In this document: piece by piece, positions 1 to 42,251 of the stretch
Layout: every line of letters begins with the position of its first letter
Position numbering within the stretch: the first letter of the stretch is position 1
From: Thermoplasmata archaeon
Lineage (GTDB): Archaea; Thermoplasmatota; Thermoplasmata; RBG-16-68-12
NCBI GenBank assembly: GCA_036514455.1
Contig: DATBXC010000097.1
Span: 1 to 42,251 of the forward strand
Reading direction: 5' to 3'
DNA length: 42,251 bases
Translations under genes and position numbers: made by a program
The notes under the pieces: generated by a model
What the model was told of the DNA's origin: nothing
Database searches by the model: none
What the model saw: only the letters and a program-made list of their open reading frames with translations

Positions 1-891
1 CAGGATGTCGGGCCGGTTCGTGGCGCCGATGATCTTCACGTTACCCAGGGGATTGAAGCCGTCCAGCTCCGCGAGCAGCTGCATCAGCGTGCGCTGGACC
101 TCCCGGTCCCCGCTCGTGGCGGCCTCGAGCCGCCTCGCGCCGATCGAGTCGAGCTCGTCGATGAACACGATGCTCGGCGCCTTCTCGCGGGCGAACTCGA
201 ACAGCTCGCGCACGAGCCGCGCGCCCTCGCCGATGTACTTCTGCACGAGCTCCGAACCGACGAACCGGATGAACTTCGCCTGGGTCCGGTTCGCGACGGC
301 CTTTGCGAGGAGGGTCTTGCCCGTGCCGGGCGGCCCCACGAGGAGCACGCCCTTCGGGGGCTCGATGCCCACCTTGCGATAGAGGTCCGGCTTGAGGAGT
401 GGGTCCTCCACGGCCTCCTTGAGCTCGAGGATCTGCGGTTCCAGCCCTCCGACGTCCTCATAGGTCACCTCGGGCTTGATGATGATCTCCGCGCCCGTCA
501 CGATCGGATCGTAGGACGGAGGCAGGACGCCCATGACCGCGAGGGTCTGCTTGTTCAGCGCGACCCGCGCGCCGACGATGAGGTTCTCCTTCGCGATGTA
601 GTCCGCCGCGTTCACGATGAAGTCAGGCCCGGTGCTCGACTTGACGACGACGCGGCCGTCCGCGAGGATGTCCCGGATGCTCCCGATGATGAGGGGCGGG
701 GCCTTCAGCCGGTCGAGCTCCGTCTTCAGCCGCTTGATCTCCTTCTGGAGGCGGAGGAGCTCGGTCTCGACGAAGCGCTTCTCGCCCTCGACCCGCTTCG
801 AACTCTCGAGGAGCTTGTCGTTCCGGTCCTCGAGGACGGCGATGCGCTCGGAGAGTTTTTCGTGGAATTCACGGATTTGGTCGTCGTCCAT
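1..891 (-). CDS. pan: Proteasome-activating nucleotidase (PAN, AAA+ ATPase); N-terminal 297 codons only, since the gene runs off the left edge
   Basis: Absent from the ORF track because it is edge-truncated. My own minus-strand translation from ATG (cat at 889-891) gives [28 protein letters not shown] (coiled coil). It continues with an OB-like segment ([24 protein letters not shown]), Walker [15 protein letters not shown] and Walker B IVFIDELD, and reaches GATNRPDIL at position 1. GC3 bias is strong. Confidence 0.9.
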
Positions 892-920
892 CGGGTCCCA
901 CTAGGTCCAAGAAGCGCGGA

Positions 921-949
921 GGCTATATATTCGGCAGCTTTTATTTAGG
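921..949. promoter_or_regulatory. Bidirectional promoter island between pan and mbf1
   Basis: This is an AT-rich island (ggctatatattcggcagcttttatttagg) in otherwise GC-rich DNA. TATA-like ctatatat lies at 923-930, about 32-40 nt from the pan ATG. TATA-like cttttattta lies at 938-947, about 20-30 nt from the mbf1 ATG at 968. The spacing suggests short or absent leaders. Confidence 0.45.
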
Positions 950-967
950 CTTTGCTGGCCGGTTTCC

Positions 968-1459
968 ATGATTTGCGAACTTTGCGGCAAGGAGACGCCT
1001 CGCACCCGCACCGTCTCCATAGAGGGCTCCGTCCTGACCGTGTGCATGGGTTGCACGCGCTTCGGATCCGACGTCGCCGGACCCATCAGGGTCCGGCGCC
1101 CCGGCAACCCCGTCGTCGCCGAGCGGATCGAGCGCCGCGCGCGCCGGATGACGGAGCGCGACGTCTACTCGGCGCCCGCCACGGAGGAGCTCGTGGAGGA
1201 CTTCGGGGAGCGGATCCGCAAGGCCCGCGAGGCCCGCGGCTGGAAGCAGACGGACCTCGGCGCGAAGATCAACGAGAAGGCGAGCGTGATCGCGAAGCTC
1301 GAGGTCCGCGCGATGGTCCCCACGGACGCGATGGTCCCGAAGCTCGAGCGGGCCCTCGGGATCCGGCTCAAGGAGAAGGTGGAGCCTGTCGCGGTGAAGA
1401 AGCACACGGGCCCCGCGCCGGTCACCCTCGGCGACCTCGTCAGGATGGACGAGGAATGA
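968..1459 (+). CDS. mbf1: Archaeal multiprotein-bridging factor 1 (N-terminal zinc ribbon plus Cro/C1-type HTH)
   Basis: 163 aa. The N-terminus MICELCGKE...CMGCTRFG is a CxxC...CxxC ribbon. The C-terminal segment IRKAREARGWKQTDLGAKINEKASVIAKLE is a typical HTH_3 / MBF1 segment. Confidence 0.85.
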   Translation: MICELCGKETPRTRTVSIEGSVLTVCMGCTRFGSDVAGPIRVRRPGNPVVAERIERRARRMTERDVYSAPATEELVEDFGERIRKAREARGWKQTDLGAKINEKASVIAKLEVRAMVPTDAMVPKLERALGIRLKEKVEPVAVKKHTGPAPVTLGDLVRMDEE

Positions 1460-1731
1460 AGAATGCGCTGTTCTACGGCCTCCTCGTCCTGGTCGTTGTG
1501 ATTCTCGGGCTCCTCGCGTACGGGATCTACCTCAGCGTGACGCACGACACGGGCGTCGACGTCGTCGCCGCGACGTGCACGGGGTTCGTCCTGATCGGGT
1601 CGCTCCTCGCGTGGGAGATCCTGATGAAGCCGGGGTTCTGGCGGAAGCCGAGGCGGGAGGAGGAACCGGACCGGGAGCTTGCGAAGCCGGAGGACGCGCC
1701 GCGGGCGCGCAAGGAGCGGCGCTCACCCTAG
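1456..1731 (+). CDS. Small membrane protein (two predicted TM helices, charged C-terminal tail)
   Basis: The ATG at 1456 overlaps the mbf1 TGA (ATGA). The sequence is MKNALFYGLLVLVVVILGLLAYGIYL...VVAATCTGFVLIGSLLAWEIL followed by a KR/E-rich tail. It is the in-frame 3' part of track ORF 952..1731, whose upstream part reads as Arg/Pro-rich off-frame text. Confidence 0.55.
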   Translation: MKNALFYGLLVLVVVILGLLAYGIYLSVTHDTGVDVVAATCTGFVLIGSLLAWEILMKPGFWRKPRREEEPDRELAKPEDAPRARKERRSP

Positions 1732-2187
1732 CCGCTTCGCGACCGCGTCCCGCACCGGGTCGATCAGGTCCGAGATGTCCACCCCGAGCCCGCGCGCGTA
1801 CACGAGGGCCGCGACCTCGACGGCCACGTCCATCCGCTCCTGCACTGCGTTGATCCCCGCGACGGCGACCCGCCGGTCGATTCCCGCGCGCTCGACGACC
1901 CGGTCCAGGGCCGCGCGGAACAGGTCCTGCGCGGCAGGCGCGGCCTCCAGGACCCCCGGGGGCGGCCGGAAGTCCATGGGGACCTCCACCGCGGCGACGT
2001 CGAACGCGAGATACAAGCGTCCGTCCCGCATCTCCACGAGCTTCAAGTCCCGCGCGACCCGCAGGAGCCGCTGGGCCTCCGTGGGCTTGAACCAGCTCAG
2101 CCGGTACGACGCGAACTGGACGAACTCCTTCTCGCTCAGGGGCCGCCCGCCCTCGAGGCGGAACAGGAACGCGAGGGCCCGCTTCAC
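1723..2187 (-). CDS. Archaea-specific conserved protein, DUF2240-like
   Basis: This is track ORF 1723..2211. I prefer the GTG at 2187, which overlaps the upstream TGA (GTGA), the pattern used repeatedly in this window. The N-terminus KRALAFLFRLEGGRPLSEKEFVQFASYRLSWFKPTEAQRLLRVA resembles my recollection of the DUF2240 N-terminal pattern. The family assignment is from memory only. Confidence 0.5.
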   Translation of the reverse strand: MKRALAFLFRLEGGRPLSEKEFVQFASYRLSWFKPTEAQRLLRVARDLKLVEMRDGRLYLAFDVAAVEVPMDFRPPPGVLEAAPAAQDLFRAALDRVVERAGIDRRVAVAGINAVQERMDVAVEVAALVYARGLGVDISDLIDPVRDAVAKRLG

Positions 2188-2804
2188 GTCTTCCGCGGCA
2201 CCACCTCCCACAGGTCCACGATCGCGCCCGTCCCGTCGGGCAGTGAGCCCGCCTCACTTTGCGGGAGAAGGCCCGCGAACAGCGTGAGGCCCGGAGGCGG
2301 GGATTCTAGGACGCCCCGCGGCACGCGGCCCGCCTCGTCGACGAGGAGCGCGGTGTCGATGTCCATCCCCCGCCATCGCGCGAGCAGATCGGCCGGAGGG
2401 ATCGCACGGATTTCATCCGCCGCCCACACCTCGCCGTCCACGAAGTCCAAGAGCGGGACGACGTTCTCCGAGAGCTCGCGCGCCTCGTCGAGTTCGGAGA
2501 GGCTCCGGAGGGTCTTCGTGCCGACGACCGCGCGCTCCGCGCCCGCGACGAGCACGTCGACCGCGCCCTCCGCGTGCCGCACGCCCGCGTCCACCCACAC
2601 GGGCTCGCCCTCGAAGTGCCGGACAAGGCCCAGGTTCGGCCGGTTCCTCTCGATGCCGTCCAGGTCCCAGACTAATACCCTCCCGAACGCCTCCAGGGCG
2701 CGGTCGAGGCCGTCCACGGTCTCCTCCCGGGGGACGGTCCCGTCCCAGGAAAGAGACGTGTTGCCCCGAATCACGAGGCGGGGCAGGAGCGCGGGCTCTC
2801 CCAT
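2184..2804 (-). CDS. HisA/HisF-related TIM-barrel protein (archaeal COG1411-like, uncharacterised)
   Basis: Track ORF 2184..3011 trimmed to the ATG at 2804 (MGEPALLPRLVIRG...). VLVWDLDGIERNRPNLGLV and VDVLVAGAERAVVGTKTL resemble the phosphate-binding and barrel strands of HisA-like proteins. TATA-like gttatatc lies at about 2830-2840 upstream on the minus strand. Confidence 0.5.
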   Translation of the reverse strand: MGEPALLPRLVIRGNTSLSWDGTVPREETVDGLDRALEAFGRVLVWDLDGIERNRPNLGLVRHFEGEPVWVDAGVRHAEGAVDVLVAGAERAVVGTKTLRSLSELDEARELSENVVPLLDFVDGEVWAADEIRAIPPADLLARWRGMDIDTALLVDEAGRVPRGVLESPPPGLTLFAGLLPQSEAGSLPDGTGAIVDLWEVVPRKT

Positions 2805-3083
2805 GGCGCCCGGGCACAGCCGGGCGGGCGATATAACGGATGTGGTGCGCGATCCGACACGGGAAGGTTTATGACGGACGGGGCGCATCGTCGTGACGCT
2901 CCAGAGGTAGGCCGCACCGAAACCGTGACGTGCGCCGCAAGCCCTGGAGACGGCGCCGATTGGGTCCTCCCTAGACCGCCCCGAGACGGGGCTTCCGTGA
3001 AAGGGAGACAACCCCGGCGTCTAACAATCCCCCGGCAAGGGTCAGGGCGCGAAGAGAGCGATGCTTTGCCATGAGGCGCACTG

Positions 3084-6000
3084 TTACTGCCGGGGGACAA
3101 CCCCGCTCCCTGCGGGAGTTGCCGCGCGCCGGCGGCGCGCCGTCCTGCGGACCAGCGGCACGACGATGATCATCGCCATCAGAGGGATCGTGAGGGCCTC
3201 GAACTCTGGAATGGGCACGGTGGCCCGGGAATCGGAGGCCCCGGGGTTCGCACCGTTGTAGTTGATCCGAACGGAGCCGCCCGCCTCGACCGTGATTTTG
3301 AACCGGATCCGCTCCGACGAGCTCAGGGTCTGGGCCGCGATCGAGCCCGTCGTGAACGTCACGTCGCTCCCGTACGTGTTGCTGTTCGTCGGGCCGTACA
3401 GGGTGAGGTAGCTCGTGCACGCCTCGTTCGAGCACTTGTCGATCTCGACGGAGTAGACGGGCGCGAACGTCACGGTCGCCTTCACGTGGCTGACGCGGAC
3501 CTCTCGAGTCGTCCCGTCGTTGTCGCGGACCCCCACTTGGAGTGCGTTGATGTCCGACAGCGTCCACGCGGAGCTGTCCGCAGGGTCCGTCGTCCACGTG
3601 TCGCTCCACACGGTGTAGGTTGCCAATGCGCAGTTCGTGCTCGTGCCGCCGACGCCCGTGGTGGTCCCGCTCTTCAGAATCACCCGCGCGTCCACAGCCG
3701 GGTTCGCGGTCTTCCGACACGACGCCTCGACGATTACGTTGACGATCGTCAGCGGCGAGGGGGCCGACGACCAGTCCGGGATGTTATAGAGTGAATCCGT
3801 CGCCACGCTCGCGTTCGAGACGATGTACGTCGTGTCCCCGTCGTTCGCGCTCTCGTCGACGCACTGGTACTCGTTCGCTTCCGTGCACCCGACCGCCGTC
3901 CACGCGTTTGCGTCCCCGTTAGCGCTCGGGGAGAAGCTCGTAGTGCCGTTCGAGACGCGGTCGATGTCCAGGATGACCTCCCAGATTCCTGCGACGGTGT
4001 CCGGCACGTCGAGCGGCGTGAACCAGCAGATCGACTGGGTCCCGGAGAAGGTCGTCGAGGTCGCGGAGGACCCCGCGGTCGTGCTCGCGGCGAGGTTCGT
4101 CGTGCACAGCGTCCCCGTCGTGGCCCCGCTCGTGAAGAACCACTTCTGGTTCCCGGCGATGTCGCGGGTGCCTGTCCGGATCGTGGGGCCTGCGGTCGGG
4201 TCGAAGGCCCCGGACCAGTCCCGGACCTCGAAGTACGCCTGCGAGTCGTTCTGGAACCCGCGCCCCGCCAAGTCGAAGGACAGCTCCACCTGCGCGTACG
4301 CCGAGGCCACGGGGATCGTCTCGAGAGGGGTCCAGGCCCATTGCAGCTGGCTCGCCCCGCCCGCGAATGCGCTTAGGCTTCGGGAGGCCGGCACGCCGTA
4401 CTTGCCCCGCACTTCCGCGAGGTAGTCCGCGCCGATCGCGTTGATTCGGAACCCCGTCGCCGTGGAGTTGTCCGCGTCGAAGAACACCCGGGCGACGTCC
4501 TCGCCGAGGACGACGGGCCGGAAGGACGGGCCGATGTACACGCTGACAAGCCGGTTCGCGTACGGGGCGGGGAACGTCGCGGGGATCGTCGTGTTCAACC
4601 AGTAATCGCTGCCCGTTGGGTAATCGAGGACCGTGTCGTTGTCGACGTCGTTCCCGGTCGCGACATCCGCGAGGCCGTCGTTGTTGAAGTCGAACCGGAG
4701 GTCGGGGTTCGGCAGGGCGAACTCGACGTCGTCCGGGACCGTGTCGCGGTCCGAGTCCGGCACGCCCGTCCCGGGAGCCGGCGCGGCGCCGTTCCGCGCG
4801 GGCACGACCGCGCCGTCGAGCGCCCGGCCCGCCACGCGCAGGTACGCGGACGCGCGCTGGGCGTTCATGGAGAACGCGTACTCCGTGACATCGAGGCGGG
4901 CGGGAAGCCCCGGGTTCCCGACCGGGTCCGTCCGGACCGTGGTCCATTCCGAGAACCCGCCGTCGACCGTGGCCGCGGCCGGCACGAATGCGAGGTGCCC
5001 GACGTCCCGCGCGGCCGGTGAGTGTGCCAGGGTGACCGCCGCGTCCCCCGCCACGACGTCGAGCGGCGCGTCGACCCGCGCGCCGAGCGTGTCCCCGTTC
5101 GCCGCGGTCACGTCCGCGACGACGAAGAGCCGGTCCGACTGGCCTGGGCCAAGGGACCGCGGGGTGAACTGGAACGCGATCCGGTTCGACATCGGGATCC
5201 GGTCTCCCAGGAGGCTCCCGTTCCCGTCGACGAGGTGGACCGCGGAGACGGACGTCGTCGGCGCGGTCCCTGTCAGGGTGACCGTCAGCGCGTCGTACGT
5301 GACGGGCCGGACCGCCCCGAGGAGGTCCAGCCGGAGGAGCTGGACGTTCGAACCGGAGAGGATCTCGGGCGCGACCGGCGTCTCGACGACCCGCAGGCTG
5401 CCCGCGGTCGTGCTGACGACGTAGTCCGCCTCGTCCTCGGAGCCGTCGTGCGCCTGGGCGTGGAGGAGGACGTCCATCGCCGGCCGGTCCGTCGCGAGCG
5501 ACAGCCAGTCGACCTGGGCCTCCGCGCTCGCGCCGGCGACCGCGGCAGGGATGGACGCGGCCTTGATCCAGCCGTTCCAGTCCTTCGGGTCGCGGTTCGT
5601 GTCCCACTCCCACAGCGTGCTCGCGTTCACCGCGCCGCCCCAGCCGGAGAGCTCGATGAGCCGGTCCGCGCCGTGGCCCCGGACCGCGTATCCGGTCGCG
5701 GGGTCGCGGTCCACGTCGATGAACGCGCGGAATGTGTCTACCGTGGGCGGGGACCCGCCGCCCGCGAGCGCGGTGCCGTTCACCTGGAAATAGAACGCGA
5801 GGTAGTCGAGGTTGTCCGCGACGCCGAAGCGGACGAGGTCGATGTTCGTCGCGACCCCCGCCCTGGGCGGGACGGAGGCGAGGGCCGCGGACCCCCAGTC
5901 CCCGAAGCTGCCGTCGATCGCGATCGGGTACGCTCGGGTCTGGAGCGAGGTCGGCCCCAGGAGCGGGAGCAGAAGGAGGACCACGCTGAGCAGCGGGATC

Positions 6001-7739
6001 ACGTACAGCTTCCACCGGTTCACCGACGTCTCCCGCCGGAACCGCGCGGAGCCGAGACCGTTCGTGAAGCCGTTGCCGTTCGTGAGGCCGTTCGTCATCC
6101 CGCGGCGCATCGAGGCGAGCCCGTTCACGAGCCCGTTCGTGAGCCCGTTCGTCCGGCCGCGCAACCCGTTCGTGATGCCGTTCGTCCGCCCCTTCAGGCC
6201 GTTCGTGAGCCCGTTCGTCCGGCCGCGCAACCCGTTCGTGAGCCCGTTCGTGCGACCCCGGAGCCCGTTCGTCAGGCCGTTCGTCCGGCCCTTCAGGCCG
6301 TTCGTGAGGCCGTTCGTCCTGCCCGTCGGGCCGCGCCGGGCCTCGCGGGCGAGCCCGTTCGTCATCCCCCGCCGTCCCGTCTCGGGGGCGGGCGCGGGCG
6401 GGCGCGACGGGACCACGCGGTCCGCGGGCCTCCGCTCCTCCGGGGCCCCGGTCTCGGGCTGGACCCGCATCTCCTCGCGGACCTTGTCCTGGATTGCGGC
6501 CTTCCCCAGGGAATCGAGCTCCTCCGCGAGGCCGACCTCCTCGATGAAGCGGGCCCCGCAGTTCGGGCACTCGTGCGCGTCGACGGGGACGGGGCCCTCG
6601 CACAGCGGACAGGGCACCGTGTCCCCCGTGCGGGCCTTCGCATCCTCCCGCATCGTGACGTCCTCCGCCTTGCGGCGGCTCTCCTGGGCGCCGCGGATGT
6701 CCCCGAGCCGGGCGGCCAGCTTCGCGCGTAGGACCCACAGGCCCGGGTACGTGTCAGAGACCCGCGCGAGGGCGTCGAGGGCCCCGATCGCACCCCGGTA
6801 GTCCTCCATCGCCGCGAGCGCGGACGCCTTCGCGAACAGCGCGTCCGTGTCGGACGGGTCGATCCGGATCCGCTCCTCCGCGATCCGGAGGATCATCTGC
6901 GCCCGGTTCGACGGGGCGGCGGGCGCCGGGGGCCCGGAGGCCCTGGATCGGGCGGAGGCGGGGGGCGTCGGAGGGGCGGCCCGCGTCGGGGCGGGCGTGG
7001 GCTCCGGGACGGACGCGCCAGGTCCCACGACGCGGATCCCCCGGTCCGCGAGGATGTGGAAGACGTGGAACTTCGCGTCCGGGACCGTGTCCTTCAGGCT
7101 GAGCACGCCGACCTTCCGGACGATCTCGTCCCCCTCCCGCCGGCGCTCGATCTCGATCACGCCGTCGAAGGGCTGGGAGACGCTCGACACGGTCGCCTCG
7201 TCGTGCATCTCCTTCTCCAGGAGGAACAGCGCCGTCACCCGGTGGCGGGAGAGCTTCGCCTTCGTCGACTGGGCGAACGCGTACACCTGGCCGACCTCGA
7301 ACGCTTGGAGGGCGGGGGACAGGATCTCCAGGACCGCGCGGCGGGTCGTGCCCGGCGCGAGGGCGGTGAGGGCGCGGCTGAGCGCGATCCCCACGTTCGT
7401 CAGGTCCACGGAGGCGCGGTACACGTGGTCCCGTTCCTCCACGCCCGCCACGCTCTCCTCCTGGTACGCGTGCCAGTCGACGACCTTCAGGCGGTTCCCC
7501 GCGATCGCCTCCTTCACGTTCACGCCGAGCTTCGCGAGGGACTCGAGGTACTGCTCCGGCGTCGTCGAGGAGACGACGACCACGACCGCGTCCCCGGCCC
7601 GCAGGCCCTCCGCGAGGAACTGGTGGCCGAACGTGTCCTTCTCGTTCCCCGACGGGCCGCGGAGCACGACGCTGACAGCCTCCGGGAGGCCGCCCCCGAC
7701 GAGCGGGTCGAACCCCTCGACGCCGGTCCGGACCCGCAT
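3084..7739 (-). CDS. Giant chimeric membrane protein (1551 aa): degenerate KaiC-like domain, Pro-rich linker, TPR-like helical region, zinc ribbon, GRTNGLTNGL repeats, TM helix, about 930-aa ectodomain, PEF-CTERM-like anchor
   Basis: Track ORF 3084..7901 trimmed to the ATG at 7739, which overlaps the upstream TGA (TGATG).
- N-terminus MRVRTGVEGFDPLVGGGLPEAVSVVLRGPSGNEKDTF is paralogous to the upstream KaiC-like gene.
- Zinc ribbon CPLCEGPVPVDAHECPNCG at 6558-6611.
- Repeats at 6055-6375.
- TM helix WKLYVIPLLSVVLLLLPLLGPTSL at 5943-6014.
- C-terminus VPIPEFEALTIPLMAMIIVVPLVRRTARRRR. Confidence 0.85.
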   Translation of the reverse strand: MRVRTGVEGFDPLVGGGLPEAVSVVLRGPSGNEKDTFGHQFLAEGLRAGDAVVVVVSSTTPEQYLESLAKLGVNVKEAIAGNRLKVVDWHAYQEESVAGVEERDHVYRASVDLTNVGIALSRALTALAPGTTRRAVLEILSPALQAFEVGQVYAFAQSTKAKLSRHRVTALFLLEKEMHDEATVSSVSQPFDGVIEIERRREGDEIVRKVGVLSLKDTVPDAKFHVFHILADRGIRVVGPGASVPEPTPAPTRAAPPTPPASARSRASGPPAPAAPSNRAQMILRIAEERIRIDPSDTDALFAKASALAAMEDYRGAIGALDALARVSDTYPGLWVLRAKLAARLGDIRGAQESRRKAEDVTMREDAKARTGDTVPCPLCEGPVPVDAHECPNCGARFIEEVGLAEELDSLGKAAIQDKVREEMRVQPETGAPEERRPADRVVPSRPPAPAPETGRRGMTNGLAREARRGPTGRTNGLTNGLKGRTNGLTNGLRGRTNGLTNGLRGRTNGLTNGLKGRTNGITNGLRGRTNGLTNGLVNGLASMRRGMTNGLTNGNGFTNGLGSARFRRETSVNRWKLYVIPLLSVVLLLLPLLGPTSLQTRAYPIAIDGSFGDWGSAALASVPPRAGVATNIDLVRFGVADNLDYLAFYFQVNGTALAGGGSPPTVDTFRAFIDVDRDPATGYAVRGHGADRLIELSGWGGAVNASTLWEWDTNRDPKDWNGWIKAASIPAAVAGASAEAQVDWLSLATDRPAMDVLLHAQAHDGSEDEADYVVSTTAGSLRVVETPVAPEILSGSNVQLLRLDLLGAVRPVTYDALTVTLTGTAPTTSVSAVHLVDGNGSLLGDRIPMSNRIAFQFTPRSLGPGQSDRLFVVADVTAANGDTLGARVDAPLDVVAGDAAVTLAHSPAARDVGHLAFVPAAATVDGGFSEWTTVRTDPVGNPGLPARLDVTEYAFSMNAQRASAYLRVAGRALDGAVVPARNGAAPAPGTGVPDSDRDTVPDDVEFALPNPDLRFDFNNDGLADVATGNDVDNDTVLDYPTGSDYWLNTTIPATFPAPYANRLVSVYIGPSFRPVVLGEDVARVFFDADNSTATGFRINAIGADYLAEVRGKYGVPASRSLSAFAGGASQLQWAWTPLETIPVASAYAQVELSFDLAGRGFQNDSQAYFEVRDWSGAFDPTAGPTIRTGTRDIAGNQKWFFTSGATTGTLCTTNLAASTTAGSSATSTTFSGTQSICWFTPLDVPDTVAGIWEVILDIDRVSNGTTSFSPSANGDANAWTAVGCTEANEYQCVDESANDGDTTYIVSNASVATDSLYNIPDWSSAPSPLTIVNVIVEASCRKTANPAVDARVILKSGTTTGVGGTSTNCALATYTVWSDTWTTDPADSSAWTLSDINALQVGVRDNDGTTREVRVSHVKATVTFAPVYSVEIDKCSNEACTSYLTLYGPTNSNTYGSDVTFTTGSIAAQTLSSSERIRFKITVEAGGSVRINYNGANPGASDSRATVPIPEFEALTIPLMAMIIVVPLVRRTARRRRAATPAGSGVVPRQ
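6055..6375 (-). repeat. In-frame tandem repeat, 33-nt / 11-aa unit (GRTNGLTNGL[KR]), about 6 regular units plus degenerate TNGL copies on both sides
   Basis: The protein reads GMTNGLAREARRGPTGRTNGLTNGLKGRTNGLTNGLRGRTNGLTNGLRGRTNGLTNGLKGRTNGITNGLRGRTNGLTNGLVNGLASMRRGMTNGLTNGNGFTNGLGS. On the plus strand, ccgttcgt recurs with 12-21 nt spacing. Confidence 0.95.
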
Positions 7740-8452
7740 CACACCACCTTCTCCTCGGCGAGGACGTTCAGGCCCGTCGCGGTGATGTGGAAGGGATGCT
7801 TCGCCGTGTCGTGCCTCGTGAACCGCATCTTCCGGACCGTCAGGGTCCGGCGGAGTTCGCCGTGCACCTCCTCGAGCCCGAGGTGGATGAACGAGTCGCA
7901 CAGGAACTGCTCGACCCCGTAGCGGGTGAGGGCCTGGCCCTCCGGGGCCTCCGCGACGAGGAGGGTCGTCACGTCCTGCTCCCGCAGGAACCGCGCGAAC
8001 GCGAACAGCCGCTCCCGGAACTCCTCGACGCTCCGGTAGTGGAGGCCGACCGCGGACAGGGAGTCGATCACGAGGCGCCGGACCCCCGCCGCCTTCAGGG
8101 AGGACGCGAGGAACTCCTGGAGCTCGCGGAACCCGACGATGGACCCCTCCGGGCCCGCCACCCGGAGCTCCCCGAGGTCGATCAGGAGGAACCGGCCGGA
8201 CCGCTCGAGGCCCCGGCCGTCGATCCCGAAGTTCTTCATCACCCGCTCGACGCTCGCCTTCGTCTCCTCGAGGACGACGTACATCGAGGGCTCGCCGAAG
8301 CGGCCCGCGCCGTTCGCGATGAAGTGGAGCGCGAAGAGGCTCTTCCCGCTGCCCGCGGGGCCGGAGACGAGGTTCACGGTGCGGGACGGGAGCCCGCCCT
8401 GGACGAGGGAGTCGAAGCCGTCGATGCCGGTCGGCACGCGGTCCACGGTCAC
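7739..8452 (-). CDS. Stand-alone single-domain KaiC/RadA-like (RecA-superfamily) ATPase, motifs intact
   Basis: This is the 3' part of track ORF 7739..9229. It starts at the GTG at 8452, which overlaps the upstream TGA (GTGA). The sequence is VTVDRVPTGIDGFDSLVQGGLPSRTVNLVSGPAGSGKSLFALHF (Walker A), VVLEET (catalytic Glu pair) and RRLVIDSLSAV (Walker B). 237 aa. Confidence 0.85.
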   Translation of the reverse strand: MTVDRVPTGIDGFDSLVQGGLPSRTVNLVSGPAGSGKSLFALHFIANGAGRFGEPSMYVVLEETKASVERVMKNFGIDGRGLERSGRFLLIDLGELRVAGPEGSIVGFRELQEFLASSLKAAGVRRLVIDSLSAVGLHYRSVEEFRERLFAFARFLREQDVTTLLVAEAPEGQALTRYGVEQFLCDSFIHLGLEEVHGELRRTLTVRKMRFTRHDTAKHPFHITATGLNVLAEEKVV

Positions 8453-9090
8453 CCCTCCAGCGCGGCGCGGAGGGCGTAGCGGGCGACGAGGTCCTCGCGC
8501 CCCTTCTGGGCCTCCTCCAGCGCGCCCGCCAGGATTCGACGGGCCGTCGTCCCTCCGAGGGCCTCGCCCGCGACCGCGAGGAAGTCCCCGTGGACCTCCC
8601 GGAACAGGGCCTTCAGCTGGTCCATCCCGCGGGCCCCGCCGCCGTCCAGGATCCGGGTGAACAGGTTCTCCTTCAGCCCGACGCGATTCCCCTCCAGGCG
8701 GGCCTTCAGGCGGTCCTCGATCCCCGGCCAGCCGAGCCGGTGGGCCTTCGCGAGGACGCCGGAGACGTAGTCCAGGTAGAAGCCGAGGGCCTCCCGCAGG
8801 GGCTCGGGCCCCGCCACGAACTCGAGGTCCAGGGTGATGCGGTGGCTCGCGAGCCGGTACTCGTACGCGCCCCGCGTCCGGGACTTCCGGAGCCGGCGCT
8901 CGAGGAACCCGAGGTCGTGCATCCCGCCCAGGAACTTCGAGGCGGTCGTCGTGTGGATCCGGAGGGCCCGGGAGACCTCCGTCGCAATCCGCCACTCGCC
9001 GGCGGACAGGTACCGGAGGATCGGGAGGCTGTGCTGCCCGCTCAGCAGGGCAACCGCCTCCGAGAACGCGTGCTCGTCGATTGAATCCAC
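8449..9090 (-). CDS. Winged-helix (ArsR/TrmB-like) DNA-binding protein with a helical C-terminal domain of about 130 aa
   Basis: 213 aa, GTG start at 9090. SLPILRYLSAGEWRIATEVSRALRIHTTTASKFLGGMHDLGFLERR is a typical wHTH. It is the first gene of the coupled three-gene module. Confidence 0.7.
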   Translation of the reverse strand: MDSIDEHAFSEAVALLSGQHSLPILRYLSAGEWRIATEVSRALRIHTTTASKFLGGMHDLGFLERRLRKSRTRGAYEYRLASHRITLDLEFVAGPEPLREALGFYLDYVSGVLAKAHRLGWPGIEDRLKARLEGNRVGLKENLFTRILDGGGARGMDQLKALFREVHGDFLAVAGEALGGTTARRILAGALEEAQKGREDLVARYALRAALEG

Positions 9091-9234
9091 CCCGGTCTAC
9101 CGCCCCTAGAGTTTCGTCGCGGGTACTCCACCAGGCTTGGAGTAGGGGGGTTAAGACCCCTCGCCGCCGAATTTCACCCCGGATAATCGACAACGGATTG
9201 TCCCAGTCCGCGGCCGTGGCGGGTCGCAAGGTTC

Positions 9235-9441
9235 ATGCCCGAGGGAGGGGCATGGGCCGCCGTGGCGGCGGGCGACGCGGGGCGGTTCTACGAGGTCCAG
9301 TGCCGCGGCCCGTCCCGGTGCGGGACGTTCGTGTCCGTGCGCCGACTCGAGGCGTGCCCGAAGTGCGGGTCGAGGAAGATCGCGGCGCGGGCCGCGGAGC
9401 CTCTGCGGGCCCCGCCCGCGTCCGGGGACGCGAAGGGTTAA
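9235..9441 (+). CDS. Small hypothetical zinc-ribbon-like protein
   Basis: 68 aa with an ATG start and high GC3. It has a C-x6-C ... CPKC cysteine pattern (YEVQCRGPSRCGTFVSVRRLEACPKCGS). I recognise no family. Confidence 0.4.
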   Translation: MPEGGAWAAVAAGDAGRFYEVQCRGPSRCGTFVSVRRLEACPKCGSRKIAARAAEPLRAPPASGDAKG

Positions 9442-9527
9442 GGCCGGCAAGGGCTTACCATAGTTGTTAACCTGAGGTTACCTATTTGGGACGGACCCCG
9501 GCGGCGCGCAGGCAGGATTGGCCGGAG

Positions 9528-10202
9528 ATGGCCGCGGCGACGCTCGACGAGATGCTCCGGGTCCTCGAGAACCCGACCCGGCGGCGGATCCTGGAGCGGC
9601 TCTCCCGCGAGAGCCACTACCCCCTCCAGCTCTCGAAGGAGCTCGGGGTGAGCCAGCAGGCCGTCGTGAAGCACCTGCGGACGCTCCAGGGCGCGGGCCT
9701 CGTCTCCTCGACGGAGGAGAAGAGCGACCTCGGCGGCCCCGCCCGCCGCGCGTTCTCCGCGAGCCAGCGTGTCACGGTCCAGATCGACGTGGGGCCGAGC
9801 CTGTTCCGAGCGGAGATGCGCCCCCTCGCGGAGGAGGGCGGGAAGGTCGAGGGGTTCGCGTGGGCCCAGGAGGCCCTCGAGCGGGCGCGGTCGGACAAGG
9901 ACCGCCGGCGGCGGGTGCGCACCCTCGCGGAGACGGTCCAGCGACTGAACCGCGAGGTCGAGTCGCTCGACGCGCGGCGGTCGTACATCCTTGGGCTCAA
10001 GGAGGCGTGTCTGCGGGAGGTCCACCAGAGCGTCGAGGACGTCCTAGGGGACTACGACGAGCGGCAGGTCCTGTACTGCGTGCTGGAGGAGGGCGGGCGG
10101 CCGCTCGACGACATCGCGGAACGCCTGGACCTCCGGGAGAAGGTCGTCCAGGACCTCCTCCGGCGGATCGAGCGGGAGTTCCTGTTGGAATGGGGGAGGT
10201 AG
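9528..10202 (+). CDS. ArsR-family wHTH transcriptional regulator with a coiled-coil C-terminal extension
   Basis: Track ORF 9486..10202 begins at a TTG. I prefer the in-frame ATG at 9528 ([59 protein letters not shown]), a canonical ArsR HTH_20 signature. It ends 4 nt before rpoK. Confidence 0.75.
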
Positions 10203-10206
10203 CGGG

Positions 10207-10407
10207 ATGAAGTACACGCGGTTCGAGCGGGCGAGGATCATCGGGGCGAGGGCCCTCCAGATCGCGATGGGCGCGCCGATCCTGCTGGACGTGCCGAGGG
10301 GCCTCGTGGACCCGATCGAGATCGCGACCCTGGAGTTCGCGCGGGCCGTAATCCCGATCACGGTGAAGCGGGAGCTCGAGGCGTCCCCCGACGTATCTCG
10401 ACGGTGA
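10207..10407 (+). CDS. rpoK: DNA-directed RNA polymerase subunit K (Rpo6)
   Basis: 66 aa. [44 protein letters not shown] is the conserved Rpo6/omega-like core. Confidence 0.9.
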
Positions 10408-10990
10408 GCACGCCCGTCTTGAGGCCCCGGACCTCCTTGTTCGTGAGCGGCCGGACCTCCGCCGCGTCGTGGAGGATCGCGCTGTTCCCGAAGGGGTCGT
10501 CGAGGATGATCGTGAACGGCGCCTCGCCCCCGATCATCCGGTCGAGGGTCGCCCGGGAGGCCTCGGCCCGGCGCCGCGCGGCGGGCGAGTCCGCGTTGCG
10601 GGCCAGGAACCCGAGGATGTCGCGGAAGCGGTGGAGGACGCCCTCCGCGTTCGAGATGAACCCCTCGCTCCGCGGCCCCGGCTCGAGGAGCCCGCCGATC
10701 TCGGGGATCCGGATCGTGCCCGAGCTCGAGCGGACGACCCGCGCGGAGAGGTCCGAGGGCCGCGCGACCCGGAGCGCGTGGCGGGTCGGGGGCCCCTCCC
10801 TCGCGAGGAGCACGTCCGCGTGTCGGAACCCGCACGCCTCGCAGAGCACGGTCGTCTGGAGCGCCTCCCCGAAGTACGGGATGTCCATCGAGAGGGACCG
10901 CATTCGGAGGTTCGCCGCCCCGCACATCGGGCACGGCGCGTGGAGGGCGACGTCCCGCACGGGGGACGCGGGGTCCGCAGGACCGGGCAT
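10358..10990 (-). CDS. ZPR1-type zinc-finger protein
   Basis: Track ORF 10358..11056 trimmed to the ATG at 10990. [36 protein letters not shown] is the ZPR1 zinc-finger signature, followed by the ZPR1 beta-domain ([15 protein letters not shown]...[12 protein letters not shown]). The 3' end overlaps rpoK convergently by 50 nt. Confidence 0.8.
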
Positions 10991-11014
10991 CGGGCCGCGA
11001 AAGGATGCCCGCGC

Positions 11015-11109
11015 GGTATAATCCTTGACCCCGCGCCGGCCCCGACGAAGGTTCAAATATCAGTTATGCATCCAGAGTATACAACTAACAGTTCACTACT
11101 TGGAGGTGA
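11015..11109. promoter_or_regulatory. Divergent promoter region between the ZPR1-type gene and cdc48
   Basis: On the minus strand, ggtataatcc at 11015-11024 lies 25-34 nt upstream of the ATG at 10990. On the plus strand, ttcaaatatc lies at 11052-11061 and gtataca at 11077-11083. An SD-like ggaggtga at 11102-11109 precedes the cdc48 ATG at 11115. Confidence 0.4.
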
Positions 11110-11114
11110 GGACA

Positions 11115-13307
11115 ATGCGCGAGGACGAGAAGTTCCTGCGGGTCCTGGAGGCGAAGCCGGGCGACGTGGGCCGGGGCGTGGTCCGGGTCGACCCGGAGCT
11201 GATGGGCCCGCTGCACGTCCAGGCGGGCGGACCGGTGATCGTGGAGGGACGCCGGAAGACGGCCGCGGTCCTCGCCCCCGGGTATCCGGAGGACGCGAAC
11301 CGCGGGGTGATCCGCCTCGACGGCATCCAGAGGCGCAACGCGCAGATCGGCCTCGACGAGAAGGCCGGGATCCGCGTGGTCACGCCGAAGCCCGCCGCGA
11401 AGCTGACCCTCGCCCCCCTCGAGCCCGTGAGGATCATGGGCGGGGAGGAGTATCTCGCGCAGGCCCTCGACGGCCGCCTCGCGGCCCGGGGCGACGTGCT
11501 GTCCGTGCCCGTGATGGGCCGGCGGTTCGAGTTCCTCGTACAGTCCTACGCGCCCTCCGCGGAGGCGGTCGAGATCACGGCGTTCACGAAGCTGAAGATC
11601 GCGGAGCGGCCCGCCAAGGAGGGGGAGGCGAAAATCCCCCGCGTGAGCTACGAGGACATCGGCGGCCTCGGGGACGAGGTCGCGAAGGTGCGGGAGATGA
11701 TTGAGCTCCCGCTCCGCCACCCGGAGCTGTTCGACCGCCTCGGGGTGGAGGCGCCGAAGGGCGTCCTGCTCCACGGCCCGCCCGGGACCGGGAAGACGCT
11801 CCTTGCGAAGGCCGTGGCCTCGGAGACGAACGCGAACTTCCACGCGATCTCGGGCCCGGAGATCATGTCGAAGTTCTACGGGCAGAGCGAGGAGAACCTG
11901 CGGGAGATCTTCACGCAGGCCCAGGAGAACGCCCCGAGCATCATCTTCATCGACGAGATCGACTCGATCGCGCCGAAGCGGGACGAGGTGACGGGCGAGG
12001 TCGAGCGGCGGGTCGTCGCGCAGCTCCTCTCCCTGATGGACGGCCTGCAGGCCCGCGGGAAGGTCGTCGTGATCGGCGCGACGAACCGGCCGAACTCCCT
12101 GGACCCCGCGATCCGGCGGCCGGGCCGGTTCGACCGGGAGATCGAGATCGGGATCCCGGACCGGGACGGCCGGCTCGAGGTCCTCCAGGTCCACGCGCGG
12201 AACGTGCCCCTCGCGAAGGACGTCGACCTCAAGGAGCTCGCCGGGATCACGCACGGGTACGTCGGCGCGGACCTCGCGGCCCTCGTGAAGGAGGCCGCGA
12301 TGCGCTCGCTGCGGCGGGCCCTGCCGAGCATCGACCTCGAGGTCGACGAGATCCCCGTCGAGGTCCTGCGGAGGCTCGAGGTCACGCGGGAGGACTTCCT
12401 CCAGGCGTTCCGGGAGATGGAGCCCTCGACGCTCCGGGAGGTGCTGATCGAGCGGCCGAGCGTCCACTGGGACGAGATCGGCGGGCTCGAGGACGCGAAG
12501 CAGGAGCTCCGGGAGGCGGTGGAGTGGCCCCTGAAGTACGCGAAGCTCTTCACGCACGCGGGCGCGAAGGCCCCGAAGGGCGTGCTCCTGTACGGCCCGC
12601 CCGGGACCGGGAAGACGCTCCTCGCGAAGGCCGTCGCCACGGAGGCGGAGGCGAACTTCATCTCCGTCAAGGGGCCGGAGTTCCTGAGCAAGTGGGTCGG
12701 GGAGAGCGAGCGCGCGGTGCGGGAGACCTTCCGGAAGGCGAAGGCCGCCGCGCCGTGCATCGTGTTCTTCGACGAGGTCGACGCGGTCACCCCGCAGCGC
12801 GGGATGGGCGCGGACAGCCACGTCACGGAGCGGGTGATTTCCCAGGTCCTCACGGAGATGGACGGCCTCGAGGAGCTCCACAACGTCACGGTCGTGGCGG
12901 CGACGAACCGTCCGGACATGGTCGACCCCGCCTTGCTCCGGCCGGGCCGGTTCGACCGGCTCGTGTACATCCCGCCCCCGGACCTCGAGGCCCGGAGGTC
13001 GATCGTCGCGATCCACGCGAAGGGGAAGCCCCTCGCGCCCGAGGTGGACCTGGACGACATCGCGAAGCGGACGGAGGACTACACGGGCGCGGAGATCGCC
13101 GCGGTGTGCAACGAGGCCTCGATGCTCGCGATCCGGGACTTCGTCGCGGCGGGAGGTCCGCTCGAGGACAAGTACGTGAAGAAGCTGGCCCTGAAGCGGG
13201 ACCACTTCGACCGGGCCCTCGCGAAGATCCGCCCGCGGTCGAAGGGCGCGCTGCAGCGGCACCAGGACCTCTCGACGCGGTTCCGGGACGGGATGGAGGT
13301 CGCGTAG
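11115..13307 (+). CDS. cdc48: CDC48/VCP-type AAA+ ATPase (two AAA domains)
   Basis: Track ORF 11025..13307 trimmed to the ATG at 11115 (MREDEKFLRVLEAKPGDVGRGVVRVDPELM, the CDC48 N-domain). Two Walker A motifs (both [14 protein letters not shown]) and two Walker B motifs (IIFIDEIDS and IVFFDEVDA) are present. 730 aa. Confidence 0.95.
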   Translation: MREDEKFLRVLEAKPGDVGRGVVRVDPELMGPLHVQAGGPVIVEGRRKTAAVLAPGYPEDANRGVIRLDGIQRRNAQIGLDEKAGIRVVTPKPAAKLTLAPLEPVRIMGGEEYLAQALDGRLAARGDVLSVPVMGRRFEFLVQSYAPSAEAVEITAFTKLKIAERPAKEGEAKIPRVSYEDIGGLGDEVAKVREMIELPLRHPELFDRLGVEAPKGVLLHGPPGTGKTLLAKAVASETNANFHAISGPEIMSKFYGQSEENLREIFTQAQENAPSIIFIDEIDSIAPKRDEVTGEVERRVVAQLLSLMDGLQARGKVVVIGATNRPNSLDPAIRRPGRFDREIEIGIPDRDGRLEVLQVHARNVPLAKDVDLKELAGITHGYVGADLAALVKEAAMRSLRRALPSIDLEVDEIPVEVLRRLEVTREDFLQAFREMEPSTLREVLIERPSVHWDEIGGLEDAKQELREAVEWPLKYAKLFTHAGAKAPKGVLLYGPPGTGKTLLAKAVATEAEANFISVKGPEFLSKWVGESERAVRETFRKAKAAAPCIVFFDEVDAVTPQRGMGADSHVTERVISQVLTEMDGLEELHNVTVVAATNRPDMVDPALLRPGRFDRLVYIPPPDLEARRSIVAIHAKGKPLAPEVDLDDIAKRTEDYTGAEIAAVCNEASMLAIRDFVAAGGPLEDKYVKKLALKRDHFDRALAKIRPRSKGALQRHQDLSTRFRDGMEVA

Positions 13308-13370
13308 GACGGTCGGGCCCCACAGGGACCGGCGCGAGTCCATCGCGGTCGGGCCCCACACGGGGCCCGA

Positions 13371-13392
13371 GTTGGTCTTGTTCAAGACCAAC
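13371..13392. repeat. Perfect palindrome GTTGGTCTTG-TT-CAAGACCAAC (copy 1), between convergent cdc48 and the small ORF
   Basis: Read directly: 10-bp arms with a 2-nt centre. It is near-identical to the palindrome at 13652-13679. Confidence 0.9.
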
Positions 13393-13403
13393 CGGGCGCA
13401 CTA

Positions 13404-13640
13404 TCAACGCGGGGTGGCCGCGACCGAGACCTTCCGCGCCCGCCTCCGGAACTCCTCCAACGCCTTCCCCTGGAACCGGTCCATCAGGGCCTTCACCCGC
13501 CCCTCCGTGGCGGGATCGGCCCGCGGTCCGACGTACTCGAACACTTGGACCCGCCGTCCGCCCCGGTCCTCGTAGTGCCACGCGTCCACGTACGCCTTTC
13601 CCTTGAGTTCCTTCACCCGCACGCCGTAGCCGAGTCGCAT
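13404..13640 (-). CDS. Small hypothetical protein (78 aa), bracketed by the two palindrome copies
   Basis: ATG start at 13640 and high GC3. The sequence begins MRLGYGVRVKELKGKAYVDAWHYEDRGGRRVQVFEYVGPRADP. This Y-x-W-x-Y ... Y-V-G-P hairpin-like pattern is one I recall from N-termini of some archaeal integrase or DNA-binding proteins. A helical KR-rich tail follows. No family is assigned. Confidence 0.5.
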   Translation of the reverse strand: MRLGYGVRVKELKGKAYVDAWHYEDRGGRRVQVFEYVGPRADPATEGRVKALMDRFQGKALEEFRRRARKVSVAATPR

Positions 13641-13651
13641 GGCCGGGGGAA

Positions 13652-13679
13652 GGAGTTGGTCTTATTTAAGACCAACTCC
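13652..13679. promoter_or_regulatory. Perfect palindrome GGAGTTGGTCTTA-TT-TAAGACCAACTCC (copy 2) containing a symmetric TATA-like core
   Basis: Read directly: 13-bp arms. The core cttatttaag at 13661-13670 lies 21-30 nt upstream of the small-ORF ATG (13640), which is a leaderless geometry. It sits in the divergent intergenic region shared with mvk. Confidence 0.6.
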
Positions 13680-13772
13680 CCGGGGTGGCCGAACGGGCCG
13701 CGCGCCGCCCACGACCCACGGCCTCCCGCCCGGGGAGAACCCTTAAGCCGCTCCCGCCGGTTCCGCGGCCCG

Positions 13773-14699
13773 ATGGCCCGGGCCTCCGCCCCCGGCAAGC
13801 TGATCCTGTTCGGCGAGCACGCGGTCGTCTTCGGCGAGCCCGCCCTCGCGACCGCGATCGACCTCCGGACGGAGGTGTACGCGCGGTTCCACGACGAGTG
13901 GCTCGTGGACGGCGCGTCCCTCCGGGACACGAAGTACGCGTACGTGCGGCGGGCCGTGGAGGCGAACTGGGACGGGCCCCCGCTGTGGCTCGAGATCCGC
14001 TCGATGATCCCCCTGGGCTGCGGCCTCGGCTCCTCCGCGGCGGTCACCGTCGCGACCCTCGGGGCCCTCGGCGCGCTGAAGGGGCGTGCGGACCCGGAGG
14101 CGATTGCCCGCGCCGCGTTCGACGTCGAGCACGAGGTCCAGGGCCGCGCGAGCCCGATCGACACGAGCACGGCGACCCACGGCGCGGCGGTGCTCATCCG
14201 CAAGTCGCCGGGAGACGGCCTCCTCTGGGGGATCGAGCGGGGCGAGCGCCGGTGGTTCCTCCACCACTGCTCCCTCCCCGCCGCGCGGTTCGTCGTCGGG
14301 AACACGGGCCTCGCCGCCGCGACGGGCCCGCTCGTGGCGGGCGTGAAGGCGCTCGTGGAGCGGGACCCGGGGGCGGCCGAGGCGGTGCGGGAGATCGGCA
14401 CGATCACCCTCGACGGGCTCCGGGCCCTCCAGGCGGGCGACCTCGTGCGCGCGGGGGCGCTGATGGACCGGAACCACGCCCTCCTGAACCGCCTCGGCGT
14501 GGGCCACCCGCTCCTCGACAAGCTCGTCGCGGCCGCGCGGCCCCACGGGTACGGCGCGAAGCTCACCGGGGCGGGCGGGGGCGGCAGCATGGTCGCGCTC
14601 ACGGACGAGCCCGACCGGGTGCGGGCCGCGATCGAGTCGGCGGGCGGGAAGGCGTACGTCGTGGAGACGGAGCCCCGGGGCCTGGAGGCGTCCCCGTGA
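13773..14699 (+). CDS. mvk: Mevalonate kinase
   Basis: Track ORF 13545..14699 trimmed to the ATG at 13773. MARASAPGKLILFGEHAVVFGEPALATAID is the GHMP N-terminal motif, LGCGLGSSAAVTVA is the GHMP ATP-binding motif and KLTGAGGGGSMVAL is the C-terminal motif. Confidence 0.9.
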   Translation: MARASAPGKLILFGEHAVVFGEPALATAIDLRTEVYARFHDEWLVDGASLRDTKYAYVRRAVEANWDGPPLWLEIRSMIPLGCGLGSSAAVTVATLGALGALKGRADPEAIARAAFDVEHEVQGRASPIDTSTATHGAAVLIRKSPGDGLLWGIERGERRWFLHHCSLPAARFVVGNTGLAAATGPLVAGVKALVERDPGAAEAVREIGTITLDGLRALQAGDLVRAGALMDRNHALLNRLGVGHPLLDKLVAAARPHGYGAKLTGAGGGGSMVALTDEPDRVRAAIESAGGKAYVVETEPRGLEASP

Positions 14700-14719
14700 T
14701 CCGGCGGCCCCACAAGGTG

Positions 14720-16030
14720 ATGGCGCCGCGCGGGGCCCCGCGCGCCGCGCCCGCGGAGACCGCCCCGCCGGCCGGCGGGCTGCTGGTCGTGCACGCGTCC
14801 GAGCTCCTCACCCTCCGGGGCCCGTGGGTCCGCGCCCGCCGCGGGGAGGAGATGCGGGACCTCGGGGTCGTCCCGGACGGCGCCGTGTACGTCGAGGCGG
14901 GCCGCATCAAGGAGGTCGGCGCCACGGACGAGGCCCTCCGCCGCCGGGGCGGCACGCGGGACGTGATCGACGCGACGGGCAAGGTCGTGATGCCCGGGTT
15001 CGTCGACCCGCACACCCATGTCGCGTTCGCGGGCTCCCGCCACGACGAGCTCGGGATGAAGGCGGAGGGCCTCTCCTATCAGGAGATCGCGGCCCGGGGC
15101 GGGGGGCTCCTGCGCACGGTGCGCGACACCCGCGCGGCCCCTCGCGAGGCCCTGGTCGCCGCGACCCGCCGGCGGCTCGACGGCATGCTCCGTTCCGGCA
15201 CGACGACCGCGGAGGTGAAGAGCGGGTACGGGCTCACGACGGAGTCCGAGGTCGCGATCCTGCAGGCCGTGGACGAGATCGCGAGCGCGCATCCGATGGG
15301 CCTCGTCTCCACGTTCCTCGGGGCCCACGCGGTCCCGCCCGAGTTCGAGGGGCGCGCGGACGCGTACGCGGACCTCGTGGCGGGCGAGATGCTCCCCGCC
15401 GTCGCGACCCGCACGGGTGCCCGGTTCTGCGACGCCTGGGTCGAGGACGGCTACTTCACCGCGGACCAGGCCCGACGGATCTTCGCGGCCGCCCGGGCCC
15501 TCCAGCTCGAGCCCAAGGTCCACGCGGACGAGCTCTCCGACGCCGGCGGGGCGGCCCTCGCCGCGGACGTCGGCGCGGTCTCCGCGGACCACCTGCTCCA
15601 CGCGTCGGACGCGGGCCTCCGGGCGATGGCGGAGAAGGGCGTGGTCGGCGTCCTCCTGCCCGCCACGTCCCTCGCGGCCCGCCTCCCGTTCGCGGACGCC
15701 CGCCGGCTGATCGCCGCGGGCGTGCCCGTCGCCCTCGGCACGGACTGCAGCCCCGCCTCCTGGAACGAATCGATGCAGGGCGTCCTCGCGCTCGCGACCC
15801 ACCGGCTCGGGATGCACCCGGAGGAGGCGATCGTCGCGGCGACGATCAACGCCGCGTTCGCGATCGGGAAGGGCCGGGACGTCGGGAGCCTGGAGCCGGG
15901 GAAGTTCGCGGACCTCCTCGTGATCGACGCGGAGACGCACGGCCACCTCGGATACCGCCTCGGCGGGAACCTCGTGGAGAAGGTCGTGGCGTCGGGGCGG
16001 GTCGTCGTCGACCGCGCGCCTTTACGATAG
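14720..16030 (+). CDS. hutI: Imidazolonepropionase-like amidohydrolase (HutI family)
   Basis: This is the 3' part of track ORF 13685..16030. It starts at the ATG at 14720. An alternative in-frame GTG at 14696 overlaps the mvk TGA as GTGA. The motifs PGFVDPHTHVAFAG, YQEIAARGGGLLRTVRDTR, TTAEVKSGYGL, TFLGAHAVPPEF, KVHADEL and SADHL match the HutI pattern as I remember it. Confidence 0.8.
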   Translation: MAPRGAPRAAPAETAPPAGGLLVVHASELLTLRGPWVRARRGEEMRDLGVVPDGAVYVEAGRIKEVGATDEALRRRGGTRDVIDATGKVVMPGFVDPHTHVAFAGSRHDELGMKAEGLSYQEIAARGGGLLRTVRDTRAAPREALVAATRRRLDGMLRSGTTTAEVKSGYGLTTESEVAILQAVDEIASAHPMGLVSTFLGAHAVPPEFEGRADAYADLVAGEMLPAVATRTGARFCDAWVEDGYFTADQARRIFAAARALQLEPKVHADELSDAGGAALAADVGAVSADHLLHASDAGLRAMAEKGVVGVLLPATSLAARLPFADARRLIAAGVPVALGTDCSPASWNESMQGVLALATHRLGMHPEEAIVAATINAAFAIGKGRDVGSLEPGKFADLLVIDAETHGHLGYRLGGNLVEKVVASGRVVVDRAPLR

Positions 16031-16064
16031 CCTCTTAGCGGCCCCGCCCGTTCGCCGCGGCGGG

Positions 16065-17348
16065 ATGGGAGTCACCTCCTACGTGCCGCTCGCGGTCCTC
16101 GCGGCGGTGCTTGCGCTCCTGGTGTGGGGGCGGGTCCACCGCACGACGGTCGCCCTCGGCGGAGCCGTCACCGTCCTCGGGCTGCGGCTGATCACGGAGC
16201 AGCAGGCGATCGAATCGGTCCCGTGGGAGGCCCTCGGCCTCATCTTCGGGATGCTCATCCTCGTCGCGGCCCTCTCGAAGAGCGGCTTCTTCGAGTGGGT
16301 CGGCCTCGTCGTCGTCCGGTCCGCGGGCTACCACCCGTTCAAGATCCTGTGCGCCCTGGCGGGCCTCTCCGCCCTCCTCTCCGCGTTCATGGACAGCATC
16401 ACGGTGATGATCTTCATGGCGTCCCTGACCCTGGAGGTCGCGCGGGCCATGGGCGTCTCCCCGGTCCCGCTCCTGATCGCGGAGATCACGTCTGCGAACA
16501 TCGGCGGCGCCGCGACGATGGTCGGGGACCCGCCGAACGTCATCATTGGAACGTCCCTGGGCTTTGGGTTTCTTGACTTCGCGGCCCACACCGCGCCGAT
16601 CGCGATCGTCGCGTTCGCGGCGAACCTCGCGCTGTTCTACGTGCCCGTGCGGCGGGAGTTCCGGAAGGCGCATCCGCGGGACGTGCTGGAGGCCCGCCAC
16701 GCGGGACTCGACCCGCACTCGGCCGTGAGGGACCTGAGGCTCCTGCGGATCGCCCTCGCCGTCTTCGCGTTCACCGTGACCCTGCTCGTCCTCCACCAGA
16801 TCCTCGACCTCCTCGTCGCCTTCGTCGCGGTCCTCGGGGCCGTCCTCGTCCTCGCCCTCGGCGGGCGGGACATGCCGGACCTCGTCGAGACGATCGACTG
16901 GCACACCCTCGTCTTCCTCGGGGCCCTCTTCATCGTCGTGGGGTCCGTCGAGGCGAGCGGCGTGCTCCACGAGGTCGCGGGCGCCCTCGGCGCGGTCGGG
17001 GCGGGGAACGCGGCCGTGCTCATCACGCTCCTCCTCTGGACAGTCGCCCTCGCGTCCGCCCTCCTCGACAACGTGCCCCTCTCTGCGGCGATGGTGCCCG
17101 TGATCCGGGACCTCGCCGCCGCGACCGGGATCCCCGTGGCGACGCTCGCGTGGACCCTCGCGCTCGGCGCGGACTTCGGCGGCAACGCCACGCCGATCGG
17201 CGCGTCCGCGAACGTGGTCGGCCTCGCGGTCGCGGAGAAGCACGGCGTCCACGTGGGATGGCGGGAGTACGTGCGCCTCGGCGCCCCCTCCGCGCTCGTC
17301 TCCGTGGCGGTCGCGAACGTCCTGCTGCTCGTCCTGTTCGCGCGCTAG
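16065..17348 (+). CDS. ArsB/NhaD (CitMHS-like) superfamily anion permease
   Basis: 427 aa and polytopic. SANIGGAATMVGDPPNVII and GGNATPIGASANVV are the duplicated hairpin motifs typical of this superfamily. Confidence 0.75.
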   Translation: MGVTSYVPLAVLAAVLALLVWGRVHRTTVALGGAVTVLGLRLITEQQAIESVPWEALGLIFGMLILVAALSKSGFFEWVGLVVVRSAGYHPFKILCALAGLSALLSAFMDSITVMIFMASLTLEVARAMGVSPVPLLIAEITSANIGGAATMVGDPPNVIIGTSLGFGFLDFAAHTAPIAIVAFAANLALFYVPVRREFRKAHPRDVLEARHAGLDPHSAVRDLRLLRIALAVFAFTVTLLVLHQILDLLVAFVAVLGAVLVLALGGRDMPDLVETIDWHTLVFLGALFIVVGSVEASGVLHEVAGALGAVGAGNAAVLITLLLWTVALASALLDNVPLSAAMVPVIRDLAAATGIPVATLAWTLALGADFGGNATPIGASANVVGLAVAEKHGVHVGWREYVRLGAPSALVSVAVANVLLLVLFAR

Positions 17349-17350
17349 GC

Positions 17351-18433
17351 TCAATCCGCGGGCTGGGACACCGTCGCGTTCTCGAGGCGGGAGTGGGCCT
17401 TGAGGTGCGTGTCGTTCCCGATCAGGCTCGAGGCGAGCCGCACGTCCTCCTCGAGGATGCAGTTCTGGGACACGACGCTGTCGAGCACCTCGCTCCGGGC
17501 CCCGATCCGGCTCCCCTCGAGGACGATGCTGTTCGTGACGACCGCGTCCGCCTCGACGACGGTCCCTTGGTACACGCACGCGTTGCTCACCGTGCTCCCC
17601 CGGCCGACCCGCGCGCCCGCCGCCAGGAACACGGGCCCGTGGAGGGTGGCCCCCGGCTCGACCGCGGCGCCCTCCTGGAGGATCATCGGCCCGTCCGTCG
17701 TCACGCCCGGGATCGACGCGGGCTTCCCCTCCCGGCGGACGACCTCCATGCTCGCCCGCCAAAGGTCCCGCGGCCGCCCGATGTCCATCCACATCCCCTC
17801 CAGCTCCTTCCCATATACGGGCAGGCCCTTCGCGAGGAGCTTGGGGAACACGTCCTTCGCGAAGTCGAACTTCTGGTCTGGCGGGATGAACTCGAGGACC
17901 TCGGGCTCGAGCACGTAGATCCCCGCGTTCGCGAGGTCCGAGAACGCCTCCTCCCGCCTCGGCTTCTCCCGGAACTTCACGATCCGGCCCCGGGGGTCCA
18001 CGGCCGCGATCCCGTACTGCGTCGGGTCCTGCACCCGCGTGAGGGCGATCGTCGCGACGCCGCCGCGCTCGCGGTGGAACTCGTACAAGGCCCGGAAGTC
18101 CACGTCCGCGAGCACGTCCCCCATCGCGACGACGAACGTCTCCCCGATGAAGTTCGCGACCCGTCGCACCGCCCCGGCGGTCCCCGCGGGCGTGCCTTCG
18201 AACGAGTACAGGATCGACGCGCCGTAGTCGAGGCCGTCCCCAATCGACTGGATCAGGGTGTCCGACATGTACGCGGTCGTGATCACGATCTCCCGGAACC
18301 CGGAGGCGATGAGGGACCGGATCACGAAGTCGATGCACGGCCGCCCCGCCACCGGCATCAGCGGCTTCGGCGTCCGGGACGTGAGGGGCTTCAGCCGCGT
18401 GCCCTCGCCGCCGGCGAGGATGACCGCCTTCAT
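17351..18433 (-). CDS. Sugar-1-phosphate nucleotidyltransferase with C-terminal left-handed beta-helix domain
   Basis: This is the 3' part of track ORF 17351..19657. It starts at the ATG at 18433, which overlaps the upstream TGA (ATGA). MKAVILAGGEGTRLKPLTSRTPKPLMPVAGRPCIDF is the NTP-transferase signature. The C-terminus has hexapeptide-repeat-like VxGxxV runs. Confidence 0.85.
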   Translation of the reverse strand: MKAVILAGGEGTRLKPLTSRTPKPLMPVAGRPCIDFVIRSLIASGFREIVITTAYMSDTLIQSIGDGLDYGASILYSFEGTPAGTAGAVRRVANFIGETFVVAMGDVLADVDFRALYEFHRERGGVATIALTRVQDPTQYGIAAVDPRGRIVKFREKPRREEAFSDLANAGIYVLEPEVLEFIPPDQKFDFAKDVFPKLLAKGLPVYGKELEGMWMDIGRPRDLWRASMEVVRREGKPASIPGVTTDGPMILQEGAAVEPGATLHGPVFLAAGARVGRGSTVSNACVYQGTVVEADAVVTNSIVLEGSRIGARSEVLDSVVSQNCILEEDVRLASSLIGNDTHLKAHSRLENATVSQPAD

Positions 18434-19302
18434 CCCTTCATCTCCACGCGCCCCTTCTTCAGGAGGAGCTGGAGGGCGTCGTCCGCGGCCTTGTCGAGCT
18501 TCTTCTCGTCGAGCAGGGCCTTCCGGACCGACACGTTCTGCTGCCGGATCAGGTTCCGCGCCTCGCGGATCTCGCTGCGCTGCGTGGTCCGGATCGTCAG
18601 GACCTTCTCCCGCATCTCCACCGCCTTCTGGTGGAACTCGTCCGCCCGTGTCCGGATCTTGAGGAACTCCTCGTGCTTCTTGTCCGCCTCTGCGACCAGG
18701 GCGTCGATTTGGTTCAGGAGGGCGACGACCTTCTCGTGCCGCTCCTTCGCGTCGTTGCTCAGCTTCACGACGGACGCGTGCTCCTGGTCCGCGACCTTGA
18801 ACAGGTCCGTGATCGACGCGTCGAGGTCCTTCACGTCCTTGCCGATGCGGTCCTGCTCGCCCTGGAGCGCCTCCAGGTCCTTCAGCTCGCGGAGCTTCCC
18901 GCGGAGGTCGTCGAGGAGCGCGTTCTCCTCGTCGAGCTTCAGGGACGCGGTCTGCTGCCGCATCTCGAGGTTCTTCACGTCCCGCCGGAGCCGGCCCAGG
19001 TCCCCCCCGATCGAGGACCGCATCTGCCCGCGGACATTCCGCTTCAGCTCGATCAGGTCCCGCGCCTTCCGCTGGAGCTCGTTCCGGCGGTCCCGGTGGC
19101 CTCGCATCTCCTGGACGAGGCGGTTCCGCTCGTCCCGGAGGGCCCGCATCTGGTCCACCAGGTCCCTCTTCTGCTTGTTGAGGAGGTCCCGCTCCTGGCG
19201 GAACACGGACGCTTCCTCGTTCAGGGCGTCCCGCTTTTGGATCAGCGACTCGAGCTTGATCTCCGCGGTATCCAGCTCGGACTTCTCCTTCTTCCGGACC
19301 AT
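18430..19302 (-). CDS. Archaeal coiled-coil protein (COG1340-like, function unknown)
   Basis: Track ORF 18430..19674 trimmed to the ATG at 19302 (MVRKKEKSELDTAEIKLESLIQKRDALNEE...). It is 290 aa of almost continuous heptad-like K/E/R/L/D sequence. TATA-like ggttaattg and ggaaatag lie 25-45 nt upstream on the minus strand. Confidence 0.65.
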   Translation of the reverse strand: MVRKKEKSELDTAEIKLESLIQKRDALNEEASVFRQERDLLNKQKRDLVDQMRALRDERNRLVQEMRGHRDRRNELQRKARDLIELKRNVRGQMRSSIGGDLGRLRRDVKNLEMRQQTASLKLDEENALLDDLRGKLRELKDLEALQGEQDRIGKDVKDLDASITDLFKVADQEHASVVKLSNDAKERHEKVVALLNQIDALVAEADKKHEEFLKIRTRADEFHQKAVEMREKVLTIRTTQRSEIREARNLIRQQNVSVRKALLDEKKLDKAADDALQLLLKKGRVEMKG

Positions 19303-19349
19303 GCGGCGCTCCCGTGACGAAGGGAGGGGCGCTATTTCCGAAACGGCAA

Positions 19350-20162
19350 TTAACCTTTCGCCCGCGCGACCGCGTTCGCGAGCGCGGCGAAGTCCGCGGG
19401 CGAGAGGGCCTCCGGCCTTCGCTCGAGGAACGGCAGGTCCCGCGCGGCCTCCCGCCATGCGTCCCGCGTGGGAGCGAAGCGGGCCCACGCGAGCCCGATG
19501 GCGTTCCCGATCGTCTTCCGGCGGTGCGCGAAGCACGCGTCCACGACCGCATGGAACACGGCCTCGTCCCGGACCTCGTACGGCGGCGGCCGACGGACGA
19601 GGCGGACGATCGCGGAGTCGACCTTCGGGGCGGGGTGGAACGCGGTCCTCGGGACACGCTCGAGCCGGAAGCACTCCGCGCGATGGCCCACGTTCACCGT
19701 GAGGCGGGAGTAGTCCTTCGTCCCGGGCCTCGCGACCATCCGTTCCGCGAACTCCTCCTGGAACATCAGGACCGCCCGGTCAAACCTCGTGTCGAGAAGC
19801 CGGAACGTAATCGGCGACGAGATCCGGTACGGCAGGTTCGCGACCATCACGTCGAAGGCGGGCCACTCGACCTCCAGCGCGTCGGCCACCACGACCTCGA
19901 CGGATCCGCCGAGCGCGGCGAGGGCCCCGGCGAGCCGGCGGTCCTTCTCGATCGCGACGACGCGACGCGCCCGCGTGGAGAGGAGCCGCGTGAGGACCCC
20001 GAGCCCGGGGCCGACCTCGAGGACCGTCTCCTCCGGCCGGATCGAGGCGGACTCCACCTGGCGGCGCGCGACCCGCTCGTCGATCAGGAAGTGCTGGCCC
20101 AGCCCCTTCGTCGCCCGGACCCCGAGGCGCCGCAGTTCCCGGGCGACGTCATCCGCACGCAT
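19350..20162 (-). CDS. rsmA: 16S rRNA (adenine-N6,N6)-dimethyltransferase (KsgA/Dim1)
   Basis: 270 aa. The motifs are LGQHFLID, VLEVGPGLGVLT (SAM motif I) and MVANLPYRISSPI. Confidence 0.9.
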   Translation of the reverse strand: MRADDVARELRRLGVRATKGLGQHFLIDERVARRQVESASIRPEETVLEVGPGLGVLTRLLSTRARRVVAIEKDRRLAGALAALGGSVEVVVADALEVEWPAFDVMVANLPYRISSPITFRLLDTRFDRAVLMFQEEFAERMVARPGTKDYSRLTVNVGHRAECFRLERVPRTAFHPAPKVDSAIVRLVRRPPPYEVRDEAVFHAVVDACFAHRRKTIGNAIGLAWARFAPTRDAWREAARDLPFLERRPEALSPADFAALANAVARAKG

Positions 20163-20248
20163 TCCGGGAGCCGGATGGGCGGTCGGATAAAGAGCGTTGC
20201 CCGGTACCGAGCCGCCAAGGTTTAAGTGAATCCCATCGATGTCTGCGC

Positions 20249-20545
20249 GTGCCGTTTCCCTGGCACCTCCTGCCCCTCCAGGAGGGCGGCGCGAGCCTCG
20301 CCTGCATCACGGTCGCCGCGATCCTGGGCCTCCTCATCCTGATTCTATTGTCCCTGATGGCCTACCAGCGGTACGTCGCGAGCAAGCGCCCGGTCCAGCA
20401 CCTCTGCGACTACTGCGGCCACATGGTGTCCGTCGTCAGCGACTGCCACCACGCGCCGGTGAAGGAGAAGTTCCTCCACGGGTTGTGCCTGGAGTGCCGG
20501 AGCGAGTGCCGCCTCGTGTGCTCGAAGTGCAAGCGGCCCGTGTGA
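20249..20545 (+). CDS. Small membrane-anchored cysteine-rich protein
   Basis: 98 aa, GTG start. TATA-like ggtttaagtg at 20218-20227 lies 22-31 nt upstream. One TM helix (ACITVAAILGLLILILLSLMAY) is followed by CDYCGH...CHH...CLECRSECRLVCSKC. GC3 is high. No family is recognised. Confidence 0.5.
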   Translation: MPFPWHLLPLQEGGASLACITVAAILGLLILILLSLMAYQRYVASKRPVQHLCDYCGHMVSVVSDCHHAPVKEKFLHGLCLECRSECRLVCSKCKRPV

Positions 20546-20589
20546 GGGCTTCCGCCCGCTGCGAGATGAAAAGGGGAAGCGCTGGCGGC

Positions 20590-22308
20590 CTACGCGACCG
20601 CCAGCGGGATCTCGAGGTAGTCCGCCCCGGCGCCCGAGGACGTCATGAGGTACACGGCCACCGCGAAGTCCGCCGCCGCGGCGGATTCGGTCGAGAACGA
20701 GTACACGCGCTCGCCGCCCGCGTTCTCCGCGACGTCGAGCGCCACCACGCCGTTCGCGTGGATGACCCGCGTGATCACCCGGTACGAGGAGTCCGAGGGC
20801 GCGCCCACGTGGATCGCGTACGTCCCGCCGCCCAGGTCCTCCGACACGACGGAGGTGAGGCGCGCGGGTTTCGGTCCCACGGGCTCGAACTGGGCGAGGG
20901 TGTACGCGGCCGTCGTGTGGACGACGATCGGGTCGATCACGACGTTCGCGGGGACGATCCGGAGCTTCGCGTCGAAGGGCCCGCCGCGGCCCGCCGCGAG
21001 GACCTCGGCGCCCGCGAAGTCGATCCGCACCCAGCTCTGGTCCGTGCCCAGGTTCACCCGGTTCCACGCGGTCGTCACGACGTGGTCCTCCGTGGGGACG
21101 CTCCGCATCAGGGCGACGTTGCTCGGCGCCGAGCCCGCGGCGTACAGGGTGCCGGAGACGTCGTACCAGCCCCAGTTCCGGACGGACACGGCCGCCTCGA
21201 CGGTGAGGGACTCGAACAGCCCGTCGCCGTCGGCGTCCGTCCCGTAGTCCCGGACCTCGCCTGTGAACTCGATCGGCATCCAGGGCGCCTGGAAGTCGTA
21301 CCAGTGGAGGGTCGCCTCGAGGCGGGTCTCCGCCTTCAGGCCGAGCGGCGTGGGCGGGAGCACGTACGGTTGCCGCAGGCCGAGCTCGGACCCGTCCGGC
21401 GGCGCCGCGAACGCGGGCTCCTCCACGAACTCCGCGGTCTCGGAGCCGCAGCACGGGTGGGATTCCGTCTGCACCTGCGCCTCGATGACCGTGATGTGGA
21501 TGTCCGTCGGCCCGTCGATCCCGCTGAGGTACACCTGCTCGGGCGACACGGAGAGCGTGACCTCCTGGGCGCCCGGTTCCATCGAGACGAACTCCGCCCC
21601 GACCGTGCTCGGGTCCCCCGTGGGGGGCCCGAAGAAGCGGTTCGTGACGCCCTGCAGGAACAGGTCGTCGCTCTCCGCCCGCACCGAGTAGAAGCCCTGC
21701 TCCCGGACCGTGAGCGGGACGCGGATCGTGTACGCGTCCACCTTCCCGTCCCCACTGGAGTCGTCCTGGACCGCGGTCACGGGGCCGATGGAGACGACCA
21801 CGGGCTGCTCCTGGAACGATGCGGCCCCGTACGCGGGGGTCCGGAAGCTCCACTCGTACACCCGGCCGATCATGTCCGGGCTCGGCGGGATCTCGAACGC
21901 GCTGTCCCGGTCCTCCCGGATGAACGTCAGCCGCACGACATACGGCCCGTCGATGCCGCTCGCGCGGATGTCGGGGCCCCAGAACCCGACGCCGAACACG
22001 TTCGGCCCGCGGTCGAGCTCGACGCGCCCCGTCGTCTGCGCGATCGCCGCCCCCGTCGACGGCTGCAGCAGCACGGCGTTCGCGCTGTAGTCGCCGGACT
22101 CGGGGAGGTCGACCCGCGCCTTCACGACCAGGTACTCGGGCGTCCCGTCGCCATCGTGGTCCGTGGGGCTCGCCTGGAACCCGCCGGGGAGCTGGTCCCC
22201 CCAGAACATGTACCGGTACACGGCCGCACCCGCAATCGCGCTCGCAGCGACCACGCACAGGCCGAACAGGATGACCGTGGCTCGCCGTGACGCAGGATCC
22301 CTCGTCAA
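20590..22308 (-). CDS. N-terminally anchored secreted or surface protein with three DxDGDG-type putative Ca-binding motifs
   Basis: Track ORF 20590..22518 trimmed to the in-frame TTG at 22308. That TTG is preceded by GGAGG (22316-22320) with a 7-nt spacer. The product begins (M)TRDPASRRATVILFGLCVVAASAIAGAAVY. Motifs DHDGDGTPE, DSSGDGKVD and DADGDGLFE are present. The start is uncertain. Confidence 0.6.
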   Translation of the reverse strand: MTRDPASRRATVILFGLCVVAASAIAGAAVYRYMFWGDQLPGGFQASPTDHDGDGTPEYLVVKARVDLPESGDYSANAVLLQPSTGAAIAQTTGRVELDRGPNVFGVGFWGPDIRASGIDGPYVVRLTFIREDRDSAFEIPPSPDMIGRVYEWSFRTPAYGAASFQEQPVVVSIGPVTAVQDDSSGDGKVDAYTIRVPLTVREQGFYSVRAESDDLFLQGVTNRFFGPPTGDPSTVGAEFVSMEPGAQEVTLSVSPEQVYLSGIDGPTDIHITVIEAQVQTESHPCCGSETAEFVEEPAFAAPPDGSELGLRQPYVLPPTPLGLKAETRLEATLHWYDFQAPWMPIEFTGEVRDYGTDADGDGLFESLTVEAAVSVRNWGWYDVSGTLYAAGSAPSNVALMRSVPTEDHVVTTAWNRVNLGTDQSWVRIDFAGAEVLAAGRGGPFDAKLRIVPANVVIDPIVVHTTAAYTLAQFEPVGPKPARLTSVVSEDLGGGTYAIHVGAPSDSSYRVITRVIHANGVVALDVAENAGGERVYSFSTESAAAADFAVAVYLMTSSGAGADYLEIPLAVA

Positions 22309-22342
22309 CTCGTTCCCTCCTTCACCCGCTAATGCCCTCCCT

Positions 22343-22369
22343 CGATATTTGGAGTTGTTGGTATAGTTC
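22343..22369. promoter_or_regulatory. Divergent promoter island between the surface-protein gene and the radical-SAM gene
   Basis: The AT-rich sequence cgatatttggagttgttggtatagttc has two TATA-like boxes. The first is at 22343-22352 (serving the minus-strand gene). The second is at 22360-22369 (serving the plus-strand gene). Confidence 0.4.
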
Positions 22370-22408
22370 GGAAGGGGTCCAACCGGCTTGCGGGGGAATG
22401 CCCGCGGA

Positions 22409-23536
22409 ATGCCACGCCCCGCCGCGCCCGCCAACCTTATCTCCCCCCACCGGCTCGGTCCCCCCGTGCGCGTCACGGAACGCCCCTGCGGGGGCTCGGT
22501 CCGCGGGTCCCTCCCCATCGGCTGCCTCCAGTGCGAGGAGGGGGCGAAGATGGTCCTCTTCGTGACCGGCCTATGCGGCTTCCACTGTGTCTACTGCCCC
22601 GTCTCGGACGAGAGGATGTACCACGACGTCGTCTACGCGGACGAGAAGCGCGTCGCCTCGGACGAGGACGTGCTCGAGGAGGCGCGGGCGATCCGCGCGA
22701 AGGGGGCGGGGATCACGGGCGGGGACCCGCTGGACGCCGTGGAGCGCACGTGCCACTACATCCGGCTCCTGAAGCGAGAGTTCGGCCCGGGCTTCCACAC
22801 GCACCTGTACACGATGACCGCGGACCCCGAGAAGGTCCGGGGCCTCGCGGAGGCGGGCCTCGACGAGCTCCGGTTCCACGTCCCTCCCGGGATGTGGGCC
22901 CGCGCGGACCGGTCCCCGTACGTCGGGGCCTCCCGCCTCGCGCGGGAGCTCGGGGTCACCGTGGGCCTGGAGGTCCCCCTGCTCCCGGAGCGGAAGGAGG
23001 ACCTCGTGAAGCTCATCGAGTGGGCGGAGGCGGAGGGCCTCGCGTTCGTGAACCTGAACGAGCTCGAGTACTCCGACGCGAACTACGCCCGCATGAAGCG
23101 GCAGGGCTACGAGATCAAGCACGAGCTCTCGTACGGCGTGAAGGGCTCGGACGAGGCCGCCCTCGAGATCCTCCGGCGGCCCTGGCGGACCACGGTCCAC
23201 TACTGCACGAGCGGCTACAAGGACGGGTGGCAGCTCCGCAGCCGGATCAAGCGGCGTGCGGAGAACGTCGCCCGCCCGTGGGACGTCGTCACGGAGGACG
23301 GGACCCTGCTCAAGGGTGTGATCGAGGGGGACGGACTTGACGAGGTGATGCGGGACCTGTCGAGGACGCACGGCGTGCCGGAGGACCTGATGGGCCTCGA
23401 CGGCGCGCGCCGCCGCCTCGAGGTCGCGCCGTGGATCCTCGAGGAGCTCGCCGCCCGCCTCGGGAGGCCCTCGTACCTTGTCGAGGAGTACCCGACCGCG
23501 GACGGGCTCGAGGTCGAGCGGACCCGCCTCCCCTAG
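22409..23536 (+). CDS. Radical SAM protein (COG2108-like, related to activating enzymes; function unknown)
   Basis: Track ORF 22388..23536 starts at a TTG. I prefer the ATG at 22409. GSLPIGCLQCEEGAKMVLFVTGLCGFHCVYCPVS contains the CxxxCxxC radical-SAM cluster motif, preceded by the conserved LPxGCxxCxxG segment. Confidence 0.75.
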   Translation: MPRPAAPANLISPHRLGPPVRVTERPCGGSVRGSLPIGCLQCEEGAKMVLFVTGLCGFHCVYCPVSDERMYHDVVYADEKRVASDEDVLEEARAIRAKGAGITGGDPLDAVERTCHYIRLLKREFGPGFHTHLYTMTADPEKVRGLAEAGLDELRFHVPPGMWARADRSPYVGASRLARELGVTVGLEVPLLPERKEDLVKLIEWAEAEGLAFVNLNELEYSDANYARMKRQGYEIKHELSYGVKGSDEAALEILRRPWRTTVHYCTSGYKDGWQLRSRIKRRAENVARPWDVVTEDGTLLKGVIEGDGLDEVMRDLSRTHGVPEDLMGLDGARRRLEVAPWILEELAARLGRPSYLVEEYPTADGLEVERTRLP

Positions 23537-25008
23537 GCCCCGAGGACCTTCTTCCGGACGAGGACCGCGCCCTTCGCGTCCAGCACGAAGACCTGGCTCC
23601 ACACCAGGCCCTTCGCGGCGAGGACCGTGTACCGCGTGTTCGACCCGCGCCTCCACCTCGGCACCTTCGCGAGGGCGGGGTCCGCCCGCCGCAGCGCCGC
23701 GACCGCGGGGTCCGCCGCCGGGGCCGGTGCGAGGGAGCGGCACGTCGCGCACCGCTCCTGGGGCGGCGCCACGCACACGACGCAGTACCGCTGCTCGCAG
23801 GTCTCGCACCGGGCGACGTAGGAGGGCCCGACGGTCCTCCCGCAGATCGCGCACGCGTGGACGTCGTCCGGGCAGAACGGCCGCTGGCTGAGGGCGCACA
23901 CCTCCGCGTGGTCCGGGCACATCGCGCGGCGGCACGCCGCGCACGGCGCGATCGCCCCGTCCTTCGAGACGCAGTCCCGGCAGTGGACCCGGTCGCAGAA
24001 CGAGCAGGCCCGGACGCACTCGAGCCCGGCGAGGTGGCCGCCGAAGCACAGGACGGGCTCCCGGGTCGCCGCGCCGCAGACCTCGCACGCGGGGGGCGGG
24101 ACCTCCCGCGTGAGGGCGTCATACTCCACGGGGAACGCCCTCCGAGCGCCCCGGTGGGACAGGGCGACGGACGCGCTCGTCACGTCGAGGAGGATCGTCC
24201 GGACGTTGCACAGCTCGACCTCCCCGGAGAAGCGGTACTTCTCCTCCGCCTCCGCGAGCCGCCGCCCCCGCTCCAGCCCGAGCGCGCGGGCCTCGTCCGC
24301 GCCCCCCGCCGCCCTCGAGTCGAGGGCCTCGCGGACGGACCGCTCGAAGTACCCCTGGACCCGTTCCACCTCCGCCCTCCGGAGGGCGTCCGCCTGCGCG
24401 CGGAACGCCTCGACCTGCGGCGCGATCCGCGCCTCCAGGATTCGGCACGCCGCCTCGTACGCGTCCGCGACCCGCGCCCAGTCGAACCCGACGTCCTCCG
24501 GGAGCGCGAGCCGGTCCTCGAACACGGGCGGCCCCACGGGCCGCTCCCGCCCCGTCCGCGCGTCGACGAGCACGGGCTCGATCCGCTCGACGCGCTCGTC
24601 CGTCGTCAGCCGGACCCGGAAGACGAAGAGCAGGTGCGGCACCGCCTCGGCGCCGGAGGCCTCCGCGGACATCTCCGCGTTCCTCGGGCGGAGGGCGCGG
24701 GCGACGACCTCCGCCGCGGGCTCGTCCCCCGCCTCGATACGGGAGACCGTGTGCCACCCCGAGCGGGTCGCGTCCTCGACGATCCGGTCCATCAGGTAGC
24801 TCCCGACGCACGCGAGGTCGACGGCGGGCTGGGCCGAGGCGATCGCCGGGTCGAACGTCACGCGGAGGGAGTCGACGCCCTCGAAGGCGGGGCGGAGGGT
24901 TTCCGGGAGGCGGGCCCGGATGATCCCGGGTTCCTCCTCCACGAGGGATCCGCCGCGGCCCTCGAAGTACCGCCGGACAAACGCCTCGACCTCCGGGGGC
25001 GCGCTCAC
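23533..25008 (-). CDS. SNF2-associated hypothetical protein (491 aa): alpha/beta N-terminal region plus coiled coil plus poly-CxxC C-terminal region
   Basis: This is the 3' part of track ORF 23533..27309. It starts at the GTG at 25008, which overlaps the SNF2 TGA (GTGA). The sequence begins VSAPPEVEAFVRRYFEGRGGSLVEEEPGIIRARLPETL. About 21 Cys lie in 116 aa at 23740-24087. Confidence 0.7.
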   Translation of the reverse strand: MSAPPEVEAFVRRYFEGRGGSLVEEEPGIIRARLPETLRPAFEGVDSLRVTFDPAIASAQPAVDLACVGSYLMDRIVEDATRSGWHTVSRIEAGDEPAAEVVARALRPRNAEMSAEASGAEAVPHLLFVFRVRLTTDERVERIEPVLVDARTGRERPVGPPVFEDRLALPEDVGFDWARVADAYEAACRILEARIAPQVEAFRAQADALRRAEVERVQGYFERSVREALDSRAAGGADEARALGLERGRRLAEAEEKYRFSGEVELCNVRTILLDVTSASVALSHRGARRAFPVEYDALTREVPPPACEVCGAATREPVLCFGGHLAGLECVRACSFCDRVHCRDCVSKDGAIAPCAACRRAMCPDHAEVCALSQRPFCPDDVHACAICGRTVGPSYVARCETCEQRYCVVCVAPPQERCATCRSLAPAPAADPAVAALRRADPALAKVPRWRRGSNTRYTVLAAKGLVWSQVFVLDAKGAVLVRKKVLGA

Positions 25009-27065
25009 GTCCCGCCCTCCACCGCGAGCTCGCTCCCGAAGAGGCCGTCCTCGTAGGACTTCACGGAGTCGTACCGCTTGCGGGCCTCCAGGAGGGTCTC
25101 CCCGAACCGCTCGAGCTCCTCCCGCCGACGGGCGAGGTCCTTGATCGTCCAGATGTCCATCAGGACCTCTTCGAATGTCTTCGCCTCGTCGAGGTGGCCG
25201 AGGACGAGGTCCAGCTCCCCGATGACGAGCCGGAACATGTCGATCTTCTTGTCCAGCAGCTCCATCACGTACTCCTCGATCGTGTCCTTCGCCCAGAGGT
25301 TCACGATGTGGACCTCCCGGCTCTGCCCGAGGCGGTGGACCCGCCCGATCCGCTGCTCGATCTTCAGCGGGTTCCACGGGAGGTCGAAGTTCACCACCGT
25401 GTTGCAGAACTGGAGGTTCCGGCCCTCCCCGCCCGCCTCCGTGCTCAGGAACACGCGGCTCGCGTCGCGGAAGGCCCGCACGCTCGCGTCCTTGTCCCAC
25501 GGAGTCATCCCGCCGTGGAACACGGAGACCGTGTGGCCGTCCGCCTCGAGGAGGGGCTTGAGGTACTGGAGGGTCCGGAGGTACTGCGTGAACACGATCG
25601 CCTTGTCGTCGATCCGGCCCAGCAGCTCCCGGAGCCGGCGGGCCTTCTCGTTCTCCCGGATTGCGGCGGCCCGCTCGTACAGCCCCGTCAGCGCCGCGCG
25701 GTCCTCGTACGGGAAGTTCCGGCTCTCCGTCATCTTCCGCAGGGTCGACGCGGCGGCGAACGTGCTGCTCCCCATCTCCTTCTGGAGCACGGTCAGCGCG
25801 AGTTTGTTCACGCTCCGGGAGGTCCCGCCGTACGCGGGGTACCGGTCCCGAACGAAGTCCGTGACGTCCTCGTACAGCTTCCGCTCCGGGCGGGACAGGG
25901 TGATCTCCGCGGGGAACACGCGCCGCGGCGGGAGGACGAGGACCGTGCTCCGCCGGTTCCGGATCATCACCTCCCGCAGGAGCCGCTTCAGCTCCCCGGG
26001 GTTCGACGGCGTCCGCTTGTCCCCCCGCCGCACGAACCGGCTCCGGAACCCGCCGTACGAGCTCAGCTGGCCGGGCCGCAGGAGGGTCACGAGGTTGAAC
26101 AGCTCCTCGAGGTCGTTCTGGACGGGGGTCGCGGTCAGGAGGAGCATGTACTTCTTCCGGATCGCCGCGACGAGCTTCCAGTTCCTCGTCGCGCGGTTCT
26201 TCAGCTTGTGGGCCTCGTCCACGATCACGACGTCGTACGAGAGGCGCTCGATCTCGTCCTTGTGGACGTCCCGTTTCGCGGTGTCGATTGACGAGATCAC
26301 GAGGTCGTGGCGGGCCCAGTCCTCGAACTCGTCCATGATCTCGAACCGGAGGCCGAACTTCACGTCCATCTCCTCCTGCCACTGCGTCGTGAGGGAGGCG
26401 GGCGTGAGGACGAGCACCTTCCGCGCGAGCCCCCGGACGACGAGTTCCTTCAGGACCATGCCCGCCTCGATCGTCTTCCCGAGACCGACCTCGTCCGCGA
26501 GGATCGCCCGCCCGCGCATGTCCCGCAGGACCTTGAGCGCCGTGGCCTCCTGGTACTCGTAGTGCCGCACGCCCCGGACCAGGGGCAGGCCCAGGAGGCG
26601 GTCGAACCCGGACTGGAGGCCCAGGAGCCGCGCCTGGTAGTGGAGGACCCAGTCCGCCGCGTCCTCGACGACTCCGTCCTGGACCCTCGCGAGGACCTCC
26701 GCGTTCCGCGGCGAGAACGCGAGGTCCGGGATGCGCTGCGGCGTGTACGCGAACCGGGCGACGACCTCGGGCGGGACGGCCCCGGGCTCGGGCGGCGGGG
26801 GGGCGGCGGGGATCTCGGTCGCGGGGGCGGGCGCGGCCTCCGGTCCGAGCACCGCGAGGCGGCCGCACGCCTCGCAGTCCCCGCGGTCGCACTCCGCCTC
26901 GCCGAGGCTCGCCTCGATCAGGGACGCGAGGAGGCCCTCCACGCGCGAGGCCGCGGCGGGGTCGAGGGTCTCGGCCCGCATCCGGAGGCGGCCCGCCTCG
27001 TACAGCGCGAGCCGCGCGTCGTTGTCGAGGACCCCGTACCGCTTCGCCTTGCTCGCGAAGTGCAC
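25005..27065 (-). CDS. SWI2/SNF2-family ATPase (HepA/RapA-like) with an N-terminal region of about 180 aa
   Basis: 686 aa, GTG start at 27065. The motifs are ILADEVGLGKTIEAG (I), VIVDEAHKLKN (II), LLLTATPVQN (III) and QRIGRVHRLGQ (VI). The N-terminal region contains CDRGDCEAC. Confidence 0.9.
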   Translation of the reverse strand: MHFASKAKRYGVLDNDARLALYEAGRLRMRAETLDPAAASRVEGLLASLIEASLGEAECDRGDCEACGRLAVLGPEAAPAPATEIPAAPPPPEPGAVPPEVVARFAYTPQRIPDLAFSPRNAEVLARVQDGVVEDAADWVLHYQARLLGLQSGFDRLLGLPLVRGVRHYEYQEATALKVLRDMRGRAILADEVGLGKTIEAGMVLKELVVRGLARKVLVLTPASLTTQWQEEMDVKFGLRFEIMDEFEDWARHDLVISSIDTAKRDVHKDEIERLSYDVVIVDEAHKLKNRATRNWKLVAAIRKKYMLLLTATPVQNDLEELFNLVTLLRPGQLSSYGGFRSRFVRRGDKRTPSNPGELKRLLREVMIRNRRSTVLVLPPRRVFPAEITLSRPERKLYEDVTDFVRDRYPAYGGTSRSVNKLALTVLQKEMGSSTFAAASTLRKMTESRNFPYEDRAALTGLYERAAAIRENEKARRLRELLGRIDDKAIVFTQYLRTLQYLKPLLEADGHTVSVFHGGMTPWDKDASVRAFRDASRVFLSTEAGGEGRNLQFCNTVVNFDLPWNPLKIEQRIGRVHRLGQSREVHIVNLWAKDTIEEYVMELLDKKIDMFRLVIGELDLVLGHLDEAKTFEEVLMDIWTIKDLARRREELERFGETLLEARKRYDSVKSYEDGLFGSELAVEGGT

Positions 27066-27122
27066 GAGCTCCCATCCCTGGAACCGGTCCGCGAGGGGAA
27101 TTTCGTGACCTCCCGGCCCGCC

Positions 27123-27482
27123 TCAGCGCGGGATCGGCTCGACGACGACCGCCGTCCCGGTCGCGGTGACGAGGAGGATCGACCCCTGCGGCCCCATCCC
27201 CTCGGTGTCTAGGGACACGCCGACGACCGCGTTCGCGCCCCACGCCTGCGCCCTTTGGGACATCACCGAGAGCGCCGTGAACCGGGCGCGTTGGATCTCC
27301 TCCTCCCATCCCGTCACGCGGCTCCCCGTGAAGTCCTTGATTCCCGCCTTGACGTCGGCCCCGAAACCGGTGCCCAGGATCGCCTCTCCCGCCACGATGC
27401 CCACGTATCTCGCGACGCGGTATCCCTCCACGCCCGGGGTCGTCACCGCGAGGACCTGCGGCGGGGACGGTGGCGCGGCCAT
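27123..27482 (-). CDS. YbjQ/UPF0145 family protein
   Basis: Track ORF 27123..27569 trimmed to the ATG at 27482. The motifs are GYRVARYVGIVAGEAILG, ALSVMSQRAQAWGANAVVGVSLD and ILLVTATGTAVV. TATA-like cctttaacc lies on the minus strand 23-33 nt upstream. Confidence 0.75.
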   Translation of the reverse strand: MAAPPSPPQVLAVTTPGVEGYRVARYVGIVAGEAILGTGFGADVKAGIKDFTGSRVTGWEEEIQRARFTALSVMSQRAQAWGANAVVGVSLDTEGMGPQGSILLVTATGTAVVVEPIPR

Positions 27483-27618
27483 GGCCCTGCGATTCCGCGG
27501 GGCGGGGTTAAAGGTTGCGAGGGGAACCCCGACGCGCGCCGTCCAGGGCGGGGCTCCTCCCCATGGCAAGGTTCTAAGCCTTCGCCGAGCGTCCCGCCCG
27601 CCGCGTGGGGCCCCGCGC

Positions 27619-28044
27619 TCAGGCCACGCTGACGCTCTGGATTGGGAAGTGGCGCGCGATCAGGTCCCGCGCGACCCGGAGGTTCTTCCCCTCCCGGCCG
27701 ATCGCCCGCCCCTTGAGCGTCGTGTCGACCGTGACGGTCGCGTGGGTCACGTCCCCGCGCTGCTCGATCTCGACCTTCTTCACCTTGTAGTTCCGGAACA
27801 CGTTCGCGATGAACGCCTCCGGCACTTCCGAGAACTCGACGACGAGGATGTCCCGCCGCATCAGCCGCCGCAGCTTCGCGACGTTCTCGCCCTTCTTCCC
27901 GATCGCGCGGCCGATCTCCCCCCTCGGGACGACGAACACGATGCGGTCCTCGGTGTCGAGGCAGTCCAGGACCTGGGTCCTCGCGACCTCCTGGAACAGG
28001 GATGCGTACCGGAGCGTGTCCTCCGTGAACGTGACTTCGGCCAT
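27619..28044 (-). CDS. nusA: Archaeal NusA-like transcription factor (two KH domains)
   Basis: 141 aa. The two KH GxxG motifs are GRAIGKKGENVAKL and GRAIGREGKNLRVA. Confidence 0.9.
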   Translation of the reverse strand: MAEVTFTEDTLRYASLFQEVARTQVLDCLDTEDRIVFVVPRGEIGRAIGKKGENVAKLRRLMRRDILVVEFSEVPEAFIANVFRNYKVKKVEIEQRGDVTHATVTVDTTLKGRAIGREGKNLRVARDLIARHFPIQSVSVA

Positions 28045-28051
28045 TGGTGCC

Positions 28052-28327
28052 CTAGATCTGGAGGATGTTCGATTCGCCGGGGTCCAGGATGGCGAGCGCG
28101 GACACGGAGAAGGGCTTCCCGCACGCCGCCCCGAGCTCCGCGTTCGTCCCGGGGAACACGTGGACCTTCACGCCCGCCATCGACTTCAGCTCGGCGTCCG
28201 GACAGTTCGAGGAGACGACGACCATCCGGGCCTTCTTCTCCCGTGCCGCCCGCTTCGCCCGGGACGCCCCGAGGAGGACCTTGCCCGTGTCCACCGCGAC
28301 CTTCAGCGCGCGCGCCTCGTCGATCAC
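28052..28327 (-). CDS. rpl30e: 50S ribosomal protein L30e
   Basis: This is the 3' part of track ORF 28052..29236. It starts at the GTG at 28327, which overlaps the rpoA'' TGA (GTGA). The sequence is [28 protein letters not shown]...[26 protein letters not shown]. Confidence 0.9.
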
Positions 28328-29937
28328 TTCGCCACCGCCGGGGGCTTGTACGTCAGGTTCACCGCGCCCGTCCCCAGGGTCACGGGCTGGCCCACGATCA
28401 CGTTCTCCGCGACGCCGTCGAGGTAGTCGACCTCTCCCGTGATCGCCGCGTGGAGGAGATGGTGGGCCGTGATCTCGAACGCCGCGCGCGCCAGCACGCT
28501 GGACTTCCGGCCCGAGATCCCGTGCCGGCCGATCGCCTTCACGTCCCCGTCGTTCGTCATCATGTCCGAGACGAGCATGATGTGGCGGATGTCCACGGTG
28601 AGGCCTTGCTCCTGCAGCGTGTCGTTCGCCTCCTTGATGATCGAGTTGCGGGCGGCCTCGACGCCGAGGACGTCGAAGATCTCCTGGATCGAGTTCGTCG
28701 AGGTCCGGGTCTCGTCCACGTACGGGAGCTCGAGCACCTTCGCGAGGTTCGAGCCCTCCGTGTACACGACGCGGCGGTGCTGGCTCCGCCCGATGATCGC
28801 CCGCCGGATCCCGTCGATGCCCTTGATCTTCGTGACCTTCACCTGCTCGAGGGTCTTCTGGAGCTTCTTGAACGACGCCTCGCCCGTCTCCACGACGAAC
28901 CCCTTCAGGCTCTTCGACCCGCTCGCCTGCGTGCGCTTCAGCTCCTTCGTCGTCGCGAACTTCTTCAGCCGCTCCTCCAGCTCGGGGAACGCCACGCCGC
29001 GGACCTTCATGCGGTGGTCGTCCGGGTACACGAGGACCTGCATCGACACGAGGTCCGTCTCGATGTCCGCGATGTCCTCGAGGGTCGTCATCTCGATCTC
29101 CTGGGCGATCCTCCGGATCCGCTCCAGGTCCTTCGGGCTCTCCTTTGCGGCCTCGCGGGGCTCCTCGTCGAACTTCGTCCCGCACTTCGGGCACTGCCGG
29201 TCCTCGCGGAGCACCCACGCCTCGCATTTCGGGCACGGGCGCCGCAGGTGGATCTCCATGATCGGCGTCGACGGGACCCGCCGCGCGTCCACGATCTCGA
29301 TGAGCCGTGGCAGGCCCAGGGTCACGTTCATCTCCGCGACGCCCGCGTAGTGGAACGTCCGCATCGTCATCTGTGTCCCGGGTTCACCGATCGACTGCGC
29401 GGAGACGATCCCCGCGGACTCGTTCGGGTCGATGCGGTGCGAATCGTACCGGTCGCACACCTTCGTCAGGACCTCGTGCAGCTTCTTCCGGCTCACCTTG
29501 ATCCCGTGGGTCTTCTTCGAGAGTTCCTGGACGATCGCGCGGGGGAGGTACCGCCCCAGCTCCTTGAGCCCGTCGTAGATGTCCTGCTCCCCCTTCCCGA
29601 CGGCGGGGATCTTCTCCGGGATCTCGGGCGGGGCCTCCTCCTCCGCGGGGGCCTCCGCCTCGCCCTCCTTCGCCCTCGCGCCCCGGGGCTTGCCCGGCCT
29701 CGCCCGCGGGGCGGGCTTCTTCGGGGCCTTCGGCGGAGCCTTCTCGACGGGCGCCGCCTTCACCTTCGCGAGGACGCGGTCCGCGTCCTTCGCGGGGAGG
29801 AACTTCTTCAGCCGCTCCGGCGTCGACGCGAGGAGCCGCTCGAGCGTGAAGCCCGCGTCCGCCAGGGTCTCGGCCGTCTTCTTCGCCACGCCCCGCTTCC
29901 GGAGCGCGTCCACCGTCGTCGCGCGGGCCATCGTCAC
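28324..29937 (-). CDS. rpoA2: DNA-directed RNA polymerase subunit A'' (Rpo1C) with an N-terminal extension of about 115 aa and an internal Zn-ribbon insert
   Basis: 537 aa. The GTG at 29937 overlaps the rpoA' TGA. An alternative ATG lies at 29931. The core motifs are [26 protein letters not shown] and [19 protein letters not shown]. Confidence 0.95.
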
Positions 29938-32720
29938 TCCTCCGTGGAGGGCTCCTCCTCCTCGACCTCGGCCTCTTCCTCGGGGATCTCGATGTTCATG
30001 TCCTTCTCCGTGAGCCCGTACGACGCCATCTCCTGCTGCTTCAGGCGCTCCTGCCAGGACGGCTCCTCCCCGAGGACCTCCTGGAGGATGTCGTCAATGT
30101 CCACGGCGCTCCCCCGCACGGAGCGGGATGGGTCCACGCCGTCCTCCCCGAAGCGGAACTGGATGATCGTGTCCCCCGTGTTCCGGACCGTGCCGTCCTC
30201 TTTCACCTTGAGGTCCTCGAGCGCATTGATGAGCCGCCGCTGCATGTAGCCGGACCGGGACGTCCGCACGGCCGTGTCGACCAGCCCCTCGCGCCCGCCC
30301 ATCGCGTGGAAGAAGTACTCCGTCGGGTAGAGCCCCGACTTGTACGAGGACTTCACGAAGCCCTTCGCCTCGGCGCCGAGGTCCCCCTTGCGGAAGTGCG
30401 GGAGGGTCCGGTTCCAGTACCCGCGGTGGAGGCGCTCGCCCCGGACCGCCTGCTGCCCGATCGAGCCCGCCATCTGGGACAGGTTCAGCATCGAGCCGCG
30501 GGCGCCGGACCGGGCCATGATCACCGCGGAGTTCTCCATCCCGAGGTGCTTGGACGCGATCTGACCGGCCTGGTCACGCGCCCGGCCGAGGGTCTTCATC
30601 GCCTCGACCTCGAGGGTCTCCTCCAGGGACCGCCCGGGCATCTGCTCGAGCTCCCCGCGCTTGTACGCCTCGACGAGGGCCTCGACGTCCGCGACCGCCT
30701 TCCGCAGGACCTCCGTGATCTGCTTCTTCGCCTCCTCCGGGATGTCCTCGTCGTCGATCCCCGTCGTGAACCCGCGCAGCATGATCGCCCCAATCGCGAT
30801 CTTCGTCGCCTTGTCGATGAACTCCCGCGCCGCGTCGGGCCCGTAGTCCCGCGCGATCTTCTCGAGGATCTTCCCCTTGAAGGCGCCGATCGCGTTCTCG
30901 TCGATCGTCCCGCAGACAACTTCCCCGTTCTTGATCACGACGAGGCCGTCGTCCTCGCGCAGCTCCCGGAGGCCGACCTGCCCCTTCGGGGCGATCGAGG
31001 CCTTGAACGTGAGGCTGAGGTCCTTCGGCAGGATCAGGGAGAAGATCTGCTTCCCGGTCCAGTACTCCACGCCGCCCTTCTTGACCGCGGGCGGCGGGAG
31101 GCCCGAGACCCCGACCCGGCTCAGGATGTACGCGGTCTCGTCCTTGTTGAACTTCGCGTCCTTGTACGTCAGGAGGAAGGCGCCCGTGATGTGGTCGTGG
31201 ATCCCGCCGATGACGGGGCCGCCGAACCGCGGGGACAGGATGTGCTCCTGGACCCGCATCAGGACGCGGGCCTCTGCGCGGGCCTCCTCGCTCTGGAGGA
31301 CGTGGAGGTTCATCTCGTCCCCGTCGAAGTCCGCGTTGTACGGCGGGCACACGGCGAGGTTGAACCGGAACGTCTTCTGCTGCATCACGCGGACCTCGTG
31401 GGCCATCATCGACATCCGGTGCAGGGAGGGCTGCCGGTTGAACAGGACGATGTCCCCGTCCAGGAGCTGGCGCTCCACGATGTACCCGATCTCGACGGTC
31501 TCCGCGACCGCCTCTGCGTTCTTGTCCGTCACGCGGATCCGCCGGCCGTCCGAGCGGATCACGTAGTTCACGCCCGGAAGGTAGAACTCGCCGAGAGGCG
31601 GGGCGGGCGTCGGGCCCCGCTTCACCCACTCCTTCACGATGCCGAGGTTATACGCCTGCACGTGGATCGGGACGGTGAGCTCGCGGGCGGCCTCCACGGG
31701 CACGCCGACCTCGTTGATCGAGAGGACGGGGTCCGGCGAGATCACGGTCCGCGCGCTGAAGTTCACCCGCTTCCCGCTCAGGTTCGAGCGGAAGCGGCCC
31801 TCCTTGCCCTTCAGCCGCTGGACGAGGGTCTTCAGGGGCCGGCCGGACCGGTGGCGGGCGGGCGGGATCCCGCTCGTCTGGTTGTCGAAGTACGTCGTGA
31901 TGTGGTACTGCAGGAGCTCCCACAGGTCCTCGACGATGAGCTGGGGCGCGCCCGCGTCCCGGTTCTCCCGGAGGCGCTGGTTGATCCGGAGCACGTCGAC
32001 GAGCTTGTGGGTCAGGTCGTCCTCGGAGCGGTCCCCGCTCTCCAGGGTGATCGAGGGCCGCACGGTGACGGGCGGCACGAGCAGCGCGGTCAGGACCATC
32101 CACTCCGGGCGCGCGACGTCCGGGTTCACGCCGAGGACCCGGAGGTCCTCGTTCGGGACCCGCTCGAGCCGCTCCCGGACCTCCTTCGGGGTGAGCTTGT
32201 GGCCCGCCTCGCGGAACGTCGTCGGCTTGTCCAAGGTGATCCGCTGCTGCTCCTCCCCGCAGTGCGGGCAGCGCTGCCGTTTCGTCGCCTCCCGCGCGGT
32301 CTCCTTCGTGACGTACTGGATGTCCTGCTCCCCGCCGAGTTCCTCCATCTGCTCCATCTCGTCCCGGAACTCCTCCGCCTGCTGCTTCGTCAGGAGGAGG
32401 CGCCCGCACCGGCGGCACGTGGCCTGGAGGAGCTTCTTGAGCTCCTTCACGTACCCGACGTGGATCACGGGCATCGCGAGGTCGATGTGGCCGAAGTGGC
32501 CGGGGCAGTCGTCGACCTTCCCGCCGCACGTCTTGCAGCGGAGCCCCGGCTCGATCACTCCGAGGTGGGAGTCCATGAGCCCCATGTCGATGGGGAAGCC
32601 GTCGTCGTCGTACGTGTCCGCGGTGATGATCTTCGTCGCGGACATCCGCCGGATCTCGTCCGGGCTGAGGAGGGCGAACTTGATCGAGCGGATCCGCTTT
32701 GTGACCCCGCGCGCGGCCAT
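29934..32720 (-). CDS. rpoA1: DNA-directed RNA polymerase subunit A' (Rpo1N)
   Basis: Track ORF 29934..32903 trimmed to the ATG at 32720, which overlaps the rpoB TGA (TGATG). The motifs are [44 protein letters not shown] and the catalytic [10 protein letters not shown]. 928 aa with an acidic C-terminal tail. Confidence 0.95.
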
Positions 32721-35700
32721 CACTGGAGGTCCTCCAGTTGGAGCCGCATGGCCACGCCAAGCGACAGCATCTCGTCGAGAAGGAGCTTGAACGCGTACGA
32801 GGTCTGGATGGGGTAGATCTTCGAGTTGTTCTCGCAGACCGGGCAGCGGAGCATCCCCTTCCGGTCTTTGATCGCGAAGTGGCCACAGTCCGTGTTCCCG
32901 CACACGTACTGGATCGTCCCGTCGGACTCGTCGAGCAGGCGGTCCTTGATCACCATCGCCGCGCCGTGCCCGATCAGGCAGTCCCGCTCCATCTCCCCGA
33001 ACCGGAGGCCGCCCTGGCGGGAGCGCCCCTCCGTGGGCTGGCGGGTCAGGATCTGGACGGGGCCGCGGCTCCGGACGTGGAGCTTCCCGGAGACCATGTG
33101 GTGGAGCTTCTGGTAGTAGATCACGCCGACGAAAATCTCCGCGGGAATCATCCGCCCCGTCGTCCCGTCGTACAGGATCTCCTTGCCGTTCGACTTGAAC
33201 CCGTTCGCCTCGAGCGCGGCGCGCAGGCTGTCCTCCCGCTCCCCGCTGAACGGCGTGCCGTCGATGAAGCGCCCCTCGAGCGCCCCGATCTTCCCGCCGA
33301 TCTGCTCGAGCACGTGGGCGACCGTCATCCGCGACGGGATCGCGTGCGGGTTGATGATCAGGTCCGGGATGATGCCCTCCGCGGTGAACGGCATGTCCTC
33401 CTGCTGGGCGATCAGGCCGATGACCCCCTTCTGGCCGTGGCGGGAGGCGAACTTGTCCCCGAGCTCCGGCACCCGGAGGTCACGGACCTTCACCTTGGCG
33501 AGCTTCGACCCGTTCTCCGATTCCGTGAGCATGACGGAGTCGACCCAGCCGGACTCTCCGTGGCGGACCGTGATCGACGTCTCCCGCCGCTTCTGGGGCG
33601 TCAGGAAGTCCGTCTCCTCCTCGAGGAACCGCGGCGGGCTCGTCTTCCCGATGAGGACCTCCCCGCCCTGGACGAGGACCTCCGGCGAGATCAGGCCGTC
33701 GTCGGGCGTGAGGTTCGCGTAGCTGAGGTCCGCCCGCGCGCCCCGGACGTCCGGGGACGGGATCTCGAAGTGGTCCTCCTGCCCGCCGGGGTACCGGCGC
33801 TCCTCCGCGCGGTACGTCCGCATGAACGAGGACCGGCCAAGGCCGCGGTCCACGGAGGCTTTGTTCATCACGATCGCGTCCTCCATGTTGTACCCGTGGA
33901 ACGACATCACCGCGACGACGAAGTTCTGGCCCGCGGGCCGCTCGTTGAACGAGAGGAACTTCATCGACGCCGTCTGCACGAGCGGCTTCTCGGGGTAATG
34001 GAGCAGGTGGCTCCGGGTGTCCGGGCGGGTGCGGTAGTTGCTCGCCGCGAGCCCGAGGGACTGCTTCGCCATCCCCGCGCCCATCGTGACCCGCGGGGAG
34101 GAGTTGTGCTCCGGATACGGGACGAGCCCGCTCGCGACCCCCAGGATCACGAGGGGGTCCACCTCGAGGTGCGTGTGGTCCTCGGTCAGCGAGCCCTTCA
34201 CGGTGAACGTCTTCCCGCAGTGCTTGCACTGGAGTTCGACGGTGTCCCCCGCGGCCCCGAGGTTCACCCACTCCAAGTCGCTCCGGCTGAGGGGCTCCTT
34301 GCACTCCTTGCACCGGGCGGGGACCTCGAAGGGGTAGAGGGCGATGTACGAGTCCTCCTCCTCCTCCGCGTCGATCCACTCGACGATCCCGTTCCGGACG
34401 AGGTCGCTGAAGCGCCACTTCCCGATCTTGAGGTCCTCCAGGTGCTTCCGGGTGAGGACGAGCCGGTCGTTCTTCACGACGAGGAGGGGGCGGCGGATCC
34501 GGCCCTCGTCGCAGTTGATCACGATCTCGCTCATGTTCTCGTCGAAGTGGACGTTCACCTCCGGGCTCAGGAGGCCCGAGCGCCGCCGCTCCCGAATCGC
34601 GGCGATGAGCTCTGGCGGGGATTCGTGGAGGCCGACAAGGTCGCCGTTCACGTACACCCGCGTGGCGGTCGTCTGGCCCTTCACCTGGCGGGTCCCGAGG
34701 TCCGCGAGGAGGAGCTTCACCTCGTCCTCCGGGAAGCCCTCGGAGACGTCGATCGCGAGGGACAGGTTCTTGACGAGCCCGCAATTCTGGCCCTCCGGCG
34801 TCTCGTTCGGGCACAGCCGGCCCCACTGGGTCGGGTGGAGGTCCCGGGCCTCGAAGTGGGGCTGGGACCGCGTGAGCGGGGACGTGACCCGCCTCAGGTG
34901 GCTCAGCGCGGACATGTTCGACGTGCGGTCTAGGAGCTGGCTCACGCCCGCGCGGCCGCCGACCCAGTTCCCCGTCGCGAGGGCGTGGAGGAGCCGCTGG
35001 CTCAGCAGGTCCGGGCGGATCGCGGAGCTGATCTTGATCTCCCGCCGCCGGGCGTACGAGCGCTCGAGTTGGTACTTCAGGTCCTTCACCAGGTTCGCGA
35101 ACGCGACGCGGAACAGGTCCTCCATGAGGTCCCCGGCGAGCTTCAGCCGCTTGTTCGCGTAGTGGTCCTTGTCGTCCTCCCGCCGCTTCCCGAGGTGCAG
35201 CTCGAGGACGGAGCGCGCGACCCGCCCGAGGAAGACCGCCTTCTTGATCCGGTCCTCGCGGGTGTCACCGAGGTGCGGGAGCAGGGACCGGTCCAGGATT
35301 GACTCGACCTTCTTCGTCCGGTACTCCTTCGCCTGCCCGGTCGCGAACTTCTTCTCGAGGTAGCTCACCGCGTCGTCGCGCGTGAAGATCCCGTTCGGCG
35401 GGTACAGCTTCTTGTTCTGGCACTCCTCGATGTTCGCGTAGACGATGTTCGCCATCTCCTGCACGCTGACGATCGCGTTGTAGATCTCCTCGTCCTTCTC
35501 CATCCCGAGGGCCTTCATCAGGATGATCAGCGGGATCTGCCCCGAGGCGGTCGGGACCGTGACGATCAGCATGCCGTCCTTCTTCATCTCGACGAGCGTG
35601 AGCGCGCGGTACCCCTCGCGCTGGGAGAACACCTTCGCGACGGGCACGCGCCGGCCGTACCGCTCGTTGTGCTCGACGAGCACGCGGTTCGGCGCGAGGT

Positions 35701-36310
35701 CCTCGAGGGAGATCAGGGCCCGTTCCGTGCCGCCGATGATGAAGTACCCGCCCGCGTCGACCGGGTCCTCCCCCAATTCGACGAGCTTCTCGCGGTACTC
35801 CCCCTCGGAGAGCTCGCCCTCGATCTCGAGGTTCTCCTTGTGCAGGGAGCACTTCTTCGACTTCACCATGATCGGCAGGTTCCCGATGTGCACGCGCTCG
35901 GGCTCCCGCTCGATCCCGTTCTCGACGACGGTGAAATCCAGGTAGATCGGCGACGTGTAGTTCAGGTTCCGGAGGCGGGCCTCCATCGGCGTCAGCGCGT
36001 GGGTCGCCCCGTTCGCCTCCTTCACGATTGGCGTGCCGACGGAGATCGTGGGCTTCGCGTCCAGGTCGATGCGGGCCCGGTCGTCCCGGCGCCGGCCGAT
36101 CCGGATCTCGATGATGTCCCCCTCCGTGCGGTCCTCGTCGAGCTTGAAGATCCCGCGGCGGTCGTCCTCCGGCGAGGAGCGCATGCTGTCGACGATCCGC
36201 TGCATCCGCGAGCTCGGGTTGTCGATCGTCGGCAGGAAGTCGTTGAACGACGCGATGTGGTGGTTCACGATGGAGCGTTCATGGAAGAACGCCTCCACGA
36301 GTTCTCGCAT
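32720..36310 (-). CDS. rpoB: DNA-directed RNA polymerase subunit B (Rpo2), unsplit
   Basis: 1196 aa. The motifs are [32 protein letters not shown] and the C-terminal Zn motif CGNTDCGHF...CPVC. The B'/B'' parts are fused in one ORF. Confidence 0.97.
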
Positions 36311-36315
36311 TCCGC

Positions 36316-36567
36316 CTACCTCCCTATCACGAGTCGATACGCCTCGGACACGCCCGCCGTCTCCGACAGGCGCGTGACCTTGATGATCCGGCCCTCGCCG
36401 ATCGGGCCGTGGACCCGCTCCAAGACCTTGATCACGGGGTCCGCCTTCTTGATCTTCGGCAGCTGGTCCTTCGTGATCCGAAGGGCCGCAAGGATCCTCG
36501 CCGCCTCCTCGTCCGACAGCAGCCGGTGCTCAGGAACGAGCCTGTGCTGGAGCACGTTGAACCTCAT
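36316..36567 (-). CDS. rpoH: DNA-directed RNA polymerase subunit H (Rpo5)
   Basis: Track ORF 36316..36705 trimmed to the ATG at 36567 ([45 protein letters not shown]). The discarded 5' extension overlaps the tRNA gene. Confidence 0.9.
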
Positions 36568-36627
36568 CCTGGGGTCGCCTCCCTCGCCAGCGTGAGCCTT
36601 CTCCCGTGGTTCCGCATGGACCCCGGA

Positions 36628-36815
36628 CGGGCCCGCGGGGATTTTCGGGCCCTGTCGCCGGAGCAACAAGGCGCTTTCGAACCCCGGACCATCTGGTTTC
36701 TTCACCAGCCTGTCCTCGGGTATTGCCCGAGAGCAAGTCGGCTAAAAGCCAGATGCTCTTTCTAGGAACGACGCCTCTGTTCCACCGCCGTCCAACCTAG
36801 CTGAGCTACGGGCCC
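36628..36815 (-). tRNA. tRNA-Lys (anticodon UUU) interrupted by three introns (D-loop, anticodon loop 37/38, T-loop)
   Basis: Hand-folded from the minus strand.
- Exons: 36795-36815, 36743-36759, 36676-36697 and 36628-36641.
- Joined sequence (74 nt): GGGCCCG-TA-GCTC-AGCTAGGTA-GAGC-A-TCTGG-CTTTTAA-CCAGA-TGGTC-CGGGG-TTCGAAT-CCCCG-CGGGCCC-G.
- All four stems are perfectly paired.
- Introns are about 35, 45 and 34 nt.
- Each 3' junction has a 4-5 bp helix followed by an AA|N bulge, which is BHB-like.
- Splice points are ambiguous by 1-2 nt. No CCA is encoded. Confidence 0.8.
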
Positions 36816-36995
36816 GCGGGGGGTGCGGCGGTCCATGCGAGCACCGACCTAGTCGGATGTGCTAGTTAAAGTTTGCTCCCCGCGGTAAACCCATCCACCA
36901 CCAGGGGTGGGCGCGAAGGGACGCGGGCGAAGCCCGCCCCAGGGCGCGGGATTCTCCATAGCTTGATATAGGAACCGGGGATTCGAGCCGCCCTC

Positions 36996-37166
36996 ATGCT
37001 CCAGCACGAGCGGCGGTGCAACTCCTGCGGCGTCGTCCTCCACGGGCTCGGCACGACCGCGTTCCCCTGCCCGAGTTGCGGCAAGGGGACGATCGGGCGG
37101 TGCCGGCGGTGCAGGGACCAGAGCGTCGCGTACCGGTGCCCGGAGTGCGGGTACCAGGGACCCTGA
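36996..37166 (+). CDS. Small four-CxxC zinc-ribbon protein (COG2888-like, the Zn-ribbon gene that typically precedes aEF-1beta)
   Basis: Absent from the ORF track (56 aa). My own translation is MLQHERRCNSCGVVLHGLGTTAFPCPSCGKGTIGRCRRCRDQSVAYRCPECGYQGP. GC3 is high. TATA-like cttgatatagg at about 36961-36972 lies roughly 25-35 nt upstream. It ends 10 nt before the aEF-1beta gene. Confidence 0.75.
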   Translation: MLQHERRCNSCGVVLHGLGTTAFPCPSCGKGTIGRCRRCRDQSVAYRCPECGYQGP

Positions 37167-37176
37167 AGGTTTTCAG

Positions 37177-37437
37177 ATGGGCAAGGTCGCCGTCACGTTC
37201 CGGATCATGCCCGAGGACGTCGAGGTGGACCTCGAGGCGGTCCAGAGCCACGTCCGGTCCTCGCTCCGGGAGAAGCTCAAGAAGCTTGAGGTGAAGCCCG
37301 TGGCTTTCGGGCTGAAGGCGCTCGAGGCAATCGTCGTCGTGGACGACGCGAGCGGGGAGATGGAGCAGGTCGAGGCCGCGCTCAGTCGGATCCCGGGCGT
37401 GGGCGGGGTCGAGACGACCGAGGTCACGCTGCTCTAG
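37177..37437 (+). CDS. ef1b: Translation elongation factor aEF-1 beta
   Basis: 86 aa. The sequence MGKVAVTFRIMPEDVEVDLEAVQSHVRSSL...VKPVAFGLKALEAIVVVDDASGEMEQVEAALSRIPGVGGVETTEVTLL is a typical aEF-1beta. Confidence 0.9.
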   Translation: MGKVAVTFRIMPEDVEVDLEAVQSHVRSSLREKLKKLEVKPVAFGLKALEAIVVVDDASGEMEQVEAALSRIPGVGGVETTEVTLL

Positions 37438-38168
37438 AACGCGAACTCGCCGTTCACGAACGCGCGGGTCCGCGGGTCCTTCGGGTTCTCGAAGAACTCC
37501 TGTACGGGTCCCTCCTCGACGATCCGGCCCTCCAGCAGGAGGGCGACCCGGTGCGCGAGGCGCTTCGCCTGGAACATGTTGTGGGTGACGAGGATGACGG
37601 TCCCGCCCGTGGCCCGGTTGTACTCCCGCACGGCGGCCTCGAGGGCGTTCACGTTCGCGGGGTCCAGATTCGCGGTGAACTCGTCGAGCAGGAGGAGATC
37701 CGGGCGGGTGACGATCGCGCGGGCGAACGCGACCCGCTGGGCCTCCCCCGCGGACAACCCGGACGCGCGGGCGTTCACAAGGCCCGGGATACCGACCCCC
37801 TCCAGGGCCTTCAAGGTGCGCACGAGGAGTTCGGACCCCTCGACGCCGCGCACGCAGAGCCCGTACGAGACATTGTAGAACACGGACCCACGGAAGAGGA
37901 GGGGATTCTGGGCGACCATCCCGATCCTCCGCCGCAGGGCGAGACGGTCGATCGGCCCGGAGGGCGGAGCCCGCCCGTCGTACCGGACGCGCCCCGCCTC
38001 GGGCGGGAGCAGGAAGTCCACGATCCGCAGGAGGGTCGTCTTCCCCGCCCCGCTCGGGCCGACCACCGCGTAGATTTCGCCGGGCCGGACCCGCGCTTCG
38101 ACGCCCCGGAGGACCGCCCTGGGACCGAACGCCTTCTCGACGCCCTCGATCTCCAGGGACATCGTCAT
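37434..38168 (-). CDS. tupC: ABC transporter ATP-binding protein (tungstate-type, TupC-like)
   Basis: This is the 3' part of track ORF 37434..38906. It starts at the ATG at 38168, which overlaps the tupB TGA (ATGA). The motifs are Walker A GPSGAGKTT, signature LSAGEAQR and Walker B LLLLDEFT. Its stop overlaps the aEF-1beta stop in a CTAG palindrome. Confidence 0.8.
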   Translation of the reverse strand: MTMSLEIEGVEKAFGPRAVLRGVEARVRPGEIYAVVGPSGAGKTTLLRIVDFLLPPEAGRVRYDGRAPPSGPIDRLALRRRIGMVAQNPLLFRGSVFYNVSYGLCVRGVEGSELLVRTLKALEGVGIPGLVNARASGLSAGEAQRVAFARAIVTRPDLLLLDEFTANLDPANVNALEAAVREYNRATGGTVILVTHNMFQAKRLAHRVALLLEGRIVEEGPVQEFFENPKDPRTRAFVNGEFAF

Positions 38169-39040
38169 GGCAGGGTCCTCTCCTGGAGACGGAAGAGCAG
38201 GGCGTAAACGATCCCGCCCAGGACCAGGAGGATCGCACCGAGGCCCACGGCGTGGGCGTACGCGGCCTGCTGGACGTCCGTGATGATCGTCGTCGTGAGG
38301 ACCTGGGTCTGACCTTGAATGTGACCGCCCACGATGAAGACCGCCCCGACCTCCGAGATCGCGCGGCCGAAGCCCACCATGACCGCCGTCAGGACGCCCG
38401 CCGCGGCCTCGTGCATCACCGTGGCCGCGAGCTGTCGACGGTCCGCCCCGAGCACGTGCGCCGTCTCCTTCACCCGCCGCTCCACCGTCGAGACGACGGA
38501 CGTCGTGATCCCGAGGATGATGGGGGTGACGACGACGACCTGGGCGATCACCATGCCGAGCGGCGTGAAGAGGAGTCCGAGGAAGCCGAGAGGCCCGCCG
38601 CGGGAGAGGAGGAGGAAGACGAGGAGTCCCGCGAGGACCGGCGGTAGGCCATAGAGCGTGAAGAGTATGTTCCGGACGAGCCTCTGGCCCCCCACCTCGT
38701 GGAGTCCGAGGGCGATCCCGAGGGGTACCGCGATGGCGGTCGAGACGAGCGTCGAGGTCCCCGTGACGTACAGGGACAGGAAGGTAATCTGGAGGATGTC
38801 GCGCGTCGTGAGAACGAACCAGACGGCGAGCGGGAGGACGAAACCGATGCTGAACGCTAGGGCGCACACGAGGAGCCCTCGGGTTCGCATCCCCCTCACG
38901 ACCCAAACCAGAAGGAACACAATCCCGGCGAAGGCCAGAATCCCAATCACAACCAAGTCGATGACCAAGCCGATGACGGGCAGGATGCCCCCGACGACGA
39001 CCCCGAGGGCCAGGAAGAGCAGCGCCGTCGGGTCCCCCAT
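38165..39040 (-). CDS. tupB: ABC transporter permease (TupB-like) with two extra N-terminal TM helices
   Basis: Track ORF 38165..39064 starts at a TTG. The in-frame ATG at 39040 gives MGDPTALLFLALG... A BPD-transporter EAA-like segment (VKETAHVLGADRRQLAATVMHEAAAGVLTAVMVGFGRAISEVGA) is present. The start is uncertain. Confidence 0.75.
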   Translation of the reverse strand: MGDPTALLFLALGVVVGGILPVIGLVIDLVVIGILAFAGIVFLLVWVVRGMRTRGLLVCALAFSIGFVLPLAVWFVLTTRDILQITFLSLYVTGTSTLVSTAIAVPLGIALGLHEVGGQRLVRNILFTLYGLPPVLAGLLVFLLLSRGGPLGFLGLLFTPLGMVIAQVVVVTPIILGITTSVVSTVERRVKETAHVLGADRRQLAATVMHEAAAGVLTAVMVGFGRAISEVGAVFIVGGHIQGQTQVLTTTIITDVQQAAYAHAVGLGAILLVLGGIVYALLFRLQERTLP

Positions 39041-39085
39041 CGGCTCCTGTCCGTCCTTAGGCAAGGCCTCACCCTCGCACCATGC

Positions 39086-39964
39086 TCAGCACGCCTGCAC
39101 GCCATTCGGCGTGAAGATCATGTGCCCGCCCACCGTGAAGGCCCCGATCAGGCCTTGGCCGCGCGGGCTCACGAGCCACTGCGCGAACGCGACCGCTTCG
39201 TTGAACAGGACGCCCGGATGGAGGTTCGGCTCCACCGGGATCACGGAGTACTGGTTCCGGAGGACGTCTTCGTCCCGGGAGAACAGGAGCCGGAGGTACG
39301 GCAACGTGGACTCGCGCGCGTACCAGGTCCCGTCGTCGGACAGCGTGTACGCGGCCTTCTCGTTCGCAATCGTCAGAGTGTTCCCCATCCCCTGGTTCGT
39401 CTTCTCGTACCACGGGCCGAACGACGCCGGGTCCAGGCCCGCCGCGGCCCACAGCCCGAGCTCCTTGTTGTGCGTCCCGGAGTTGTCCGCGCGGGACTCG
39501 AAGAGGGACGCGTTCTGGTAGATCCGCAGGAAGCCGTCCGCCCCGGAGATGGACCGCGTGATTCCCGCGGGGTCTCCTGCCGGCCCGACAATCACGAAAC
39601 GGTTGTACATGATCAGGTTCCGGCACCGCCCCTGGCCGTCCGCCATGAACTGATCCTCGAGCCCGGGCGCGTGGACCATCACGAAATCCACGTCACCCCG
39701 GCGCCCTGCGTCTAGGGCCTGGCCCGTCCCCACCGCGACGTACCGGACCTCGATCCCGGTGTCCCCGGTGAACTTCGGAAGCAGGTACGGGAGGAGCCCG
39801 GTGTCGCGGGTGCTCGTCGTCGTCGCCATCAGCAGGTAGCCGCGGCCCCTCCCGACGCCGGAGAGGTACGCCCCGACGACGACAAGGACGACGACGGCCG
39901 CGAGCAGCACCGCGACATACCGTCTGGACGCGGCGAAGTGCATCGCCCGCACGGGACGGGCCAT
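39086..39964 (-). CDS. tupA: Tungstate ABC transporter substrate-binding protein (TupA family)
   Basis: 292 aa with a signal anchor (RRYVAVLLAAVVVLVVVGAYL). It continues LLMATTTSTRDTGLLPYLLPKF...AVGTGQALDAGRRGDVDFVMVHA, which matches the TupA TTTS / GTGQAL pattern. Confidence 0.8.
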   Translation of the reverse strand: MARPVRAMHFAASRRYVAVLLAAVVVLVVVGAYLSGVGRGRGYLLMATTTSTRDTGLLPYLLPKFTGDTGIEVRYVAVGTGQALDAGRRGDVDFVMVHAPGLEDQFMADGQGRCRNLIMYNRFVIVGPAGDPAGITRSISGADGFLRIYQNASLFESRADNSGTHNKELGLWAAAGLDPASFGPWYEKTNQGMGNTLTIANEKAAYTLSDDGTWYARESTLPYLRLLFSRDEDVLRNQYSVIPVEPNLHPGVLFNEAVAFAQWLVSPRGQGLIGAFTVGGHMIFTPNGVQAC

Positions 39965-40087
39965 GGCGTAAATGAAGTTTGGCGGGCCGAGGATGCTACA
40001 TCCGCGGCAAATTCATAAGTACGATTCCCGACGCTTCGTGTCCCGGGGGGTGCCACCCTGGGGATTCGCGGCGACATCAACGGGCGC

Positions 40088-42251
40088 GTGCCATTCTCGC
40101 TCATCGCGGTGATTGCCCTGCTCCTCGCGGGGCTCAGCTCGGTCTACGTGGCGACGACGGGGCGGCAGGCCGCGGAGGCGGAGGTCCAGCTCCAGCAGCT
40201 CCGGGTCCTCGAGTCCGTGGCGGGTGCGGTCCACCACGGCGTCGAGCTCGAGGCGCACGCCCTCGCGCTCGAGGCGATCCAGCGGGCGTCCGCGGGCCCG
40301 GGGGACCCCGACCGCGCGAACCGGGAGTTCGAGCGCCTCGTCGCGGAGCGCCTGGAGCCGAGCTTCCCGCGGGACGTCCGCGGCTTCACGGTGTCCCTCG
40401 ACGCGGTCCGCGTCGCGATGTTCCTCCAGCCGATGCGGACGATCGACGTCGTCCCGTCCGGGCGTGCCTTGCCGGTGTCCCCCGACCGGACCGCGGAGGC
40501 CCTGGACACGTCCCGCCCCGCCGTCCTGGGGGAGACGTCGCGGGTCGCGTACTTCAGCCTCGCCGGGTCCGCGAACTACACGGTGGCCCGCGGGGACTCC
40601 GTGTACCGGGCGGGATTCCCCTTCCGGGGCCTCGTCGACTCCCCGTTCCCCTTGCTCCAGTCCGCGGTCCAGGGTCTCCGGGACGCCGCGGACGGGTCCG
40701 AGTCCGAGTTCGCGCGGATCGTGCGGTACGTCCTCACGACCGCCGCGCAGTTCCGCGTCCTCCAAGGGGTCGCGATGGACCCGTATGGCGAGCCGGGCAC
40801 GTCGACCGGAAGCGTCCTGACGCCGACCGACGTCGAGATCGCGGTGAACCTGGCCCTGATGCTCGAGGAGCTGCGGAGGTTCCGGGACGTCGACGAGCGG
40901 TCCCCGGCCGCGCTCGACGCGCTCCATTTCCTGAACCGGGCGGGACGGTACGCGGGCCAGGGCCTCGTGCCGGACGTGACCGAGCGCACGATGGACCGGC
41001 TCCTCCAGGCGTACGCGGGGGGCGGGGCCACGGACCCCGCGGACCTCTTCGCGCTGTACAGCGCCTTTGACGCGGCCCCCGTGCGGTTGAACCGCGTCCT
41101 CGCGCAGGTCCTGTCCGCCCTCCTGGACCAGCAGATTCTCCGGGTGTTCGAGTACCTCGGGGCCGAGTCGGCCCTGGACTGGGGGCTCAAGGGGTGGGAG
41201 GAGTCCGTGCGGGACATCGAGGCGTTCCTCTCCTGGGTCACGGGCGGGAGCCACGAGGCGGAGCTCGTGAAGGGTTTCGTTCGGGAGCTGTTCTCGATGG
41301 CGGGGGAACCCGCCACGCTCCTCGGGCCGTATCCCGTGGACCTCCCCGCGCGGGACTACACCGTGCCGAACGCGGACGGGACCCCGTTGACCGTCTCCGT
41401 CGCCGCCCACACGACTCCCGTCGAGTTCGATGCGGTGGACGTGTTCAACGACCACGACGACCTGTGGAAGGCCCACTACGACGCCGTGTTCGCGGACCAG
41501 GTCCGGGTCGTCCACCAATCCGCGCGGGACTTCCTGACGGACCTCGCTTCGCGGGTCGCGAACGACCTGAGCCTGATGGGGGCGATCCCGAACCCGACGC
41601 TGCAGGGCGCGATCGACCCGAAGGACGCGGAGTCCGTGACGGAGTTCGTCCGGCGGGCCCTCGACTCGGGCCTGGACCAGGCGATCGCCCGCCTGCGGAG
41701 CGACCCCGCGTACCTCGACGCCCTGATCGGGAACGCGTGGCGCGCGCAGGCGGACACGGTCCGAGAGGTCGTGGACTTCGTGATCGCGGACCACGACGCG
41801 CTCGCGTCCAGCACGGCCCAGATCGGGCTCGCGCGCGACCGGCTCGCGGCGCACCTCGAGGACCAGGCGCCTTTGGACCCGGACTACTGGTCCCTGGACG
41901 CCACCGGGCTGCAGGGCCTCCGGGACGCGATTCGGGCGGACGTGGACGCGGCCTCGTGGGTCCCGTGGGGGTACGTGAAGGCGACGGACCGGGACCGCGC
42001 GCGGCTCGAGTCCGTCTACGCGCGCGCCACGGACGCGGCGACGCCGCCCGAGGGCGGCGGGATCTACCAGCGCCTGCGGGACCTCGTCGTCGGCGAGACG
42101 GGGATCCTGTCGCGGGGCGGGGAGATCCTGCGGGCCTGGGGGAACGGGCTCCTCTCCGCGGAAGACCTGCACAACGTCAAGCTCCTCGTCGAGACGCCCG
42201 CGGACCCGTTCGAGTTCTGGCATGGCGACCGGGAGGCCGCGGTCGTGGCGG
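40088..42251 (+). CDS. Large hypothetical protein, N-terminally membrane-anchored; 5' 721 codons only, since the gene runs off the right edge
   Basis: Absent from the ORF track because it is edge-truncated. The frame is open from the TAA at 40016-40018 to the window end, with strong GC3 bias and normal amino-acid composition. The first conventional start is the GTG at 40088, giving (M)PFSLIAVIALLLAGLSSVYVATTGRQAAEAEVQLQQLRVLES... It is largely helical and rich in Asp, Ala and Leu. No family is recognised. The 736-aa antisense track ORF 40013..42223 is the artefact. Confidence 0.7.
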   Translation, partial: MPFSLIAVIALLLAGLSSVYVATTGRQAAEAEVQLQQLRVLESVAGAVHHGVELEAHALALEAIQRASAGPGDPDRANREFERLVAERLEPSFPRDVRGFTVSLDAVRVAMFLQPMRTIDVVPSGRALPVSPDRTAEALDTSRPAVLGETSRVAYFSLAGSANYTVARGDSVYRAGFPFRGLVDSPFPLLQSAVQGLRDAADGSESEFARIVRYVLTTAAQFRVLQGVAMDPYGEPGTSTGSVLTPTDVEIAVNLALMLEELRRFRDVDERSPAALDALHFLNRAGRYAGQGLVPDVTERTMDRLLQAYAGGGATDPADLFALYSAFDAAPVRLNRVLAQVLSALLDQQILRVFEYLGAESALDWGLKGWEESVRDIEAFLSWVTGGSHEAELVKGFVRELFSMAGEPATLLGPYPVDLPARDYTVPNADGTPLTVSVAAHTTPVEFDAVDVFNDHDDLWKAHYDAVFADQVRVVHQSARDFLTDLASRVANDLSLMGAIPNPTLQGAIDPKDAESVTEFVRRALDSGLDQAIARLRSDPAYLDALIGNAWRAQADTVREVVDFVIADHDALASSTAQIGLARDRLAAHLEDQAPLDPDYWSLDATGLQGLRDAIRADVDAASWVPWGYVKATDRDRARLESVYARATDAATPPEGGGIYQRLRDLVVGETGILSRGGEILRAWGNGLLSAEDLHNVKLLVETPADPFEFWHGDREAAVVA

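Follow-up and report, generated by a model that had tools for sequence, protein, structure and literature searches.

Organization of the locus

The operon lies in a Thermoplasmata archaeon (GenBank assembly GCA_036514455.1, contig DATBXC010000097.1), within a stretch of 42,251 nt that was analysed as a whole and is referred to here as the window. It is formed by three consecutive minus-strand genes, g1 (9090..8449, 213 aa), g2 (8452..7739, 237 aa) and g3 (7739..3084, 1551 aa), whose stop and start codons overlap in GGGGTGACC (GTGA, 8449-8452; stop of g1 and GTG start of g2) and in GTGTGATGCGG (TGATG, 7737-7741; stop of g2 and ATG of g3). The ORF coordinates thus confirm the overlaps given in the first-pass annotation; its description of the operon as stoichiometric is contradicted by tandem arrays at related loci, where two to three giant genes homologous to g3 follow a single pair of winged-helix (wHTH) and KaiC genes.

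The operon is flanked by housekeeping genes of normal composition, the locus being syntenic among CDC48, PAN, DUF2240 and similar genes. Scanning of the window ORFs detected neither a translocase, pore or secretion component nor archaellum genes near the operon, and no archaeosortase gene was found among them. PADLOC defence models gave no matches except a sub-threshold one between g2 and mad8 (E 9e-4, 16.8 bits), and Pfam and NCBIfam scans of g1-g3 returned no HisKA/HATPase, REC, HAMP, PAS/GAF, MCP/MCPsignal or Pkinase domains.

The winged-helix regulator and its upstream region

The AF2 model of g1 (pLDDT 83.6 overall and >90 over aa 10-80) and Foldseek agree with the initial proposal of a winged-helix protein bearing an extra helical domain. 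As modelled, g1 is ArsR/Phr-like, with a wHTH at aa ~5-85 followed by a C-terminal helical bundle at aa ~98-210. The wHTH fold matched SmtB, CadC and CzrA with a Foldseek probability of 1.0 and TM(target) values of 0.55-0.66, the best full-length structural matches being PH1932 (2cwe) and Phr (2p4w). At the sequence level, g1 stayed below the gathering score of the Pfam HTH models (HTH_IclR, 17.6 bits for a cut-off of 22; MarR_2, 16 bits for a cut-off of 27), HTH_20 or MarR being reached by some of its homologues, and a PDB sequence search returned no matches. The g1 family is sharply bounded (200-217 aa) and confined to this gene context.

Several conserved elements precede g1. The most distant, GATTATCC-GGGG-TGAAATTC (9169..9188, minus strand, -98..-79 from the g1 start), has the family consensus GATAATC-N6-TGAGAAT over alignment columns 61-80, with TC/GA.A invariant, and is possibly an activator or BRE-proximal site. 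It is followed by an AT-rich block conserved at alignment columns 92-100, TCTTAACC (9149..9156, minus strand; CTTATGAAC/CTTAAGAG in the family), which is read here as a putative TATA box and lies ~8 nt upstream of the first of two palindromes. This palindrome, O1 (TCCAAGCCTGGTGGA; 9127..9141, -51..-37 from the g1 start), has the form TCYA-N7-TRGA, and the second, O2 (TCTAGGGGCGGTAGA; 9096..9110, -20..-6), is found 31 nt from it. The whole window contains three matches to TCYA-N7-TRGA, two of them being O1 and O2.

The same 15-bp motif is present upstream of the wHTH gene in 40/41 loci, with 51 matches at <=110 nt upstream of the wHTH genes of these 41 loci for 1.15 expected. Almost every related locus has an O1-type copy at -41..-56, while a second copy at -11..-25 is confined to loci also encoding a standalone KaiC; loci lacking KaiC have a single copy (23/23), and those bearing it mostly have two at a spacing of 31 nt. 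Conservation of these palindromes upstream of the wHTH gene suggests that the operon is autoregulated through operator-like sites, and it is consistent with g1 binding a putative palindromic operator.

An intact and an inactivated KaiC domain

Over aa 6-234 of its 237 residues, the g2 product (7739..8452, minus strand, GTG start) matches the Pfam KaiC family PF06745 with E 1.2e-61 and 208.5 bits (cut-off 26.6). Walker A (GPAGSGKS), the catalytic pair (LEE) and Walker B (LVIDS) are intact, as they are in 19/19 distinct orthologues. The family match and the motifs bear out the first assignment of g2 as a single-domain KaiC/RadA-like ATPase, predicted to be active. A circadian KaiC of CI-CII type was considered and rejected, g2 being one 237-aa domain that scores 116.7 bits against circ_KaiC (cut-off 546) and 156 bits against the NCBIfam model PRK09302 (cut-off 408). 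NCBIfam matches to ArlH/FlaH are weak for both g2 and the N-terminal domain of g3 (E 9e-9 and 8e-6; 35 and 26 bits, respectively, for a family cut-off of 215).

PF06745, the family profile and motif comparison also assign a KaiC domain to the head of g3 (aa 1-245, 7005..7739, minus strand). Residues 3-239 match PF06745 with E 5.6e-24 and 85.2 bits, and the g3 family profile reaches PDB KaiC 8zn5 with E 1.7e-32 and covers all of PH0284 with E 2e-20; weak matches were also obtained to MEDS and DUF7090 and, among homologues, to DUF7504. The domain shares 27% identity with g2 (E 4e-12), so that the view of the giant as opening, in its first ~240 aa, with a paralogous KaiC-like domain was upheld. 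Its motifs are degenerate: Walker A reads GPSGNEKD for GxxGxGK[ST], SS replaces the catalytic EE, and LEILS stands for hhhDS, with the Walker B Asp changed to Glu. Losses of the Walker A Gly and Ser/Thr, of the catalytic Glu pair and of the Walker B Asp are family-wide, the degenerate Walker A 'G..G.EK[LD]', with E or D at the second Gly, being present in 79/81 homologues. Since this pseudo-KaiC domain retains 50-79% identity throughout the family, its conservation reflects a role other than hydrolysis. Judged from its motifs, the g3 head is an anciently inactivated, well-conserved KaiC domain (iKaiC).

From the cytoplasmic part to the ectodomain

The remainder of g3, all on the minus strand, continues with a Pro/Ala-rich linker (aa 246-300, 6840..7004; P 22%, A 22%) and a putative TPR-like helical region (aa ~301-372, 6624..6839) suggested by the family profile and homologues. 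In the window sequence itself this region reaches only TPR_9 (E 0.06, 13.8 bits, cut-off 35), while the family profile matches designed TPR proteins with E 5e-20 and the homologue P0117 matches TPR_19 with E 2.9e-11. Next come a Cys4 zinc ribbon (CPLC...CPNC; aa 377-399, 6543..6611; UPF0547, E 0.003), whose four cysteines (C377, C380, C391 and C394) do not vary among 25 homologues, and a cytoplasmic TNG[LIF] tract of 15 motifs (aa 458-562, 6054..6368). The core of the tract is a tandem repeat with a 33-nt period and 5.9 copies (6130-6324) encoding GRTNGLTNGLR/K, and 5-22 copies of TNGL occupy the same position in nearly all complete homologues. Composition, invariant cysteines and repeat period thereby substantiate the linker, zinc ribbon and GRTNGLTNGL tract noted initially.

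Transmembrane (TM) helix 1 (aa 573-601, 5937..6023; hydropathy peak 2.32) is conserved among homologues, g3 crossing the membrane once near residue 590. This part of the earlier topology stands, but the ectodomain that follows measures ~906 aa instead of ~930. The protein ends, by motif reading, in a PEF-type sorting/anchor signal (aa 1509-1551 plus the stop codon, 3084..3215), the tail TVPIPEFEALTIPLMAMIIVVPLVRRTARRRR comprising IPEF, a hydrophobic stretch and RRTARRRR. The equivalent [IV]PEF, hydrophobic stretch and Arg-rich tail recur in 15/16 intact full-length homologues examined, in agreement with the signal first proposed. Regarding the curated PEF-CTERM HMM, the last 59 aa retrieved no NCBIfam family at E<=10, a negative result of little weight, as short models can drop out in the HMMER filters.

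The ectodomain (aa 602-1507, 3219..5936, minus strand) is all-beta (AF2 pLDDT 86). Its conserved core, aa 602-1200 (4140-5936), contains two DOMON/CBM-like jelly rolls (DGxFxDW ... FxDxDxxxxTGY ... GADY) and an Ig-like sandwich, while the C-terminal third is more variable. Foldseek matches were limited to CBM16, a sialidase CBM, the DBH DOMON domain and GH accessory domains; they are weak and generic (best E 2.6e-6, TM-scores <=0.6 per domain), and no enzyme was among them. Inserted in the second jelly roll are Asp-rich DxDxDG-type loops (aa ~989-1074, 4518..4775, minus strand) of thrombospondin-type-3-like character, with near-invariant Asp/Asn/Gly columns (D394-D444 in ectodomain numbering); the segment is disordered in the AF2 model. 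By their motif, these loops are putative Ca2+ sites. S-layer domain families gave no Pfam or NCBIfam match, and no PDB S-layer protein appeared in the top 50 Foldseek matches, with which a novel S-layer-like role may still be compatible.

The ectodomain core defines a superfamily of 756 clusters (204 at E<=1e-30), in which the pseudo-KaiC head is one of several. Other heads (HhH, TPR, Zn ribbon), in some cases HhH or TPR only, are carried by 67/83 complete members, so that the main task of the giant is independent of KaiC. Distal ectodomain modules also vary among homologues (FG-GAP, BNR/Sortilin, LamG, LTD, DUF11).

Distribution and linkage of the three genes

Linkage was surveyed by tblastn over 54 related loci of Thermoplasmata MAGs. 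Among the 46 wHTH-headed loci, 19 are of the wHTH-KaiC-giant type and 27 are wHTH-giant without KaiC, with nine further giants located downstream in tandem arrays; up to three giants stand behind one regulator, and the iKaiC head is missing altogether in some array members. Intergenic gaps range from -11 to +23 nt, and the gap between the g2 stop and the g3 start is -4 to +2 nt in 19/19 KaiC-bearing loci. Recurrence of the same tightly spaced arrangement in >40 related loci exceeds what chance would give. Moreover, three loci carry the module in a different genomic neighbourhood; distant wHTH homologues (28-32% identity) lie in unrelated surroundings (Nop/IF-2B/PEPCK; CorA) yet have KaiC and an iKaiC-headed giant downstream, indicating that the linkage is not merely inherited synteny.

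Thus, the three genes are indeed neighbours in the same order in related genomes, and not only in syntenic ones. The suggested pairing of the pseudo-KaiC with an active paralogue applies to 19/46 loci, but absence of KaiC from the other 27 makes it a non-obligatory partner. KaiC-bearing loci are found on all deep branches of the NJ tree, which points to the wHTH-KaiC-giant state as ancestral, KaiC having been lost, together with O2, in a large derived clade. Giants of the family span 1500-3900 aa, and several paralogous modules occur per MAG; paralogues with varying distal ectodomain modules represent a diversification typical of sensors or adhesins.

A candidate link between cell surface and gene control

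The reading that we favour, giving it an even chance of being right, is that a conserved operon of soil/sediment Thermoplasmata, probably under its own control, couples a giant, doubly anchored surface protein to the cytoplasm through a feedback mechanism. A wHTH dimer bound to O1, across the transcription start, and to O2, across the leader, would repress the operon. In the giant, the pseudo-KaiC/TPR platform, which like KaiC domains elsewhere probably forms oligomers, would bind the active KaiC and/or the helical domain of the regulator. Ligand binding by the ectodomain (likely to glycan or Ca2+-dependent), or its assembly state, would alter this platform interaction, ATP turnover by KaiC would reset it, and the status of the surface would thereby feed back on transcription, the KaiC step being an accessory layer. 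The operon is a concrete candidate for a new means by which archaea connect their surface with gene control.

Against signalling count that (i) KaiC is absent from most loci, up to three giants share one regulator and some members are head-less, (ii) classical sensory and transducer domains are absent, and (iii) ectodomain Foldseek matches are weak and most superfamily heads differ. A local autoregulator beside a large surface-protein gene does not alone imply outside-in signalling. A possible but less likely alternative is that the giant serves wall-less or S-layer-poor Thermoplasmata primarily in their envelope, as scaffold or adhesin, with no information flowing from outside to DNA. The cytoplasmic part would then only oligomerise or anchor the protein (e.g. 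in hexameric clusters), KaiC would aid its assembly or turnover, and the wHTH would set its level by autorepression. Such a role is favoured by the large superfamily of 756 clusters sharing ectodomain core, TNGL repeats, TM helix and PEF anchor while mostly lacking KaiC heads, by the tandem arrays with head-less members, by synteny amid housekeeping genes, and by an ectodomain made only of beta-sandwich binding-type modules and anchored at both ends. On the contrary, no S-layer Pfam family is matched, each genome holds several divergent paralogues with their own cognate wHTH, and a dedicated DNA-binding protein and the pseudo-KaiC head are inherited strictly together, in non-syntenic locations as well. 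In addition, operator number covaries with the presence of KaiC, which suggests that the ATPase is wired into regulation and not into assembly.

A KaiC-driven assembly or secretion machine is unlikely. Here a g2 hexamer would sit on a ring of g3 pseudo-KaiC domains, as a split CI/CII double ring or in the style of ArlH on ArlI, the giant ectodomain would be inserted, extended or remodelled at the expense of ATP, and the wHTH would be only the operon repressor. The paralogy of g2 and the g3 head, their tight junction in KaiC-bearing loci, their shared weak ArlH/FlaH matches and the ancestral tripartite state speak for this arrangement; the 27 loci without g2 and the lack of a nearby translocase, pore or secretion component speak against it, and no polypeptide translocation is known for KaiC-family proteins. 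Finally, an artefact or an unrelated assemblage (a giant ORF joined chimerically at the misjoin-prone 33-nt tandem repeat, chance adjacency, or a mobile/anti-phage system) is highly improbable and effectively refuted, since >200 homologues, assembled independently, align colinearly along 98-100% of the length with the same repeat tract between Zn ribbon and TM helix, which also makes the misjoin considered at the outset unlikely, the gene order recurs in >40 loci, PADLOC found only the sub-threshold mad8 match, and the flanks consist of housekeeping genes with a normal composition.

Comparison with known systems

No published description of the module was found in the literature as far as it was accessible, Makarova, Galperin & Koonin 2017 perhaps listing a Methanomassiliicoccus homologue, and the earlier label of a candidate, so far undescribed module for transmembrane signalling or the surface does it justice. 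Among the KaiC-linked modules of archaea it is a real variant not described before, for which the signalling mechanism outlined above is inferred. The concept of inactivated KaiC domains as signalling modules is already known (PMC5847659): citing Makarova et al. 2017, that article presents KaiC-like ATPases together with inactivated KaiC (iKaiC, MEDS, DUF835) as proposed archaeal signal-transduction hubs, and the iKaiC fusions listed there have REC, PAS or HalOD1 partners. The operon resembles such hubs in combining an active single-domain KaiC, a dead KaiC-like domain and a wHTH; unlike them, its iKaiC heads a PEF-anchored surface protein of 1500-3900 aa with a TPR-like region, Zn ribbon and TNGL repeats. 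Known DUF835 fusions, for their part, involve small membrane domains.

Phr is the heat-shock regulator of P. furiosus, which represses by binding over the transcription start, a site resembling that proposed for O1. Phr and PH1932, both of the ArsR family, share with g1 a wHTH with long C-terminal helices, but identity is 15-18%, the overall TM-score is only ~0.35 and RMSD is high. ArlH (FlaH), a single-domain KaiC-like protein as g2 is, acts in a membrane-associated complex of the archaellum motor; on the contrary, g2 and the g3 N-domain score far under the ArlH cut-off and archaellum genes are absent nearby. The g3 tail shares with archaeosortase C substrates, ArtC being the enzyme that recognises PEF-CTERM (PMC5244752), the PEF motif, hydrophobic helix and basic Arg-rich end, whereas the curated model is unmatched, the window ORFs include no archaeosortase gene, and a TM anchor on the N-terminal side with a large cytoplasmic part is unusual for sortase substrates.

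In the GvpD-GvpE system of haloarchaeal gas vesicles, the target of a KaiC/RecA-like P-loop protein is a transcription regulator from the same cluster, a pairing which the operon parallels, and g3 homologues are annotated at JGI as 'KaiC/GvpD/RAD55 family'. GvpD is soluble and active, unlike g3, GvpE is a bZIP-like activator and not an ArsR-type wHTH, and a membrane or surface component is absent from that system. A functional analogue of g3 is RsgI of the Clostridium thermocellum RsgI-SigI anti-sigma systems, which are bacterial, sigma-factor based and devoid of an ATPase. Both proteins are single-pass, expose carbohydrate-binding-type ectodomain modules and have a cytoplasmic domain potentially able to retain a transcription factor, and both systems comprise multiple paralogues with differing ectodomains; homology is absent, and RsgI ectodomains are much smaller than that of g3.

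Organization of the operon and its surroundings

The three consecutive minus-strand reading frames proposed in the first-pass annotation were borne out just as it gave them: gene 1, encoding a winged-helix (wHTH) regulator, extends from 9090 to 8449 (213 aa), gene 2, a single-domain KaiC-like ATPase, from 8452 to 7739 (237 aa), and gene 3, a giant surface protein, from 7739 to 3084 (1551 aa). The gene 1/gene 2 and gene 2/gene 3 junctions read GGGGTGACC and GTGTGATGCGG, respectively, so that the GTGA and TGATG stop/start overlaps it had also reported are real.

The window (G+C ~70%, with no tRNA or Rfam match within it) surrounds the operon with housekeeping genes. At 27619-36741 (-) and 37434-39964 (-) these comprise an RNA polymerase operon (rpoH, rpoB, rpoA', rpoA'', after which comes a NusA-like KH protein) and a cluster for phosphate ABC transport (PBP_like_2, BPD_transp_1, ABC_tran); at other places the window encodes an SNF2 helicase, KsgA, a DUF7121 protein, a CitMHS transporter, CDC48, ZPR1 and PAN. 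Two long frames, at 20590-22518 (-, 642 aa) and 40019-42250 (+, 744 aa), found no Pfam match at E<=1e-3 despite a strongly coding-type codon bias (GC3 0.94-0.96). Divergent to gene 1, and some 145 nt from its start, an unlisted 68-aa frame at 9235-9441 (+), with a very high third-position G+C of 0.93, encodes a small Cys4 zinc-ribbon protein (…QCRGPSRCG…CPKCGSRK…). Divergently upstream of the operon, at 9486-10202 (+), lies a second ArsR-type regulator, unrelated to gene 1 (HTH_20/HTH_5, with a weak C-terminal Cmi2-like match); relatives lack such a regulator beside the module and carry rpoK, HSP20 or ZPR1 there instead.

Domain architecture of the three proteins

The domain identities and topology of the three products are established. 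The AlphaFold2 model of the gene 1 product (pLDDT 83.6) displays a winged helix at the N-terminus and a bundle of helices at the C-terminus, its best full-length Foldseek matches being PH1932 and Phr, archaeal regulators of the ArsR type, and its wHTH part alone superposing on SmtB, CadC and CzrA. A PDB sequence search with it returned no match at E<=10; its homologues form a tight family of 200-217 aa without named relatives, and a profile search with the wHTH alignment found none beyond that family. The gene 2 product is a full-length single-domain KaiC (PF06745, E 1.2e-61) scoring far under the circadian KaiC cut-offs. It retains GPAGSGKS, LEE and LVIDS, and the corresponding GPAGxGK[ST], LEE and hhhDS motifs are kept in all 19 distinct orthologues.

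A KaiC fold had likewise been suggested for the first ~240 aa of the giant, and it was recovered both by PF06745 (E 5.6e-24) and by a profile of 25 homologues searched against the PDB (KaiC match, E 1.7e-32), the latter also matching the single-domain PH0284 from end to end. This domain shares 27% identity with the gene 2 product and is degenerate at its active site, with GPSGNEKD as Walker A, the catalytic EE replaced by SS, and the Walker B Asp by Glu. Among giants with a recognisable N-terminus, 79 of 81 have the second Walker A glycine changed to E/D and the S/T to L/D/E, and inactivation of this pseudo-KaiC is therefore ancient. That the domain nonetheless remains 50-79% identical across the family implies a conserved non-catalytic role, for instance in oligomerisation, in sensing nucleotides or in binding a partner.

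Behind this head, gene 3 encodes a Pro/Ala linker (aa 246-300), a TPR-like stretch (aa ~301-372) that is weak in the window sequence and clear in the family, a Zn ribbon with four invariant cysteines (Cys4, aa 377-399), and 15 copies of a TNG[LIF] motif (aa 458-562; window 6054-6368), partly encoded by a 33-nt tandem repeat of 5.9 copies (6130-6324). These cytoplasmic GRTNGLTNGL repeats always lie just inside the membrane, number 5-22 in homologues and up to 30 in the wider family, and match no Pfam family. A transmembrane helix (aa 573-601), an ectodomain of ~906 aa, and a C-terminal tail made of IPEF, a hydrophobic stretch and RRTARRRR follow.

The ectodomain model is confident (pLDDT 86) and all beta: Ig-like sandwiches accompany two jelly rolls with the signature DGxFxDW ... 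FxDxDxxxxTGY ... GADY, and a region of Asp-rich DxDxDG loops is modelled as disordered. Foldseek returned generic binding modules only (CBM16, sialidase N-terminal CBMs, the dopamine beta-hydroxylase DOMON, GH101/GH31 accessory domains and Cry toxin domain III) and no catalytic domain; the family-profile search found no PDB match for the ectodomain and NCBIfam none for the ectodomain or the tail. We read it as a putative glycan- or Ca2+-binding stalk.

Conservation of the gene arrangement

More than 220 homologues of the giant were retrieved at E<=1e-5, with lengths of 1500-2600 aa and identities of 35-67%, many of them colinear over 98-100%. Wherever a source is named, it is a Thermoplasmata, 'Methanobacteriota' or Methanomassiliicoccales MAG, and the only database names are 'ATPase domain-containing protein', 'hypothetical' and 'KaiC/GvpD/RAD55 family'. 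Such colinearity essentially excludes misassembly or chance adjacency as the origin of the module.

A one-genome-per-species scan provided 46 loci (L006-L051), which were typed by tblastn along with contigs retrieved through exact protein look-up. Nineteen loci are wHTH-KaiC-giant (Type A), thereby showing in related genomes the adjacency predicted for the window, and 27 are wHTH-giant with a spacing of 6-8 nt and without KaiC (Type B). A further nine giants lack a wHTH gene directly upstream (Type C); in every case the upstream frame is another giant with a PEF-CTERM end, and Type C therefore represents tandem arrays. Intergenic gaps across typed loci range from -11 to +23 nt. The arrangement is a conserved operon. 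Arrays in L012, L016, L031 and L049 place 2-3 giants behind one wHTH-KaiC pair (in L016, at 8001, 13301 and 18823), the third giant of L031 (ORF 9308-13315) being devoid of the pseudo-KaiC head and beginning at the TPR region.

Several relatives share synteny with the window locus, which is flanked by CDC48 and GHMP kinase at one end and by DUF2240, HTH_3 and PAN at the other. Three distant wHTH homologues, with 28-32% identity, lie in entirely different neighbourhoods, yet are followed by KaiC and a giant headed by pseudo-KaiC; the association is therefore functional and goes beyond inherited gene order. In the NJ tree of pseudo-KaiC domains, Type A occupies all deep branches and Type B nested clades: the tripartite state is ancestral, and KaiC was lost afterwards.

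An apparent wHTH-giant gene fusion in P0064, P0066 and P0077, where the KaiC motif starts from residue 232, was rejected: the N-terminal extension is an Arg/Pro-rich, out-of-frame read-through over the wHTH gene, and hence a start-codon miscall rather than a Rosetta-stone fusion. Public gene calls of these homologues (also locus L005, 5001-5680) start ~230 codons too early and run across the wHTH gene in the wrong frame, so that this gene is absent from those annotations.

Conserved elements upstream of the regulator gene

When the 130 nt preceding each wHTH gene were aligned, four conserved blocks emerged. Two of them lie upstream of the others, in alignment columns 61-100: GATAATC-N6-TGAGAAT (9169-9188, minus strand), perhaps an element near the BRE or a site for an activator, and a TATA-like block, CTTATGAAC/TCTTAACC (9149-9156, minus strand). 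The third and fourth are two copies of a 15-bp palindrome, TCYA-N7-TRGA, here O1 and O2 (9127-9141 and 9096-9110), which account for all but one of the three matches in 42 kb (0.45 expected). The third match, at 21279-21293, lies inside the frame at 20590-22518 (-) and is probably a chance one.

In 40 of 41 distinct loci the palindrome falls inside the 110 nt that precede the wHTH start, the 51 hits observed there comparing with 1.15 expected at the density measured over 500 kb; this fixed-spacer form is the real signal. A stricter YTCYA-N5-8-TRGAR pattern proved too narrow (one window hit against 0.46 expected; 11/41 loci), and TAGAGT-N10-14-ACTCTA was discarded because it covers one half each of O1 and O2. 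With its invariant arms and free spacers, the palindrome fits a candidate dimeric wHTH operator; an RNA hairpin was rejected, with arms of only 4 bp, themselves invariant, and spacers varying without compensatory pattern. By position, O1 over the transcription start and O2 over the leader would correspond to a repressor geometry. Type A loci usually carry two palindromes (at -41..-56 and -11..-25, 31 nt apart) and all 23 Type B loci exactly one (at -44..-48); palindrome copy number tracks the presence of KaiC.

A wider superfamily of surface proteins

Searching the conserved ectodomain core (aa 602-1200 of the giant) against 1.84 billion cluster representatives identified 756 clusters, defined at 50% identity (571 at E<=1e-10 and 204 at E<=1e-30). 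The pseudo-KaiC HMM matches only 16 of 83 apparently complete new members. In 28 of those without this head, the cytoplasmic part shows TPR (16), HhH/HHH_5 (14) or double Zn ribbons (12), and the distal ectodomain modules include FG-GAP, DUF11, LTD, DUF7619 and DUF7507. In P0181-P0312, HHH_5 plus TPR plus double Zn ribbons often take the place of KaiC as the cytoplasmic head; that a giant surface protein should be headed by HhH is odd in itself. The common scaffold, [head]-TPR-Zn ribbon-TNGL-TM-ecto core-variable modules-PEF tail, defines a broad Thermoplasmatota surface-protein superfamily, in which the pseudo-KaiC head with wHTH (± KaiC) partners marks one subfamily.

Possible roles of the module

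We give an even chance to an outside-in, or envelope-status, feedback loop in which the wHTH protein would autoregulate through O1/O2, the pseudo-KaiC/TPR platform would bind KaiC and/or the regulator, and binding by the ectodomain, or its assembly state, would modulate these interactions. A mainly structural or adhesive giant accompanied by a simple local autoregulator is possible, if doubtful, and the two readings are not mutually exclusive. Considering that (i) domain scans of the three products detected no classical transducer domains, (ii) KaiC is dispensable in most loci, (iii) a single regulator is common to whole arrays, and (iv) the superfamily mostly lacks KaiC heads, a strong signalling claim is disfavoured.

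On the most far-reaching reading, the module would be a new class of archaeal single-pass receptor, with the dead KaiC ring as cytoplasmic transducer and the live KaiC hexamer stacked on it as a split, membrane-tethered analogue of the CI/CII double ring; a ligand of the DOMON/CBM-like ectodomain would set ATP-dependent assembly changes, which would capture or release the ArsR-type repressor on O1/O2. This is unlikely in our estimation; if true, a 'KaiC hub' pathway leading from cell surface to promoter would for the first time be defined mechanistically. A role in KaiC-driven assembly is improbable, and a defence-system reading was rejected for want of PADLOC support.

Classical signalling systems are few in archaea, and KaiC-like ATPases have been proposed from genomics to fill this gap; to our knowledge, hardly any of their pathways is defined end to end. 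Within one operon, an input candidate (the ectodomain), a transducer (pseudo-KaiC plus live KaiC), an output (the wHTH protein) and a predicted DNA target (O1/O2) are offered, and the clades lacking KaiC and the second operator, lost together, provide natural 'experiments'. The 756 clusters define a large unannotated surface-protein family in uncultured soil Thermoplasmata, and therefore bear on how these abundant soil archaea build and monitor their envelope.

Comparison with known systems

RsgI proteins, anti-sigma factors carrying CBMs, resemble the module by analogy only, while GvpD/GvpE show a functional resemblance to it. The C-terminal tail of the giant looks like the PEF-CTERM signal recognised by archaeosortase C (PMC5244752), but it has no match in the curated NCBIfam library, and none of the window frames scanned encodes an archaeosortase. 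In the literature searched, where Makarova et al. 2017 was represented through a citing paper, no description of the giant family appeared, and no paper ties KaiC domains to archaeosortase-type surface proteins or mentions DUF7504. As far as that citing paper (PMC5847659) conveys it, the nearest concept to the module is the KaiC-like 'signal transduction hub', with its inactivated KaiC, MEDS and DUF835 domains.

Follow-up and report, generated by a model that had tools for sequence, protein, structure and literature searches.

The window analysed here, a stretch of 42,251 nucleotides that is about 70% GC throughout, carries on its minus strand at 36815..36628 a tRNA-Lys(UUU) gene of 188 nt that is divided into four exons by three introns. 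Read as the reverse complement of 36815..36628, with the exons in capitals, exons and introns alternate as GGGCCCGTAGCTCAGCTAGGT / tggacggcggtggaacagaggcgtcgttcctagaa / AGAGCATCTGGCTTTTA / gccgacttgctctcgggcaatacccgaggacaggctggtgaagaa / ACCAGATGGTCCGGGGTTCGA / aagcgccttgttgctccggcgacagggcccgaaa / ATCCCCGCGGGCCCG. Exon 1 (36795..36815) corresponds to tRNA positions 1–20 and contains the 5′ strand of the acceptor stem, U8 A9, the 5′ strand of the D stem, and the D loop through G18 G19 U20; it is followed by intron 1 (36760..36794), a 35 nt insert in the D loop at position 20/21. Exon 2 (36743..36759) supplies positions 21–37, comprising the 3′ D-stem strand, A26, the 5′ anticodon stem strand, and C32 U33 U34 U35 U36 A37, and is separated by intron 2 (36698..36742; 45 nt, at the canonical position 37/38) from exon 3 (36676..36697). 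The third exon covers positions 38–59, with the 3′ anticodon stem strand, a variable loop UGGUC, the 5′ T-stem strand, and the T-loop residues U54 U55 C56 G57 A58 A59, and it precedes intron 3 (36642..36675), a 34 nt insert in the T loop at position 59/60. Exon 4 (36628..36641) completes the gene with positions 60–73, namely U60, the 3′ T-stem strand, the 3′ acceptor strand and the discriminator G73; no CCA is present at its end. All of these features are on the minus strand, and both the exon and insert coordinates and the insert lengths of 35, 45 and 34 nt agree exactly with those of the initial annotation of this DNA, which had been made from the sequence alone.

The tRNA is followed on its own strand by rpoH, a 1196-aa rpoB that is not split, rpoA′, rpoA″, and nusA; upstream of it, in divergent orientation, are a zinc-ribbon ORF, the gene for aEF-1beta, and a phosphate ABC transporter. 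The rpoH gene (36316..36567, minus strand) encodes an 83-aa protein corresponding to the C-terminal domain of RNA polymerase subunit H/Rpb5; it is situated 60 nt downstream of the tRNA and has an ATG start at 36567, preceded by GGAGG at 36578–36582. On public contigs from several ENA and JGI metagenomes, the exact 83-aa RpoH product is called in 40 blocks. The closest relatives by RpoH are three metagenome-assembled genomes (MAGs) at 73–75% identity, two of them labelled Thermoplasmata archaeon and one Thermoplasmatota archaeon, with the Methanomassiliicoccales next at 58–67%. Judged by these RpoH similarities, the host is an uncultured Thermoplasmata archaeon related to the Methanomassiliicoccales, and not a member of the Thermoproteales.

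Joining the four exons yields a 74 nt sequence, GGGCCCGTAGCTCAGCTAGGTAGAGCATCTGGCTTTTAACCAGATGGTCCGGGGTTCGAATCCCCGCGGGCCCG, which ARAGORN identifies as tRNA-Lys(ttt) with an acceptor stem of 7 bp, a D stem of 4 bp, an anticodon stem of 5 bp and a T stem of 5 bp, all without mismatch, so that the canonical 74-nt tRNA-Lys with perfectly paired stems first proposed for this locus is borne out in full. Direct reading of the spliced product shows that its core residues are present, including U8, A14, the G15:C48 pair, G18 G19, A21, U33, A37, the G53:C61 pair, U54 U55 C56, A58, and G73, and the anticodon loop, CUUUUAA, has the standard seven nucleotides, with the anticodon UUU flanked by U33 and A37. 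The unspliced 188-nt precursor is predicted to fold with a free energy of −97 kcal/mol (z = −5.0; none of 200 dinucleotide shuffles matches it), in a structure in which the acceptor stem is closed and three long arms hold the inserts. The unspliced sequence escapes the standard finders, as had been foreseen: ARAGORN reports no tRNA at the locus with its intron option either off or on, and Rfam gives no match there either at the gathering threshold or at E≤10. These misses are expected of a gene with three introns, and we do not take them as evidence against it.

Since the exons are colinear, on one strand and in order, the three introns within 188 nt make this a multiple-intron tRNA gene. A split or permuted tRNA gene was considered and rejected, as the four pieces are contiguous and colinear behind a single promoter-like element. 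Group I and group II introns were likewise considered for these inserts and rejected, as was a box C/D guide RNA of the tRNA-Trp type, because introns 1–3, read directly, contain neither RUGAUGA nor CUGA.

The junctions of the three introns share a common organization, in that the last exon nucleotides before each 5′ site pair with the intron nucleotides just before the 3′ site to form a 4-bp helix (H), flanked in all three introns by two 3-nt bulges with the predicted cut sites placed symmetrically across H. The initial annotation had listed the junction pairings CTAGG/CCTAG, CTTT/GAAG, and TTCG/CGAA together with AA|N bulges, and all of these are present. In intron 1, H is formed by C16 U17 A17a G18 (CUAG) with the intron sequence cuag; its 5′ bulge is G19 U20|u, followed by an h′ helix of 8 bp, and its 3′ bulge is a a|A21, with the D stem directly after. 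The 3′ site of this intron is a 3x2 internal loop in which A14 and G15 lie opposite and unpaired, and because these residues part the h helix (the D stem) from H, intron 1 has a relaxed, HBh′-like motif and not the strict hBHBh′ form. In intron 2 the h helix is the anticodon stem and H is formed by C32 U33 U34 U35 (CUUU) with gaag, with bulges U36 A37|g on the 5′ side and a a|A38 on the 3′ side; h abuts the 3′ bulge exactly, h′ is displaced in the window by a single unpaired U, and the interior is a hairpin. The same intron conforms to the strict motif in the relatives L001 and L003, both Thermoplasmata MAGs. In intron 3, h is the 5-bp T stem and H pairs U54 U55 C56 G57 (UUCG) with cgaa, the bulges being A58 A59|a and a a|U60; here also h abuts the 3′ bulge exactly, and h′ consists of 1 bp, a one-nucleotide bulge, and then 10 bp. 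Introns 2 and 3 of the window are thus strict in their 3′ halves, with h′ offset by one unpaired nucleotide. The bulge-helix-bulge (BHB) geometry originally proposed for all three introns therefore stands as regards H and the 3-nt bulges, and requires qualification at the relaxed 3′ site of intron 1 and at the offset h′ helices of introns 2 and 3.

The position of intron 3 deserves comment because junctions at 58/59 and at 59/60 would produce an identical mature sequence in the window. We reject 58/59 in favor of 59/60, on the grounds of both BHB geometry and the invariance of nucleotide 59 that results. With the intron placed at 59/60, nucleotide 59 is an A in 63 of 63 distinct homologous contexts, and it is also an A in all nine relatives that lack a T-loop intron (TTCGAAT in eight and TTCGAAC in one); placement at 58/59 instead gives a mixture at nucleotide 59, with A in 36, G in 16, C in 6 and T in 5. 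The earlier placement of a 34 nt intron inside the T loop is thus correct, with its junction moved to 59/60, and we note that 20/21 and 59/60 are both documented sites of BHB introns (PMC4090602).

Comparison with related genomes shows that this organization is widespread. Of 12 related GTDB genomes, 10 have a split tRNA-Lys(UUU) gene 13–180 nt upstream of rpoH, the two exceptions being a locus for which only 57 nt of upstream sequence is available and an Undinarchaeota locus that gives no match, and the split gene is also found in six near-identical public contigs. The Thermoplasmata MAGs L001 and L003 have all three introns, of 27, 29–30 and 33 nt, and the Methanomassiliicoccales and related MAGs (L004–L011) have the D-loop and T-loop introns and lack the one in the anticodon loop, exons 2 and 3 being contiguous there. 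Scanning metagenomes for the D-loop junction yielded 119 further loci, which together with those found earlier represent 105 distinct precursors: 61 with the D-loop and T-loop introns, 35 with all three, six with the D-loop intron only, and three with the D-loop and anticodon-loop introns. The contigs bearing them range from 34 to 71% GC, and the sources include Thermoplasmata MAGs, Methanomassiliicoccales, and many metagenomes. RpoH was found by tblastn in 124 of the loci gathered; eight tRNA loci have no RpoH match, and in seven of these eight there is less than 100 nt of downstream sequence. A scan of all of the DNA gathered for other tRNAs with the same T-loop intron returned only chance matches in coding sequence. 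We conclude that the split gene, as far as its distribution and sequence conservation tell, is an old, conserved, rpoH-linked family that has been kept vertically.

Within this family the introns vary freely in their interiors. Their lengths among the homologues are 27–55 nt (D loop), 20–66 nt (anticodon loop), and 27–40 nt (T loop), and their interiors have diverged from one lineage to another in both length and sequence, with the helices and bulges at the junctions retained; a T/C polymorphism also occurs in the intron 2 hairpin among otherwise identical contigs, and both this and the divergent interiors fit the expectation for unconstrained intron cores. The H helix of the T-loop intron, a feature that the search pattern left free, has all of its pairs in 62 of 63 distinct introns (CGAA in 49, CGGA in 11, and CGGG in 2), and that of the anticodon-loop intron is paired in 33 of 35. 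The H helix of the D-loop intron is kept in 88 of 88 distinct introns, although here it was forced by the search pattern, which required the CTAGAA junction of intron 1, so that conservation of this hexamer is not independent evidence. The h′ helix of the D-loop intron has at least 3 bp in 97% of the 88 distinct introns, as compared with 13% of shuffled sequences, with at most six pair types at each position, and H, h′, and the two 3-nt bulges stand at exact BHB spacing in the 88 distinct introns.

Taken together, the sequence anatomy of the locus, the conserved geometry of its motifs, the covariation in its spliced product, and the retention of its split form across a large clade make it very probable that the tRNA-Lys(UUU) gene is functional and that three BHB introns interrupt it, at positions 20/21, 37/38, and 59/60. 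What we propose about the enzymes involved, the chemistry of cleavage, the order of the steps, and co-transcription with rpoH is inferred from established archaeal tRNA splicing. Transcription would begin from a BRE/TATA-like element some 55 nt upstream and probably continue into rpoH–rpoB, and in the folded precursor, a cloverleaf, a 4-bp exon–intron H helix with its 3-nt bulges would lengthen each of the D, anticodon, and T arms. The splicing endonuclease (EndA) would cut after the second nucleotide of each bulge, and thus at G19 U20| and |A21, at A37| and |A38, and at A59| and |U60, after which an RtcB-type ligase would join the four exons. The ends would presumably be trimmed by RNase P and a 3′ nuclease, with CCA being added because none is encoded.

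One step in this scheme that is open to challenge is the removal of the D-loop intron, because of the type of EndA that the relatives of this organism encode. A tblastn search with five EndA queries found no EndA in the window, nor in related loci totalling 950 kb, and Pfam annotation of 30 ORFs of the window identified neither EndA nor RtcB. We therefore turn to the proteins of relatives, for which searches were started with the M. jannaschii EndA, checked against PDB 1A79, and continued with profiles. Starting from a protein of a Thermoplasmatales MAG gave low-GC marine-type proteins only, and none of the EndAs recovered by any of these searches could be tied to the genome of the window. With a profile built from high-GC members we obtained EndAs labelled Methanomassiliicoccus luminyensis (351 aa), Methanomassiliicoccus sp., and Methanomassiliicoccales archaeon, as well as those of Thermoplasmatales archaeon BRNA1, those of Thermoplasmata and Thermoplasmatota MAGs, and a family of high-GC homologues of 340–375 aa. 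All of these relatives' proteins are two-unit enzymes, with Pfam domains in the order N-C-N-C and the catalytic Tyr/His/Lys in the C-terminal unit only, and that of M. luminyensis aligns end to end with the alpha′2 enzyme of A. fulgidus.

The CSL and ASL loops associated with broad specificity are inserted at a site that matches A. fulgidus EKGDL 174–178 (PMC3241643, PMC3488258). In the EndAs of Methanomassiliicoccus and the high-GC Thermoplasmata-like EndAs (for example FYGKKIGRVMQLSLIEA versus FYGSEKGDLVTLSLIES), all of them from relatives, the alignment at this site is ungapped and these enzymes are thus without the insertion. According to reviews, relaxed motifs are cut efficiently only by (alpha-beta)2 and epsilon2 enzymes (PMC6379350), and the wild-type alpha′2 EndA of A. 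fulgidus hardly cuts D-loop introns in vitro (PMC3241643) and barely cuts the 20b/21 intron of M. kandleri, which has an HBh′ motif (PMC5829648). The conservation in this clade of a D-loop intron, in the company of alpha′2-type enzymes in the relatives, is thus a poor fit with the current model.

One could therefore suppose that the gene is functional but that its D-loop insert is not removed through the standard EndA pathway, the lineage's alpha′2-type enzyme being too strict, and that the cut falls instead to a different nuclease, or to a second EndA paralogue or beta-like subunit, or is made only after some other processing or modification of the RNA. The relaxed 3′ site of intron 1, the two-unit Methanomassiliicoccus EndA with no CSL/ASL insertion, and the behavior of the A. 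fulgidus enzyme all point in this direction. We nevertheless consider it highly improbable, as the spacing of H, bulges, and h′ throughout the 88 distinct D-loop introns is what selection by EndA predicts, and no other archaeal system is known to remove such short inserts. Other orders that have alpha′2 enzymes also possess a few non-canonical introns (Table S7, PMC8450103). Removal of all three introns by EndA thus remains our preferred reading, and we put forward, tentatively, the possibility that a whole euryarchaeal clade, the Methanomassiliicoccales and the high-GC soil Thermoplasmata, has kept a relaxed D-loop intron and a T-loop intron in its rpoH-linked tRNA-Lys(UUU), with a third intron in some branches, with an EndA that is of the alpha′2 type only and without the CSL/ASL loop.

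A second challenge, raised by the initial annotation itself, is that the locus is a decayed or non-functional copy of tRNA-Lys in which the inserts are junk flanked by chance pairing. The silence of the default tRNA finders and of Rfam could be read in this way, but the exons are near-invariant across the 105 distinct precursors, and such changes as occur in them are compensatory. Among 26 distinct spliced sequences, the cloverleaf pairing is found in 99.3% of cells and eight pairs have changed on both sides, a result that none of 500 shuffles equals, with controls in which the partners are slid pairing in 32–53%; the CTTTTAA loop is kept in all 26. The pairs changed on both sides join exons 1 and 4, 2 and 3, and 3 and 4, and since covarying pairs join different exons, the exons must unite in one RNA, which excludes a decayed copy. 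The retention of the junction helices and bulges while the interiors drift, and the conservation of position, promoter, and rpoH synteny, also form a pattern unlike that of a pseudogene. Conservation and covariation thus rule against decay, to which we give even less credence than to an unconventional removal of the D-loop insert, and a functional, spliced tRNA gene is the reading that we retain.

The locus is also partly covered by an ORF at 36316..36705 (129 aa), which the initial annotation dismissed as wrongly running through the tRNA gene. This is accurate for its GTG-started 5′ extension, which reaches across exons 3 and 4 and the intron 3 between them; its last 252 nt, on the other hand, are the true rpoH, and with the start of rpoH at 36567 the ORF is simply over-extended. 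That the region is instead the N-terminal part of a longer RpoH, with the tRNA-like pieces coincidental, is hardly credible. The open frame itself speaks for it; against it, the Pfam Rpb5_C match is to the last 78 residues only, the public contigs call an 83-aa product starting MRFNVLQH, with GGAGG preceding it, the RpoH proteins of relatives start at the same FNVL.H motif with extensions that are unrelated or absent, and at 70% GC a genome commonly contains long ORFs that are spurious.

Candidate signals for expression of the functional tRNA gene are apparent in its flanks. A BRE/TATA-like element, gcAAACTTTAAC, is present on the minus strand at 36865..36876, approximately 50–61 nt upstream of tRNA position 1, and is a putative promoter; among 107 distinct 5′ flanks from the homologous loci, nearly all have a TATA-like hexamer at −65 to −52. 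A GCATG sequence (36834..36838, minus strand) lies about 20 nt upstream of the tRNA and recurs at an equal distance in many of the relatives' flanks listed. We suggest it as a possible start point of transcription; RNase P would then have a 5′ leader of some 20–25 nt to remove. In the homologues the tRNA and rpoH are separated by a spacer that is mostly 60–100 nt long and has a Shine-Dalgarno-like sequence at its end; a TATA-like motif is present in only 5 of 75 spacers and a T-run in 2 of 75, and these features make it plausible that the tRNA is co-transcribed with the RNA polymerase operon. The tRNA may also form the 5′ end of that operon's transcript.

The mechanism of intron removal proposed here is textbook archaeal tRNA splicing, and what is new is the presence of a three-intron tRNA gene in an unexpected lineage, the Thermoplasmatota. 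Genes for tRNA with up to three introns are already established (PMC4033280), and in the Thermoproteales (Pyrobaculum and Thermofilum among them; Sugahara et al. [quoted passage not shown] However, those hosts are crenarchaeal, whereas the three-intron gene described here is in the Thermoplasmata, and the introns of the Thermoproteales are spread over much of the tRNA set, in contrast to the vertically conserved introns of a single tRNA-Lys(UUU) gene beside rpoH. A tRNAscan-SE 2.0 survey that covered 217 genomes places all 16 of its three-intron genes in Thermoproteales and has none among 6970 euryarchaeal tRNA genes (PMC8450103); Table S7 of the same study lists three Methanomassiliicoccales genomes with six non-canonical introns and one gene with two introns, on which no remark is made. 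Our search of the literature found no paper on tRNA introns of the Methanomassiliicoccales or Thermoplasmatota.

Three other systems offer instructive comparisons. [quoted passage not shown] The Methanomassiliicoccales MAGs belong to the same broader clade as the window and have a homologous tRNA-Lys(UUU) gene upstream of rpoH with introns at 20/21 and 59/60, but lack the anticodon-loop intron, whereas the clade of the window has all three. Multiple non-canonical tRNA introns are likewise found in uncultured soil and wetland Asgard archaea (Atabeyarchaeia and Freyarchaeia), although there 92–95% of tRNA genes are affected, as compared with one gene here, and both the phylum and the expected type of EndA are different (PMC11291895).

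These findings have practical consequences for annotation, as the gene is missed by both ARAGORN and Rfam and is partly covered by the spurious extension of an ORF. The locus may be the only copy of tRNA-Lys(UUU) in the genome, and if such genes go uncalled, then MAGs of this clade will seem to lack tRNA-Lys(UUU), with effects on estimates of completeness and on inferences about codon usage. More broadly, the combination of old D-loop and T-loop introns with a supposedly narrow-specificity alpha′2 EndA in the relatives provides a direct test of the model in which EndA architecture and intron diversity have co-evolved, and a cultured Methanomassiliicoccus exists as a system for such a test. If these introns have indeed been kept in a clade with only an alpha′2-type EndA, then the substrate range of its enzyme would be wider than the A. 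fulgidus and T. acidophilum paradigms suggest, and the rule tying multiple and non-canonical introns to (alpha-beta)2 or epsilon2 enzymes would need to be revised.

The terminal hairpin of intron 2, the 45-nt anticodon-loop intron of the tRNA-Lys(UUU) gene, shows a single T/C difference (gctcTcggg versus gctcCcggg) when the window (36698-36742, minus strand) is compared with the near-identical public contigs L013, L015, and L017; the C variant costs the hairpin a U-A pair. Public contigs differing at this site are identical in the tRNA exons and in RpoH. The difference is variation at the population level that is restricted to the intron interior.

Comparison of the tRNA splicing endonucleases (EndA) of relatives, proteins encoded outside the window, reveals differences at the beta-turn that bears the specificity loops in the crenarchaeal and ARMAN enzymes. 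At this turn three Methanomassiliicoccales homologues (P0394, P0385, and P0409) have a basic GKK(I/L/V)G(R/K) motif where the Archaeoglobus fulgidus enzyme has GSEKGD, and the EndAs of the high-GC relatives have GRPLG(D/E); the GKK lysines of the Methanomassiliicoccales proteins could, but need not, take over the role of the loop lysine. We note also that P0285 (NCBI MCA1813760.1; computed pI 8.5) is an EndA from a metagenome-assembled genome labelled 'Halobacteriales archaeon', a label that may be unreliable; the protein groups with soil-derived, high-GC homologues at 66–88% identity.

Several long open reading frames in the window have little or no similarity to Pfam families. The largest (3084-8612, minus strand) extends for 1842 codons from stop to stop with a coding-type GC3 bias. 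Pfam recognizes a single domain in it, a KaiC/RecA-type ATPase spanning residues 294–530, and matches nothing in the other ~1300 residues. Three more, at 13613-16021 (minus strand, 802 codons), 20590-22590 (minus strand, 666 codons), and 40019-42251 (plus strand, at least 744 codons), again measured between stops, resemble coding sequence in their GC by codon position but match no Pfam family at E≤1e-5. The first, possibly a shadow ORF, overlaps the GHMP-kinase gene, which is encoded on the opposite strand. Two sub-threshold Rfam matches on the plus strand, HgcG H/ACA-like (3029-3096, E = 0.38) and CRISPR-DR20 (30362-30394, within rpoA′, E = 2.3), score far under gathering and are most likely due to chance.

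Divergent from the tRNA-Lys promoter region lies a gene pair (36996-37437, plus strand) in which a 56-residue zinc-ribbon ORF with four cysteine pairs sits directly 5′ of aEF-1beta (Pfam EF1_GNE). The near-identical contigs L013–L018 keep aEF-1beta in position, and the zinc-ribbon ORF is absent among their called genes.

On the other side, rpoH-rpoB is immediately 3′ of tRNA-Lys(UUU) in essentially all related loci (36316-36876, minus strand, in the window; L001–L137), with RpoH detected in 124. In the window rpoB is a single unsplit gene for a 1196-aa protein (32720-36310, minus strand), followed by rpoA′, rpoA″, and nusA, an order we take to fit the Thermoplasmata type and not the split-rpoB arrangement of methanogens and halophiles. 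The spacer between tRNA-Lys and rpoH is 60–100 nt in most loci and ends in a Shine-Dalgarno-like sequence; TATA-like motifs (5 of 75 spacers) and T-runs (2 of 75) are rare. The transcript of the RNA polymerase operon may have tRNA-Lys(UUU) as its first element.
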